Of a stretch of 64,000 bases of DNA, positions 1 to 64,000 are shown one piece after another. Positions within the stretch are counted from its first letter, which is position 1, and each line of letters begins with the position of its first letter. The translations under genes were made by a program, and so were the position numbers. The stretch comes from Torpedo marmorata (lineage: Eukaryota), in contig OZ360232.1 of assembly GCA_977017645.1 (NCBI GenBank), positions 28,458,001 through 28,522,000 of the forward strand, read 5' to 3'. The notes beneath the pieces are model-generated. The model had not been told where the DNA came from and made no database searches. It worked only from the letters and a program-made list of their open reading frames with translations.

Positions 1-307
1 CTTATTTTATGATCATTGCATTTACATTTCTACAAATAATTTTGCAACTTCGAATTACATAATTTAATTTTCATATTAGAGTTTTCTTGTGTAATATATG
101 TTCCTCGCCTCATTTTGACATTTTCTCCTGGCTTCTGTATAAATGTCTCAATGTGGCCTTTCAGGCATAGATTTTATTTGTCAGCAGCTTACCCATAAAA
201 GCTCATTGTCACAAGCACTTCTCAATTTAGAACCCCATTGTTAACATCAAATGCATTTTATTTAGGCTACTGAACAACTTAATCAGTTACATTGAGAAGA
301 AACACAC

Positions 308-1271
308 TGTTACGTCATAGACCAGCAGCAATAGAAATTCACCAAGACAATGGTATCTTCAAAACAATAATTTTTATTAATAACTATTAATAATATAATA
401 TCTTACTTAAACTAAACTTAACCCCAACTATGTGCAAATGTATATGTGTATATATGTGTGTGGATTACCCAAACCATTATAGCTTCGGCACAATTCTGAA
501 AAGTCAAATTCAAAGTTCAATCTTAGAAATCTTGTGTTGAAACTCAAAATCTTTAAACTGATGTTCAGAAGTAATTATGAAGTAAGTGAGGAGCACCAAA
601 TCATCAGACTTCTCAAAACTCATGAATTCTTGTCGAGTTGCTTTCAGAGAAATGTTCCTTCATACGAATGATTGTTACAACTCCCCTCTTTCTTGTGTAG
701 GGGTTATGAAACTTGTGACTTCCACGATGCGATGTTTCCATGAATCCAGGCAAGGGTTAAACGAAATAACCATCAAAATGGTCATGATCCAAATGATCTT
801 GCTTTCCTTACCCAGATACGGGTCAGTCAAAAGTGACCATTACAGTGGCCAAAGCAAATCACTACTCTCCCTTGACAAGGAGAAACAGCAGAAGTGACCA
901 TCTTCCCCGAAGTCACTTTAATTCTGATTCTCCAGATGACTTTCTGATCAATTAAAAATGCTGCTTTTTCAAGTGTCTTAATCACATGACTGCTTGATCA
1001 ACACTGTTTCAGTTTCAATTTCCCAAAAGCCTGAGTCATATGGCAGATGGCTTCCTATTTTGAACAGCTGTCTTCCTTATGCAAACATTCATTGTTTCAG
1101 ACTTTCAATTGAGAACAATAACTCTGGTTTTATGGCTTTGGACGTAGGTGGCTTTGCGTCTGTTAAAAAGGTTATTATCTGTGAGTGTCTCTCCCTGATC
1201 CAACCCCCAAAGTAACTCTCTAAAATATAATATATAAAATAAAAATAAAGAATAACAAAAAGCCTGTCACA
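308..1271 (-). mobile_element. Solo LTR (~960 bp)
   Basis: TGTTAC...GTCACA termini, flanked by CACAC on both sides (a CA run, so the TSD is ambiguous). Reverse-complement homologue at 32663-33622. Confidence 0.75.
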
Positions 1272-1617
1272 CACACACACATATAAGAAAGATATTCTAA
1301 AGTTGCTTTCGTATTGTGTCACTATAATTCTCAGACACAGAAATATGTCCCTGCGCAAATCATCACCACAGCAGCTCCATGACATCAAATGCTGCCACCT
1401 CCAATCATTATAAATATAACAAACAAGAAAACCTGTTTAAATATGATCAGATGAAATAATATTGGAATGAAACTGTGACTGCTAAAGAGCCTTCCATCAG
1501 TACGGAGATAGCTTTGAAATGCCATCAGCTCAGCAATGCCAGCATTGCTCTGCCAGTACGTCCATGGTGAACTGCTTCCATTTATTTCCTGTTAAATGTA
1601 AGGAAGTTCAGGAGGGA

Positions 1618-3945
1618 GTGAAACACGATAGGCTGCAGACGCTGTGATTGTAGTAAACACACCGAACTGCTGGAGCAACTCAGCTGGTCTTTTCAGCATC
1701 TATAGGAGACAAAGATATATTGCCGATGTTTCGGGCCTGAGTCCTTCTTCAAGGAAAAATCAGAAAAGGCAGAAGCAGGATATATCAGAAAGTCTCAGAA
1801 TTTAAAAAATGGGGGAGGAATCCAGACAAACAAAAGGTGTTAATTGGATGTGATAAGGGACTAGGTAGAATTTATCATGTCTGTGCGAAAGGAAACAGGG
1901 AATGGAGAGACGATGGGGGAAGAAGGGAGCAGGGTTTTTTTTAACAAAAGCCAGAGAAGTCAATATTAATGCCATCCGGTTGGAGGGTGCCCAGTCAGAA
2001 GATGAGGTGTTGTTCTTTCAATTTACGGGTCGTCTCAGTCAGGCAGTACACGAGACCATGGATAGACATGTCGGCAAGGGAATGGGATGGAGAATTGAAA
2101 TGGGTGGCCACTGGGAGATTCACGCTATTGCGGCGGAAAGAGCCGAGGTGCTCAACAAAGTGATCTCCCAGTCTGCGCCCAGTCTCTCCGATGGAGAGGA
2201 GACCACAGCGGGAGAGCCGGATGCAGTAGATGATCTCTGCAGATTCACAAGTGAAATGTTGCTTCACATGGAAGGAATGCTTGGGGCCCTGAATGGTGCT
2301 GAGGGAGGAGGTGTGGGCGCAAGTGGAGCATCTCCTGTGGTCACAAGGGTAGGTCACAAGGGGACGATTGGTGGAGAGGGAGGAATGGACAAGGGAGTCA
2401 CGGAGGGAGCGGTCCCTGCAGAAGGCAGAAAGGGGAGGAGAGGGGAATATGTGTCTAGTGGTGGGATCACGTAGTAGGTGGTGCAAATGGCAGAGGAGGA
2501 TGTGTTGGATGCGGAGGCTGGTGGGGTGGTAGGTGAGGACAAGAAGAATCCTGTCCTTGTTGCGCATGGGGCGGAGGGAGCCACTGCAGATGTGAAGGTA
2601 ATGGAGGATATGCGGGTGAGTGGATGGTGGTAGAGGGAAAGCTACGTTGTTTGAAGAAGGAGGACATCTCTGATGATCTGGCATGGAAGTCCTCATCCCT
2701 GGTGCAGATGCGATGGAGATGGAGGAATTGAGAAAATGGAATGGAATCCTTACAAGGGATAGGGTGGGAAGAGGTGTAGTCGAGGGATCTGTGGGATTTG
2801 GTGGGTTTATAGAAGATGTCTGTCGAGAGTTTGTCTCCTGAGATAGAGATAGAGAGGTCGAGGAAAGGAAGAATGTTGCTAGAGATGGTCCGAGTGAATT
2901 TGAGGTCGGGGTGGAAGTTGGCAGCAAAGTGGGTGAAGTCAATGAGCTCATCATGGGTACATGAGGCAGCACCAAAATAGTCATCGATGTAGCAGAGGAA
3001 GAGTTGAGGGGCCTTGCCTCTGTAGGCTTGTAGCATGGATTGCTCCACGTAGCCACAAAAAGGCAGGCATAGCTGGGGCCCTTTAACCTGGAGAAAGTGC
3101 GATGAGTCAAAGGAGAAATTATTGAGGGTGAGGACAGGTTCTACCAGCCGGAGGAGGGTGGTGGTGGAGGGGGATTGGTTGGTTCTATTGTCCAGAAAGA
3201 ATCAAAGGGCTTTGAGGCCTTCAGTATGGGGAATGGAGGTTTATAGGGATTGGATATCCATGGTAAATATGAGGTGATCGAGTTCAGGGAACTGGAAGTT
3301 GTTGAAGTGATGGAGGGCGTGTGAAGTGTCCCGAATGTAGGTGGGGAGGGTCTGGACCAGGGGGGACAAAGCAGAGTCAAGGTAAGCGGAGACCAATTCG
3401 GTGAGGCAGGAGCACGCGGACACGATGGGTCTGCCGGGACAATTGGGTTTGTGGATCTTGGGTAGGAGGTAGAAACGGGCAGTACGGGGTTGGGAAACAA
3501 TAAGGTTGGAGGCTGTGCCTGGGAGATGACCAGAAGTGATGAGTTCAGAGATGGTGCGTGATACAGTGGTTTGATGAGTTTTGGTAGGGTCCTGTTGGAT
3601 GGGGTAAGTAAGAGGAGGTATCTGAGAGTTGTCGTCTGGCTTCGGCCAGATAGAGGTCAGTGCGTCAGACCACAACAGCGCCACCCTTGTCTGCAGGTTT
3701 GAGGGTGAGGTTCGGATTGGTGTGGAGAGAGTGCAGGGACAGGAGTTCCGAGGGGGTATGATTGGAATGAGTGAGGGGAGTAGTGAAGTCGATACAGTTG
3801 ATGTCACGGCGGCAGTTGGAAATATAAAGGTCCAGAGCAGGTAGAAGACCGGAATGAGGTGTCCAGGAGGAGGAAGACATTTTAAAGCAGGAGAAGGAAT
3901 CTGTAGTGGGGGATGGAGAATCGTGGTTATGGAAGGAAGTTCCGG
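1618..3945 (-). mobile_element. Penelope-like retroelement, 5'-truncated and frameshifted (RT + GIY-YIG endonuclease)
   Basis: ORF pieces contain KPADKGGAVVV, FYLLPKIHKPNCPGRPIVS, YIDD, LPFLD and IYCIRLSRCGLLSIGETGRRL. Terminal repeat at about 1618-1755. Confidence 0.92.
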
Positions 3946-5812
3946 AACCTGTACAAACAGAGCAGCCCAGCTCTGCTGGTAAGTTGCAGACTGAGGTTTG
4001 ATTTTGAACTCCACATAGAGTCCAGTGATGGAGCATAGATTCACTGCAGTTCCCCATCAGGTATGCTGGGTCATCCACCTTTGAATCCGTGCCAAGAATA
4101 ACAAATAGAATGTCTACAAAAGACAAAGATAACTAACAATTTCCAGAAAGAATTGTGTTTACTCATTTAAGTGTTCGTTCAGTGATTTATTTGAAATTAA
4201 TATTTAGCAATTTTAAATCTTTTTTTCAATAGTCAAGTGTATTCAGATGCATTCATAGTTCTGCATGACTTTGATAGGTGGCAAAGCTTGAGGTTATGGC
4301 TTCCCTGTTTGTCAACTTTGCCATTTTCGCAGTTGCTCATTGTTAGAACATAGAACAATACTTTTTGTAAATGAAATTTACTAATTCTAGGGTTTTTGTT
4401 CTTCCAAATAAAGGAAGAAACTTTTGAGTCAATATTATTAAAAAAAGATTTCAGAATGAAAACTGGAATTGCTTGAAATAAATATGAAAACTTAGGTAAT
4501 ATTATCATTTTAACTGCATTAATATGATCTTTAAGTAATTTTAACCCCCAAGTATGTGAAATTATCCCCAGCATTCTTAAATGGAACTTGAGTATAGATA
4601 GGGACCTGCATATTAATCGGAAAAAGTTCACTTTTATGAAGGTTTAATTTATATCCAGAGAAAGAGCTGAATCGAGAAAACACAGATAACATAACTGGGA
4701 TAGATATTTTGGGATCTGAAATATAAACTAATAAGTCATCTGCATACAAAGAAACTTTATGAGTTACTCCGTCTCTGACAATCCCTTGAACCTCATAAGA
4801 GTCTCTAAGGGCTATTGCCAGAGGTTCTAAAGCTAGATCAAATAGCAAGGGGCTAAGGGGACATCACTGTCTAGTTCCCCTAAACAACCTAAATGAGGAG
4901 GATTTGTTATTATTAGTAACTACCATAGCTAAGGGGGTACTATAGATCAATTTAATCCATGATATAAAACCCATACCAAAATTAAATCTCCTTAATGTTT
5001 CAAATAATTAGTTCCACTCCACTCTGTCAAAAGCCTTTTCTGCATCGAGAGAAACTACACATTCTGGAATTGTGTCCGAAGGGGAATAAATAATGTTCAT
5101 TAATCTACGGATGTTGAAATGTAAATATCGATTTTTAATAAATCCAGTCTGATCTTTAGATATATCAGAAGGAAGAATATTTCCAACCTGCCGGCGAGAA
5201 TCTTAGAAAGAACCTTAAAATCTACATTCAACAGAAACTGGCCTATAGGAAGTGCATTCAGTCAGATCTTTATCTTTTTTAGGAATCAGTGAAATTGATG
5301 CTTCTCAAAAAGTTGCCGGTAGGGTCCCAGAGAAAACTTAATTTTCAAATACTTTATATAGTTGAGGAGTAAGTAAGTTAGTAAATGATTTTAAAAATTA
5401 CACCGTAAAGCCATCCGGACCTGGGGCCTTGCCAGATTGAAGAGAAGATATAGCTTGGGAAAATTCCAACTCTGAAAATGGAGCTTCCAACAAGTTTTCA
5501 TCCTGATGATATTTTAGGAATATTCAGCCATTGTAAAAATTTATCCATTAAAATAGAATAATCAGGAAATTCAGATTTGTATAGACCTGAATAAAATTCC
5601 TGAATCATTTTATTAATTTCAGCATGATCAAAAGTTAAGTTTCCATCCTTCTTACGTATCTTTATGATTTGTCTTTCAGCTGCAGCTGCCTTCAGCTGAC
5701 CAGCCAACAGCTTACCTGATTTCTCTCCATGTACATAAAATTGAGATTTAAGATTAAGTAGTTGATTCTCGATGGGGTAAGTCATGCTGAGTTTGAAAAA
5801 AGATGGAGGTAT

Positions 5813-6798
5813 GTGCTTCTATTTGCTGCTCCAACTCAGTTATCTTCGATTGATATGGTGCTGGTGCTATCTTCGATTGAGAAGGTGCTGGCGCTACCTT
5901 CGATTGATAAGATGCTGGCGTTTCACAAGGCGCAGTAAGCAGTTGTTCCAGGTCCATTTGCTCCTGTTGACTAGGGGAAGAAGCCAATCCTTCTATCTTC
6001 AATGTAGAGGTCGTGGACATAACGAGGTCTGCATGATCCGCCAACTGATCGAGGGTGGACATTTGAAAGACACTCACCAAATGCTCTTGAACATGACGAG
6101 GTAAACATCGAAGGAACCTCTGTTTCCAAAAATCGCCTTCGACAGGATCTCTTCCAGCTAGCCTGCGCCACCTCCTCAACATCCATGATGGTTGCCTATG
6201 GCCTAGGCTGTCATTAGCTAGTAATTGGGCAATAAGAGTCTCCCTTGATGGCTGAGTACGCCGCAGAATAGCCGCCTTAAGCATGTCGTAAGGGAGATTA
6301 CCATCCTGATCCACTAAAACATCCTCCACTTTACAGGCAATCTGCTCTGGAAGATGCACCACACGTAAACCATACTTCATCTTCTGACTTGTCACACTAA
6401 GGGAAGAGAAATGCGCTTCGAGGATCATAAACCATGCTGGTGCATTATTAATAAAAAGGGGGGGAATCTTTAGTTTGACCTCCCCAACTTCTCCTGTAAG
6501 GGGTTTATCCTCATCACTATCCATTTTAAATAAAAGTACTGTGAACTCATGGGGTCACCACTTGTAACGGCACTGATTTGCCACAGCCTACAAAAAAATA
6601 AAGAATACACTCACTCGTTTCTTTCAGCACACCATGAAGTCGACTTTTTATTTATTATTCACTAGACACAACATTGCATTCTTCAACTCCCCAAACACCA
6701 CTCAGCTAATCTCCTCTGAACTCATTGGCTCACTGCCACACGAATGATTCTGACACTCTCACTCTCCTCCCGACGAAGGTAAGTACGCGGCCGCGACA
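5813..6798 (-). mobile_element. Truncated copy of Gypsy 'A': LTR 6563-6798, tRNA-Trp-type PBS, gag
   Basis: TG..CA LTR, PBS TGGTGACCCC at 6551-6560, gag ORF from 6524 (VKLKIPPLFINNAPAWF). Homologous to 16563-18445. Confidence 0.9.
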
Positions 6799-6831
6799 AT
6801 AGGATGCTCGTGGTTGCTACAAATATGAGTG

Positions 6832-7278
6832 TGTTATTATGCGTGTAAATAAAAACTACATTTCCCAGCATGCAATGCGCGGGGTTGGGCAGAAACCGGA
6901 AGGACATATGACGGAAGTCGGTTGAAGCAGCTCACGGAAAATAAAGTCGGTTAAGTGTTAAACCCAATAAAAATCTTTCTTCTTGAAAGAACAAGCATAA
7001 CATGGTGTCAGAAGTGTCTGAGTGAGTAAGATAAGACAATAGTTCATAAGCATGGATAAGTTAAGTCCTCCCACACCGATGCAGTTTACCAGCAATCTAG
7101 CTGATAATTGGAAATGCTTAAAACATCAATTCAAAATTTATTTAGTAGCTGGTGGAATGGGAGAGACCGATGGAAAACGGAAAGCGTCTATGTTTCTACA
7201 CATGATGGGTGAAGATGCCTTGGATATCTATAACAGTTTTCAAATTGATGAGACAGCATTCAAGTTGGACACTCTGAT
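6832..7278 (+). mobile_element. Truncated copy of Gypsy 'B' 5' end: LTR 6832-7002, PBS, start of gag
   Basis: TGTTAT..ATAACA LTR, PBS TGGTGTCAGAAGTG 7003-7016, ORF MDKLSPPTPMQFTSNLADNWK from 7052. Confidence 0.9.
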
Positions 7279-8641
7279 AGGAATATATCTAATCCAATAC
7301 TCAAACATACATTACAAATCTGGTTCCAATTTAGGAAATTTTTTAATTTAAAAAACGTTGTCTTATCTCGTGCTATCTTTCATAACTATTTTGTTCGACC
7401 ATTAATAACTGATAAATTTTTCTCTATATGGAAAATCAAAGGTATTGTTTCTTTAGCAAATTTATTTAAGGAAGGTTGCTTACTGTCTTTTGAACATCTT
7501 GCAAGTAAATATGATTTATCAAATACTCATCTTTTTAGATATTTACAGGTTAGAAATTTCTTAAATATCATATTACGGGATTTTCCATTTATATATCCAT
7601 CAGATTTAGTTGATAATATTTTTCAATTGAATCCTTCTCAGAAAGAATTGGAATTATATATGATAGATTATTAAAATTACGTCCAGTACTTCATGATAAA
7701 ATTAAAAAGGCTTGGGAACTGGAACTTGCAAGACCCTTATCTGAGAATCTATGGGACAAGATTTTTAAATTGGTAAATACATCTTCAATATGTGCCCGAC
7801 ATTCATTAATCCAATTCAAAGTGGTGCATCATGTTCACATGTCCAAAGGTAAATTGGCTAGTATTTTTTTCTAATATTAACCCTATTTGTGACAGATGCA
7901 AATCTGAAATTGCTACATTGACACATATGTTTTGGTCTTGTTCATCCTTAGAAAACTATTGGAAAGAAATTTTTAATATCTTTTCAACTATACTCCAGAT
8001 GGAGCTACGACCCAATCCAATAACTGCTCTTTTCGGGGTTATTGACCCAGACATAGGGAGTTTTTCTGTACCTGTTCGACGTGTTGTGGCCTTCTCTACA
8101 TTGTTGGCTAGAAGAGCCATCCTATTCAAATGGAAAGACTCCAGACCACCAACAGTGTTTCAATGGTTTTCTCATATTATGTCTTGTTTAAGTTTAGAAA
8201 AAATTAGATATCATGTATTTGATTCATCAGTGAAATTTGAAGATACATGGCGACCTTTTATGTCTTATTTTCATATGATGTAAGTGTTTCTGATGTGATT
8301 AGATGTATTTACTCTTCCTTTGTTTTTTGATTTACAGTAGGAACCAAACATTACAAAATAGGTATAACCTTCAGGATAAGCTGCTCAGCTGTTTTTTGTT
8401 AGTTGTTTTTTTTTATGAGAGTAGGTTAGGTGGGTTTTTTTAATCTATATAATACTTTTGATGGGTTTTTTTCATTGTCACCCATTGCAGTGAAGGGGGA
8501 TCAAATTTATACAGTTTGAAGTTTTATTTTAATACAGGTATATATACATATGTGATATTGTATTTTCAATTTCATTCCCTGTTCTTCATTGTATTGCATT
8601 TCTTATAAAAATCAATAAAAATGATTGAAAAAGAAAGAAAT

Positions 8642-11600
8642 AACAATACAGCACAGTACAAACCCTTCGGCCCTCGATGTTGTGCCAACCCATATATCCC
8701 TAAAAAAAAAGTACTAAACCCACCCTACCCCGTAACCCTCCATTTTTCCTTCATCCATGTGCCTGTCTAAGAGTCTCTTAAATGTCCCTAATGTTTCAGC
8801 CTCCACCACCATCCCCGGCAAGGCATTCCAGGCACCCACAACTCTCTGTGTAAAAAACTTACCCCTGATGTCTCCCCTAAACATCCCTCCCTTAACTTTG
8901 TACATATGTCCTCTGCTGTTTGCCATTCCTGCCCTGGGAAACAGGCGCTGGCTGTCCACCCTATATATGACTCTCATAATCTTGTAGACCTCTATGAAGC
9001 CTCCTCTCATACTTCTATGCTCCAAAGAGAAAACTCCCAGCTCTGTTAACCTTGCCTCATAAAACTTGTTTTCCAATCCAGGCAACAGCCTGGTAAATCT
9101 CCTCTGCACCCTCTCTATAGCTTCCACATCCTTCCCTTAATGAGGTGACCAGAACTGAACACAATGTTGCAAATGTGGTCTCACCAGAGATTTGTAGAGT
9201 TGCAACATGACCTCTCTACTCCTGAACTCAATCCCCCTATTAATGAAGCTCAGCATCCCATATGCCTTCTTAACTATCCTATCAACCTGTGCGGCGACCT
9301 TGAGGGATGCATGGATTTGAATCCAAAGGTCCATCTGTACATACACACTCTTAAGTAACTGACCATTAACCCTGTACTCAGCCTTCTGGTTTGTCCTTCC
9401 AAAATGCATCACCTCACACTTATCCAGATTGAAATCCATCTGCCACTTTTCTGCCCAACTCTGCATCCTGTCTATCTCCTCTTGTAACCTTCGACAACCT
9501 TCAGCTCCATCGACAACTCCTCCTTCGTGTCATCCGCAAACTTGCTGACCCATCCTTCCGCCTCTTCGTCCACGTCATTTATAAAAATCACAAAGAGCAG
9601 GGGTCCCAGAACAGATCCCTGCAGCACTCCACTAGTCACCGACCTCCAGGCAGAATATTTTCCTTCCACTAATACTCTCTGCTTTTTTCCTTCAAGCCAA
9701 TTTTTTATCCACACAGCCAAGGTTCCACTGATCCCGTGCCTCATGACTTTCTGGATGAGTCTCTCATGGGGGACCTTGTCAAATGCCTTGCTAAAATCCA
9801 TGTAGACCATATCTATCACCCTACCCTCATCAATTTCTTTTGTTACCTCCTCAAAAAAACTCAATTAGGCTTGTGAGGCACGACCTTCACTTCACAAAGC
9901 CATTCTGACTATCCTTCTGTACTTCTCCAAATGCTCATAGATCCTCTCCTTAAGAATCCTCTCCAATAGTTTGCACACCATAGATGTTAGACTCACCGGT
10001 CTATAATTCCCAGGATTCTCTCTATTACCTTTTTTAAACAAGGGGACTACATTTGCCATTCTCCAATCCTCCGGCACATCCCCTGTGCCAAAGTGGATTC
10101 AAAGATCATCACTACTGCCCCAGCTATCTCTTCTCTCACTTCCCACAGCAACCTGGGGTATATTGCGTCCGGCACCGAGGACCTATCAATCTTGATGTTT
10201 CTAAGAAGATCCAATACTTCCTCTTCCTTAATCTCCACATTGTCCAGCACATAGGCCTGTTCTATTCCGACCTTATCCTGATCAAGCTCTTTTTCTTTTG
10301 TGAATACTGAAGCAAAGTATTCGTTTAGGACCTCCCCAACCTCCTTCGCCTCCAGGCACATTACACCTCCTTTATCCTTTTGCGGCCCCACCCTCATTCC
10401 CGTCATCCTTCTGTTCCTCACATACGCATAGAACGCCTTGGGGTTCTCCTTAATCCTACATGCCAAGGCCTTCTCATGCCCCCTTCAAGCTTTCCTAAGT
10501 CCTTTCTTAAGCTCCTTCCTGGCAACCATATATTTCTCATGAGGCCTTCCAGTTTCCTGCTTCCTATATCTAACATATGCTTCTTTCTTCCACTTGACTA
10601 GTTGCCTCACCTGTTTTATCAGCCACGGTTCCCTTTTCCTACCATCTTTTCCTTGTCCCAGTTGGACAAACCTATCCTGAACCCAGCACAAGTGGTCCCT
10701 AAACTTCCTTCACATTACTTCCGTGCTTTCACCCTTGAACATCTGTTTCCAATTTACTTTTGCTAGTTCCTGCCTCATCCCTTCGTAACTAGCCCTTCCC
10801 CAGTTAAGCACTTTCTTATTATGTCTGTTTTTATCCTTTTCCATAGCTATCCTGAAGCTAATGGAGTTGTGGTCACTCTCACCAAAATGCTCCCCCACCG
10901 AGAGGTCCGCCACCTGACTAGATTCATTACCCAGAACTAGATCTAGTATGGCCTCTCCTCTCATCGGCCGGTCCACACACTGTGTCAGGAATCCTTCTTG
11001 AACACACCTGACAAATTCAGCCCCATCTATCCCTCTTGCAGTCAAGAGGTGCCAGTCAATATTAGGGAAGTTGAAATCTCCCATAACTACAACCCTATAT
11101 TTCCTGCACCATTCCAAGATCTGACTGATTATCTGCTCCTCGGTGTCCCGAGGGCTATTTGGGGGCCTATAGACTACTCCCAGAACAGTGATAGCTCCCT
11201 TCCTATTTCTGACTTCCACTCACACCGACTCAGTGGACACTCCCTCTGCAGCGTCCTCCCTTTCTATAGCTGTGATACTATCCCTGACCAGTAATGATAC
11301 TCTGCCCCCTTTTCTACCTCCCATCCTATTCCTTTTAAAACACCTAAACACCTGCATCAGCCAATCCTGCCCAACCTCCAGCCAAGTTTCTGTAACGGCC
11401 ACAACATCATAGTTCTACGTACTGATCCATGTTCTAAGTTCATCCCCTTTATTCCTAATACTCCTCGCATTGAAATAGACACATTTCAACCCCCCTAACT
11501 TGCTACATTTATGTTTTGTCCCCTGCCTGTTCTTCATCACTAACTCAGAACACATAGCTTCATGCTTTTGTCCTTCTACCCTAATCTCTGCACTCACATT

Positions 11601-11645
11601 CTGATTCCCATCCCCCTGCCAAACTAGTTTAAACCCTCCTCAACA
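8642..11645 (-). mobile_element. CR1 LINE (APE endonuclease + RT), decayed; end of tail displaced to 4346-4361
   Basis: YFNARSI, VVMGDFNFP, GNYRPVSLTS, DFSKAFDKV, KFADDTK, FTQRVVGAWNALP motifs; CR1-type 3' tail. Confidence 0.93.
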
Positions 11646-11908
11646 GCTTGTTCTTTCAAGAAGAACAACTTTATGTGGGTTCACTTAACCAAATTTATTT
11701 TCCTTGTTGAGCTGCTTCAACCAACTTCCAACCAACTCCTGTCATATGTCCTTCCGGTTTCCGCCCAACCGTGCGCATTGCATGCTGGGAAATGTAGTTC
11801 TTATTTACACGCATAATAACATATCTTTCCACTTTAAAACAAAAACAAAAACACAAACAATACTATGTCTACATAACAAAAGTATCTACATTTCGTGGTC
11901 AGTCTCTT

Positions 11909-12654
11909 TCCAACAGTTGCATCTGATGACTTCTGGCTTCACAAAGTCGTTCAAGTTCATTCAGGGCATCCGCAAGATTCAGCTGAAGTTCAGAAATCCG
12001 TGAAGAGGTTCCTGTTTATCAGCAAGTTCACGAACAGTCTCCATCAGCTGTTGATTTTGCTGTAGCAGTTCTTCAACATTACGATAGATCACCAGATGCT
12101 GAGAAATCACTTCAGAGGAACTGCTTATGTCAGCAGAACTAACTTCATCTTCTCGTAAAATATCATGTCCTCGCGCATCTTCTAGTTCCATCAAAAGCAC
12201 CCTATTCTGCTGTGAAAGATTTGACACTTACATTTTGTATCTCTGATTCTCCCTGTTGAGTAATGAAGCATGCTTATTCGCCTCATCAGTGCATTTTTGT
12301 AAACGGCATATTTCCTTCATGGCATCTTCTAATTTAGCTGAGAGATTTGCCACAGATTTTTGCACACGTTCATATTCTTCACACTGGCGCTTCAGAAACG
12401 GAGCTTTCATCTCCACTTCTTTCACAATTTCATCCAAATATTTATTCACTCTCTTTTTTGCTGTTTGCCAATAGCGATTGATCTTGAGCTTCAACATATC
12501 CATTATACAACTCTGTGAGCTTCATTCCAGGCTTCACAATCTTGGCCACAGCTGCTGCAGTGGGCGACATAGCTGCCAGTTCCTCTTCTGATAGTGTGGC
12601 GGCTCCTTTAAGCTTTGTAGTTGAAAGAAGATGGTTTGCATTTTCCTATTCCTT
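11909..12654 (-). pseudogene. TPR: Intronless internal CDS fragment of TPR (nuclear basket coiled-coil protein), disabled
   Basis: Translates to [115 protein letters not shown], recognised as the TPR N-terminal coiled coil. Contains stops and frameshifts. Confidence 0.95.
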
Positions 12655-12996
12655 ATCATGAAGAGACTCTAAAGTTGTTTTCTTAAGAGTTCAGATTCTT
12701 GTATTGATATATTCTTATCCTCTAATGCAGCCATTCTTTCTTTTAGATGCAGCTGAAGTCTATCATTAGAGTCAAGCTGAGTCTCTAACTATCTGAAACG
12801 TTCTTCTATGCTGCCATGCCACTCTTCAGCCTTTGTCAGAGCAGTAATTCGCTGGGCAAGTTCAGCTTCTACTTCTGGTAACGTTTCTGCTCGCTTCATT
12901 GTTTGCTGCAGTTTCTGTTCAGCCAGTTCCAGACGTTCCTGTAACTAACTATTTTTGTTTTCTAGCTGGCATAAGAAGGCATCCTTATTTCCCAAG
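12649..12996 (-). pseudogene. PPFIA2: Intronless internal CDS fragment of a liprin-alpha (PPFIA2/PPFIA4-like) coiled coil, disabled
   Basis: Translates to [74 protein letters not shown]. Paralogue assignment is tentative; not present in the ORF track. Confidence 0.88.
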
Positions 12997-12997
12997 A

Positions 12998-13505
12998 GTA
13001 AAAACATAAAATGCTGGAGAAACTCAGCCGGTCAAACAGTGTCCTTTATGTTGCAAAGGTAAAAATACATAACCGACGTTTCGGGCTTGAGCCCTTCATC
13101 AAGGTATGAAAGAGTGTCGGCAGGCATCCGAACAAAAGGATGCGGGGGGGAAAAGGAAGGGTGGCAAAGGCAGGAGATGATAGGTGGAGAAGGGAGGAAG
13201 GGGACAGCAGCGATCAGGGGGAGGAGGGATGGCTAGGTGGGTGGAGGGGGAATGGAGGGGAGAACTGTAAAAACTGGGAAGAGGGAAGGGAAAGAAAAGG
13301 CGATGCTGGTTAGCAGAAAGCAGAGAAGTCGATGTTAATGCCATCTGGCTGGAAAGTGCCCAGACAGAAAATAAGGTGTTGTTCCCCCAATCTGCAGGTG
13401 GTCAGGGTGGGACAGTACATAAGGCCATGGACAGACATGTGAGCATGGGAGTGTGACTCAGAATTTAAATGGTTGGCTACTGGGATGTCTTTGTTGTAGC
13501 GGAGG
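12998..13505 (-). mobile_element. Penelope-like 3' fragment
   Basis: Same terminal repeat and end-of-GIY-YIG sequence as 1650-2120. Confidence 0.85.
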
Positions 13506-14424
13506 GAGCCTTCTTTGTGATTGCATCAACGTGGATGCTCCAGGACAGATCCTCGGAGATGTTGACACCCAGGAATTTGAAGTTCTTGAGCCTCTCCATG
13601 ACTGAGCCCTCGATAAGGACTGGGTCGTGTTCCCCTGACTTCCTCCTGAAGTCCACAATCATCTCCTTGGTTTTGCTGACATTGAGCTCAAGGTTATTGC
13701 CATTACACCATTCAACGAGCTGATCTATCTCCCTCCTGTACGCTTCCTCATTGCCGTTTGTGATTCTGCCGACAATTGTGGTGTCATCGGCAAACTTGTA
13801 GATGGCATTGGAATTGTGCCTGGCCACACAGTCATGGGTGTATAACGAGTAGAGCAGTGGACTAAGCACGCATCCTTGGGGTGCGCCTGTGTTGATAATC
13901 AGTGAGGAGGAGACGTTGTTTCCAATTCGTACTGACTGTGGTCTTCCGATGAGAAAGTCAAGGATCCAGTTGCAGAGGGGAGTACAGAGGCCTAGAGTTT
14001 GTAGTTTCTTGACCAGCATTGAGGGAATAATGGTATTGAAGGCCGAGCTGTAGTCGATGAAGAGCAGCCGTATGTATGAATTGCTGTTTTCGAGGTGATC
14101 CAGAGCTGAGTGGAGAGCCAGCGATATTGCATCTGCTGTGGAGCGATTGTGACGATAGGTGAATTGCAGTGGGTCCAGATCTTTGCTTAGGTATGTGTTA
14201 ATTCTGGCCATGACCAGCCTCTCAAAGCATTTCATCACAGTAGAAGTTAGTGCTACTGGGCAGTAGTCGTTGAGGCAGCCCACACTACTCTTCTTGGGTA
14301 CCGGGATGATTGATGCCCTTTTGAAGCAGGTGGGAACCTCTGACTGCCGCAATGAGAGGTTGAAAATGTCCGTGAACACTCCGGCTAGTTGGTTGGCGCA
14401 GATTTTCAGTACCCTGCCAGGTAC
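13506..14424 (-). mobile_element. Rex1/Babar-like LINE RT fragment
   Basis: [43 protein letters not shown] motifs; near-identical to 22420-23255. Confidence 0.88.
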
Positions 14425-14503
14425 GCAATGTGTAAGTGTGCTGAGTGCCTTCTGTCTGCGACTCCCGCGAAGTTTAAATGGCCCGTTCTCTGGCTGTTTA
14501 AAC

Positions 14504-14590
14504 TCCCGCGGTGTTGTTGTAGTACTTGCGTGAGCTGTTTAAAGGTCCCGCGGTGTTGTTGTAGTACTTGCGTGAGCTGTTTAAAGGTCC
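14504..14590. repeat. Perfect 42-bp tandem duplication within an unassigned CpG-containing segment (14428-14618)
   Basis: TCCCGCGGTGTTGTTGTAGTACTTGCGTGAGCTGTTTAAAGG x2. Confidence 0.9.
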
Positions 14591-15051
14591 TGCGGCCCGA
14601 CGGAGACTACCTCTTCTACCATACAGCCCCCTTTTACTGGAACGTTCTCTCCAGTGTAGCCTGTCACTTTTAATTTCACAGGATAAATGTTGCTCTTCAC
14701 GGTGAGGGTCTTCTAATTGTCCATAGATAACAGATTCATCTGGGCTCCAGTGTCAAACTTAAATGGAATTACTGTCTCATTCACAGTCACTGGAACGATC
14801 CATTCCGTTTTGACAGCATCAGTCTGAAGTGAATCCACGAAGAATTCTTCTATTTCTTCGTCCACTGTGTGCACCTTTCTTTTGTTATCCCCTGCTTTGC
14901 AGCACTTTGAAAAATGATTCTTCTTCCCACATTTATAGCAGGACTTTCCACAGGCAGGACACATCTTTGGAATATGTCTACCTCAGCACCTGTTGCATTT
15001 GCTGTTTGAGCTTACCACTTTGCTTTGTTGTTGCTTTGGGAAACTCCCGGT

Positions 15052-15714
15052 CCAGTCCTCATCGAGGGCTCAGTAGTGGAGAGGGTCAAGAACTTCAAAT
15101 TCCTGGGTGTCAACATCTCCGAGGTTCTGTCCTGGAGCATCCACGTTGATGCAATCACAAAGAAGGCTCGTCAGCGGCTATACTTTGTGAAGTGTCTGCG
15201 GAGATTCGGTATGTCAGCGAAGACTCTCATAAACTTCTACAGGTGTACCGTGGAGAGCATTCTGGCTGGTTGCATCACTGCCTGGTATGGAGGCACCAAC
15301 TCTCAGGACAAGAGTAAACTCCAGAAGGTTGTTAACTCGGCCTGTGACATCACAGGCACCAAACTTCACTCCATCGAGGACATCTACATGAGGCGGTGTC
15401 TTAAAAAAGCAGCCTCTATCCTCAAAGACTCCCACCACCCAGGCCATGCCCTCTGCTTCCATCGGGAAAAAGGTACAGGAGCCTAAAGACGAGCACTCAA
15501 CGGCACAAGGACAGCTTCTTCCCAGCTGCAATCAGATTCCTGAATAATCAATGAACCAAAGACACTGCCTTACTTTTCATGCACTATTATTTATAATTTT
15601 TTATAGTAATGTCGTAAGATGGTTAATATGAATGTTAATTGCACTATGATGCTGCCGCAAAACACCGAATTTCATGACTTGTTCATGACAATAAATTCTG
15701 ATTCTGATCTGATT
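15052..15714 (+). mobile_element. Rex1-like LINE 3' fragment inserted in Gypsy B gag
   Basis: [19 protein letters not shown] motif, (TTCTGA)n tail, possible TSD CTCCYGGT. Confidence 0.85.
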
Positions 15715-16775
15715 CTCCTGGTGCTCTGCTTATCTGTTTTCATCGCATGCACTGTTGTGTCTATCTTGTGCAGCTCCTTAGCTTGTGGTCGTGTGGTCTC
15801 TGCTGTCTTACACAAATTCACAGCCTTTTCCAGAGTCAAATCTTTTTCATGCAACAGTCTTTCTCTAAGTCCATTATCTGGGATTCCGCAAACTATTCTG
15901 TCTTTTATGAGTGATTTTTTCAAATCTCCAAATTCACAGGACTTACTCAGTGTGTGAAGCTCTGCTAAGTATTGGTCAAAGCCACTTACCTTGTTTCTGG
16001 TCACAGGAGAGAAACTTGAATCTCTCAAATGTGACGTTTTTACTTGGAACAAAATAATCCTCAAATTTTGTCATCAGAGTGTCCAACGTGAAAGCTGTCT
16101 CATCAATTTCAAAATTGTTATAGATATCCAAGGCATCTTCACCCATCACGTGCAGAAACATAGATGCTTTCCGTTTTCCATCGGTCTCTCCCATTCCACC
16201 ACTACTAAATAAATTTTGAATCGCTGTTTTAAGCATTTCCAATTATCAGCTAGATTGCCGGTAAATTGCATCGCTGTGGGAGGACTTAACTTATCCATGC
16301 TTACAAACTATTGTCTTATCTTACTCACTCAGACACTTCTGACACCATGTTATGCTTGTTCTTTCAAGATGAACGATTTTTCGTGGGTTTAACACTTAAC
16401 CGACTTTATTTTCCTTGAGCTGCTTCCACCGACTTCCAACCGACTCCCGTCATATGTCCTTCCGGTTTCCGCCCAACCGCATGCATTGCATGCTGGGAAA
16501 TGTAGTTCTTAATTACACACATAGTAACACACTCATATTTGTAGCAACCACGAACATCCTATTGTGGCGGTTGCATACCTACCTTCGTCGGGAGGAGAGT
16601 GAGAGTGTCAGGATCACTTGTGTGGCAGTGAGCCAATGAGAAGGTCAGAGGAGTTTAGCTGAGTGGTGTTTGGGGAGTTGAAGAATGCCATGTTTTGTCT
16701 AGTGAATAATGAAAAAAAGTCGACTTTATGGTGTGCTGAAAGAAATGAGTGAGTGTATCCTTTATCTTTTTGTAG

Positions 16776-17717
16776 TGTTACAAATTCAAACCAGCAACGA
16801 CAGAAGACGCAATGCAAAAGGGGTAAAATTGAAATTTATATTTATTAAATACAATTAAACATATAATTTCACAACAATTAACCCCACTATAAACATCTAT
16901 AAACACTATTCTTATCTAAAAGGTGTGTATGTGTGTGTGTAAAGCCCAGACCATTACAGTCTGTGCCCAAACCTCATGTAAAAATGGAAAAACTTTCCCC
17001 AAAAACCCAAGGTCAGTCATAAAAACAAGTCAGTCAAAAAAAAATAATACAGTCCACAAAAATTCACTCTCTAAGTTCAGGTTCCAAATTCAGCTCTGTG
17101 TGCTGGTAGAAGGACTTCTTAATGAACGTTGGAGAGAGACAATGACTGTTTATGCTTACGAATACTTGGCTTGCTTTTCTTCTCTGATGATGTTCCCTTT
17201 TTGTGTTTTCATAAGGATTGCGAATTCAGATCCGTTTTGGATGAAGGCATATACTTGGATTTCACAGCCGGTTCCTCACAAAAGCTGTTCTCACAACTCA
17301 GGATTCTGCCGAATCATCAGGCCTTGTTTTTCTCCCAGCCTTTTTCCTGGGATGCACAAGCCTGGACTTTTCTGATTCAAGAGACTCTGTGCAATTCTCC
17401 CCATTTCTTCTCTGGGATGCACAGGCCTGGATCCTACTGAGTTCTCCCGCCTTTTCACTCCAAAACTGCTACTGAGTTAATTTCCACTTTAGGCCTTACA
17501 ATAGAGAGAGAGAGTTTCTCTCCAGCCTGTTTCGTCCAAAGTTTTTTTCCAAGTGTGCTTTTCACAGTTTGTCTCCCCCTGATGTCTCTCTCTGGTAAAT
17601 ACAAGAAGTCCTGAGCAAGTTAACTCTTTCAGTACCAGGTCCCAGTGTATACTCCAAAAGACTTCATCCTTCCTGCTTACCGTCCGCAGTCCAAATTGTC
17701 AGTCATGGTCCATAACA
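16776..17717. mobile_element. Solo LTR (~940 bp) inserted in the 5' LTR of Gypsy A
   Basis: TGTTA...TAACA termini and exact TSD GTAG (16772-16775, 17718-17721); absent from the other two LTR-A copies. Confidence 0.88.
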
Positions 17718-17785
17718 GTAGGCTGTGACAAATCAGTGCCGTTACAAGTGGTGACCCCGTGAGTTCACAGTACCTCTCATTTAAA

Positions 17786-18646
17786 ATGGATAGTGATGAG
17801 GATAAACCCCTTACAGGAGCAGTTGGGGAGGTCAAACTAAAGATTCTTCCCCTTTTTATTAATAATGTACCAGCATGGTTCATGATCCTCGAAGTGCATT
17901 TCTCTGCCCTCAGTGTGATGAGTCAGAAGATGAAGTATGGTTTGCTTGTGGCGCATCTTCCAGAGCATATTGCCTGTGAAGTGGAGGATGTCTTAGTGGA
18001 TCAGGATGGTAATCTCCCTTACGACATGCTTAAGGCGGCTATTCTGCGGCGTACTCAGCCATCTAGGGAGACTCTTATTGCCCAATTACTAGCTGATGAC
18101 AGCCTAGGCCATAGGCAACCGTCACAGATGTTGAGGAGGTGGTGCAGGCAAGCTGGAACAGACCCTGTCGAAGGCAATTTTTGGAAACAAAGGTTCCTTC
18201 GATGTTTACCTCGTCATGTTCAAGAGCATTCGGTGAGTGTCTTTCAAATGTCCACCCTCGATCAGTTGGCAGATCATGACAACCTCGTTATGTCCACGAG
18301 CTCTGCATTGAAGATAGAAGGATTGGCTTCTTCCCCGAGTCAACAGGAGCAAATGGAACTGGAACAACTGCTTACTGCGCCTTGTGAAACGCCAGCAACT
18401 TATCAATCGAAGATAACTGAGTTGGAGCAGCAAATGGAAGCACTGACTATGCAGGTCCAGGCTTTGGGCACGTAACGGAATTCCTTCTGTCGACCTGGTT
18501 GGAATCGTGGTGGTCGAGGACGTGGTGGAGGCGACGAGCGGCGTATTTGTTGGAAGCATCGGAGATTTGGTGCTGCTGCCTGGTCCTGTCAGCCACCTTG
18601 CGACTTCTACAAATGGCAGCCGGATAACGACCAGGTACAGCAGTAG
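17786..18646 (+). pseudogene. gag: Gypsy gag with a single premature stop (18473-18475) and C-terminal zinc knuckle
   Basis: The frame continues past the TAA into RGGRGRGGG..CWKHRRFGAAAWSCQPPCDF to a TAG ending at 18646. Confidence 0.85.
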
Positions 18647-20363
18647 AGGCAACTACTGCCATCGATTTCACCACCATGGCTCGTGCACAGCACACTGATC
18701 CCGATCTCATCTGGTATCGCCGGATGCTGATGCTGTTCGCAAACCACTTCAGCCCGTTTACGATGGTCCTTTTCAGGTCTTGAGATGCCACCCGAAGACC
18801 TTTGTGATCGACAGGAATGGAAAAGCTGACACAGTTTCCATCGACAGGTTGAAGCCAGCATATATCGACGATCCATGTTCTGCGTCGAAGCCAGAGTCAG
18901 AGGGCCAGTCGCACCCTTGCCAGTCGGACCGTGCATCGCCTGTCTTGCACTATCGTATGAGGTCAGGCCAAACTGTCAGCCCTCCGGACCGTTATGTAGT
19001 AGGACAGTTCCAATCGGTCGCCTCCTTGCGTGGCTTGGAGGCTGAGGGGGAGGTTGTCGCGGTCGCGTACTTACCTTCGTCGGGAGGAGAGTGAGAATGT
19101 CAGGATCACCCGTGTGCCAGTGAGCCAATGAGAAGGTCAGAGCAGTTTAGCTGGGTGGTGTTTGGGGAGTTGAAGAATGCAATGTTGTGTCAAGTGAATA
19201 ACAAAAAAGAAAAGTCGACTTCATGGTGTGCTGAAAGAAACGGGTGAGTGTATTCTTTATTTGTTTGTAGGCTGTGGCAAATCAGTGCTGTTACACTGTC
19301 TCTGTTCTGGCCCATTTTATGTTCTGACATTTATTTTGCAGACAAATCATACAAAAAATGGTAATTTACTGCATTTTGATACAAATAAAATAAATAACAA
19401 CCATTACATTTTTTTTTATCGTAGCCTGTGTTACTGTGGGTACAAAAAATTGACGGGCATCATTAGAGTTAGGCTTGGCACAGTGAACTTATTCAAATTC
19501 TGTTGCATCCTTTTCAGAAGTTAGAAGTTAATAATGTGCAAATGCAACAAATGTAAAGGATCAGAAAGAATCTTGAAATCAAGTTTTAGTGAGGAATGTA
19601 TAATAACTGTATATAAGAGCAAAACAGGCCTGACGAGAGTGAAGTGATCAACAAAACCATCATCCTAAAGGAAAAAGCCTTCCGTTGTTATCTGTCACTG
19701 TTTGAAAGATCAAACATTATGGTGACATTTGTAGTAATGCCTTTTTCTCACCAGAGTAAAATGAAGAGTTTGTCAAGAACAAAGAAAAAAATGCATATTT
19801 AATAGCGATTTCACTGAGGGTGGAATTATTTTGGGTAAATGATGAGCTGACAACACTTCAAACGTTCACATGGTAAGTTTGCTATGACTCCAAGAGGCAG
19901 CAACTGATTCTGTCTGCAATTCTTCAGAGTACAAATTGTCAAATTTCAGATTATATTCTGGGGGTGGTCAGGGAAGTTGTGTGGGAGGTGGGGAGGATAG
20001 GGTGGAATAGAGGAGGAAAAGTTGCTGGTTTAAGGGTTGGTGTGCGCAGTGTGGGTGTTGGAAAAAGAGGAATGTAAAAAGAAACATCTTCCGATTTAGA
20101 ATTGAGGAGGAGGAAATATGTCAAAAGAAACAGACTGAGGATTTGGTGATTTATACAAAGTAAATTGAAAAGATCAGCCCTAAAACATGTTAAATATTGG
20201 CAGCAGGAATAAGTTCAGAAGGTGATAATGAGTGGACAATCTTCAGCCGTCAGACCTGTTTTACTCGTTTACAGGATATGTCACCAACAATCCTGCCATT
20301 TTTTGTTCATACTTAATTGATGTTAAACTGAGGAAACAGTTAAGAGTCAATCATACTGGCAAT

Positions 20364-20405
20364 GAACAGTGAGACCATGTGTGGGAACAGTGAGACCATG
20401 TGTGG
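20364..20405. repeat. 21-bp tandem duplication
   Basis: GAACAGTGAGACCATGTGTGG x2. Confidence 0.85.
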
Positions 20406-20567
20406 ATGCCTGTAGGACATTCATGAACTGGATTTCTTTTTACTTTTTGTGTCTGTTGACTAATTCTATTTTCCATCAGGAAGCAGAAAAAGGCCTGAAG
20501 AAAGCTTGTGGGGGAATGGTAACTTTGAATATGCAATGTTTCGGTGAATGGGAACATTAGCAGTGAT

Positions 20568-20813
20568 GTGAAACACGGAAGTCTGCAGACGCTGTGATTG
20601 AAGTAAAACCACACAGTAAGTGTTGGAGGAACTCAGCTGGTCTCGCAGCGCCCATAGGAGGTAAAGATATTACCGATGTTTCGTACCTGAGCCCTTCTTC
20701 AGGTATCAGGACCTTGAAGAAGGGCTCTGTCCCGAAACTTTGGTAATAAATTTTTACCTCCTTTGGACACTGCAAGACCGGCTGAGTTCCTCCAGCATTA
20801 ACTGTGTGCTTTT
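20568..20813. mobile_element. Palindromic Penelope terminal-repeat insertion
   Basis: Two inverted copies of the PLE terminal repeat; 14-bp TSD ACATTAGCAGTGAT (20554-20567, 20814-20827). Confidence 0.88.
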
Positions 20814-21426
20814 ACATTAGCAGTGATATTCAGTTATTTTAAACCAGCAGTCAAAGATGAGTTAAACTCCTGCAGAATTTTAGAAAGAGAGTTTAAAATG
20901 TTATGTATTAATTTTACAAGCCATTCTGCCACATGGAATGGCTGATGACATTAGTGCGGGATTGTAGCAATATATGCAGTGTTTCACTCTGCTGTTTGAT
21001 GGGTGACACAAGGATTTATTATTGCATTTTATTTTACAACCTCTTAGGCTTGGTTCCCACTTATTGCTTCAGGATATGTATATGAGGCATCATACAACCA
21101 AAATGGTCACTCTTGGCCAACGTGTATTTCGAACATCCACACTATAAAAGGGAATACTGGATGAGATATAGTTTATCCATTGAATAAAACACTTTTTTTC
21201 ATGACATCTGTTATTATTATATTGATGATGCTTCAGGATATTGTTTTGTTAGAGTTATTATTCATTTCTATAATTATGAAGTAATATATATGTTTATTTT
21301 TTAAAATATTTTATTTAAAATTTTAAATCACTCGATAATACATATAATAAAATGCAAAATTATCAAAGTACGTGATATATTTTCACCCCCCTCCCTCCCT
21401 CCCCTCCCTAACCCTCCCACCCCTAC

Positions 21427-21595
21427 NNNNNNNNNNNNNNNNNNNNNNNNNNNNNNNNNNNNNNNNNNNNNNNNNNNNNNNNNNNNNNNNNNNNNNNNNN
21501 NNNNNNNNNNNNNNNNNNNNNNNNNNNNNNNNNNNNNNNNNNNNNNNNNNNNNNNNNNNNNNNNNNNNNNNNNNNNNNNNNNNNNNNNNNNNNNN
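21427..21595. other. Assembly gap (N run)
   Basis: Run of n characters. Confidence 1.
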
Positions 21596-21859
21596 AATCT
21601 AAAAAAGAACAACTATAAGCTAATTTTATTGTTGAACATAGGTTCGCCAGTCAGATCTGATATCCAGAGATCTTCAAATCCTTAAACCGACAATTTGTAT
21701 ATATGGGCTCCATATTTTCAAAAAGAAATGATACTTGTTACGTAAATTATAAGTAATTTTTTCAAGTGGTATAGCTGAACAAAGTTCTGCATGCCATCTC
21801 TCTAACCCTAAATCTACATCAGACTTCCATGTAATAGCAATGCATTTCTTAGAAACAGC

Positions 21860-23255
21860 TCAGAATCAGAATCAGAATCAGAATTTTATTGTCATGAACA
21901 AGTCATGAAATTCGGTGTTTTGCGGCAGCATCATAGTGCAATTAACATTCATATTAACCATCTAACGACATTACTATAAAAGATTATAAACAATAGTGCA
22001 CGAAAAGTAAGGCAGTGTCTGGTTCATTGATTATTCAGGAATATGATGGCAGCGGGGAAGAAGCTGACCTTGTGCCGTTGAGTGCTCGTCTTTAGGCTCC
22101 TGTACCTTTTTCCCGATGGAAGCAGTGAAGAGGGCATGGGCTGGGTGGTGGGGGTCTTTGAGGATAGAGGCTGCTTTTTTAAGACACCGCCTCATGTAGA
22201 TGTCCTCGATGGAGTGAAGCTTGGTGCCTGTGATGTCACAGGCCGAGTTAACAACCCTCTGGAGTTTGCTCTTGTCCTGGGAGTTGGCGCCTCCATACCA
22301 GGCAGTGATGCAACCAGCCAGAATGCTCTCCACGGTACACCTGTAGAAGTTTACGAGAGTCTTTGGTGACATACCAAATCTCCACAGACACCTCACAAAG
22401 TATAGCCGCTGACGAGCCTTCTTTGTGATTGCATCAACGTAGATGCTCCAGGACAGATCCTCGGAGATGTTGACACCCAGGAATTTGAAGTTCTTGACCC
22501 TCTCCATGACTGAGCCCTCGATGAGGACTGGGTCGTGTTCCCCTGACTTCCTCCTGAAGTCCACAATCATCTCCTTGGTTTTGCTGATGTTGAGCTCAAG
22601 GCTGTTGCCATTACACCATTCAACGAGCTGATCTATCTCCCTCCTGTATGCTTCCTCATTGCTGTTTGTGATTCTGCTGACAACTGTGGTGTCATCGGCA
22701 AACTTGTAGATGGCATTGGAATTGCGCCTGGCCACACAGTCATGGGTGTATAACGAGTAGAGCAGTGGACTAAGCACGCATCCTTGGGGTGCGCCTGTGT
22801 TGATAATCAGTGAGGAGGAGACGTTGTTTCCAATTCGTACTGACTGTGGTCTTCCGATGAGAAAGTCAAGGATCCAGTTGCAGAGTGGGGTACAGAGGCC
22901 TAGAGTTTGTAGTTTCTTGACCAGCACTGAGGGAATAATGGTATTGAAGGCCGAGCTGTAGTCGATGAAGAGCAGCCGTATGTATGAATTACTGTTTTCG
23001 AGGTGATCCAGAGCTGAGTGGAGAGCCAGCGATATTGCATCTGCTGTGGAGCGATTGTGGCGATAGGCGAATTGCAGTGGGTCCAGATCTTTGCTTAGGT
23101 ATGTGTTAATTCTGGCCATGACCAGCCTCTCAAAGCATTTCATCACAGTAGAAGTTAGTGCTACTGGGCGGTAGTCGTTGAGGCAGCCCACACTACTCTT
23201 CTTGGGTACTGGGATGATTGATGCCGTTTTGAAGCAGGTGGGAACCTCTGACTGC
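21860..23255 (-). mobile_element. Rex1/Babar-like LINE 3' portion with open RT frame
   Basis: 386-aa ORF 22031-23191 with RT motifs; (TTCTGA)n tail. Confidence 0.92.
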
Positions 23256-26200
23256 TTCTATTTGATACATATTTAATTTCATCTTAATACAAATTCTTTT
23301 AATATCTCCAAACAGAAATATCATAGGATCCATTGGGAGTGTAATTCTTAATACTTTGTCTAAAGACTTTTTAACTTTAAACCAAAAATCATATATCTTT
23401 GGACAAAGCTATGTAGAGTGTACAAAAGAACCTTCCTCTCTATTACATCTAAAACATAAACCTGATAATGTCGGATTAAATTTCTTTAAATTCTTAGGTG
23501 TTAAATATAATTGATGTAAAAAATTATATTGCACCAACCTATATCTATCATTAATAATCTTCGCCATACTTTGTTTACATATTTCTTTCCAATGTTCCTC
23601 ATCTATCGTAACATTCAAATCTGATTCCCATTTTAATCTTGATTTATGAATTCCTAATTTAGGCATTTTCCTCTGTAACAATCTATACATTTGAGAAATA
23701 AATTTATTTACACCTCCATTGGTAACTAATAATTCCAATTCACTTTGTCTTGGTAAAGTCAAACTATAACCCAACCTTTCAACTAATAATGCTCTAATCT
23801 GATAATAAGCAAAAAGTGTATTATTTAATACATTAAACTTCTCTTTCATTCTTTGAAAAGTAATAAATTTACTAGCTTCAAAACAATCATTTATTTTCTT
23901 AATTCCTTTTTGGAACCAAATTTTAAATAATTGATTATCAATAGTAAATGGAATAAGTTTATTTTGATATAAAGGCATTTTTCGAGAAATTAACCCTTTC
24001 CCTCCTATCTCCCTATCCACTCTATTCCATATTTCTATCAAATGTTTTAAAATAGGAGAGCTTTTACCTCCTCTTAAAAATAATTTAGAATTCCATTTAT
24101 AAATACCTTTTTCTTTCAAATCTTCTCCTATATTATTTAGTTCTATTCTAATCCAAGCAGAAGATTTTCCTAAATCAAACATTTCATTAATAAATTTTAA
24201 TTGAGTTGCTTTATAATAATTTTGAAAATTGGGAAGTTGTAAACCACCCATTTCGTAATCACAGGTTAATTTCTCCATACCTACTCTAGCCAACTTTCCT
24301 TTCCACAAAAATTTCCTAATAATTAAATTTAAATCTTTAAAGAATTTTTGAGGAATTTCATAAGGAATTGATTGAAAAAGAATCAGAATTTCGGTGTTTT
24401 CGGTGTTTTACGTCTGCATCATAGTGCAAGATATTGAATTCTTGGAAAAACATTCATTTTTATACAATTTACCCTTCCTATTAAAGTTATACGTAAATCC
24501 GTCCAACTTTCTAAATCTTTTTTAATATTCATAAATAATGGTAAATAATGTAATTGATATAAATTAGCTAATTTTGTATCTGTTTTTATTCCCAAATATT
24601 TAATTCCATCATTTAACCATTTATATCGTATAATTTCTTTACATTTATAATCTCCTTGTGTCAATGCCATAATTTCACTTTTATCAGAATTAATCTTATA
24701 ACCAGATATTTCCCCATATTCTCTCAATAAAACATTCAGTTGTGTTAAAGAAGTAATAGGTTTTGTCATGTAAATCAATACATCATCTGCAAATAAACTA
24801 ATTTTTTGTTCTTCTTTTCCAACTTTAATACCTACAATCTTAATATCTTGTCTAATTAATTCTGCTAAAGGTTCTATTGCTAAAATAAACAATGCTGGCG
24901 ACAAAGAGCATCCTTGTCTAGTTGACCTCGTCAACAAAAATTTTGAAGAAATTTGTCCATTTGTCACCACTCTGGCAGAGGGTTCTTTATATATAGTTTT
25001 AATCCAATTAATAAATGTAGTTCCAAAACCAAATTTTTACAACACTTTAAATAAATAATTCCACTCTAATCTATCAAAAGCCTTTTCAGCATCTTATGTT
25101 AATACTAATGCTAATTCTTCTTTCTTTTGTGCCACATTTATTAAACTAATTAATCTGGCTATATTATCTTATAAATATCTATTCTTAATAAAACCTGCTT
25201 GATCTACATGGATTAAATCTGGTAAATATTTAGCCACTCTATTTGCTAAAATTTTTGCCATTATCTTATAATCCACATTTAGCAATGAAATTGGTCTATA
25301 TAATTCTGTTTTCAACAAATCTCTATCTTTTTTAGGTATAACTGTTATTATTGCATTTGAAAATGTTTCCGGTAGAGAATGAGTTTCCGTTATTTGTTTT
25401 AACACCTCCATATATGTAGGTATCAATAAATCCTTAAATTCCTTATAAAATTCTGGTGGGAAACCATCCTCCCCCGGAGATTTTCCACTTGTTAAAGAAC
25501 TACGAACACCATTAACTTCTCTCATGGTAAACGATGAATCTAAAAGTTCTTTACTTTGAATATTTAATCTAGGAAACTTAATTTTAGATAAAAATTCATT
25601 AATTTTAGAATCATCTTTATCAGTTTGAGATTTGTATAAATTTGAATAAAATTCCTTAAAAGAATCATTTATTTCTCAAGGTTTATATGTTATTTTCTTT
25701 GAATTCTTTTTTATAGCACGTATAGTTCTAGAAGTTTGTTCTTTCTTTAATTGCCAGTAATTTTATTAAGTAATATTGAAGTTTCTAGAGACATAAGAAA
25801 ATTACTTTAAAGATGTCACTGTTGTTATTGGGAGAAATTCCCCTCAGTGCATCTTCAGGCAAGAACCTTGAGTCTGGCCCCAAAACTGGGGCCTTGTCTT
25901 ATTACCATTATTATTGCAACCTGCAGGAAACATAACAAGCAGCTTGCCCATTGTACAAAGATGAAAGTCAGGCTGCTTGTTTGAGCAGCAGTTGTCTAGG
26001 GGTGAATTGTAGGGGTGGGCAGGGAAATAGCAAAGGAGCCAATCACGGGCAGGAACCGCCTTCAGGAATGCTGCAGAGCCAGTGGATGCAATCCTGTTCC
26101 TCTGGGCTCAACATCAATCTGAAAACAAGAAGAATTCAGCCTTGATAAGGATCATTATCCTGACCACATCCCTGCCTGAGAAACCCAGTGAGAGAAGGCT

Positions 26201-27062
26201 TAATGTCTGTTTCATTCCAAGCGAGGCAATTTCCCTCAGGAGTCCTGGAACAGACATTAGGCCAGTCATTGGTATATGTTTTAGACGACTGTCCTGGAAG
26301 CTTGGAAAATGCTAAATTAAAACACGCCCAGCAAGGTCCATAATGGGGTTTGAATGTCAGTATTCATTTAGGTGCGCATCCAACTCATTTTACGGGGAGT
26401 CCTCATTCCTCGGGCCCACTTACCATTCAGTAAATGCACAGCAGTATTTCAGTGATAATGCACACCGGTGAATCCATAAGCTAATGTGAGGCAGGTGGGC
26501 ACTTCTGTCTCAGTAGGATCCTAACTGAAAGAACAGCATGCATATATAAACCTAATCCTCTCTCTACATCCACTGAGGCATGCTGAAGCAAGCAATCACT
26601 TTGATGAAAGCTTGTCTATTCTGTCAGTAAGACTACAATTTTGCTGACCTTCACATCTCCATAAATCCCAAATCGTTCACAAATATTAGTCATTTCTGCT
26701 GAGCAATTGACTTATTAATACATGAAAATTTGCAGACAAGAAATTACTCTGAACTAATGAAACATGGCTGTACAGATAGTTGGCTTGGAAATTAAACCTC
26801 TGCTGACATCATTATCTCATCTTAAACACCAGCGCAGCCACGTCTGACAAAAAAAAAAGAAAGCTATGCCTTCCCCACAGAAAACACAAAATACACGGAT
26901 AATTCACAATGGAAATATTTCGAAGCTGATCAGAAATAATTAACAATGTCTTGTCTATCTCCTGAGACACTAAACTGCAGGAGCTGACAAATTGTAACTC
27001 ATATTCTGCTCCGATGAAATGCTGAGGTGGTAACGATGGAAGACTGCACTGTCTGAAGTACT

Positions 27063-28150
27063 AGTCAAGTCAAGTTTATTGTCATATAAACATACGGAAA
27101 TGCTGGAGGAACTCAGCCGGTCTTTTCAGCAACCATAGGAAACAAAGTTATATTGCCGACGTTTTGGGCCTGAGCCCATCTTCAAGGAATAAGCAGAATA
27201 AGCCAGAAGCAGGAAATCTCAGAAAGTCTAAGAATTCAGTCAATGCTGGCTGGGGGAGGAATCAACATCAACATAATTGGATACGATAAGGGACAAGGTA
27301 AGAATTTATCATGTTAGTTCAAAAGGAGGCGGAAGGGAGACACAGAGCTGGGGGAAGGTGACGGGGGAAGTAGTGAGGGGGGGGGGTTAACGAAAGCCAG
27401 AGAAGTCGATATTAATGCCATCTGGTTGGAGGGTGCCCAGTCGGAAGATGAGGTGTTATTCCTCCAATTTGCGGGTGGTCTCAGTCTGGCAGTGCATGAG
27501 ACCATGGACAGACAAGTCAGCAAGGGAATGGGATGGAGAATTGAAATGGGTGGCCACGCTATTGCGGCCATCAGATATTTCTTTCCTCCAATTTGCGGGT
27601 CATCTGATTGTACAAGTACAACCCGACGAAACAGCGTTCTCCGGTCCTTGGTGCAAAACATGCAGACACACAACCAGACATAACACGCGTACAGATAAAC
27701 AATGCATATGCAGGACAAGTATTCATATATACAAATAAATAAATAAATATTGTTTCATGGATATGAGATGGTTAGTGTGAGGAGTTCCTTTTGTCGTTCA
27801 GCATTCTCACTGCCCATGAAAAGAAGCTGTTCCTCAGCCTGGTCATGTTGGCTCTGATACTCCTGTATCCCTTTCCCAATGGGAGCAGCTGAAAGATGCT
27901 GTGTGTGGGGTGGAAGGGGTTCTCAATGATTTTGAGCGCCCTTTTCAGACAACGATCCTGGTCAATGGGGGGCGAGGGAGACTCCAGTGATCCTCTCTGC
28001 CACTCTTATGGTCCTGTGGATTGATCTCCAATCCATTTCTCTACAGAACCGTACCACACTGTGATGCAGCCGTCCAGGACGCTATCGATAGAGCTCATGC
28101 AGAAGGTTGACATAAGAGTGGCTGGTAGCCTTGCCCGCTTCAGTACCTTC
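27063..28150 (-). mobile_element. Rex1-like LINE 3' fragment containing a Penelope 3' fragment (about 27087-27600)
   Basis: (GACTT)n tail, SIDSVLDGCITVWYG motif; inner part matches 1650-2120. Confidence 0.75.
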
Positions 28151-28209
28151 ATAAGGAGTATTGTTTTGAAGCTGCATGTGATCAATTGCACAGAAATTGG
28201 TGCGGAGGG

Positions 28210-28540
28210 GAATTTCAAAGTTCGAAGTCCAGATTTATTGTCAGATGACATACATGACATCACATAAACTTGAGATTCTTTTTCCTGTGGGCCAGGCAGG
28301 ATTTCTACTTATAAAAACTGTACAAAAACGTGCAAAAAAAGAAAAGATACATATTCAAAAGAGAGAAATGTAAACAAAGAAATAAATGTAAACAAACTGT
28401 GCAATTCAGTAAATAAAAATATTCAGTAATAAATAATGTGCAAAGCAAGAGTCCCTAAATGAGTCTCTGATTGGGTTTGTTGTTTAGGGTCTGATGATGG
28501 AGGGGTGGCAACTGTTCCTGAACCTGGTGGTATGGGATTT
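28210..28540 (-). mobile_element. LINE 3' UTR fragment (Rex1/L2-like)
   Basis: GACAATAAA plus GAACTTT-type tail on the minus strand. Confidence 0.55.
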
Positions 28541-30059
28541 AGTATGGGAGGTACTCAATGCAGGTAAGTTGATGGTCAACACAAATAGGTTAAATTCACA
28601 ATGTTACTGATGCAAATTCAACAGCAAAAATATCACTTACTTTCATGCCTGGAATTACTGCAATGAAGGGAGCCGTTCAGCTCATTGTTTCAATCACAGC
28701 CAAAAATAGTTCATGTAGCTCTCATTCTTCAGATTATAGCTCTAAATGCTCAAGTGAATTTAAAAGGTACGATGGCCTTATTTTAAAGAGGAATGGAGCA
28801 GGTATTCCTATTGTCCTGACCAGTATTTATTTCTCAGTCAATCCCGATGATTTAGTCATTGTCACATTTTTTTAACAAGATCTTACTGCATATTGATAAG
28901 CTGCCACCAGTCCGAGGTAGCAAAAGCAAATGCACTTTGTTAGTAATAAAGTGCTTTGGAGTATTCCAAAAGGGGCATGGGAGGTGCAGTATAGTTTGTC
29001 TTTCCCCCATTCTTTATCTTTCAAACAAGTGAAAGTTACTAATTCCTCTATCTGTCCAATGAAGTAACTCATCCTTTAATTAAAATAATGGTTTGTGTTG
29101 ATGGTGCACATTTCACAATCTCAAGACTTACCAGAGCACTTCACTGTCAAATGAGTAATTCTGAACAATAAGCACAGTGGCCACCACACAACTCTTACAA
29201 ACAGCAATGAAATCAAAACTAGATCATCCGCTTTGTTAGTGAGATTGATTCAAGGATTCAAATGAACTGAATGCCCAACTCTTCTTTAAAATGGTACCAT
29301 AAAATTTTTCAAGTCAACCTGAGTTTAAAGTTTGTATGAATGGATGGCACTCTTGACAGTGGATCGCTTCTTCATTGTTGCACTGCAATGTATATCTAAA
29401 TTATGTACTCAATTCTCAAGCATGGGGGTTGAACACATAAACTTTGACTTGGAGATGAGGATGCTACAATGAAACTTTGACCCTAAAGATCAACCAATTT
29501 CATTCACTTCTGTAATGGATTGATTGGCGAATCCAATTTTTCCACACAGTGTGTTACCAAAGCTCCTCCATATCCAGAGACTAGAAACAAATTTTACCAA
29601 GCACCCATTAAATTCCATTTCTGTTGAAGACAACAAATTTACCTTACCCACTTGAACCAGCACTGGTGAAGATCAATAATAGATTTTTCTCCATAAATCC
29701 ACCAAACTCCCTTCAATTATTGTGCCAACATCAACACACTTAGAATTCTCAATCATATTCATCTACTGTTAATGGCACCAACTCCTTCATATACAAAACA
29801 AAAACATTTATCTTCCCTCAAATTTTATTTTGTTGAAATTATTATTTTAGAAGAACTTTCTTATAATTACAATCTCTTTATGAAGGGGCTCTACAACAAT
29901 GATCGATTTACTTATAAATTTCTTATGAAAAATAAATAAATCATCAACTGATAGTTAAGGCAAATGATTCAGTACCCAGAGACACCACAAAATAGTTGTG
30001 AAGTATTCTTCAGAAAGATAAGCCCTTGAAGCTCCCAGTGCTTTCACCAGGAACGCAGA

Positions 30060-31132
30060 AGGCAGCAGAAGGTAGCAAACATAGCCAGCTTCATCACAAG
30101 CTCCAATATCCCACCCATTGAAGTCATCGATGGGAGCTCCAACTCAAGAAGGTAGCCAACCGCATAAAGGACCTCCATCACTCTGGTCACAACCCCTTTT
30201 CACTGCTACCTTCGGGTAGAAGGTACAGAAGCTTGAAGTCCAGTACCTCAGGTTCAAGACAGTTTCTTTCCAACCTTGTACCTCCCCTTGTTACATTAAT
30301 CCTGGACTGCTCCGACACCCCAAAAGGACTGTCTACACTATTGTAATACCACCTCTATTTTCTTGCACTGTGGCAACTGTAAATATTCATTAACTATCTA
30401 TCTTTTGTACTTATAATTTCTAAAACTTAATGTATACTTTTGCAGTTTTTTTTTATGAAGTACTCGTTTGGCTGCAGCAAGTCAGAATTTTGGTACACAG
30501 GTATAATGTACATGACAACAGGCGAATTATCATTATCATTATCATTATCAGCTTCACCAATTAAATTGAATTACAATCGAGTGAAAATTTGTCCTGGTCC
30601 AACTACAGCAATGTTACAACCAAGAAAATGCACCAAGGACTCCACTTTCTTAGAAGCATGAAGTAATTCAACATGTCCCCGAGGTCTCTCACCAATTTTT
30701 ACAGATGCAGCCCAGAACATATCTTGTCCAGATGCATCACAGCTTGGTACGGGAACTGCTCTGCCCAAGACCGCAAGGAACTGCAGAGAGTTGTGAACAT
30801 AGCTCAGGTCTTCATGCAAAGCAACCTCGTCTTCTCCTTCCTTCTATCAAGGAGAAGTTTCAAGAATGCAAATGCATGCAACAACAGGCTTAAACAATAG
30901 TTACTTTCCTGCAGCCATCGGGCTCCTGATGAACTCCACAACAGTACAATCACGCTGCCCTTGGTTGGTACAAATTGATCTTTCTTTTTATTGCAACTCT
31001 GCACTCTTTAAATTGTCCTCTTCTACTTTCCAAGCCTGTATGAATGTCAGAGCAAACCTGTTAGTCTGTTCGCAGAAAAATCCTTGTCACTGTGCAAGGT
31101 ATAATGTGACAAATAAACGCAAACTTATTTGA
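30060..31132 (+). mobile_element. Two old Rex1-like LINE 3' fragments
   Basis: LLPSGRRYRS-like and FYRC..HILSRCITAWYGNC motifs; (TCATTA)n tail near 30528-30550. Confidence 0.65.
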
Positions 31133-31189
31133 ACATTTTTCTCTACCTTGAACGATGTTTTTGTACTTTCCTCTATACCCTGCACAATT

Positions 31190-31348
31190 TGATCAAGCAG
31201 AGGTTGATAGGTTCTTGATTAGAAAGGGTGTCAAAGATCATAGGGAGAAGGCAGCAGAGAGGAAAAATACATCAGCTATAATTCAAATGGTGGAGCAGAC
31301 TCGATGGGCCAAATGGCCTGATTCTGCTCCTACATCTAAGGGTCTTAC
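31190..31348 (+). mobile_element. CR1 3' end fragment
   Basis: GGAGCAGACTCGATGGGCCAAATGGCCTGATTCTGCTCC, typical CR1 3' tail. Confidence 0.65.
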
Positions 31349-32234
31349 ACTGTTGTATATTTATTTGTAATTATTGCACCTCCTGCTGTATGAATTGACT
31401 TGCCTGGATAGCATACAAATCAAAGCATTCTACTCTATTTGCTACATGTGACAGTAAACAATTCAATTTGAACCATTTCAGTGACAAACTCATTCCTCGT
31501 TCAAACCATTCATATCCTTGATGAAAACCGTCATATAATTGTTGTCAATATATGCACATTCGATAAGATAACCACATTCACAAATGGGAGAAAATAACAG
31601 AGAAAACCATGAAGAATTTGATAAGAAAACTAACACTATAAAAGTGTGTTTAGCTCTGCAATTCCCTCCATAAATCTCTCCAAGTATGTATCTCTCACTG
31701 GCCTTGAAACCAACCTCACTAACTGAGCTTTTTGTCGCCTGCAGTAATACAATCCTCATGTGGTTCAGTTAAAATTTTGCTTGCAAATGCACCTTAAAAG
31801 TGCTGTATGACGCCAATTTGTTGTTGCCACTTTGCAACTGCAGAAAAATTCAAACTTAGATGCTGGATGGTGCAATACTAAAAACAATCATCTGAAACAC
31901 AGCCTTGACTTCAGGGCAGAATTTATCATTTCAATGTTCATTCATGGCTGCAAAGGGGTACTCAGCAAAATACATTCCAGCTTTATTAAATCATCCACGG
32001 CGGCCACACAAATCACTCATAATTCCTAATTGCACTCCAAGGTACCATGTGCATATTTGGTAGTTATTGGGTACTACAGAAATTTGGCAAGTCTCCATCA
32101 TACGGAGATGATTAAAATGCATGACTCTAAGTCATTTCAAATATATTGGATAATGAAGCCTGTTAAACTGCAAACCTATGGTAGAATTGCACTTGAATAA
32201 CTGTGGTGTATGAGGATAGTTTTAATCATCCCAG

Positions 32235-33928
32235 CACATCCAAGACCAAGGAGTCCTCGTGCAGGATAGCCTGAAGGTAAACTTGCAGGTTGAGTTGGTG
32301 GTGAAGAAGGCAAATGTAATGCTGGCATTTATTTCAAGAGATATAGAATATAAGTGCAGGGATGTGATGTTGAGGCTTTATTTGAGGCACTAGTGAAACC
32401 TCACTTGGAGTATTGTAAACAGTTTTGGGCTCCTCTTTTAAGAAAGGATGTGCTGATGTTAGAGAGGGTTCAGAGGAGGTTCACAAGGATGATTCCGGAA
32501 ATGAAAGGTTTGTCATGTGAGGAATGTTTGACGGTCCTTGGCCTGTACTCATTGGAATTTAGGAGAATGAGGGGGGATCTCATTGAAACATTTTGAATGT
32601 TGAAAGGCATAGACAGAGTAAATGAAGAAAAGTTGTTTCCCATTGTGGGAGAGTCTAGGAATTGTGTTATTATTAGTCTTTAGTTAAAATTATATATATT
32701 TTTTTAGAAAAGACTGTGTGGGTGGACAGGGAAAGACAGTTACACACACACAGAAACCATTTTGAGAGACGAAACATCTGCTAATTCGTTGTTCAGCTGA
32801 AGCTGTATAAACAACCATAAAAGTCAGAAGTGATTCTCCATTGAAACTAAAGACAATGGTTTTTGCTGAGAGGGGCATCTGTTCAAATAAGCTGGTTTTT
32901 GCTTCAATGGCCTGAGCAGACAAATCAGAACCATCAACTCATACTTTTGGAAGATATGAGACTTTAAACAGAAGCAGCAGTGATGTCATGTCATGTGATT
33001 ATGACAGCAGGAAGGCAACTTTAATATTGAACCAGTCTTCAACTGAAGTCAGAAATGCCGTAACATTCTGTGAGTAACACAGGATTACAGTGGCTCCAGA
33101 AGGGATGACCACTTTGCTGCTTTTCTCTGTCAAGAGAGACATCAGTGCTGCAGTGGCCATTTTAACTGGTCACATTTAACTAAAGAAGGCAAGAACATTC
33201 TTGCATATGGAACATAACCATTTTTAATGGTTACTTCTTTTAACCCTTGCCTGGGTGTGAACTCATCGTGTACAATACAAGTTCCGGGACCTCTATGCAA
33301 GAGAGGGGGATTTGTGAAAAAGTCATTCGTCTGAAGAAATATTTCTCTGAAAGCAAATCTACAAGAATTCGTGAGTTTGAGAACTTTTGAACAGCAGTAA
33401 AGACTCTGAGTTTCAACACAAAAGATTTCAAAGACTGAACTTTAAATCTTAATCATCTCTGCAGAATTGTGCCTAAACTGTAATGGTTTGGAATCTGACA
33501 CACACACACACATAGTGGGGTTAAGTTGAGAGTTAAGTAAGAAGTGTTATGTTATTAATAGTTATTAATAAAAATACCATTGTCTTGGTGAATTTCTATT
33601 GCTGCTGGTCTAGGTCGTAACAGGCACAACTTCAGGATTGAAGGGCGTCCACTTAGAACAGAGATGCGGAGGAATTTCTTTACCAAGAGGGTGGTGAATC
33701 TGTGGAATTTGTTGCCACAGGCAGTTGTGGAGGCCAAGTCATTGAGTGTATTTAAGGCAGAGATTGATACATTCTTGTTTAGCCAGGGCATCAAAGGTTA
33801 TGGGGAGAAGGCTGGGCAGTGGGACTGAGTGAGAAAACGGATCAGCTCATGATTGAATGGTAGGGCAGACTCAATGGGCTGATAGGCTATTTCTGCTCCT
33901 ATGTCTTATTGTCTTGTGGTGTTATGGT
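32235..33928 (+). mobile_element. CR1 3' portion split by a solo LTR
   Basis: [28 protein letters not shown] motif; sequence resumes at 33623 and runs to a CR1 tail. Confidence 0.85.
32663..33622 (+). mobile_element. Solo LTR, same family as 308-1271
   Basis: TG...GTAACA ends, AATAAA near the 3' end, terminal 45 bp matches 308-355 reversed. No clear TSD. Confidence 0.75.
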
Positions 33929-34379
33929 CACATGGGAGCACTTTCAAAGACAGCATTTATCACCCATCCCCAACTCCCTCTGAAGAGGGTGGTATATCTA
34001 CCTCATGAACAGGTATCTAGGTTGTGTGCAGCTGAAAACCTTGCCAGCCATTATTGAGGTAGACCAGAATCAACCCCATTAATATAGGATTAGTGCCACA
34101 TATTGATAAGCCTGGGTAAGGATGGCATGTAAAAGGATGTTAACAAAGCAACTTGACACATGTATTGATATGAGCTCTCAATTATCCTTTAAATAACCAA
34201 TCTACAAGTAAAAACCCTGGTATACGGAATTCAAGCAACTGGCAAAAAAATCGAGGAAAATAAATATAAAAAATTAAAATAAATAAGAATAAAATAATCA
34301 GTAAAATACGTAAGTTTAAAATTGTAAAAGTAAATGTTCTCTGAAGTAACACATAAACGTTTGGTGAAGATGGGAGCAG

Positions 34380-34670
34380 ATATTCAGCCAGCAGAGTGCC
34401 TTGGTCGTGCTTTGCTCGTAGCAGATGTTTGAATAAAGTTGTGTGAAACATCAATGGCGTCGTCCAGGATGAAGAGCTGGTTGATGCCGCTCGCCGTTGG
34501 GGTGACTCTCTTAAAGTGTCTTCTTATCTCTGCTTAGTAAGTGTCACCCCGATCAGACCCTTTATCCGTAAACTTGGGGGAGGGAGGGTTAATTATCTTT
34601 AATGTTATTATTCGTTTTTCGGGCGGCTCCGTGGAGGGGGAGGAACCTGCAGATGCAGCGACGGTTAAAT
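34380..34670 (+). promoter_or_regulatory. Small CpG-enriched region around ALG8 exon 1 (putative promoter/5' end)
   Basis: Cluster of CpGs and a GGGCGG box in otherwise AT-rich unique DNA. Confidence 0.5.
34454..34536 (+). CDS. ALG8: ALG8 alpha-1,3-glucosyltransferase, first coding exon
   Basis: ATG..MASSRMKSWLMPLAVGVTLLKCLLISA+TA|GTAAGT resembles the vertebrate ALG8 N-terminus (..ALALGVTLLKCLLIPTY) with a phase-2 intron inside the Tyr codon; locally CpG-rich. Exon 2 not found in the window. Confidence 0.85.
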
Positions 34671-34789
34671 GTTTTCAAAGAATGTGACTGAAAATAAAGT
34701 AAAATGCTTTAAGGTTTATATATTCGTGCAAGTGAAGTTTGTTCAGTATAAGTACAGTATAGTATTTTTGACTTTTAAACTGTTCATTA

Positions 34790-34869
34790 TTAAGTCTCAA
34801 GCAACCGGAAAATACACCTATCTGGCATCTACCAATCCCCATAGGTGCTGGATGCCAGGGGTTTTACTG
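34790..34869 (-). mobile_element. Fragment of the Tc1/pogo-type MITE seen at 61919-62121
   Basis: Reverse complement CAGTAAAACCCCTGGCATCCAGCACCTATGGGGATTGGTAG.. matches the other copy. Confidence 0.7.
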
Positions 34870-35688
34870 CATTTCCAATCATACCGAATAGCATCTTAGA
34901 ACAGAAACAGGGTATCCAAATGTAACAATTTATTCTGTAAATCAGATGGCATTTCCAGTGCTGGAGGTTCATCTTCAATGCTCAGTAAAGGTGGCTTGGA
35001 TTGAAAATATTGCCATGTAAGGATAGTGTGACCTGTTGAAAAATATCAAAAATGTTGAATTTTTTTGTGACTGCTTGCAGTATTTTGGGCTGTTCCACAT
35101 TTGAACGAGTTCACCTCTTCCTATTCAAACCATGGAACCCATCTCCTCCCATTGGCCAGGATGGCTATACTGTATTCACATAGTACAATGCAAGAGTTGA
35201 AGAAGAAGGTGTCATCATGTTGCCCCCAGGTATCATCTGATTTCTGGCCATCAAAAATCTCATTCCTGCTACGTCAATTATGAGTTTAATGTTGGAAGGG
35301 GGTGTTCAAAGTGCCTTCCACATCAACAAGAAAGGAAAATGCCTTTGATTCAGAGTGCTTTATCATCAATGATGTTTATCCAACAGCTGTTGCTTCCCTT
35401 CAAATCCCTTAATTCTGAATTACATCCTAGTCAAAAACAATTTCAATAATTACAGTGATTGACTGTAGTGTTTAGTATTCATGTTGGGCATGATTAAAAA
35501 ACGAAATATTTGGAGAAACCCAGATATGTTGCAATATTGGCAGGAAGAGTGACTAATTGTACCTGTATTAACAGGGATGTACAGCGAAGATAGATTGTGG
35601 CCACAAATCCAGAAATTGACTAAACATCCTTGAATGCACTTGCAGAACCAGGTCTCTGTAAGTGTAAAAGTTATGAGAATAGAGATAA

Positions 35689-38530
35689 GCCCCTTTCACA
35701 CTGGCAACCCATTAAATAGGCGGGTAAACGACCCGGGTTGCAGTACCCAGTGAGATGTTCACACTGGACCATGAATTACCTGGTTCATGTGGATATCGCG
35801 AATCTAAGGGGGGCCCAACCTCCAGTGGTGATGTCCCGAGTGACGTATTACGTACTCGCAGGGCAGTGAAATCATAGCGGCAATAAAGCACATAAGCGCA
35901 CAATGTATAAAAGAGCGTGGGAAAAAACGCGCACAATTTAATAAGACATACGCGTGCAATGTATAAAAGACCGTGGGAAAATCTACTGAAATGGGCTTCA
36001 GACTGTTCAAACTTGGGAAATGAGAGGACATTGGGCTGAGCACTAATGCTAGTTCTGCGATCATACAGGGTAAAGAAGAACAACCAAGCATTTACATTGT
36101 ATTAGGTATTTTAAGTAATCTTGAGATGATTTAAAGCACAGGTACACGCTGACAGCTCCACCGGCCGTGCGCTGACAGCCCCGCCGGTCGCCCTGTGACA
36201 GCCCCGCCGGTCGCCCTGTGACAGCTACAGTGACTAGCTACATTAGTAAGTGTACTGATGAAGTCACTGTGCCGAAGACCATCATTACTCGCTCTAATCA
36301 GAAGCCAAGGATGACTGCGGAGGTGCATGTGCTGCTGAGGAGCCGAGACTCTGCCTTCAGAGCGGACAACAAGGTAAGCCTAGCTATTGCGAGAGGCAAG
36401 CTGTCTAAGGCCATCAGGGAGGCAAAGCGTGAACATGCTCAGCGAATTCATAGTCACTTTTAGGACAGCAAGGACACGCAACGCATGTGGAAGGGCATTC
36501 AAGATATCACCAACCACAAGACCACACCATCTGCCTGTGCTGATGATGCCTCCCTCCCAGATGCACTGAACCACTTCTTTGCGCGTTTTGAGGCGAAAAA
36601 TAATGCCAAGAAGACCACCGCTCCTCCAAATGATCAGGTGCTGTGTCTTACAGTGGCCGATGTGAGGAGAGTGTTAGCCAAGGTCAACCCACGGAAAGCT
36701 GCTGGTCCAGATAACATTCCCGGCAGAGTGCTCAGGGGATGTGCGGCTCAGCTGGCAGATGTTCTCACCGACATCTTTAACATCTCCCTGAGCAGCGCCA
36801 TGGTTCCGATGTGCTTCAAAGCCACCACCATCGTCCCCGTGTGCCGAAGAAGTCGTCAGTGTCCTGCCTCAATGACTACCGCCCTGTCGCACTCACGTCT
36901 ACTGTCATGAAGTGCTTCGAGAGGCTCGTCATGGGGCACATCAAGCTTCTGCTGCCCCCCTCACTGGACCCCCTGCAGTTTGCATATAGATCCAACCACT
37001 CTACAGATGATGCCATCACCACCACCCTCCATCTAGCCCTCACCCACCTGGAAAATAAGGACACATATGTTCGAATGCTGTTTATTGATTTCAGTTCGGC
37101 ATTCAACACAATCATACATCAGTACCTGATAAGGAAGTTGAGCAGGCTGGGCTTAAACACCTCCCTCTGCAATTGGATTCTTGACTTCCTGACAGGGAGA
37201 CCTCAGGCAGTCCGGATTGGAAACAGCACTTCTAAGATCATTACACTGAGCAGGGGGTCCCCCCAGGGCTGTGTGCTTAGTCCATTGCTGTTCACTCTGC
37301 TGACTCATGACTGTGCAGCAAAACACAGCACGAACCACATCATCAAGTTCGCTGACGATACGACCATGATGGGCCTTATCAGCAAGAACGATGAGTCAGC
37401 GTACAGAGATGAGGTGCAGTCGCTAATGGACTGGTGCAGAGCCAACAACCTGCATCTGAATGTTAATAAAACAAAAGAGCTGGTTGTCGGCTTCAGGAGG
37501 GCCCGGGGGGATCACTCTCCACTGACCATTGACGGCTCTACCATTGAGGTCGTCAAGGGTACCAAGTTTTTTGGTGTGCACTTGGCGGAGAATCTCACCT
37601 GGTCCCAACACCAGCTCCATAGCCAAGAAAGCCCAGCAGTGCCTCTACTTCCTGCGAAGGCTGAGGAAAGTTCATCTCCCACCCTTCATCTTTACTTCAT
37701 TCTTTAGAGAATGTATTGAGAGTATTCTGAGCAATTGCATCACCGCTTGGTTTGGAAACTGTACCATCTCAGACTGTAAGACCCTGCAGAGGATAGTGGG
37801 GTCAGCGGAGAAAATTATTGGGGTCTCTCTTCCTACCATGACGGACATCTACAACACACGATGCATGCGAAAGGCAAATAACATGGTGAAGGACTTCTCA
37901 CACCCCTCTTGTAAACTTTTCTCCCTTCTGCCATCTGGAAGGAGGTACCGTAGCATTCGGGCCCACACGTCCAGATTGTGCAACAGTTTTTTTCCCCCAA
38001 GCCATCAGGCTCCTCAATTTTTAGAAATATATGTGTATTAGCATATCATAGATTTTTTATTGTATTATAACTTAATATTTAACTTCTATTTATGTAAATT
38101 TGCTCATTATCCTGGAGAAACGCTATCTCGTCTTTACTGTGTATATGGTATGAACGACAAATAAAGGTGACTTGACTTGACTTGACAGTCCCGCTAGCTG
38201 CCCTGTGACAGCTCTACCGGCCGTGTGCTGACAGCCCCGCCGGCCGCCCTGTGAAATATTACACCACTGATATTAAAACTACCAGATTGACACATGCACG
38301 CAGGCACTGACGTCACTAATGGAACCCGGTAGAGCCGGTTGGCCGTTCACAGTGCAGTCAAGTCAAATCCGAGTTAACTCGGCCGGGCTCTGATACAACC
38401 CCCTACCAAGTATCACAGCACAGTTGACTTTTACCCCCCCTTCCCAGTTGGGAGCGCTTACACTGGCAGGTGACCCGCTAAATACCCACTAAATTTTCCG
38501 GTTCAACCCACGTTATTTGTCAGTGTGAAA
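35689..38530. mobile_element. Non-autonomous DNA transposon (PIF/Harbinger-like TIRs) containing a ~21-bp minisatellite and a LINE insertion
   Basis: TTTCACACTGGCAA / TTGTCAGTGTGAAA inverted ends, preceded by TAA; internal TCACACTGG-like repeats. Confidence 0.6.
36226..38185 (+). mobile_element. Rex1/Babar-like LINE, 5'-truncated, frameshifted
   Basis: [27 protein letters not shown] motifs; (GACTT)n tail. Confidence 0.9.
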
Positions 38531-38643
38531 CCAAGTACTTTCGTCTCTGGCCCATGTGAGTTTTTAACTGTTTGGGGCCATAATGTCAATGATTCTGTTG
38601 TGAAACAGCAGCACTGTGACTGGTTCTGTCTGAAAACCTTTAG

Positions 38644-38822
38644 AAGTAAAACACGAAAGTCTGTAGACACCGTGGTTGAAGTAAAAACACAGTGCTGGAG
38701 AAACTCAGCAGGTCAAACAGTGTCTTTTATATAGCAAAGATAAAGATACATAACCAACGTTTCAGGCTTGAGCCCTTCATCAACGTAAGGAAAAATGTCG
38801 GCAGGCGTCCGAACAAAATGGT
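38644..38822 (-). mobile_element. Penelope terminal-repeat fragment
   Basis: Matches 1618-1755 and 12998-13140. Confidence 0.8.
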
Positions 38823-39346
38823 AGCCCAGGGTTCACCTCATTGCATGATGTGTGGAGATAAAGGAAAGATTATCTTAATGCCAGCTGCGACATTCAGGTC
38901 ATTGTAATCTCTCAGACATTTCATCAGCAAATACAACATCCCTAGTTAGGACCTGTACATCTGGTGTAATTCAAATGTAAAACCAATGGAAAGGTAGGCT
39001 GGAAAGGGAAGAGTCCTGGGCATCGTGGATGCAATTGTTGATTTTATACAGCCGAGGATATGAGAATTAAGTGGGGAAGTGGATAATCCACAGAATCAGG
39101 CATTGTGCTATCTAATGTTGTGGGAGGTGCAAGAGGCTTTCATCACTTCATCTACGTCCAGATCTGTATTATTTGTTGCTGCAATGGTGTGATCCTACAG
39201 AGACTGGAACTATCCAAATGAAATGGTTGAGTGTTCAACATGCTGTTAAAACTGATTGCAGCATATAGTCCATTCATTTATTTGAGTTTCTCATTACAAT
39301 TATGCAATTGTGAGGAAGTTTATCTCCATGGTTTTATAGTGTAAAC

Positions 39347-39574
39347 CAACCATTCTCAACCTTTTTTTTGGCTATGCCCCCTTAGGGACTCTGCTAAAAG
39401 TTTATGGGCCCACTTTTCTGTGAAGCAGTCATGTTTAGTTGGTTTCTTCCATATTTCTCTCCTACCCCCCTCAACACCTTCGGGTGCCCCCTGTTTAAAG
39501 ATTTCAGTCCGTGGCTCCCCCTTAAATGTGCTGTGACACCCAGGGAGCTGTATAGCCCCTGTTGAGAATAGTTG
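39347..39574. mobile_element. hAT-type MITE
   Basis: TIRs CAACCATTCTCAAC / GTTGAGAATAGTTG; 8-bp TSD GTGTAAAC/GTGTAAAG. Confidence 0.8.
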
Positions 39575-41454
39575 GTGTAAAGGAGAATTGCAGGTTGAAA
39601 AGCCATCCTCATGAAACGCTCTTCTAAGCCATGAACTCCCTTAACAACCTGAACGAGGAGGTATGGAATTTCTCCCACAGTGTCCCGAGTAGTGGCCGGG
39701 GACAGAAATGGTAGATCAGCCACATGAAGTCAGGCATTACAAATATGAAATAAAATGTACAGTGACGTGTTGCATTTGAGATCGAGCAGCCAGTGCAGCC
39801 AGATGGCATCACACTATGATATCTCGTGAAACCCATTTTGAACTGAATTTTCAGCCATGTAGCTTCGAACCTTTAGATATTTTATGGCTTTATCACTCAT
39901 ACACTTCATTTCCCACGCAAAAAATGTTGAAGTTGCCCTCACCCCCATCTTAATCACAGCCTTTCTAATTCAATCCTGGAAGGGTGACCTGCAATTAGTC
40001 AATTGAACAGGAATTTAAAAAGTCCACACATTAATGCGATTTCCCATTAATTTTTCATGTGATGGCCGAGCCAAAAAAAAACTTGAGCTAACAGCACATC
40101 TGCACTTCGGCAGAAATTAAATTTGTCACACTCCCAAGGAGGTCTTCACTACATCACACAAAACCAAAATACTCTGTCATGTGTTGGGCATCTGCTTCAC
40201 ACACAGCAGTGCACTGATGACTCCAGCGAAAGGCAATTCCTTTCCCCTTGCTTCTCACTGTTTGACAGACAAACACCACTCTCCACTGCAGGTGTTCCTC
40301 TGTCAAACAAGATCAGTAGGCTTAGCTGAGTCGTACTTTCAACAACGAAAACAGCAACTACTTGTATTCATACCGTGCCTATAATGTCAGAAAACATCCA
40401 AGCAGTTCACAGGAGAGATTTCAAAATTTAACAGAAAGCAGCAGAAGGAAGTATTCGGCAGTTCACAAACACAAGGTTCTTCCTCATTGTGGCACATGAA
40501 TTAATTACACTCTTCACGACACAACTTGCATCATATTCACAAGATTATTTCTCGACTGGCAATGGCTGTCAATTTTCTCAATTACTTCCTGAATTTTCTT
40601 CTCACCTTCTTCTGTATCCCAAGCCTCGGTCAAATGTTATATGCAGCCATGACTACTCATGTTGATCATTCCCTTCTGCGGCATCTCACAGTTAATTCTT
40701 CTGTCCAATTTGTTTTAAATTCTTTTTGATTGATTCTCAGTTTTGAGCCATTTGATAGGCACAGTTGCATTCCTAATCATGAAAAAATGCCTAAAACAGC
40801 ACAAATCTAAGATTTATACTCCAAGGTCCAATCAAAAAAGGTAACACAAATCAATCTTTGAACATGGTTAGTCCAATTAACATCCGATAGTGGAATTGCA
40901 GTTTTCCATGTAATATACACATGCTTCTTTCTTATCTCAAATTGCTGTCAACAAATGTTACCAATTCTAGTGCCATGTATCATTTTTTTAACAACATAAT
41001 AGATGCCCTCTGTTCTGCAATATAGCACCTCTGTTTTTGCTTCAGGGAATAAAACAACTTCACTGCCGTGTCTGATTATTTGTTCGTTGCTGCCGTTAAT
41101 CTCTTTGGTGACCTCTTGCACTCCAACAGGTACAGAGAACATAATGACCCAAGAAATTTGTCTGTTCTAATCTGTGCATAATCCAATTATTCTCATTTTG
41201 CGGAGATTGACACTTTCTTACCTCATAGCAACCAGTTACATTATGTCACCTGTGTCTTCTGTCAATCAACCAATACGGAGGAATGATGCTGAGGGAGAAA
41301 TGTAACGAAGTGACAGAAAAAAATTAATGAGGGAAAAATCACAACAGGGATGGAAGATCATTAAATCAATGAAACATGGCTTCATTCAGTTCAATGTGAA
41401 GTAGATCTGGTCTATAGCATGTCAATGCCATGTTAACATCCAGAATTCCAGATC

Positions 41455-41603
41455 GCAAGATATAGGAGCAGAACTAGGCCAATCGGCGATCGAGTCTGCC
41501 ATTCTATCATAAGCTGTTCCAACCTCTCACTCAGCCCCACTTCCCTGCCTTCTCCCCGGAACCCTTGATACCCTGACTAATCAAATACCTGTCAATCTCT
41601 GCC
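41455..41603 (-). mobile_element. CR1 3' end fragment
   Basis: Reverse complement resembles 33755-33905. Confidence 0.65.
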
Positions 41604-43076
41604 TGGAGATTGCTGGAGAAATAGCAGAAGGCAAGTGTAAATGTTGAAACATTTAAAAACAAGGAAAGGTGAAGGAATTAGGAACCAGTGGAAGGGTCAC
41701 TCCAAGAAAGTACGATGTATCTTTTGCTCCAATTCTTTGCAGAAATTTACCCTCGGTTGTTAATTGGACTAACCATGTTCAAAGATTGATTTGTGTTACG
41801 CACTTTACTCCATTTATAGAGTGAATTCCAGAAGCAGATGATGTGCAACCACTCCATCTTGTGAGTTAATTGAAAGTGAACAAGGTGAAATGTTTATCCT
41901 GATCCAGCTCCATTCGGGATTATGGTGCTTTCTGATGGGAAAAATGAGCTGAAAAGCAGCCACACCAATTAGAAAAAGGCCAAACTTTTTAATCACTGGT
42001 TTGGCATCAATATTTGTATGATTAGATTTTGATTATTATTGACAATTTAATAACATCTTAAATTACCTCTCAACACTTGATGCTGAGTGCTTCAAATGCT
42101 TGTTCACTATTGGTTGAATAATCTTCATGCATGCTTTCACTGCCAACTTAAATTCTTTGTCAGTATAATTATGCAATGAAGGAAATGATATTTTCAAGCA
42201 TCTACATCAGAAATCTATCCGTCTGTCAACCAATCGACTGACAAAAAGATTGAACTTTGACCAATCATAATATAACCCATTCTTCCTTTGAATTTAAGTT
42301 TAAAATTGTATGAAGATAAGAGTCATTAAAAGATAGCAGATTTACAATTAAAAGAAAATCAAATGTATTATCACAGAATGTTGTCCCTGGCAACAATCTC
42401 GACAGCAAGAAGGAGGTGTGTCAGCAAGAGATAGGTAAGAATAAGGAAAGAAAAGCACTCTTGCTCTTTCAAACACTAAATTCACCACTGTGCTTCTATT
42501 AAAATAAATATTCCAGAAAATAATGCCTGTTATAGTGTGCTTAATTATCACATTGTTCCCTTTTATATGAAGATGAAATAAAATTATTTTTATGATTCAT
42601 TCATAGGATATAGACATTTCTGATAATGCTAACTGTCTTCATACCGACGCACGTTGGAGCGCAGTTAAGTGTCAATCAGATTGCCATTGGTTTGCATTCA
42701 TAGAGTGAACAGACCAAGTCAAGGCAGCAGATTTCCATTCCAAAAGATATGAATGCACCAGGGTTGGGATGGTTGAGGAAAGGGGTGAGGGGATGGGGGA
42801 GAGAAGAGGCTGTGCTCTGGGCGAACAACCATTCAGTAGTTGTCCAGTCACCAGTATTGATTCTAAATTTGAATTTCACAGTGACTACAGTGGGACTTGA
42901 GCTCATATTCTCAGTTTACTTGTCCCAGCATGACAGAACCATTGTGTTCCAATAGGAAATCAACATGAATAAGAACAAAAAATAGATAACTTGACCGCCA
43001 AGCCAATCCTTGTGATGAAAATCGTGAATGGTTTCACTCCTAATACTCTCTAAATCTAAATATACCTTCTTTATAG

Positions 43077-43312
43077 GGTGGCACGGTTGGTGTAGCGGTT
43101 AGTGCAACACTATTACAGCACCAGAGACCCAGGTTCGAATCCGGCTCTGTCTGTAAGGAGTTTGTACTTTCTCCCAGTGTCTGCGTGGGTTTCCTCTGGG
43201 ACTCCAGTTTCCTCTCACCCTTCAAAATATTCGGGGGTTGTTGGGTAATTGGGTATATTTGGGCGGCACAGACACATGGCCGAAAAGTCCTGTTACCATG
43301 CTGTATGTCTAA
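43077..43312 (+). mobile_element. tRNA-derived SINE (HE1/V-SINE-like)
   Basis: A box TGGTGTAGCGGTT, B box GGTTCGAATCC, core TCTGCGTGGGTTTCCTC. Confidence 0.85.
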
Positions 43313-44145
43313 TTTTTTTTTAAAAATTGAGCAGCATTGCTCTCTCCTTTCATAACCATGACTATTGAATGAGTTAGCAAGTGTCCTCTCCACCATCTTT
43401 GCTTCAAGGAAATTATCCTCAGTATCTTTTGTTTAACCATAAAACTGAAACCTGCAGAACCATTTTATTATTCCATTCTTTACCTTCACCACAACCTGAC
43501 AAGTAGAAATTTTGGTGCATCTGTACATTGTTCTTGTGTATATGACAATAAACTCTAATATTAAGTGTGGTCTCGAACATTGGATGTATTACTTCAGCTG
43601 TGGGTTATTCAGTGTTTGATAAAGATTCAACATAACATTCCTCTCCCCCATCCAATTTCTGTATTCTTTCAAATGCTCAAAATCAACAAGACCGCTGTGA
43701 GTGATGTATACAGGCACTGAGCCTCTCCAAGTTCAAGTACCTGACACAACCCATAGAAGCAAGAATAACGTTATTCTCCAGTGGATCAGAAAACCCATCA
43801 GGTAAAGCATTAAGTAAGAAGTGCTTGCAGAGCAGATTATTGGACGGAAGATTAATTTTCTGCATATATTGTTTGTGTTTAAATAAGTTCAATAACCTTA
43901 AGGTATGAATAATGCTCTTACCCTCTACTTCAAATTCAACACTCAGCAACCTATCTCCCTTGCTTTTCTTCATTGTGCCATAATTACTCCAGCACATTTC
44001 AAATCATGCCTTGTCCACCTTTCCTACATTGTAATCCCCGAACTACTCTTGCCATAAAATGTTACGGGAACACCAATAGATCTGTCTGCACCATTGAAAC
44101 ATCACTTTTTGAATTAACTGCAACTGTAAGTGTTTATTTATCTAT

Positions 44146-45070
44146 CAGCTGCATCACAGTGTGGTACGGTTGCTGTGGAGCATTGGATCAGAGGTCAATC
44201 CACAGGACCATAAGTGCGGCAGAGAGGAATCAGAATCAGAATCAGAATCAGAATTTATTGTCATGAACAAGTCATGAAATTCGGTGTTTTGCGGCAGCAT
44301 CATAGTGCAATTAACATTCATATTAACCATCTAACGACATTACTATAAAAAATTATAAACAATAGTGCACGAAAAGTAAGGCAGTGTCTTTGGTTCATTG
44401 ATTATTCAGGAATCTGATGGCAGCGGGGAAGAAGCTGTCCTTGTGCCGTTGAGTGCTTGCCTTTAGGCTCCTGTACCTTTTTCCCGATGGAAGCAGAGTG
44501 AAGAGGGCATGGCCTGGGTGGTGGGGGTCCTTGAGGATAGAGGCTGCTTTTTTAAGACACCGCCTCATGTAGATGTCCTCGATGGAGTGAAGTTTGGTGC
44601 CTGTGATGTCACAGGCCGAGTTAACAACCTTCTGGAGTTTACTCTTGTCCTGGGAGTTGGCGCCTCCATACCAGATCACTGGGGTCTCCCCCCCACCCAA
44701 ACCCATCGTTGTCTGAAGAGGGCACGCAAAATCGTTGTGGACTCCTACCACCCCACACACAGCATCTTTCAGCTACTCCCATTGGGAAAAAGATACAGGA
44801 GTATCAGAGCCAGCACCACTGGGCTGAGAAACAGCTTCTTCCCATGGGCAGTGAGATTGCTGAATGATTGAATGAACTGCTCATGCAAACTTCAAAGAGT
44901 ATACTATTTATTATTTATTTTTCTATATGTATATATGTACTGCATATGAATCGTTTGTCTGTGTGTTATGTCTGGACGTGTGTTTGCATGTTCTTGTAGT
45001 GAGGACCAGAGAACGCTGTTTCGTCGGGTTGTACTTGTACAATCGGATTATAATAAAATTGAACTTGAAC
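44146..45070 (+). mobile_element. Rex1-like 3' fragment with a second, minus-strand Rex1-like 3' end nested at 44228-44672
   Basis: Both have LLP.GKRYRS motifs; tails (GAACTT)n and (TTCTGA)n. Confidence 0.8.
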
Positions 45071-45702
45071 TTCTGTTTTATGGCAGAAAACACAATGACA
45101 CATAATGAAACAAAACACATTCTCCAATGTAACTCCAATGCAAAGTGAATGTGCGTTACCTTCAAAATGAAGGACCGGCAGATCTCGAAGTAGATTTAGC
45201 CATTCTGTTCATGAGGGAGTCTCACAGATTAAGAAAGTGTGTTACTTTTGCTCAGAACCATTGGCATTGCACATATCAGCGCTGAGGGAGGGAAATCGCT
45301 ATTCTTCTTCCTGCCTGTCTTGAGAATTCAGCAGTCTCCACTGGAAGAGTGCAACTGAGACTTGAGGACAGGGGCTAGCCCACCCAAGGTCAGATCCCTT
45401 GCTAATATGCAACTGTAAATCTTTTCTAGCCAGAAGTAAACAGAGCACAGGAAAGAATAATGACAAGTAAAAATGATTTTGATGCAATCTCTACAAACAA
45501 TCAGCACTGCTCCTAAATCTAATATAATGCATTCAGAATAAACCTGACATTGACTTTTTTTGATAAAGGCAAAGTGCATCTTTTAAGATTATGAATATTA
45601 GATCAGATACTGCCAGTGAGACAATCAGATTGTCCATTTTGTATCCGATTTTCCATTCACTTTGAACACCTATATAATATTTCCTATTTTGAAGAGCAGA
45701 CA

Positions 45703-46484
45703 GAAAATGGCGGCGCTGCCGGAGCCGCTGTAGCAGCAGTGCTCCCGCAGGGTCCAGCCGCCCAGTCGACTGCCGTTGGCTCCGCACAGGCTTTGAACGG
45801 CCTGTTGAGGGAGCCAACGGTGGTTTTATTTGAGATCCTGTAACCGCAGGGTCTGCGCCCAAGATGGCAGCACCTATTAATCGGCAGCAGCCACGAGGGA
45901 AGTGGAGGACTGGAGCAGGGCACCAGAGGATGGAAAGATCACCCCCCCATCTGAGAAGGAGAAGCGGAGGAGACGACCCATGGGATGGTGACCACGGCGG
46001 CAGACCAGTGAGGGGCTCTGAGGCTGAAGGACTAGTGCATGCGGCGGGCTGCTGGCGACTCGAGGCGAGGAACCCGCGGAGGCTGTGGGCTGCTGTCGGG
46101 AGACTCGCGCCGAGCTGCGGACTGCTGGAAACTGGCTCGAACTGGCTGGAGGAGTACCAGGTATCGGAACCGGGATGCAAGGGGGTGCCGAGGGCGCCGA
46201 AGGTTTCCTGACCATGTCGGAGGTTCGGATCTGGAGCTCGGGTTGCTGATGGTTTGGACTGGACTCTGTGAGGCTGCGGAGGTGCTGGAGGTGAATCTAC
46301 AGACACTCGGTGACTCTGGGGGGAATCTCTTTTGCTTCTCTTTCTCTGACTGTAAGGAATGTTAGAGGCACTTAGGCAATTTCTGCCGGTGGCGAATCTG
46401 TCTGCCTTGCAGCAGGCAAAAAGAAATTTCATGGAATATGTCACTGTTTTATTACTATGACAATAAATTGAATCTTGATCTTGA
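45703..46484 (+). mobile_element. GC-rich non-coding retroposon with LINE-type tail
   Basis: Second 5'-truncated copy at 61168-61698; ends ATGACAATAAA..(ATCTTG)n. Confidence 0.7.
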
Positions 46485-47064
46485 AACTAACACCCTGAGT
46501 CGTGAATAGCATTTAAGCAAAAACTGCCATGATGAAGGTTACAGATTTATATTTTGTTTAGTCCCGAATTTCTTCTCAATTTTGATTTTATTTTCATCTC
46601 ATTTTATTTTGTTTTTTTTTTCATTTCTGCTGAGTTAAACTGAAATAAATCTCTGCATATTAATGAATCCTTAAGAACTTTTAACCCAACTATCCTGGAA
46701 GTTCAATCATGTTCTTTTATTGTTACCCAATGAAAAATTTATAGAATGAAATGTGATCATAGTCATCTCCAAATTCCTGTCGTGAGGCATCATTGCACAA
46801 TTTAGTCTCAATTGTCTTAGGAGCGACTGTTAGCGACTCATTGAGTCATGCCTTGACGGGGCAAACAAAAGAAAATATTTTTGTCTATTTTGTGTACAAT
46901 AAATGGAATCTTGAATTTACAGCACGGAACAGGCACTTCAACCCAACTTGTTCATGCTGACCAAGTTGGCTATTCTGGTCTAATCACATGTGCCTGCAGT
47001 TGGATCATACCCTTCTAAGCCCTTCCTATCCTTAAATCTGTCAGTATATAATTTATTTTTACAA

Positions 47065-47302
47065 TTTTTTTATGTTAGAGATACAGCATGATAACAGACC
47101 CTTCTGGTTCATGAACCCATGCCATCTAAATACAGCAATTAACCTACAAACCCCGTACGATTTTGGAGTGTTGGAAGAAACCGGAGCACCCGGAGGAAAC
47201 CCACACAGGTCATGAGGAGAATGTACAAACTCCTTACAGACAGCACCGATTCAAACCCGGATCACGGGCGCTGAAAGTAGTGACCATTAGCCGTGCCACC
47301 CT
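47065..47302 (-). mobile_element. tRNA-derived SINE (HE1/V-SINE-like)
   Basis: Reverse complement of the 43077 family. Confidence 0.8.
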
Positions 47303-47695
47303 TCTGGAACTTTCTTGGTGCCAGAGGCTCAGAGGGGGGTGAATATTTTCAGTGTATCCAGGATGGTTTCCTGAAACAGTATATAAATAGTCTAACCAAG
47401 AAAGAGGTCACACTGGATCTTGCATTGGATATGTGCCTGGCCAGGTGACTGAGGTTTCACTGAGTGAGTATTTTGGAAGCAGTGATCATAACTCCACAAG
47501 TTTTTAAGTTGTTCTGGATAAGGATAACACCGGATTTTGGGTGAAGGCTAAATTGAGGAAACAATAATTGCAGTATTGGGAAGGAGCTGGGGAAAGTGGA
47601 TTGGGGATGGCTGTGATTCCGCACGTCCACACCAGACATATGCTTCCTTAATCTCCACATTGTCCAGCACACAAGCTGGTCATAATACGGGAGCA

Positions 47696-47826
47696 AAACA
47701 CGAAAGTCTGCAGATGCTGTGATTGTAGTAAAAACACAGAAATGCTGGAGGAACTCTGCAGGTCTCGCAGTGTCCATAGGAGGTAAAGATATATTACCGA
47801 CGATTCGGGCTTGAGCCCTTCTTCAG
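47696..47826 (-). mobile_element. Penelope terminal-repeat fragment
   Basis: Matches 20570-20700. Confidence 0.8.
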
Positions 47827-47872
47827 CTATGGAAAATGTAGACAGCATATGAATAAAAGAAATGGTCAGGGG

Positions 47873-48076
47873 AGGGCGGCACAGTTGGCGTAGCGGTTAG
47901 CGCAATGCCGTTACAATGCCAGCGATCGGGACCGGGGTTCGAATCCAACGATGTCTGTAAGGTGTTTGTACGTTCTACCCGTGTCTGCGTGGGTTTTCCC
48001 TGGGGGCTCCGGTTTCCTCCCACCGTTTGAAATGTACCGGGGGTTGTAGGTTAATTGGGTATAATTGGGCGGCAGT
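47873..48076 (+). mobile_element. tRNA-derived SINE (HE1/V-SINE-like)
   Basis: A/B boxes and the same core as 43077. Confidence 0.85.
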
Positions 48077-48441
48077 GCTTTCTGAGCTAAGCCTCATTCC
48101 GCACAGTGAAAAGAGACTGAGGGGAGTCTCATGAATTTTACACACATTTTTTAATGTAACTGCACATAGGACTCCAAACTTGGTCTCACAGTATTCCCAC
48201 TTTTTTTCACCAACCACCGTCTAAAATTTAGGCTGCCTGTCATTGCCTCATTTCTGCTTGTGAGAGATTGCTGTGCCAAAGTGGACTTTCATGAATCCTA
48301 AATTGCAATGTTGACCACACCTCACAAGTGGCTGCCAAGGGGCCCGCAGGAGAAAGAATCTTGGGGTTTTATGTCATGTCATGTATGTACTCTGACAATA
48401 AATCTGAACTTTGAACTTTTAGATTGTGAGTGGGGCAACTT

Positions 48442-48602
48442 GGGTGGCACGGTTAGTGTAGCAGTTAGCGCAACGCTGTTACAGTGCAAGTGATCGGGAC
48501 TGGGTTTCGAATCCCGCGCTGTCTGTAAGGAGTTTGTACTTTTTCCCCGTGTCTGCGTGGGTTTTCCCTGAGGGCTCCAGTTTCCTCCCACCGTTCCAAA
48601 CG
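48442..48602 (+). mobile_element. tRNA-derived SINE, 3'-truncated by CR1
   Basis: A/B boxes and the same core as 43077. Confidence 0.8.
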
Positions 48603-51600
48603 TAGACAATAGAAAATAGAACAAATCAGCACAGTACAGGCCCTTCGGCCCTCGATGTTGTGCCAACCCATATATTCCTTCCTAAAAAAAGTACGAAACC
48701 CTCCCTACCTCGTAACCCTCTATTTTTCTTTCATCCATGTGTCTGTCTAAGAGTCTCTTTAATGCCCCCAATGTTTCAGCCTCCACCACCATCCCCGGCA
48801 AGGCATTCCAGGCACCCACAACTCTTTGTGTAAAAAACTTACTCCTGATGTCTCCCCTAAACTTCCCTCCCTTAACTTTGTACACATGTCCTCTGGTGTT
48901 TGCTGATCCTGACCTGGGAAACAGGTGCTGGCTGTCCACCCTATCTATGCTTTTCATAATCTTGTAGACCTCTATCAAGTCTCTTCTCATCCTTCTTCGC
49001 GCCAAAGAGAAAAGTCCCAGCTCTGCTAACCTTGCCTCATAAGACTTGTTTCCCAATCCAGACAACATCCTTTTAAATCTCCTCTGCACCCTCTCCATAG
49101 CTTCCACATCCTTCCTATAATGAGGTGACTAGAACTGAACATAATACTCTAAGTGTGGTCTCACCAGAGATTTGTAGAGTTGCAACATGACCTCTCTACT
49201 CCTGAATTCAATCCTCCTATTAATGAAGCCCAACATCCCATAGGCCTTCTTAACTATCCCATCAACCTGTGCGGTGACCTTGAGGGATGTATGGATTTGA
49301 ACCCAAGATCCCTCTGTTCATCCACACTCTTAAGTAACCGACCATTAACCCTGTACTCAGCCTTCTGGTTTGTCCTTCCAAAATGCATCACCTCACACTT
49401 ATCCGGATTGAAATCCATCTGCCAATTTTCTGCCCAACTCTGCATCCTATCTATATCCTCTTGTAACCGTCAACAACCTTCAGCTCCATCCACGACTCCT
49501 CCAACCTTCATGTCATCCGCAAATTTACTGACCCATCCTTCCGCCTCTTCATCCAGGTCATTTATCAAAATCACAAAGAGCAGGGGTCCCAGAACAGATC
49601 CTTGCGGCACTCCACTCGTCACCGACCTCCAGGCAGAATACTTTTCTTCCAATACTACTCTCTGCTTTCTTCCTACAAGCCAATTTTTTATACACACAGC
49701 CAAGGTTCCACTGATCCCGTGCCTTATGACTTTCTGGATGAGACTCTCGTGGGGGACCTTGTCAAATGCCTTGCTAACATTCATGCAGACCACATCTACC
49801 GCACTACCCTCATCAATTTTTTTTGTTTCCTCCTGAAAACTCAATTAGACTCGTGAGGCACGACCTTCCCTTCACAAAGCCAGGCTGACTATCCTTAAGT
49901 AGACTGTACTTCTCCAAATGCTCATAGATCCTATCCTTAAGAATCCTCTCCATTAGTTTGCCCACCACTGACGTAAGACTCACTGGTCTATAATTCCCAG
50001 GATTCTCCCTATTACCTTTTTTAAACAAGGGGACTACATTTGCCATTCTCCAATCCTCCGGCACATCCCCTGCAGCCAAAGAGGATTCAAAGTTCATAGC
50101 TACTGCCTCAGCTATCTCTTCTCTCACTTCCCACATCAGACTGAGGTATATTGCATCCGGCCCTGGGGACTTATCAATCTTGATGTTTTTAAGACGATCC
50201 AACACTTCCACTTCCTTAATCTCCACATTGTCCAGCCCACAAGCCTGTTCAATTTCGACCTCATTGTGATCAAGGTCCTTTTCTCTTGTGAATACTGACG
50301 CAAAGTATTCATTTATGACCTCCCCAACTTCTTCTCTCTCCAGTCATTTGTTGCCTTCTTTATCCTTTAGCAGCCCCACCTTCATTCTCGTCAACCTTCT
50401 GTTCTTCACATACGCATAGAATGCCTTGGGGTTTTCCTTAATTCTACATGCCAAGGCCTTCTCATGCCCCCTTCGAGCTCTCCTAAGTCCTTTCTTAAGC
50501 TCCTTCCTGGCTACCATATACTTCTCATGAGCCCTTCCTGTTTCCTGCTTTCTATATCTAATGTATGCTTCCTTCTTCCTCTTGACTAGTTGCCTGACCT
50601 GTTTCGTCAGCCACGGTTCCCTTTTCCTACCATCTTTTCCTTGTCCCAGTGGGACAAATCTATCTTGAACCCTGCACAAGTTGTCCTGAAACTTCCTCCA
50701 CATTACTTCTGTGGTTTCATCCTTAAACATCTGTTTCCAATTTACTCTCGCTAGTTCCTGCCTCATCCCTTCATAATTAGCCCTTCCCCAGTTAAGCACT
50801 TTCCCATTTTGACTGTTTTTATCCTTTTCCATAGCAATGTTGAAGCTAAGGGAGTTGTGGTCACTCTCACCAAAATGCTCCCCCACCGAGACGTTCACCA
50901 CCTGACCAGGTTGATTTTCCAGAACCAGATCCAGTATGGCCTCTCCTCTCGTCGGCCGGTCAACATATTGTGTCAGGAATCCTTCGTGAACACACCTGAC
51001 AAATTCAGGCCCATCTATCCCTCTTGCAGTCAGTAGGTACTAGTCAATATTGGGGAAGTTGAAATCACCCATAACTACAACCCTGTATTTCCCGCACCAT
51101 CCCAAAGTCTGTCTGCTTATCTTCTCCTCGGTATCCAGAGGGCTATTTGGGGGCCTATAGCTCCCTTCCTATTTTTGACTTCCACCCACACCGACTCAGT
51201 GCACACTCCCTCTGCAGCATCCTCCCTTTCTATAGCCGTTGTTTGTTCTTGTACGTGCTTAGTAACGAGACGAGTCGGCAGGTGATGTTAACCAAACAGT
51301 TTACTGAACATAGCCATTGAGGGAGAGAGAGAGAAATCCAGCAGGTGGGCGTCTGCTCTCTGCAAGTACTCGATTTAAACTAACCCGCCCTCACCGAGCT
51401 CACGCATGCGCAATGCGCTGTTGCGAGTACAGTGGCTGCAACACGATTGCAGCGGGTGCAGAGCAGCTGATGGGAGCGGCTGTCTACATCCACTTTCTTG
51501 AGCGGCCCCTTACATATTACAGTTCAAACCAATTTTAAACATTTGCAGACATTGATCAAACAGCCAACCCAGTTCAGTCCTGATATTTCGGGTTGGGTTT

Positions 51601-54057
51601 ACAGATGCGCCCAAAGCGTGTTCTGTAGTAGCCCTCTGTTGGCCCTAGCAGCGGTATAACGTCCACACGGACTCCGAAGAATGCTAGCATGTGTAGCCGT
51701 CCTTGTACATGTCACCGTAGCCGCACTGTGCCGCTGGTCTGGATTCTACTGCCCCCGTACGCCACCAGGCTCGTTGATCTGGCACATGGTTTAACTTGTT
51801 CCGCTTTTTTTAGTCGGTTAAACGTCTTCTGTGACATGACGTTGCGCTTCGCCCCTGTGTCTACCTTCACCTCCACCACCTTGCCGTTGATTTTCATGGC
51901 TACGAAGGCCTCGTTGTTTCCTCTGCTCCGGTTTTCTGCTGACACCATGTTTGTTCTTGTACATGCTGAGTATAGATGACACTTGCTTCTTCTTGTCTCC
52001 TAATTACAAAGTATCATCTTCTAGTTAAGTCTGGACCTTGTAGAAGTTGAGAATTCAATGAAACTCCTTGAAATGATGCTCCACAATCAAATACTATACG
52101 TATTTTTTTCTTTTGTGGATGTATAACTCCATGATGTGGTAAATACCATTTTTTACCATCTTTACTTTTCAAGATATCTTCTGATACCTTTTCTACATAA
52201 CCCTTGGCTATCATGTCTAACATGACATCTGCATATTCCAAATGAAAAGAAGAATTCCTCTTGAATTTTCTCTTTAAATTCAGCATACGCTGTTCTGCAA
52301 TTATTGTATTATCTGGCATACAATTTTCTCTTTTCTTCAAAGGTAATGCTATACAGTAATGACCATCAATATGTTTAACAGAATTTGAATACCGGTAAAT
52401 CCAGAAACTGCTTGTCCTCCTTTGAAGGTTCTTGAATATCTGTGAGACATTCAGGAAAATCAATTTTAAACTGTTGTTCCCACAGATCATTAAGTTTCAC
52501 AACTGAAATTCTGTTGACATTTACGTTCAACATCTTCTGATCATTATTCATTTTTCCTCCTAATGGTCCGTTAATTGTCCATCCAAGCAATGTTCTCACA
52601 GCATAAGGTCCATCGTTTTGACTCCTTATTACTTCTAGAGGTTCAAGAGCTTTTGGTACATTTAATCCAATTAACATTTCGATCTTGGCATCAGTCTTAG
52701 GTAAGAAAACATCTTTTAGATAAGCCCACTGTTTGATGTCATCCTGATATGGAATATTCTCTTTATTCACAGGCATAGTCTTCTGAGTATATGCACTTGG
52801 AAGATCGCAATATTTATTGCTATTTAATCCAGCAATCTCTAAACCTGAAACTATATTAGTTTCGATGTTTCTTTCATCATTCATTGTCTTCAATAAGATC
52901 TGTGATCTTTTTCCATTAAGATTAAGTTTGTTCATTAATTCAATAGTACAAAATGATGCAGTACTTCCTGGATCAAGAAATGCATAGGTCTTCTGTATGA
53001 AGTTACCTTTTTTAGCTTTAACTTGTACAGGAACTATTGAGAGGGCTTTGTCACTGGCCCCAGTAAGACTGTTTGTCTGAACCGAAGCTGAAGCGTACTC
53101 CTTAGTTGTTACATTAGTCTTAGATTCAGATTCCTTCTCAACTTTACTTTGTTGAGCATGCAGTAACTTGGGATGCTTTAAATTGCATATATCACAACTG
53201 AGTCGCTTATTACAAGTTTTGCTGATGTGACCTTTACACAAGCAGCCAAAACATATTCCATTCTTCTTTAAAAAAGTTAATTTCTCGTCATGCGACTTTT
53301 TCTCCAATCGTGAACATTTTTCTCAAGCATGCATATCTTTGCAATACAAACATCTTTTCTGAACAGACTGATCTTCCATTTCCTTTGTTTCTTTGTTCTT
53401 TTCTGTGCTTGTATCTAACGCAGCTGTAACAAAGGTACTACCCTTTGGCTTCTGTTGAAACAATGATTTAGACTTCTTTACATCTTTAGGAACTGTTGAA
53501 GTATCCATAATATTTCCAAATACTGGTATTGTGTTAACTTCCACATGCCATTCCAAAAATTGTACAACGTCTTCAAAAGTGGCGTCCCTTCCTTCATGCA
53601 TATTAAACTCTGTAGCTTTGGTTCTCCATAAATCCTTCAGCTTATACGGCAATTTATTTATTATAATCGATAAATTGGCAAGCAAATTCAACTCTTGCAA
53701 AGGTATACTATTTTCCATTGCGTTACAACATCCTCTCAGAAAGAGTGCATATGCTTGTAAAGCTTTTGTGTCTTCTGATTTTATTGCCGACCAAGATAGA
53801 ATCTGGTCTATGTGGGCCCTTGCAATTTTATGTTCATTGCCATAATGATGTTGCAATAATTCTTTTGCTCTTTTAAACACTTGTTCTGGATTCATATATT
53901 GGCAACTTTTGACTAACTCCTTCGGCTGTCCTCCAGTATACTGTTCCAAGTAATAAAGACAATCTTTAGCATTTTTAGTATTACTTTCAATGTGATGTTC
54001 AAAAGATTTCATGAACGTCATATATTGTAATGGATCTCCATTAAAAACTGAAATTTC

Positions 54058-55845
54058 AATAGTATTCAATGAATGGCCCCCAGATCTTTAAAAATTGAAA
54101 CTTTCTATCTTTAATATTATATCTAATTTTCTCCAAACTCAGAAAGGACATTACATCTAGTAACCACTGTCTATGTGTCAGTGATAACTCCTTTCCATTT
54201 CAATAAAATTGCCCATCTGGCAATCAACGTGGAAAAAGCTAAAACTATTTCCTGTGATGCAGACAAAGGTATGCTAAGTTCACGTGAAAAACCAAACAGA
54301 GCAATTATAGGACATGGTTCAATATTAATCTTAAAAATCAATGATAAAGATTTAAAAATATCCTTCCAAAATCTCTCCAAATTGGGGCATTCCCAAAACA
54401 TATGTATCAGTGAAGCTTCAAAAATTCTACATCTCTCACACAATGGATCTATGTCAGAGTAAAAACGTGATAGTTTAAGTTTAGACATATGAATTCTATG
54501 CACAACTTTAAATTGTAGTAAACAGTGTCTAGCACAAAAAGATGAGGCGTTAATAAGATCAAGAGCATTGTACCAATCTTCATCTGAAAATGTAACATTC
54601 AAATCACGTTCCCATTCATTCTTGATCCCCGTCATAGAAGCTACTCTGATTTCCAATAAATAATTATATATACATGATGTTAATCCACATTGAAAAAAGA
54701 ACCGTATATTAAAAAGTAAATTGAGAAAATTAGAACTTAAAATTCGAGGAAAATCTGAAATCTTAGACTGAACAAAATGTCTAATTTGTAAGTATCTAAA
54801 AAAAATGTCTGTTAGTAAGATTAAATTTATTGACCAAATGTTCGAAAGTGGCAAAACTATCTCGAATAAAAAGATCATTAAAACTATGAATTCCCAATCC
54901 ATATCATTCCCTAAATCCTACATCCATCACAGATGGCTGGAAAAGGTGATTATCTATAATAGGACTAGCCAGAGAAAAGCTATTAAATCCAAAAAAATTT
55001 CTAAACTGTGCCCATATTCTCAACCTATATCTCAATACTGGATTATGAGTTATTTTAACAAATGAAAATGGTAAAAAGGATCCTAAAATTGCTAACATAG
55101 ATGTTTTTTTTGAAAACTTCAATTCCATTTCCACCCAGGATGGACGATTCTGCAACTTATCAAAATGCAATAACAAAAGCAAATTACGAATATTAATCGC
55201 CCAATAATAAAATCTAAAATCTGGAAGTGATAATCCTCCATTCCTTTTAATTTTTTGAAGATGGGATTTATGTATACATGGATGTTTTCCCTGCCATATA
55301 TATGAAGAAAGAATTGAATCCAATGAAATAAAAAAGGTTTTAGGAATAAAAATTGGTAAAGATTGGAAAAGATATAAAAATTTAGGCAAAATATTCATTT
55401 CAATTGAATTAATACGGCCCATCATTGTAATTGATAAGGGTGACCAACCCGTTAATTGTAATTTAACCTTATTAACTAATACCCAAAAATTTTCTATCCC
55501 GGGGACTCTCTGTCCAATGCTTGGAGGTTGCTACAGGATCCATATCCTTTTTTACAATATCTCTATTACTTAGAGGGAGGGGTTAGAATAGATTAGTTAT
55601 TAGTGTTTGTTTGTTTTTTGTCTTTTTTTTCTTTCTTGTTATTTTATTTTCAAGTGTTTTTTTAAATAATTATAAGGAACTAGAGTTTTAACCTATATTA
55701 AGAATTTAGTTACGACAATTTACTTCGTTTTTTTTTTATATACATGTATGAATACCAGCTGATTTTTTGAATGTTTTTCTTAATCTTGTTACTTTGTATA
55801 CATGTTTATTGTTGAAACTCAATAAAAATATTTTAAAAAGCTAAG
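54058..55845 (+). mobile_element. L1 with 5' inversion (ORF2 end inverted 54058-55495; sense 3' UTR and tail)
   Basis: 15-bp TSD AAAAACTGAAATTTC (54043-54057, 55846-55860); AATAAA at 55821. Confidence 0.9.
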
Positions 55846-55929
55846 AAAAACTGAAATTTCCTTCTTAGGTAAACCTTGCTGCTGCGCTAACATTGCAGAG
55901 ATTTCATTTTGTCTTGCTATAAGCGATAT

Positions 55930-56483
55930 TATATAGGACGATGGTCAGACCTATATTGGAGTATTGTGCACAGTTCTGGTTGCCTCACTACAGGAAGGAT
56001 GTGGAGGCATTAGAAAGGGTGCAGAGGAGATTTACTAGGATGTTGCCTGGTTTAGGGAGCATGCCCTATGAAAACAGGTTGAGGGAACTTGGCCTTTTCT
56101 CCTTGGAATGAAGGAGGATGAGAGGGGACATGATTGAGGTGTTTAAGATGATAAGGGGCTTTGATCGTGTAGACAGTCAGAGTCTTTTTCCCAGGGCCAA
56201 AATGGTTGCTACAAGGGGACACAGGTTTAAAGTGTTGGGAAGAAGGTATAGAGGAAATGTCAAAGGTACGTTTTTTACGCAGAGAGTGGTGGGTGCGTGG
56301 AATGAGTTGCCGGCAACGGTGGTGGAGGCGGATTCTATAGGGACTTTTAAGAGACTTTTTGATAGGTACATGGAGCTCTGAAATATAGAGGGATATAAGT
56401 AAGTCTATCAATTCCTAGAGTAGTGACATGTTTGGCACAACTTTGTTGGCCGAAGGGCCTGCATTGTGCTGTCGGTTTTCTAT
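55930..56483 (+). mobile_element. CR1 3' fragment inserted in BEL gag
   Basis: MRGDMIEVFK..FTQRVVGAWNELP motif and CR1 tail. Confidence 0.88.
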
Positions 56484-59163
56484 GATTGTCCTTCCTGGCT
56501 TATGAATGGTTGTCTTAAGCTTAACGGAGAAAACGGATCTTGAACTGGTTCCATCGGTATAGGACCTTGGTAACTAAGTGATGGAATTGATGGGAATCCT
56601 TGGGTTGTGGCTGATTGCATTGTTGGGAATCCTTGGGTTGCGAGTGATTGCATTGGTGGGAATCCTTGGGAATGATCAACTCGCATGGTTGTATCCTTTT
56701 GAAATACCCTCCTTTCGGGAAGATTAATATATTGCGTGCTCTGGAGAGATTGAATGTCGCTAGTTCTTTCCATAGGATTGGCTATTATCTTTTGAGCACT
56801 TGCAGCGACACCTGTAGCTCCTTGCCCAAGTATTTTCTTTTCTTTTGGCTCTGCTGAAATAATAGGTGCTTGCCCTTTGAGTATATCACTTTGAGTAACA
56901 CATCTTGCAGAAGCCTGAGCTAATGCTTTCACTTTAGCCTGGTTCATAGCTTTTTGTTCCTCTAGCTTTAGTCTTTTCTCTTCTCAATAATCTCATTTGT
57001 TCTTCTCTAGCCAATTGTAACTTCAGTTGCTGATTCTTAATTTCAGCTTCTTGCCTCAGTTGCTGATTCTTGATTTCAGCTTGCCTGACCTCTATATCAT
57101 ATCTTTTCTCCAACCACTGTTGTCATTCACAGACAATTGCCAATTCTGCTTGCGCCTTAGCATGCATAGCTGATATGCTTGAAGCACGCGAAGCTGAATT
57201 TGTGGCTCTAGATGTCTTTGAAGACTTTGAAGATCTGGCTGCACTTATAACCTGGGAAATATTATCATCAGGATTCACCTCTGAACTTTCAGATACTGCT
57301 GATTGAGTCTTAATCCTCTGCAGTTCGCTTGCTGAAGCACCAATGGGACTTTGCAACATAAATTCTTCAGTTCTAGTTCCACTTATCTTTAAGCCGGTTA
57401 CTGCCATTAGCAGTGTCTTGACATCGTCTTCTTCTTGCTTGCTAGTTGATGCCATTTCCTCCTTGTGTACTGGCTCCAACCTCCTATCAAGTGTTATCAG
57501 TCCACCTGGTTGGCTTGGCTCACAATCAAACAGTTCTTTGAGAGGATCTGTTTGCTCGAGGTCCTTAGCCTGTGGCTTCTTCTTATCCATCTTGGGTTCT
57601 TCACACTGCAACCTGGCTTCTGGCTTCTCCTGGTCTCTGCTGGAACTGTAAACAAATTTTATATCTTACTTGGTCCCTTTAAGAGAATCGCATCTTGGTT
57701 TCTGTAGTTTTGCAAACAAGCTTTCTGTATCAATAGTTTACAAAAATATCTTCTGGGCTTCCTGCCAATTCTGTTACCAAAGCTCTGGCTTATCTTTTTC
57801 AAGGACACTGGCTGTCTGGCCAGTCTTTGGCATAATTTCAAACTGCGCGATTCATTTAAACATATTTTACTAACTTTTCTTCTGAACAAATCACAATTGA
57901 ATATTTTCTTTGAATCAAAATATAGACGACACTTGCTTCTTCTTGTCTCCTAATTTCAAAGTATCATTTTCCAATGCATGAGCTATGATATTCCGAATTA
58001 TTAACCCTTTAATCCAATAAATTCAATTTCTTTGTATCTACTTTTGTCGTTTTAATTCGTTGATTAAGCGTATAAACATTTTACATAGTTTTGAAATAAA
58101 ACTTCCATATAGTTGAATAATAAAGCATTTACGGTATTTAAGAGATACAAAAACATTTAAAGAGATGGAAAAATTCAAAGAAAATATGTCTCATGCTCAC
58201 ACATCCTCCACATCTCCTCAAATGATAGCAAAAGGCTCTCACCTGGGCGGATATTACAACATATTACATCATAATCACTATAGTAAAACTACAAACAATA
58301 GTTCCCTTAAAGAGACAGGCATATAATTAACTAAGAGTCAAAACACTAGTTTTAATCTTTACACTGAGTAACGAGACGAGTCGGCAGGTGATGTTAACCT
58401 CACAGTTTACTGAACATAGCCATTGAGGGAGAGAGAGAGAGAGCCCAGCAGGCGAGCGTCTGCTCTCTGCAAGTACTCGATTTAAACTAACCCGCCCTCA
58501 CCGAGCTCACGCATGCGCAATGCGCTGTTGCGAGTACGGTGGCTGCAACGCGATTGCAGCGGGTGCAGAGCAGCCGATGGGAGCAGCTGTCTACAGCCGT
58601 GATACTATCCCTGACCAGTAATGCTACTCCCCCCCCCCCTTTTCTCTTTTCTACCTCCCATCCTATTATTTTTAAAGCACCTAAACCCCGGTACCTGCAT
58701 CAGCCAATCTTGCCCTTCCTCCAGCCAATTTTCAATAACGGCCACAACATTGTAGTTCCACGTACTGATCCATGCTCTAAGTTCATCCCCTTTATTCCCA
58801 ATACTCCTAGCATTGAAATAGACACATTTCAATCCTTCTAACTGGCTACCTTTATGTTTTGTCCCCTGCCTGTCCTTCCTCACCAACTCAGAGCACATAA
58901 CATCATGCTTTTGAGGAATTGAAAGAGCGACACATTCCTCTCAGGAACAAAGGCAAGAATGCATAGGATCAGGAACTTTGGATAATGAGAGATGTTAGTA
59001 TTTCATGCATTATTTAAACCCAAGAGTTTGCTTCATAGAGGGTGAGACCACTCAAGGACAAAGGCAAGATACTAAATGAGCACTTTACATCACTCGTCCC
59101 AAAAAGGACATGGAGGATAGTGAGATCAGGGAGGCGTATGCTGATATTTTGGGGCATATTCTT

Positions 59164-59410
59164 GGGTGGCACGGTTAGCATAGCTGTTAGTCCAATACTC
59201 TAACAGTGCAAGCGTCCCAGGTTTGAATCTGGCGCTGCCTGCAAGGAGTTTGTACGTTCTCCCTGTGACCACGTGGATTTCCTTGGGGTGCTCCGATTTC
59301 CTCCCATGTTCCAAAAATATACAGGTTACTCGGTTAATTGGTCCAAAAAGTGTAATTAGGCAGAGCGGGCTCATGGACCAGAAGGGCCTGTGACCGCGTT
59401 GCATCTCAAA
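59164..59410 (+). mobile_element. tRNA-derived SINE (HE1/V-SINE-like)
   Basis: Same head and core as 43077. Confidence 0.8.
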
Positions 59411-59475
59411 CTAAAAAAAATATTAAATGTTGACATCAAGGAGGAGGAGATGTTGAGTCTGTTGAAGAATATATA

Positions 59476-60614
59476 CAGGCAAACCCCGTTTTATACAATT
59501 AATTCGTCCCAATTTTTACTCGCGTAAGACGAATTCGCGTTAAGCGATTAATAGAATCAATGGCAATAATTACAATGAATCCCTGTCCTTTCAGATCGTT
59601 CATCAAGACTTGTAAAAATGTGTTTTAAAAACAACTTTTAGCTGCACATAATGCCAAAACTGTTAAGGTTAATAAAAATAATTATGATATTTTTCATTTA
59701 TTTCATAATTACATCATAACTAAACTATTTCTTAGAAAAATATTTGTCCAAAGTTGACTGCACAGATTTTGATTTTTTTTTTCTCATTATACAATTTCCT
59801 ATAGCCAGCGATCGCTTTTTCTAAATTGCTGCGGACTTCCATGCTTCTTTCCATGTTAGGATCGACATTTAGATAAAAATCCTTGGTGGCTTCAACAAGT
59901 TCAAATACTTTTTGAAAAATTTCTGGAAATTTTGCAGCAGCATTTTTATCAGCGCCAGCAGCTGCCCCGTTAATTCTTACGTTGTGTAATCCTGTTCGAC
60001 GTTTAAAGCGGTCAAACTACCCTAAACTTGCAGAAAAAGTTTCCGTATCCCCTTGAAATTTATTTTCTTTAAGCATCGAAAAGATGTTCAAAGCTTTGGT
60101 TTGAATGTTTTTTGTACAAAGTGGTATTCGCTTTTGGTTACAATCTTCAATCCAAAGATGAAGTAGCCGTTCCATTTCAATCATTAATGGACTTCTGTTT
60201 CGAGTAATTTGCATGCTGAGAGAAACTGAAGCAACTTTACCTTGTTCTTTATATTCGCGCTTCTTACTTAAAATTGTGCGTACCGTTGACTCATTGTAGC
60301 CCAGATCGTGTCCGATTTTTACATTGCTGGCACCGTCTTCGTGTTGTTTAATAACTTCAAGTTTTTCTTCTCAAGTAATTGCTTTTCTTTTCCTTTTAAT
60401 ATCACTGTCAGATTCTTTTCCACATTTTCTTTTGTCCATATTTAATAGGGGGCACACACTGACTCTGACTGTCATTTGCACATATTTTATTTAGGGCCGT
60501 TCACACGATCTACTTGTAACTTGAGTTTTCCAGAAATTTCCAGAAAGATCTCGGGAAAGGTTGACTATTTTTTCCTCCCACTGATGCCGCTGAATCTGGA
60601 AAATGGTGTTTTTG
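59476..60614 (-). mobile_element. Tigger/pogo DNA transposon, internally deleted transposase (CENP-B-type HTH retained)
   Basis: TA|CAGGCAAACCCCG end; minus-strand ATG at 60439 leading to KRKRKAIT..EEKLEVI..ESTVRTIL..MERLLHLWIED..FKRR; DDE core missing; right end uncertain. Confidence 0.85.
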
Positions 60615-61167
60615 ATTCTGATGGGACCTATCCCAGGATATTGAGAGAGGCAAGAGAGGAGATTGCTGGGGCATTGAAAGAATCGATGCATCCCCTTAAG
60701 TCATAGGCGAGGTCCCAGAGGTCTGAAGATTAGACAACGCTGTTTCTTTTTTTAAGAAGAGGAATATGGTCAAAGCAGGAAATTATAGGTCAGTTATATT
60801 AACGGTGACGCTTACTGCTACGCTAACCGTGTTTAATCCAGACAAGTATAAGGTTGTACTTTTGTAGGTTAAATGTAAGCGAAAAGTATACAGTGAATGG
60901 CAGGACCCTGAGGTCCATCGATGCAGAGATGGATTTTTGGGGTGCGAGACGTGCATCCATTGCTCTCTGAAAGTGGCCACACAAGTGAATAGGGTGTAAA
61001 GAAGGCACATTGCATGCTTCATCGATTAGAGCATTGAGTAAAGGTCAAAAGTCTTATTTCAGCTGCATAAAACTTTGGTTAGGTCACGTTTGGAGTATTA
61101 TGTGCAAATTTGGTTGCCACATGACAAGAAGGATGTAGAAACTTGAGAGAGGATGCAGAAAAGGTTC
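60615..61167 (+). mobile_element. Old, internally deleted CR1 fragment (upstream pieces at about 59060-59160 and 59425-59475)
   Basis: YPRILREAREEIAGAL, GNYRSV and LVRSRLEYYVQIW motifs. Confidence 0.7.
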
Positions 61168-61698
61168 ACCTGCAGCCTGGACCCACAGGATGGTGACCAC
61201 TGCGGTGGACCAGTGAGGGGCTCTGAGGCTGAAGAACATACAGGCGGCTTTCTGTTGGTGACTCGAGGCGGGGAACGCTCGTAGGCTGTGGGCGGCTGGC
61301 GACTGTGGTCAAGAGATGCACAACAGGCTGCGGACTGCTGGAGCCTTGCTCGAGACAGGCTGAAGGGGTACGAGGTGTCGGAACCGAGATGCGAGAGGGT
61401 GCCGAAGGTGCTGGAGGCTTCCTGATCATGTCAGAGGCTTGCATCTGGAGCTCGGTTTGCTGATGGTTTGGACTGAATGCTGTGTGGCTGTGGAGGCTGC
61501 GGGAGCACTGTTGGCTAAGCCATGGACACTCAGTGACTCTGGGGAGACTCTCTTTTGCTTCTCTTTCTCTGACTCTAAGGGGCCTGGGCAATTTCTGCTG
61601 ATAGCGAATCTTTGTCTGTCTTACGGTAGACTAAAGAAAATTTTGTGTAATATCTAATTTTCTGTTTTATTACATGACAATAAAATAATCTTGAATCT
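61168..61698 (+). mobile_element. Second copy of the GC-rich retroposon (5'-truncated)
   Basis: Collinear with 45975-46484. Confidence 0.7.
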
Positions 61699-61918
61699 AG
61701 TTATAAGGAAAGATTGAACACACCTGGAATCAATTCCTTGGATCATCAGAAGCTATTAGAAGTATATAAAGTGATGAGAGGATTAAATACTGTACTATAT
61801 TTTAATGAGGGAACAACCTTGGTAGATTTTCTCAATCTTCCTGGTCCTTTTGCTTTGATAAAGCTCAGAGGGAAATGCTTGCTTCAAGAATCTGTTACTG
61901 ACATGAAGATACTGTATA

Positions 61919-62121
61919 CTGTAAAACCCCCAGGATCTGGTACCTATGGGGATTGGTAGTTGCCGGATAAGTGAATTTGCCGGTTGCCTGAGATTGTGTG
62001 TTGCATGACTGGCGAATTAACAGCGAGGCATGCCAATTTTAAACTTCCATCTTTTTCACCTATTTATTTTCCACAATTGTTTTCCCGGTTACTTGAATTC
62101 CGGATAATGGGGATTTCATTG
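61919..62121. mobile_element. Tc1/pogo-type MITE
   Basis: TA on both flanks; imperfect TIRs CTGTAAAACCCC / GGGGATTTCATTG. Confidence 0.7.
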
Positions 62122-62201
62122 TAATGACCTGTCCATCAGAGCTGGCTGAGAGAGACCAGAGTTTCAATGCAGGGGATCCTTGGCTGAGAGAGCATATGGA
62201 C

Positions 62202-63794
62202 TTCAATTTATATATAAATTCTTCTGGTACCTTTTCTCCTATTTCTCCAAGCTCTATTCCAACCCATGCAGGTCTTCCTTCACTTTCAAAAAAAGAAGAA
62301 ACAAATCTCATTTGTGCCGCTCGATAATAATTTTTAAAATTAGGGAGTTGTAAACCTCCCAATTCGTATTTCCATGTTAAACGTTCCATAGAAACTCTTG
62401 ACATTTTACCTTTCCAAAGAAATTTTCGCACTTGTTTATTTAAATCCTGAAAAAAAACCTGTGGTAATAAAATAGGTGTAGTTTGATACAAATATATAAA
62501 TGGAATTCAAAATTATTGACAGGTATTAAAGAACCACCGTTATTAAAACATTTGATTAATGCTTGGAACAAGATTAATGATGAGATAGGGATGAAAGGAA
62601 TTATATCACCTAAAACGTCTTTGATACAGAATAATCTCATACCTTTTACAAAAGATCATCAATTTTTAAACATATGGTCACAGAAAGGAATAAAGAAGAT
62701 AGAAGATTGTTATGAAGGGAACCAAATGATGTCATTTACACAATTACGAAACAAATTTGGAATACCCAATAATACTCTTTTTTGTTATTTTCAATTAAGA
62801 GGTTATTTAAGGGAGAAACTAGGTCCGGATATGTTGTTACAAGATTGTAGTGAGGTAGAAACCCTTATTAGGAAAGGAAATATTTAAAAAATTACTTCTA
62901 TGATGTATTCTTTGTTACAAAGGGGAGTTTTAAAACAAGGACTTCATAAATCTAGACAAAGATGGGAGCAAGATCTTAATGTTATAATTGATGAAAAAAG
63001 GTGGTCGGATTTATGTCAGGATAGTATGACCAATACTATTAATGTAAGATATAGATTAGTACAGTATAATTTTTTACGTCAACTATATCTTACACCACAG
63101 AAATTGAATAAGATAAAATCTACATGATCAAATAAGTGTTTTAGATATGGTGAAGAGGAGGGAACCTTTCTACATTCAACATGGTTATGCCCTAAAATAA
63201 AATGTTTTTGGATAGAGTTAGGGAACCGGTTAAAACAAATTACAGGTGTTACATTTCCACAGAAACCTGATTTATTTTTATTAGGGAATGTGGAAGGAAC
63301 TAGACCAAAGTTGAAGTTATCTACATATCAATTGAAATTTGTAAAAATTGCTTTAGCAGGAGCAAGGAAGTGTATAGCAGTAACTTGGAAATCAGATACA
63401 AATTTAGGCATGGATAGATGGAATATAGAGTTGTATTCCATTGGAAAAAATAACATATAACATGAGAAACAAATATGGGATATTTTTGCAAATTTGGCGT
63501 CCATATATCCAATCATTAGGTATGAATATTTAAATGTGTTGCTCTACATCCTAGACCCTGTTGACTCTCTCAAATTTTCTGTTCTTTTCTTTTAGTTTTT
63601 AGTAAGGGGAGGGAATTAAAGAGAGGGGAAGGGTGGAGGGTGGGGTTGCAGTATTATAGAGGGTGGGTTAAGGGATAGATTAGATACACTGTAATACAAA
63701 CTATGTTTTTTATTTACTGGAATTAATAATGTATATTACGTATGTTGTACTACTGTGAGAAAATTCAAAATTTAAAATAAAATATTTTTAAAAA
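62202..63794 (+). mobile_element. L1 with 5' inversion (inverted 62202-62490; sense 62490-63794)
   Basis: 15-bp TSD AGAGAGCATATGGAC (62187-62201, 63795-63809); inverted part ends ..EFIYK and sense part starts IYKWNSK. Confidence 0.92.
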
Positions 63795-63957
63795 AGAGAG
63801 CATATGGACATTGGACCTATCCCACCAGTGGATTTGGAGGATTTATGGAGATACCATTCGTGGTGCTTCTCCAGTGTGTTGAAGTGACTTCTGTCAGTTG
63901 TCAATATTTTGAAAGCATACTGGAGGGCAAGAGAACTGCTGCAGAGCCTGGTTCCAT

Positions 63958-64000
63958 GACTGAAGTAAAAACACAATGCTGGAGAAACTCAGCAGGTCAG
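63958..64000 (-). mobile_element. Penelope terminal-repeat fragment running off the window
   Basis: GAAGTAAAAACACAATGCTGGAGAAACTCAGCAGGTCA matches 38680-38716. Confidence 0.7.

Follow-up and report, generated by a model that had tools for sequence, protein, structure and literature searches.

The tail of a CR1-type LINE is split by an insertion in the window, by which we mean the whole 64,000-nucleotide stretch of Torpedo marmorata DNA analysed here. The insertion is bounded by an 8-bp target-site duplication (TSD), AACAATAC, which encloses three parts: an inverted arm of L1 ORF2, a 1,466-bp filler, and a sense L1 arm with its tail (Table 1). That CR1 element is in turn an insertion close to the end of the 3' LTR of an LTR element, A, which lies beside a second such element, B. 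Both have TG...CA LTR pairs, a PBS, a purine tract and a gag-like ORF, and we take them to be of the Gypsy (Ty3/Gypsy) type; no RT was found in either copy.

Table 1. Features of the insertion, of the CR1 element that it splits and of the source of the filler (positions in the window)
Feature	Position	Strand	Remarks
Left TSD, AACAATAC	4354..4361	+	within 3' tail of CR1-type LINE
Inverted L1 arm, ORF2p aa 357-870 (RT)	4362..5797	-	tblastn; Pfam RVT_1
Orphan segment of ~14 nt at L1/filler junction	5799..5812		
Filler: gag B 5' part (DUF7041)	5813..6524	-	27-bp unit x3 at 5841-5920
Filler: 5' LTR of element B	6563..6798	-	without solo LTR
Filler: 33-bp inter-LTR spacer	6799..6831		copy of 16530-16562, 1 mismatch
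Filler: 5' LTR of element A	6832..7002	+	followed at 7003 by what we take to be a PBS-like motif
Filler: gag A codons 1-75	7052..7278	+	
Sense L1 arm, ORF2p aa ~936-1270	7279..8641	+	stop 8281-8283, 3' UTR, AATAAA, A-rich tail
Right TSD	8642..8649	+	
Host CR1-type LINE	8650..11646	-	tail is the L1 target
Filler source	16073..18443	+	gag A (minus), LTR A 16348-16529, spacer 16530-16562, LTR B 16563-17746, gag B from 17786
Solo LTR, 942 bp, inside source LTR B	16776..17717		TGTTA...TAACA, TSD GTAG; no GT-AG ends on either strand
Element B 3' LTR	19055..19295	+	after purine tract

Several labels in this neighbourhood are provisional. The 75-codon piece called gag A had no Pfam match, and its putative identity comes from its position and from zinc-knuckle-like and protease-like sequence at 14540-15050, while gag B had no homologues among 827 candidates. 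The CTAT and CTGT that flank element B are likely its 4-bp TSD. Between the LTRs of element A lie host coding fragments in the element's own sense (PF25526, E 8e-20; PF25785, E 2e-18), which mark the interior as a candidate LTR-mediated retrocopy; a PDB search with a 97-aa TPR-like piece gave one weak match, to a designed protein. Rfam gave 0 matches. The Rex1-like pair at 13506-15716 was considered as another inversion with filler and rejected, as the intervening sequence is the gag-protease of element A in place; the right-hand piece has its own near-TSD.

The initial annotation had read the locus as a twin-primed L1 under one TSD, and both the geometry of the arms and the unique 8-bp match at the boundaries bear this out. 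With four full-length ORF2p sequences as tblastn queries, aa 357-870 align at 5797 to 4362 (minus) and aa 940-1270 at 7291-8280 (plus), and the inverted arm contains Pfam RVT_1 at 4534-4863 (E 1.4e-11). The layout is that of twin priming: there is one TSD, the 5' TSD is adjoined by the 3'-most end of the inverted arm (aa 870 at 4362), and the two arms are successive pieces of one RNA. That the arms are near-consecutive holds for their order and fails for their tightness, as 194 nt (~65 aa, measured on a related L1 copy at 54 kb) are missing between them. Likewise, the inverted ORF2 segment was first drawn to 5812; its L1 homology begins at ~5797, and the orphan nucleotides beyond it match neither L1 nor the filler source. 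The orphan segment has no other match at fewer than 2 mismatches within the window, hence no local source there, and shows no microhomology with the continuation of the source. The inverted arm carries 5 stops, 4 frameshifts and its own deletion of ~96 nt near 4530, the sense arm 0 stops and 2 frameshifts; the tail of the latter is A-rich rather than pure poly(A). At the level of subclade only, P0001 and the 54-kb copy resemble both arms more closely (DNA 68.7% and 64.9%) than do the copies at 23 kb and 62 kb. A search for L1 relatives, which supplied the four ORF2p queries, gave 9 matches among 102 candidates, at 43-50% identity, and a second search found no closer ones among 99 candidates.

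Could the TSD be incidental to the CR1 tail repeat, as the initial annotation allowed? AACAATAC is the sole exact match of at least 6 nt between the two boundary zones, and only 9 of 20,000 random 12-nt windows had an 8-mer in common with the left boundary. It coincides with the joint between CR1 tail and body, which occurs once per element, and both halves of this joint are uninterrupted in a second CR1 copy (~48600). A chance tail repeat is thereby ruled out. The TSD is short, at 8 bp against 15 bp in two other inverted L1 copies of the window.

The filler corresponds to 16073-18443 in reverse complement, minus the solo LTR and one GTAG, which makes precise the earlier estimate of an inverted copy of about 16070-18445 and confirms that the later solo LTR is missing from it. 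Filler and source differ at 88 of 1,410 columns (6.2%), with 6 indels, and the filler is 54 nt longer owing to its threefold 27-bp unit. Within the window the 33-bp spacer has two occurrences, one exact and one with 1 mismatch, and allowing up to 10 mismatches gave no third. Since this shared spacer lies outside both LTR elements, what was copied is the locus and not the elements, in agreement with the initial argument against two independent LTR insertions. The source was kept in place, and nearby non-L1 DNA was duplicated. In a self-comparison of the window, this copy is the only kb-scale local duplication that takes in a junction between several elements. The solo LTR has TG...CA ends and a 4-bp TSD and is absent from the filler and from the 3' LTR of B; it entered the source after the duplication. 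Reading it as an intron, which would mark an RNA intermediate, was ruled out by these ends, by the TSD and by the lack of a GT-AG register.

Divergences between paired copies are 9.8% for the A LTRs, 9.9% for the B LTRs, 9.6% for CR1, 6.2% for filler and source and 2.5-4.2% for the Rex1-like pieces; judged from these values, the ages nest, the LTR and CR1 pairs being apparently older than the filler-source pair and the latter older than the Rex1-like pairs. Differences in the filler are spread evenly along its length (P 0.61) and over codon positions (13/16/21, P 0.38), and 16 of 50 are synonymous against 13.3 expected, an excess that is not significant (P 0.23). The pattern is that expected of an old duplication in near-neutral decay. 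With 88 of 1,410 differences, even and near-neutral, an old duplication rather than an assembly slip accounts for the filler. The assembly does contain a 169-nt N gap (21427-21595); however, it lies outside both copies, and an artefact is hardly credible, as it would also have to account for the indels and for a solo LTR, complete with its TSD, that only one of the copies carries.

Does the filler descend from the local source or from a paralogue elsewhere? The initial annotation offered 5' transduction from a locus where the L1 sat inside gag A. This is mis-specified: one RNA requires the filler to be continuous with the inverted arm, and the L1 would therefore sit in gag B. As for transduction from the local source, there is no L1 at either of its breakpoints, 16073 or 18443. 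A truncated L1 in gag B of a distant paralogue, or a composite A-spacer-B unit moving whole, would be compatible with the three-way LTR counts, which are star-like (filler 13, local 5' LTRs 19, 3' LTRs 18 of 395) and do not single out the local copy; LTR B in the filler is even slightly nearer to the 3' LTR (15/211) than to the 5' LTR (17/210). We accordingly dropped these counts as proof of local descent. A pN/pS of 0.5-0.6 also leaves room for slight past selection. However, the synonymous excess is not significant, the spacer belongs to neither element, B has its likely TSD here, and a distant origin would reduce the 7-kb proximity to coincidence. We therefore regard a paralogous source as very improbable.

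Decay of the L1 arms bears on whether filler and L1 arrived together. Taken jointly, the arms have 5 stops in 2,376 sites, where decay of 3.1-4.8% predicts 2.9-4.5 (P 0.17-0.46); because arm decay thus fits the filler-source divergence, the ages of arms and filler are compatible with one event. The inverted arm alone has 5 stops against 1.6 expected at 3.1% (P 0.022), the sense arm none, and the gag copies 0 against 2.0 (P 0.14). This imbalance would suit a history in which an ordinary 5'-inverted L1 came first and a later break was repaired with a local templated insert that deleted the inversion junction, a sequence of events that also accounts for the 194-nt gap; inverted duplications arising without L1 are described in PMC12350158 as well. 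Against it, the chance of striking exactly the junction in 2,814 nt is 0.7%, more if several hundred nucleotides were deleted, and the combined stop load fits the filler age. Nor is the junction a hairpin hot spot, since the arms share no reverse-complement word of at least 12 nt; hairpin fragility is ruled out on this ground. Two separate events are thus improbable. We take the structure at 4354-8649 as real and incline towards an old, complex L1 insertion made in one event. The initial proposal of a templated insertion during L1 integration is in this respect supported and favoured rather than proven, as a later deletion-plus-insertion gives the same layout.

We consider it probable that the filler was copied during the twin-primed L1 insertion, and on balance we favour a DNA-templated fold-back within that single complex insertion. 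The structure shows that L1 cut the CR1 tail with an 8-nt stagger; the sense arm extends from its tail as far back as 7279, and the inverted arm, starting at the opposite end, reaches back to aa ~357. On our proposal, the cDNA primed at the tail would be covalently linked to the chromosome arm on the right, where the source lies. Leaving the L1 RNA ~194 nt short of the second priming site, this first cDNA may fold back onto its own 5'-resected chromosome arm, anneal at 16073, be extended over 1.47 kb on the DNA template and be released. End-joining to the second cDNA would add the ~14 nt, and fill-in would restore the flank with the TSD kept. The source itself stayed in place and later gained the solo LTR. 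Fold-back onto the same arm fits the orientation: read on that strand, the filler sets out from the source end closest to the insertion (16073) and extends away from the cut, as expected after 5' resection. The source lies about 5.7-7.4 kb from the insert, ~5.7 kb after subtraction of two younger Rex1-like pieces. Both the 194-nt gap and the 8-bp TSD count against this explanation, and the gap could also be due to a later deletion.

Alternatively, within the same event, ORF2p may have left the L1 RNA and continued on an unspliced read-through transcript that crossed the neighbouring locus (from a host intron or an LTR), or the cDNA of such a transcript may have been ligated between the two ends. 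Templates of DNA and RNA would leave indistinguishable sequence, either transcript polarity could fit by way of one or the other primer, and PMC11702581 (Fig. S7) reports inserts made from two RNAs as well as additional RT pieces where the arms of twin-primed inserts meet; such additional pieces are a precedent for the fold-back reading too. Yet the filler has no spliced-out segment or poly(A) that we could see and spans two divergent 5' LTRs, and it is therefore neither element's own transcript; an RNA would have to run across both LTRs and end mid-gag on either side. The 19.9 kb of unmasked DNA yielded no identifiable host gene: five candidate exon readings at three places were all unconvincing. 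We judge the two RNA-templated variants, taken together, unlikely. What results under the DNA-templated fold-back that we favour is transposon debris duplicated locally in inverted orientation and inert; nothing in the copy itself points to a function.

Three of the window's four L1 copies carry a 5' inversion, and they belong to two subclades; in the 62-kb copy the arms overlap, and microhomology between primer and RNA site is visible. This suggests that 5' inversion is common in this fish-like genome. We speculate, with considerable doubt, that twin priming is a main outcome of L1 insertion in this non-mammalian lineage and that its intermediates undergo kb-scale resection and fold-back, so that L1 gives rise to local inverted segmental duplications in the germline. 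If true, a process investigated mostly in human cells and tumours, and not observed for human L1 in DT40 chicken cells (PMC4245944), would also operate in a deep vertebrate branch. The insertion is a fossil of the joining of two cDNA ends in twin priming: if our reading of it holds, the intermediate can last for kilobases of resection and DNA-templated synthesis with the TSD kept. It also offers one way in which small inverted segmental duplications can form while their flanks stay intact.

Twin-primed, 5'-inverted L1 insertions were reportedly described by Ostertag and Kazazian in 2001. They are treated in PMC2912911 and bioRxiv 10.1101/2024.08.27.596794. Our insertion resembles them in its single TSD, its inverted upstream arm at the 5' TSD, its sense arm with tail and its internal deletion, and differs in the 1.47 kb of non-L1 DNA in the junction, a gap of 194 nt against a median of 14.5 bp in human twin-primed L1, the 8-bp TSD and the non-mammalian host. 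L1 chimeras with other RNAs also hold non-L1 sequence under one TSD, and opposite orientations in them are read as twin priming (PMC13174262, PMC4476161); unlike these chimeras, in which a known RNA partner lies at the 5' end, unspliced neighbouring DNA lies here between two L1 arms.

Resection and self-annealing at L1 breaks are reported to yield inverted duplications, which stem from small hairpins at the break, and the primary RT end is also remodelled (bioRxiv 10.1101/2024.12.14.628481). In one ORF2p-break case, twin priming goes together with a large arm gap and a genomic inversion (bioRxiv 10.1101/2024.12.14.628481; PMC11702581, Figs S7, S9, S10). As in those duplications, an inverted copy adjoins L1, by resection and self-annealing if our proposal is right; whereas they lie beside the break, arise from small hairpins and mostly involve the reciprocal end, the copy here sits between two cDNAs and comes from kilobases away. 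According to bioRxiv 10.1101/2024.08.27.596794, templated insertions were found in 22 cases among 3,598 tumour insertions, mostly with templates that were shorter than 250 bp and lay no more than 15 bp from the site. Our filler is likewise a non-L1 genomic segment copied into the insert and thereby duplicated; in contrast to the tumour cases, it measures 1,466 bp, comes from about 5.7-7.4 kb away, is inverted, lies in an inversion junction and is old. Templated inserts in L1 are known, and it is the size, the distance and the non-mammalian germline setting that are unusual here.

In a self-comparison of the window, the 1,466-bp segment between the two L1 arms (the filler) proved to be the reverse complement of a neighbouring source, in which the 5' LTRs of two divergent LTR elements, A and B, adjoin a 33-bp spacer (see table). 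The only long gap in the alignment is a 942-bp solo LTR (TSD GTAG) within element B's 5' LTR at the source; outside it the copies show 88 differences in 1,410 columns and 6 indels, distributed evenly across ten bins (P = 0.61). Since the solo LTR is missing from the 3' LTR of element B as well, it entered the source after copying. The spacer occurs at only two sites in the window, filler and source. As it is part of neither element's 5' LTR, and a likely TSD of B (CTAT/CTGT) is found at the source, the A/B junction was formed there and copied as one piece. The full elements run on beyond the source on both sides, which fixes the copying direction from source to filler.

Coordinates of the insertion, its source and other features in the window
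Feature	Position	Description
Inverted L1 arm	5797->4362, minus	ORF2 aa 357-870
Filler	5813-7278	gag B, LTR B, 33-bp spacer, LTR A, PBS-like motif, gag A
27-bp unit	5841-5920	three copies in gag B of the filler, one in the source
Sense L1 arm	7291-8280, plus	ORF2 aa 940-1270
Source	16073-18443	
Element B	16563-19295	short non-autonomous LTR element: gag, weak integrase-SH3-like remnant; RT not found here
Host-gene pieces in element A	11902-12996, minus	coding pieces of two genes between protease region and purine tract
CR1 insertion	4341-4345, 11645-11821	apparently ~5 bp from the end of A's 3' LTR
Two young Rex1-like pieces	13506-14538, 15052-15716	opposite orientation, 118-bp overlap; flank A's gag-protease
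Second 5'-inverted L1	54058-55845 (54043-55860 with TSDs)	15-bp TSD; inverted ORF2 aa 790-1267 followed by 3' UTR and tail in sense orientation
Third 5'-inverted L1	~62202-63794 (62187-63809 with TSDs)	15-bp TSD; arms overlap ~10 nt
Fourth L1	~21288-25767	plainly truncated; 9-bp TSD
Presumed Penelope-like element	1995-4056, minus	RT- and GIY-YIG-like translations; 1998-3140 without Pfam match
Palindrome	20603-20815	213 bp, SINE-like pieces
Inverted pair	40841-41799	47 bp, ~0.9 kb apart
Direct pair	36150-38254	49 bp, around a Rex1-like element
Repeat pair	27602-28070, 44148-45048	80% identical; second copy split by young Rex1-like insertion

The arms, placed with four full-length ORF2 proteins, have a twin-priming layout: the 3'-most end of the inverted arm abuts the left TSD; at its own end, the sense arm has AATAAA followed by a tail rich in A. 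Between the insert boundaries the TSD AACAATAC is the sole match, one that would rarely occur by chance (9/20,000); it duplicates the joint between CR1 tail and body, which a second CR1 copy has once. The initial annotation was in the main correct in reading an inverted copy, twin-primed arms and a single TSD. It had also called the arms near-consecutive; the layout stands, but tight continuity does not, as 194 nt are absent between the arms and ~14 nt at 5799-5812 derive neither from L1 nor from the source. Later repair across the L1 junction, as a separate event, would explain the long gap, but such repair must strike the junction, which is no hairpin. The annotation's alternative, 5' transduction from an L1 inside gag A, was mis-specified: it needs a paralogue with an L1 in gag B, and the local source has none there.

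The nesting places element A first; the CR1 went into its 3' LTR afterwards, and the L1 in turn entered the tail of that CR1. Given the apparent CR1 position near the end of that LTR, L1 and filler lie inside element A. Pairwise divergence is 9.8% for the A LTRs, 9.9% for the B LTRs, 9.6% for the CR1 pair, 6.2% between filler and source, and 2.5-4.2% for Rex1-like pairs. The arms carry 5 stops in 2,376 sites, compared with 2.9 expected at 3.1% decay and 4.5 at 4.8%, which permits L1 and filler to be of one age. Two observations speak against this: all five stops fall within the inverted arm (P = 0.022 at 3.1%), and the gag segments have none (three were counted, leaving aside source gag A). 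The gag differences (13/16/21 by codon position; 16 of 50 synonymous, 13.3 expected) look neutral, as expected if what was duplicated was already dead. The LTRs, counted three ways, give a star-like pattern (13, 19 and 18 of 395), which places the copying soon after A and B inserted; the counts are no proof of descent from the local LTRs.

We consider it quite probable that L1 and filler arose in one event, from a DNA or an RNA template. An RNA template is the less likely of the two and requires an unspliced transcript spanning two divergent LTRs; no host gene was identified in the window. A single event with a DNA template is somewhat favoured. Tail-primed cDNA would be the minus strand, joined to the right flank, which carries the source (7,424 bp from the insert now, ~5,700 bp without the two younger Rex1-like pieces). 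On that strand the filler is the plus strand of the source, starting at 16073 and running outward. Fold-back of the cDNA end onto its own resected arm would yield exactly this orientation and start, and fill-in would preserve the TSD.

Transposons are dense in the window, which is vertebrate DNA (41% GC, a single 169-nt N gap), and presumed CR1-, Rex1-, Penelope-, Gypsy- and BEL-like elements co-occur in it. Three of the four L1 copies with recognisable ORF2 are 5'-inverted; this census used matches to four full-length proteins at >=24% identity, setting aside CR1- and Rex1-like matches and leaving out AT-rich fragments without ORF2. The closest named L1 relatives are teleost proteins (48-50% identity), and the host was taken to be non-mammalian and fish-like, conceivably a shark or ray. 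Of the other L1 copies in the window, the 54-kb one is nearest to both arms, as is the L1 protein P0001; this shows a shared subclade but does not reach down to the level of one family. The second inverted L1 interrupts a BEL-like gag ORF (DUF1759), its TSD duplicating residues EISVF; the third belongs to another subclade and has visible primer microhomology. The two Rex1-like pieces around element A's gag-protease are read as separate insertions. Element A's host-gene pieces, from liprin-alpha (PF25526; 18/20 residues match PDB 8z22, liprin-alpha-2) and nucleoporin TPR (PF25785), both carry stops and frameshifts, and A resembles the two-gene LTR-mediated retrocopies described in PMC5131818.

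In a literature search that covered few subscription papers, no report was found of an inversion junction holding a local copy of kilobase scale, or of 5' inversion being frequent where the genome is fish-like. Among 3,598 tumour insertions, 22 were templated, typically <250 bp and within 15 bp, though supplements may hold larger ones; the median internal deletion was 14.5 bp (bioRxiv 10.1101/2024.08.27.596794). Among human L1 copies, inverted ones have short TSDs less often than truncated ones do (PMC2912911), and 5' inversion in cell assays involved human L1 in human cells, the exception being a single Nimb-2 insert in chicken cells (PMC4245944). Experimental L1 clones contain additional RT pieces, which sit at the internal junction, and genomic templated pieces, and their resected ends give inverted duplications (PMC11702581 and 2026 version). 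The insertion is real: one inert event that belongs to a known class and stands out by its size, distance, position and host. The high fraction of inverted L1s in the window is the more testable lead.

Follow-up and report, generated by a model that had tools for sequence, protein, structure and literature searches.

Transducing retroviruses and the capture of FAM8A1 by HERV-K are instances in which template switching at short matches gave rise to a helper-dependent element, each with a single cargo and each within an infectious retrovirus lineage. Both are cited by Tan et al. (2016; PMC5131818) in their account of the LTR-mediated retrocopies of animals, where chimeras of more than one gene were also published. 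The mechanism is already known from that work and from maize Bs1, and what is new in the present family is its copy number and its preserved intermediates. Multi-gene LTR retrocopies such as Bs1 and the mouse 'Super' have been known only as end products, and it has been left open whether they were made by many switches in one round or by combining captures made earlier. No prior description of a PPFIA2/TPR Gypsy family was found in the openly accessible literature.

In this study, a non-autonomous Ty3/Gypsy family of about 260-310 chimeric copies was found to carry spliced PPFIA2 and TPR, and its two-gene form probably arose (probability of about 0.7) by a switch between a PPFIA2-carrying and a TPR-carrying element, with the order of events derived by parsimony. 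The copy in the window (the whole stretch of 64,000 nt of Torpedo marmorata DNA that was analysed) is a damaged member of this family, the intact form of which is about 2.8 kb long and reads on the minus strand as LTR, tRNA-Leu primer site, gag, protease, spliced PPFIA2, spliced TPR, UTR, polypurine tract (PPT) and LTR. This order and the coordinates had been proposed in a first-pass annotation, and they hold, as follows:

16348..16531, minus strand: 5' LTR, 184 nt, TG...CA
16334..16347, minus strand: primer binding site of 14 nt that pairs with CCA and the adjoining 3' end of a tRNA-Leu(CAA) whose gene has an intron
15715..16298, minus strand: 5' part of gag, frameshifted, matching siblings and the pol-bearing parent
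15044..15714, plus (opposite) strand: later non-LTR insertion splitting gag, absent from intact siblings, with a PF09004 match
14621..15043, minus strand: gag CCHC zinc knuckle and aspartic protease (protease motif; weak PF13650), with the 3' end cut off
13000..14620, minus strand: later non-LTR insertions (PF00078 in 13480-14538) replacing about 256 nt of the element that siblings keep
12649..12995, minus strand: spliced PPFIA2 (liprin-alpha-2) coding fragment, 5' part gone, with an internal 99-nt deletion common to a subfamily
12649..12654, minus strand: chimeric PPFIA2/TPR junction, 6 nt common to the PPFIA2 mRNA (spanning an exon-exon join) and a TPR exon
11908..12654, minus strand: spliced TPR coding fragment from 6 exons, with a 19-nt deletion common to a subfamily
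11836..11907, minus strand: Gypsy 3' UTR, not integrase, found after the pol stop in parent copies
11824..11835, minus strand: polypurine tract, from the sequence
11646..11823, minus strand: 3' LTR, truncated by its final 6 nt

The two LTRs of the window copy differ at 18 of 175 aligned sites, the last 6 nt of the 3' LTR are absent, and no target duplication was seen at the ends of this copy. The assignment of the primer site to tRNA-Leu was confirmed and narrowed to tRNA-Leu(CAA) by 16 genomic matches to the T-loop plus the complement, with the anticodon CAA read directly at three loci (L265, L268 and L270); the calls of ARAGORN on this tRNA were inconsistent, and the primer was not named by that program. 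The insertion that splits gag is presumably a Rex1 element, and the material in 13000..14620 is assumed to include Penelope, with no Pfam match for 13313-13525. These insertions hide the junction between the protease and the cargo, as had been cautioned, and the missing 256 nt or so comprise the protease end and the PPFIA2 start, a junction that the siblings display. Pfam matched neither gag nor the first 110 residues downstream of the parental protease, and the PF13650 match of the window copy (E 0.0035) was below the cut-off. The piece that follows TPR, which had been read as an integrase remnant ('KRL..EM*'), is instead the start of the 3' UTR; it was seen as such in 13 of the 13 parent copies printed, and it directly follows the pol stop in the 11 parent copies without a local deletion.

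The cargo had been described as liprin-alpha and TPR, and this was upheld by LIP-1 and TPR-like domains that exceed the Pfam cut-offs, with the liprin now specified as alpha-2 (PPFIA2). In the family, the PPFIA2 piece derives from 5 host exons and the TPR piece from 6, and the two host genes lie on separate contigs (C48 and C22). Both pieces are sense to the element, internal to their coding sequences and free of poly-A, and their outer ends lie inside exons. Alignment to the genome's own genes demonstrated that four PPFIA2 introns (2198, 6291, 2271 and 648 nt) and five TPR introns (89, 2643, 342, 351 and 10901 nt) were removed exactly at the host splice sites; the window copy retains all five TPR exon joins and three of the four PPFIA2 joins, the other falling inside the 99-nt deletion. 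Moreover, no sign was found of an origin from a single exon or of kept introns, of a target duplication or poly-A around the cargo, or of LTRs belonging to independent insertions.

A genome-wide search for the PPFIA2/TPR junction gave 241 occurrences at no more than 1 mismatch (control 0), and the exact protease/PPFIA2 junction occurs 157 times; with recalls of 49/54 and 31/62, these counts correspond to about 265 and 314 chimeric copies. The copies have differing flanks, and among the 19 chimeras with both ends parsed, from 49 loci examined, exact 5-bp target duplications were found in 16, all different, and duplications with 1 mismatch in the other 3. The chimera is therefore a non-autonomous element that has secondarily transposed, and the earlier suggestion of a multi-copy family proved correct. 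A pol-bearing parent with the same LTRs gave 398 matches in the genome. Its copy at locus L195 encodes, after the protease, RVT_1, RT_RNaseH, Integrase_H2C2 and rve in that order, which is the Ty3/Gypsy order of protease, reverse transcriptase (RT), RNase H and integrase, and its closest solved relatives are the Ty3 RT and Gag-Pol (E 6e-21 and 5e-20). The family has TG...CA LTRs, a tRNA primer site, a PPT and a target duplication within the 4-6 bp of LTR elements, and it may be akin to the Mag group. The parent is about 4.4 kb long and the chimera about 2.8 kb, with direct joins, and the cargo stands in place of about 2.7 kb of pol (RT, RNase H and integrase) rather than interrupting it. In addition, the 99-nt and 19-nt deletions are found in every one of their four possible combinations (9, 12, 11 and 21 copies), which indicates recombination among copies.

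Exact shared sequence of 8, 5, 6 and 6 nt was found at the junctions, for which the chance was 0.0002, 0.007, 0.002 and 0.003, respectively (200,000 random joins each, with a mean of about 0.7 nt shared). The gag/TPR junction of the form that carries TPR only matches at 12 of 13 nt, with an exact run of only 4 nt at the crossover. Short shared sequence at all junctions is what template switching predicts.

Besides the 241 chimeric junctions, 9 copies with PPFIA2 only and 3 with TPR only were found; the two-gene form is more than 25 times as common as its one-gene relatives, and its copy number nears that of the parent. The 5' breakpoint of the chimera is present in all 5 PPFIA2-only copies that keep this region, and their PPFIA2 extends 10 nt past the chimera's junction. 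In the TPR-only copies, TPR begins 183 nt further upstream than in the chimera, and the one copy that keeps the 3' end, which is without its 5' LTR, has the chimera's 3' breakpoint. One change that neither the host nor the protein of another ray has is present in 69 of 79 chimeras and in 8 of 9 PPFIA2-only copies. Since both one-gene forms share the outer breakpoint of the chimera and carry extra host sequence past the inner one, a switch between two elements is the likely origin. Inside a particle, the parent's reverse transcriptase would have jumped to PPFIA2 mRNA and back, and separately to TPR mRNA and back. Both defective RNAs would then have been packaged together, and one jump at the 6-nt match would have joined the 5' half of the PPFIA2-carrying RNA to the 3' half of the TPR-carrying RNA. 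The resulting chimera, which retained the LTRs, the primer site and the PPT, would have been replicated in trans in the germline, using the enzymes of the parent. Thus, of the retrovirus-like capture of two host mRNAs that had been proposed, the capture itself stands, and the mRNAs were probably acquired in separate events and brought together afterwards, rather than both being taken from cellular mRNA at once.

It is unlikely that the chimera came first, made in one round from Gypsy to TPR mRNA, to PPFIA2 mRNA and back to Gypsy, with the one-gene forms produced later, when recombination of chimeric RNA with host mRNAs was followed by a return to the parent sequence. Chimeras with three switches have been described (PMC5131818), and the one-gene forms are rare and not measurably older, as their cargo distances to the host are 0.036 (n=8) and 0.029 (n=1) versus 0.033-0.034 for chimeras, and their LTR distance is 0.068 (n=2) versus 0.098 (n=19). 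The mutation rate in PMC10587355 is given per generation and for a shark, and it does not calibrate dating in years here. Later back-recombination does occur, as in the copy at locus L246 cargo RNA has rejoined integrase at a different position after the 99-nt deletion. However, each one-gene form has host sequence that the chimera lacks, so this order requires both host mRNAs to have been packaged twice, together with four further switches.

Next in probability, and likewise unlikely, is a single lineage in which TPR mRNA of the host was captured directly by a PPFIA2-only element, and the resulting chimera then gave rise to the TPR-only form. The PPFIA2-only copies are a transposed family with target duplications of their own (exact in 4 of the 7 printed), and the chimeric gag agrees with theirs at 6 of 6 diagnostic columns, although the parents also do so at 5 of 6. 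The gag tree (42 chimeric, 19 parent, 6 PPFIA2-only and 3 TPR-only rows, leaving out copies with fewer than 550 aligned bases, or 250 for TPR-only) is a star and gives no order of events. A +1/-1 difference in TPR was considered as a shared derived mark and rejected as ancestral, the element's state being found in three bird proteins. Against the single lineage, TPR mRNA would have to be packaged twice, with two switches more than in the switch between two cargo-carrying elements. Coexistence of the parent, the chimera and the two kinds of one-gene copy makes the order of assembly testable across related ray genomes.

The cargo is most likely a neutral passenger, judging from the substitutions in 90 chimeric copies, divided into private and shared classes. 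The transition dN/dS was 0.96-1.02 for PPFIA2 and 0.81-1.24 for TPR, values that do not indicate purifying selection on the captured frame, and near-fixed differences from the host were few (2 N, 1 S; 2 N, 5 S), with host changes included among them. Of the widespread deletions, the two in PPFIA2 (36 and 11 copies) leave the frame intact, and the 19-nt one in TPR (45 copies) shifts it. Selection for an open frame was considered and set aside, since private indels of at least 10 nt also keep the frame in 14 of 39 cases and no signal is left. The first chimera was in frame across its gag-protease, liprin and TPR parts, and its cargo might have aided its spread, for example through a Gag-protease-liprin-TPR fusion that docks at the basket of the nuclear pore, or by improving the export or packaging of the RNA. 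This would make it a Gypsy analogue of selected retroviral transduction, but the neutral dN/dS and the widespread frameshift disfavour a protein role, though not one at the RNA level, and we regard it as improbable that the cargo explains the abundance of the two-gene form. No annotated PPFIA2-TPR fusion protein was present among the best 120 of 199 matches in public sets (top coverage 58%, lengths 254-809), and no contig bridging the join was found among the contigs listed for runs X2 and X11. None of the listed runs that contain the sequence is recorded as RNA; one run that was presumed to be RNA has junction contigs, but contigs cannot show transcription.

Splicing or trans-splicing from the PPFIA2 donor into a TPR exon at a cryptic AG, with the fused mRNA captured whole, is very improbable. 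The junction does fall at the end of a PPFIA2 exon, where TPR has an AG, but the same six letters match between both spliced mRNAs, the PPFIA2-only RNA has no remaining donor there, and the existence of one-gene forms sharing the outer breakpoints would be left unexplained. A LINE-made processed pseudogene inside a Gypsy element, or spread by segmental duplication, is already refuted, even though the window copy is rich in LINE insertions and has no target duplication, since pol is replaced rather than interrupted, the cargo has no poly-A tail, mRNA 3' end or duplication of its own, and the siblings' flanks and target duplications differ.

These findings illustrate that LTR-element exon shuffling in a vertebrate can reach hundreds of copies without a sign of benefit. 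Annotation, read mapping and probes for PPFIA2 and TPR will be confounded by the several hundred copies at about 97% identity, and these copies might give rise to small RNAs directed against the two genes.

As in the LTR-mediated retrocopies of Tan et al. 2016, a partial, spliced, sense mRNA stands in place of internal ORFs, introns are removed, no poly-A or own target duplication is present, and the switch points have short shared sequence, with a median of 6 bp in that work (PMC5131818). Chimeras of two and four genes (CG4799_CG11924_r and mouse 'Super') are known there, and some of those copies also move again as non-autonomous elements (PMC5131818). Unlike the nine fly retrocopies at 18 insertion sites, one chimera here has about 260-310 copies, and the parts of that paper drawn on here mention neither one-gene forms preceding a chimera nor any survey of cartilaginous fish (PMC5131818). 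No env was seen in the Gypsy family, in contrast to the HERV-K/FAM8A1 capture and the transducing retroviruses. Maize Bs1 is likewise an LTR element that carries pieces of several unlinked genes, with switch points common to all copies; it has three genes and one to five copies and is cited as possibly protein-coding (PMC5131818), whereas the present family has two genes, hundreds of copies and a probably neutral cargo. The crocodilian CrocERV29 (KIT-ligand) and CrocERV31 (nectin3) are also vertebrate LTR elements with a captured host mRNA and several copies, predating a speciation, but they are retroviruses with one gene each, 9 and 6 copies, and purifying selection (PMC4299795), whereas here a Gypsy retrotransposon carries two genes with dN/dS near 1.

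The Torpedo marmorata element at window 11646-16531 belongs to a transposed family of non-autonomous Ty3/Gypsy LTR retrotransposons carrying PPFIA2 and TPR pieces (the chimera). Its pol-bearing relative with the same LTRs is termed the parent, and PPFIA2-only and TPR-only elements are termed one-gene forms. Capture by template switching with subsequent family spread is the reading that we hold with near certainty (probability about 0.98). The order proposed in the first-pass annotation was borne out by sequence reading, and the local features were as follows:

10329-11640, minus strand: LINE endonuclease-like frames, presumably CR1-like, adjoining the clipped 3' LTR
11646-16531, minus strand: LTR, primer site, gag, protease, later insertions, liprin, TPR, UTR, PPT, LTR
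14497-14580: two tandem 42-nt copies inside an inserted non-LTR element
16776-17500, minus strand: unrelated stretch immediately upstream of the 5' LTR; its TG...CA ends make it look like a solo LTR

The window cargo contained LIP-1 (Pfam E 1e-19 and 8e-11) and TPR-like (E 2e-18) domains, all above cut-off. The LTR pair had 18 differences over 175 aligned sites (K2P 0.11), the 3' LTR lacked 6 nt, and no target duplication was visible at this copy. Moreover, gag was split by non-LTR insertions, and others stood in place of about 256 nt where protease meets PPFIA2, masking that join as had been cautioned. The supposed integrase remnant after TPR proved to be 3' UTR, because the parent's pol stop comes just before the same piece.

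The liprin was identified as alpha-2 (PPFIA2), since the piece in a sibling copy was 96% identical to residues 311-491 of an electric ray protein; its identity to other cartilaginous fishes was 92-94%. Comparison with the host genes (TPR on contig C22 and PPFIA2 on contig C48 of the same genome) demonstrated that five exons make up the family PPFIA2 piece and six the TPR piece; the lost introns number four (648-6291 nt) and five (89-10901 nt), respectively. The suspected intron loss was confirmed by aligning the window copy to these loci, with three of four PPFIA2 joins and all five TPR joins present (mismatches at 19 of 349 and 26 of 746 aligned bases, respectively). The outer cargo ends lay inside exons and, as originally noted, the cargo lacked poly-A. 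Spliced mRNA makes up the cargo. The element agrees with other vertebrates at one site in TPR and one in PPFIA2 where the host gene has changed; the copies therefore keep older host sequence.

Matching nucleotides at the switch points numbered 8 (Gypsy/PPFIA2), 6 (PPFIA2/TPR) and 6 (TPR/Gypsy UTR), while random joins have about 0.7 nt in common, and the chance of the observed lengths was 0.0002-0.003 apiece. The PPFIA2/TPR match spans a PPFIA2 exon-exon join and is therefore full-length only in spliced RNA. Furthermore, protease, PPFIA2 and TPR shared a single frame across undamaged stretches.

A DNA search found cargo in 40 of 40 scored candidates, and most of 39 fetched siblings read LTR, gag, protease, PPFIA2, TPR, UTR, LTR, with a length of about 2.8 kb in insertion-free copies. 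The multi-copy family envisaged earlier was substantiated by 241 PPFIA2/TPR junctions genome-wide (at most 1 mismatch; control 0), together with 157 exact protease/PPFIA2 junctions (control 0). Recall on copies from other searches was 49/54 and 31/62, giving corrected copy numbers of about 265 and 314, respectively. Reading by eye gave exact 5-base target duplications for 20 of 28 siblings. Parsing by script gave them for 16 of 19 copies (from 49 loci), and no two of these were alike, as anticipated for dispersed copies. Contigs bridging the PPFIA2/TPR join by more than 31 letters per side occurred in five of eight public runs (X1, X7, X12, X13, X15); these carry five coded organism labels, which need not be separate species, and one run may be the assembly source. 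An X14 contig joined the two genes across a deletion, and no bridging contig was among those listed for X2 and X11. In X13, contig depth over TPR at one fetched locus (L262, 5324-6103) was about 100 times that over PPFIA2, although contigs cannot rank expression; loose ends suggest that the excess is host-type TPR.

The parent has the chimera's LTR, a length of about 4.4 kb and 5-bp target duplications. Protease running on into RT gave 398 exact matches, and the continuation held for at least a few codons in at least 28 of 30 matches read. In one parent copy, RT, RNase H and integrase follow one another as they do in Ty3/Gypsy elements, and its nearest solved relatives are Ty3 proteins. The primer site matches intron-containing tRNA-Leu(CAA), the anticodon being read from sequence; such genes lie in loci L265, L268 and L270, where ARAGORN labels them Thr or Asn. 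Locus L191 (1181-2975) holds a 1.8-kb cargo-free parent with an internal deletion fusing the RT start to the integrase end.

Sampling the 5' junction in 30 copies revealed 2 without TPR, and a dedicated search found 9 PPFIA2-only copies. In these, PPFIA2 extends 10 nt beyond the chimera junction and then meets integrase at a 5-nt match; target duplications were exact in 4 of 7 copies inspected. A junction-upstream TPR query matched the host gene and two other loci, both Gypsy elements with a gag/TPR join 183 nt further upstream (12/13 match). With a third, truncated copy, TPR-only elements total three. The layout of the one-gene forms thus makes the chimera the 5' half of one and the 3' half of the other, which a single switch between PPFIA2-only and TPR-only RNAs would produce. 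Moreover, two subfamily deletions occur in all four combinations (9, 12, 11 and 21 copies), so template switching among copies was common. Assembly from two one-gene precursors is therefore probable. Routes dispensing with that single switch would need renewed packaging of host mRNAs and two to four extra switches. The precursor route is kept short of certainty by the star-shaped gag tree, by one-gene copies being not measurably older than chimeras, by the chimera's TPR/UTR breakpoint occurring in one TPR-only copy, the only one of the three with its 3' end kept, and by locus L246, which shows that a later return of cargo RNA to the parent could happen. At L246 (3653-6251; contig C68, 30.12 Mb), a TPR-only element lies head to head with a PPFIA2 fragment in inverted orientation; this fragment has the 99-nt deletion of a subfamily and meets integrase at a different point, which adds another type of junction. 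Inverted or doubled layouts of a similar sort occur in L162, L167 and L169/L170.

The median cargo-host distance was 0.033-0.034 (87 and 82 copies). Median LTR-pair K2P was 0.098 for chimeras (n=19) and 0.09 for parents (n=5), which puts the activity of the two in a single period. Across 90 distinct chimeric copies, dN/dS was close to 1 whether changes were private or shared, and a frameshifting deletion had spread to 45 copies. The cargo failed the selected-retrogene test and looks neutral; by default, the chimera may outnumber its precursors through the chance success of one source copy.

The observation is real, and the kind of process is already known. Neither the family nor any two-gene chimera accompanied by its two precursors was found described in the literature covered, with most subscription journals and repeat databases outside that scope. 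The new part is the high copy number together with surviving intermediates, which make the assembly route testable. The element shows the tested features of LTR-mediated retrocopies (Tan et al.) and of Ty3/Gypsy elements. In conifers, surveys tally large numbers of gene fragments captured by transposons, in bulk (PMC13477047). The crocodilian retroviruses CrocERV29 and CrocERV31 each hold one captured mRNA; they number 9 and 6 copies, and the cargo is under purifying selection (PMC4299795).
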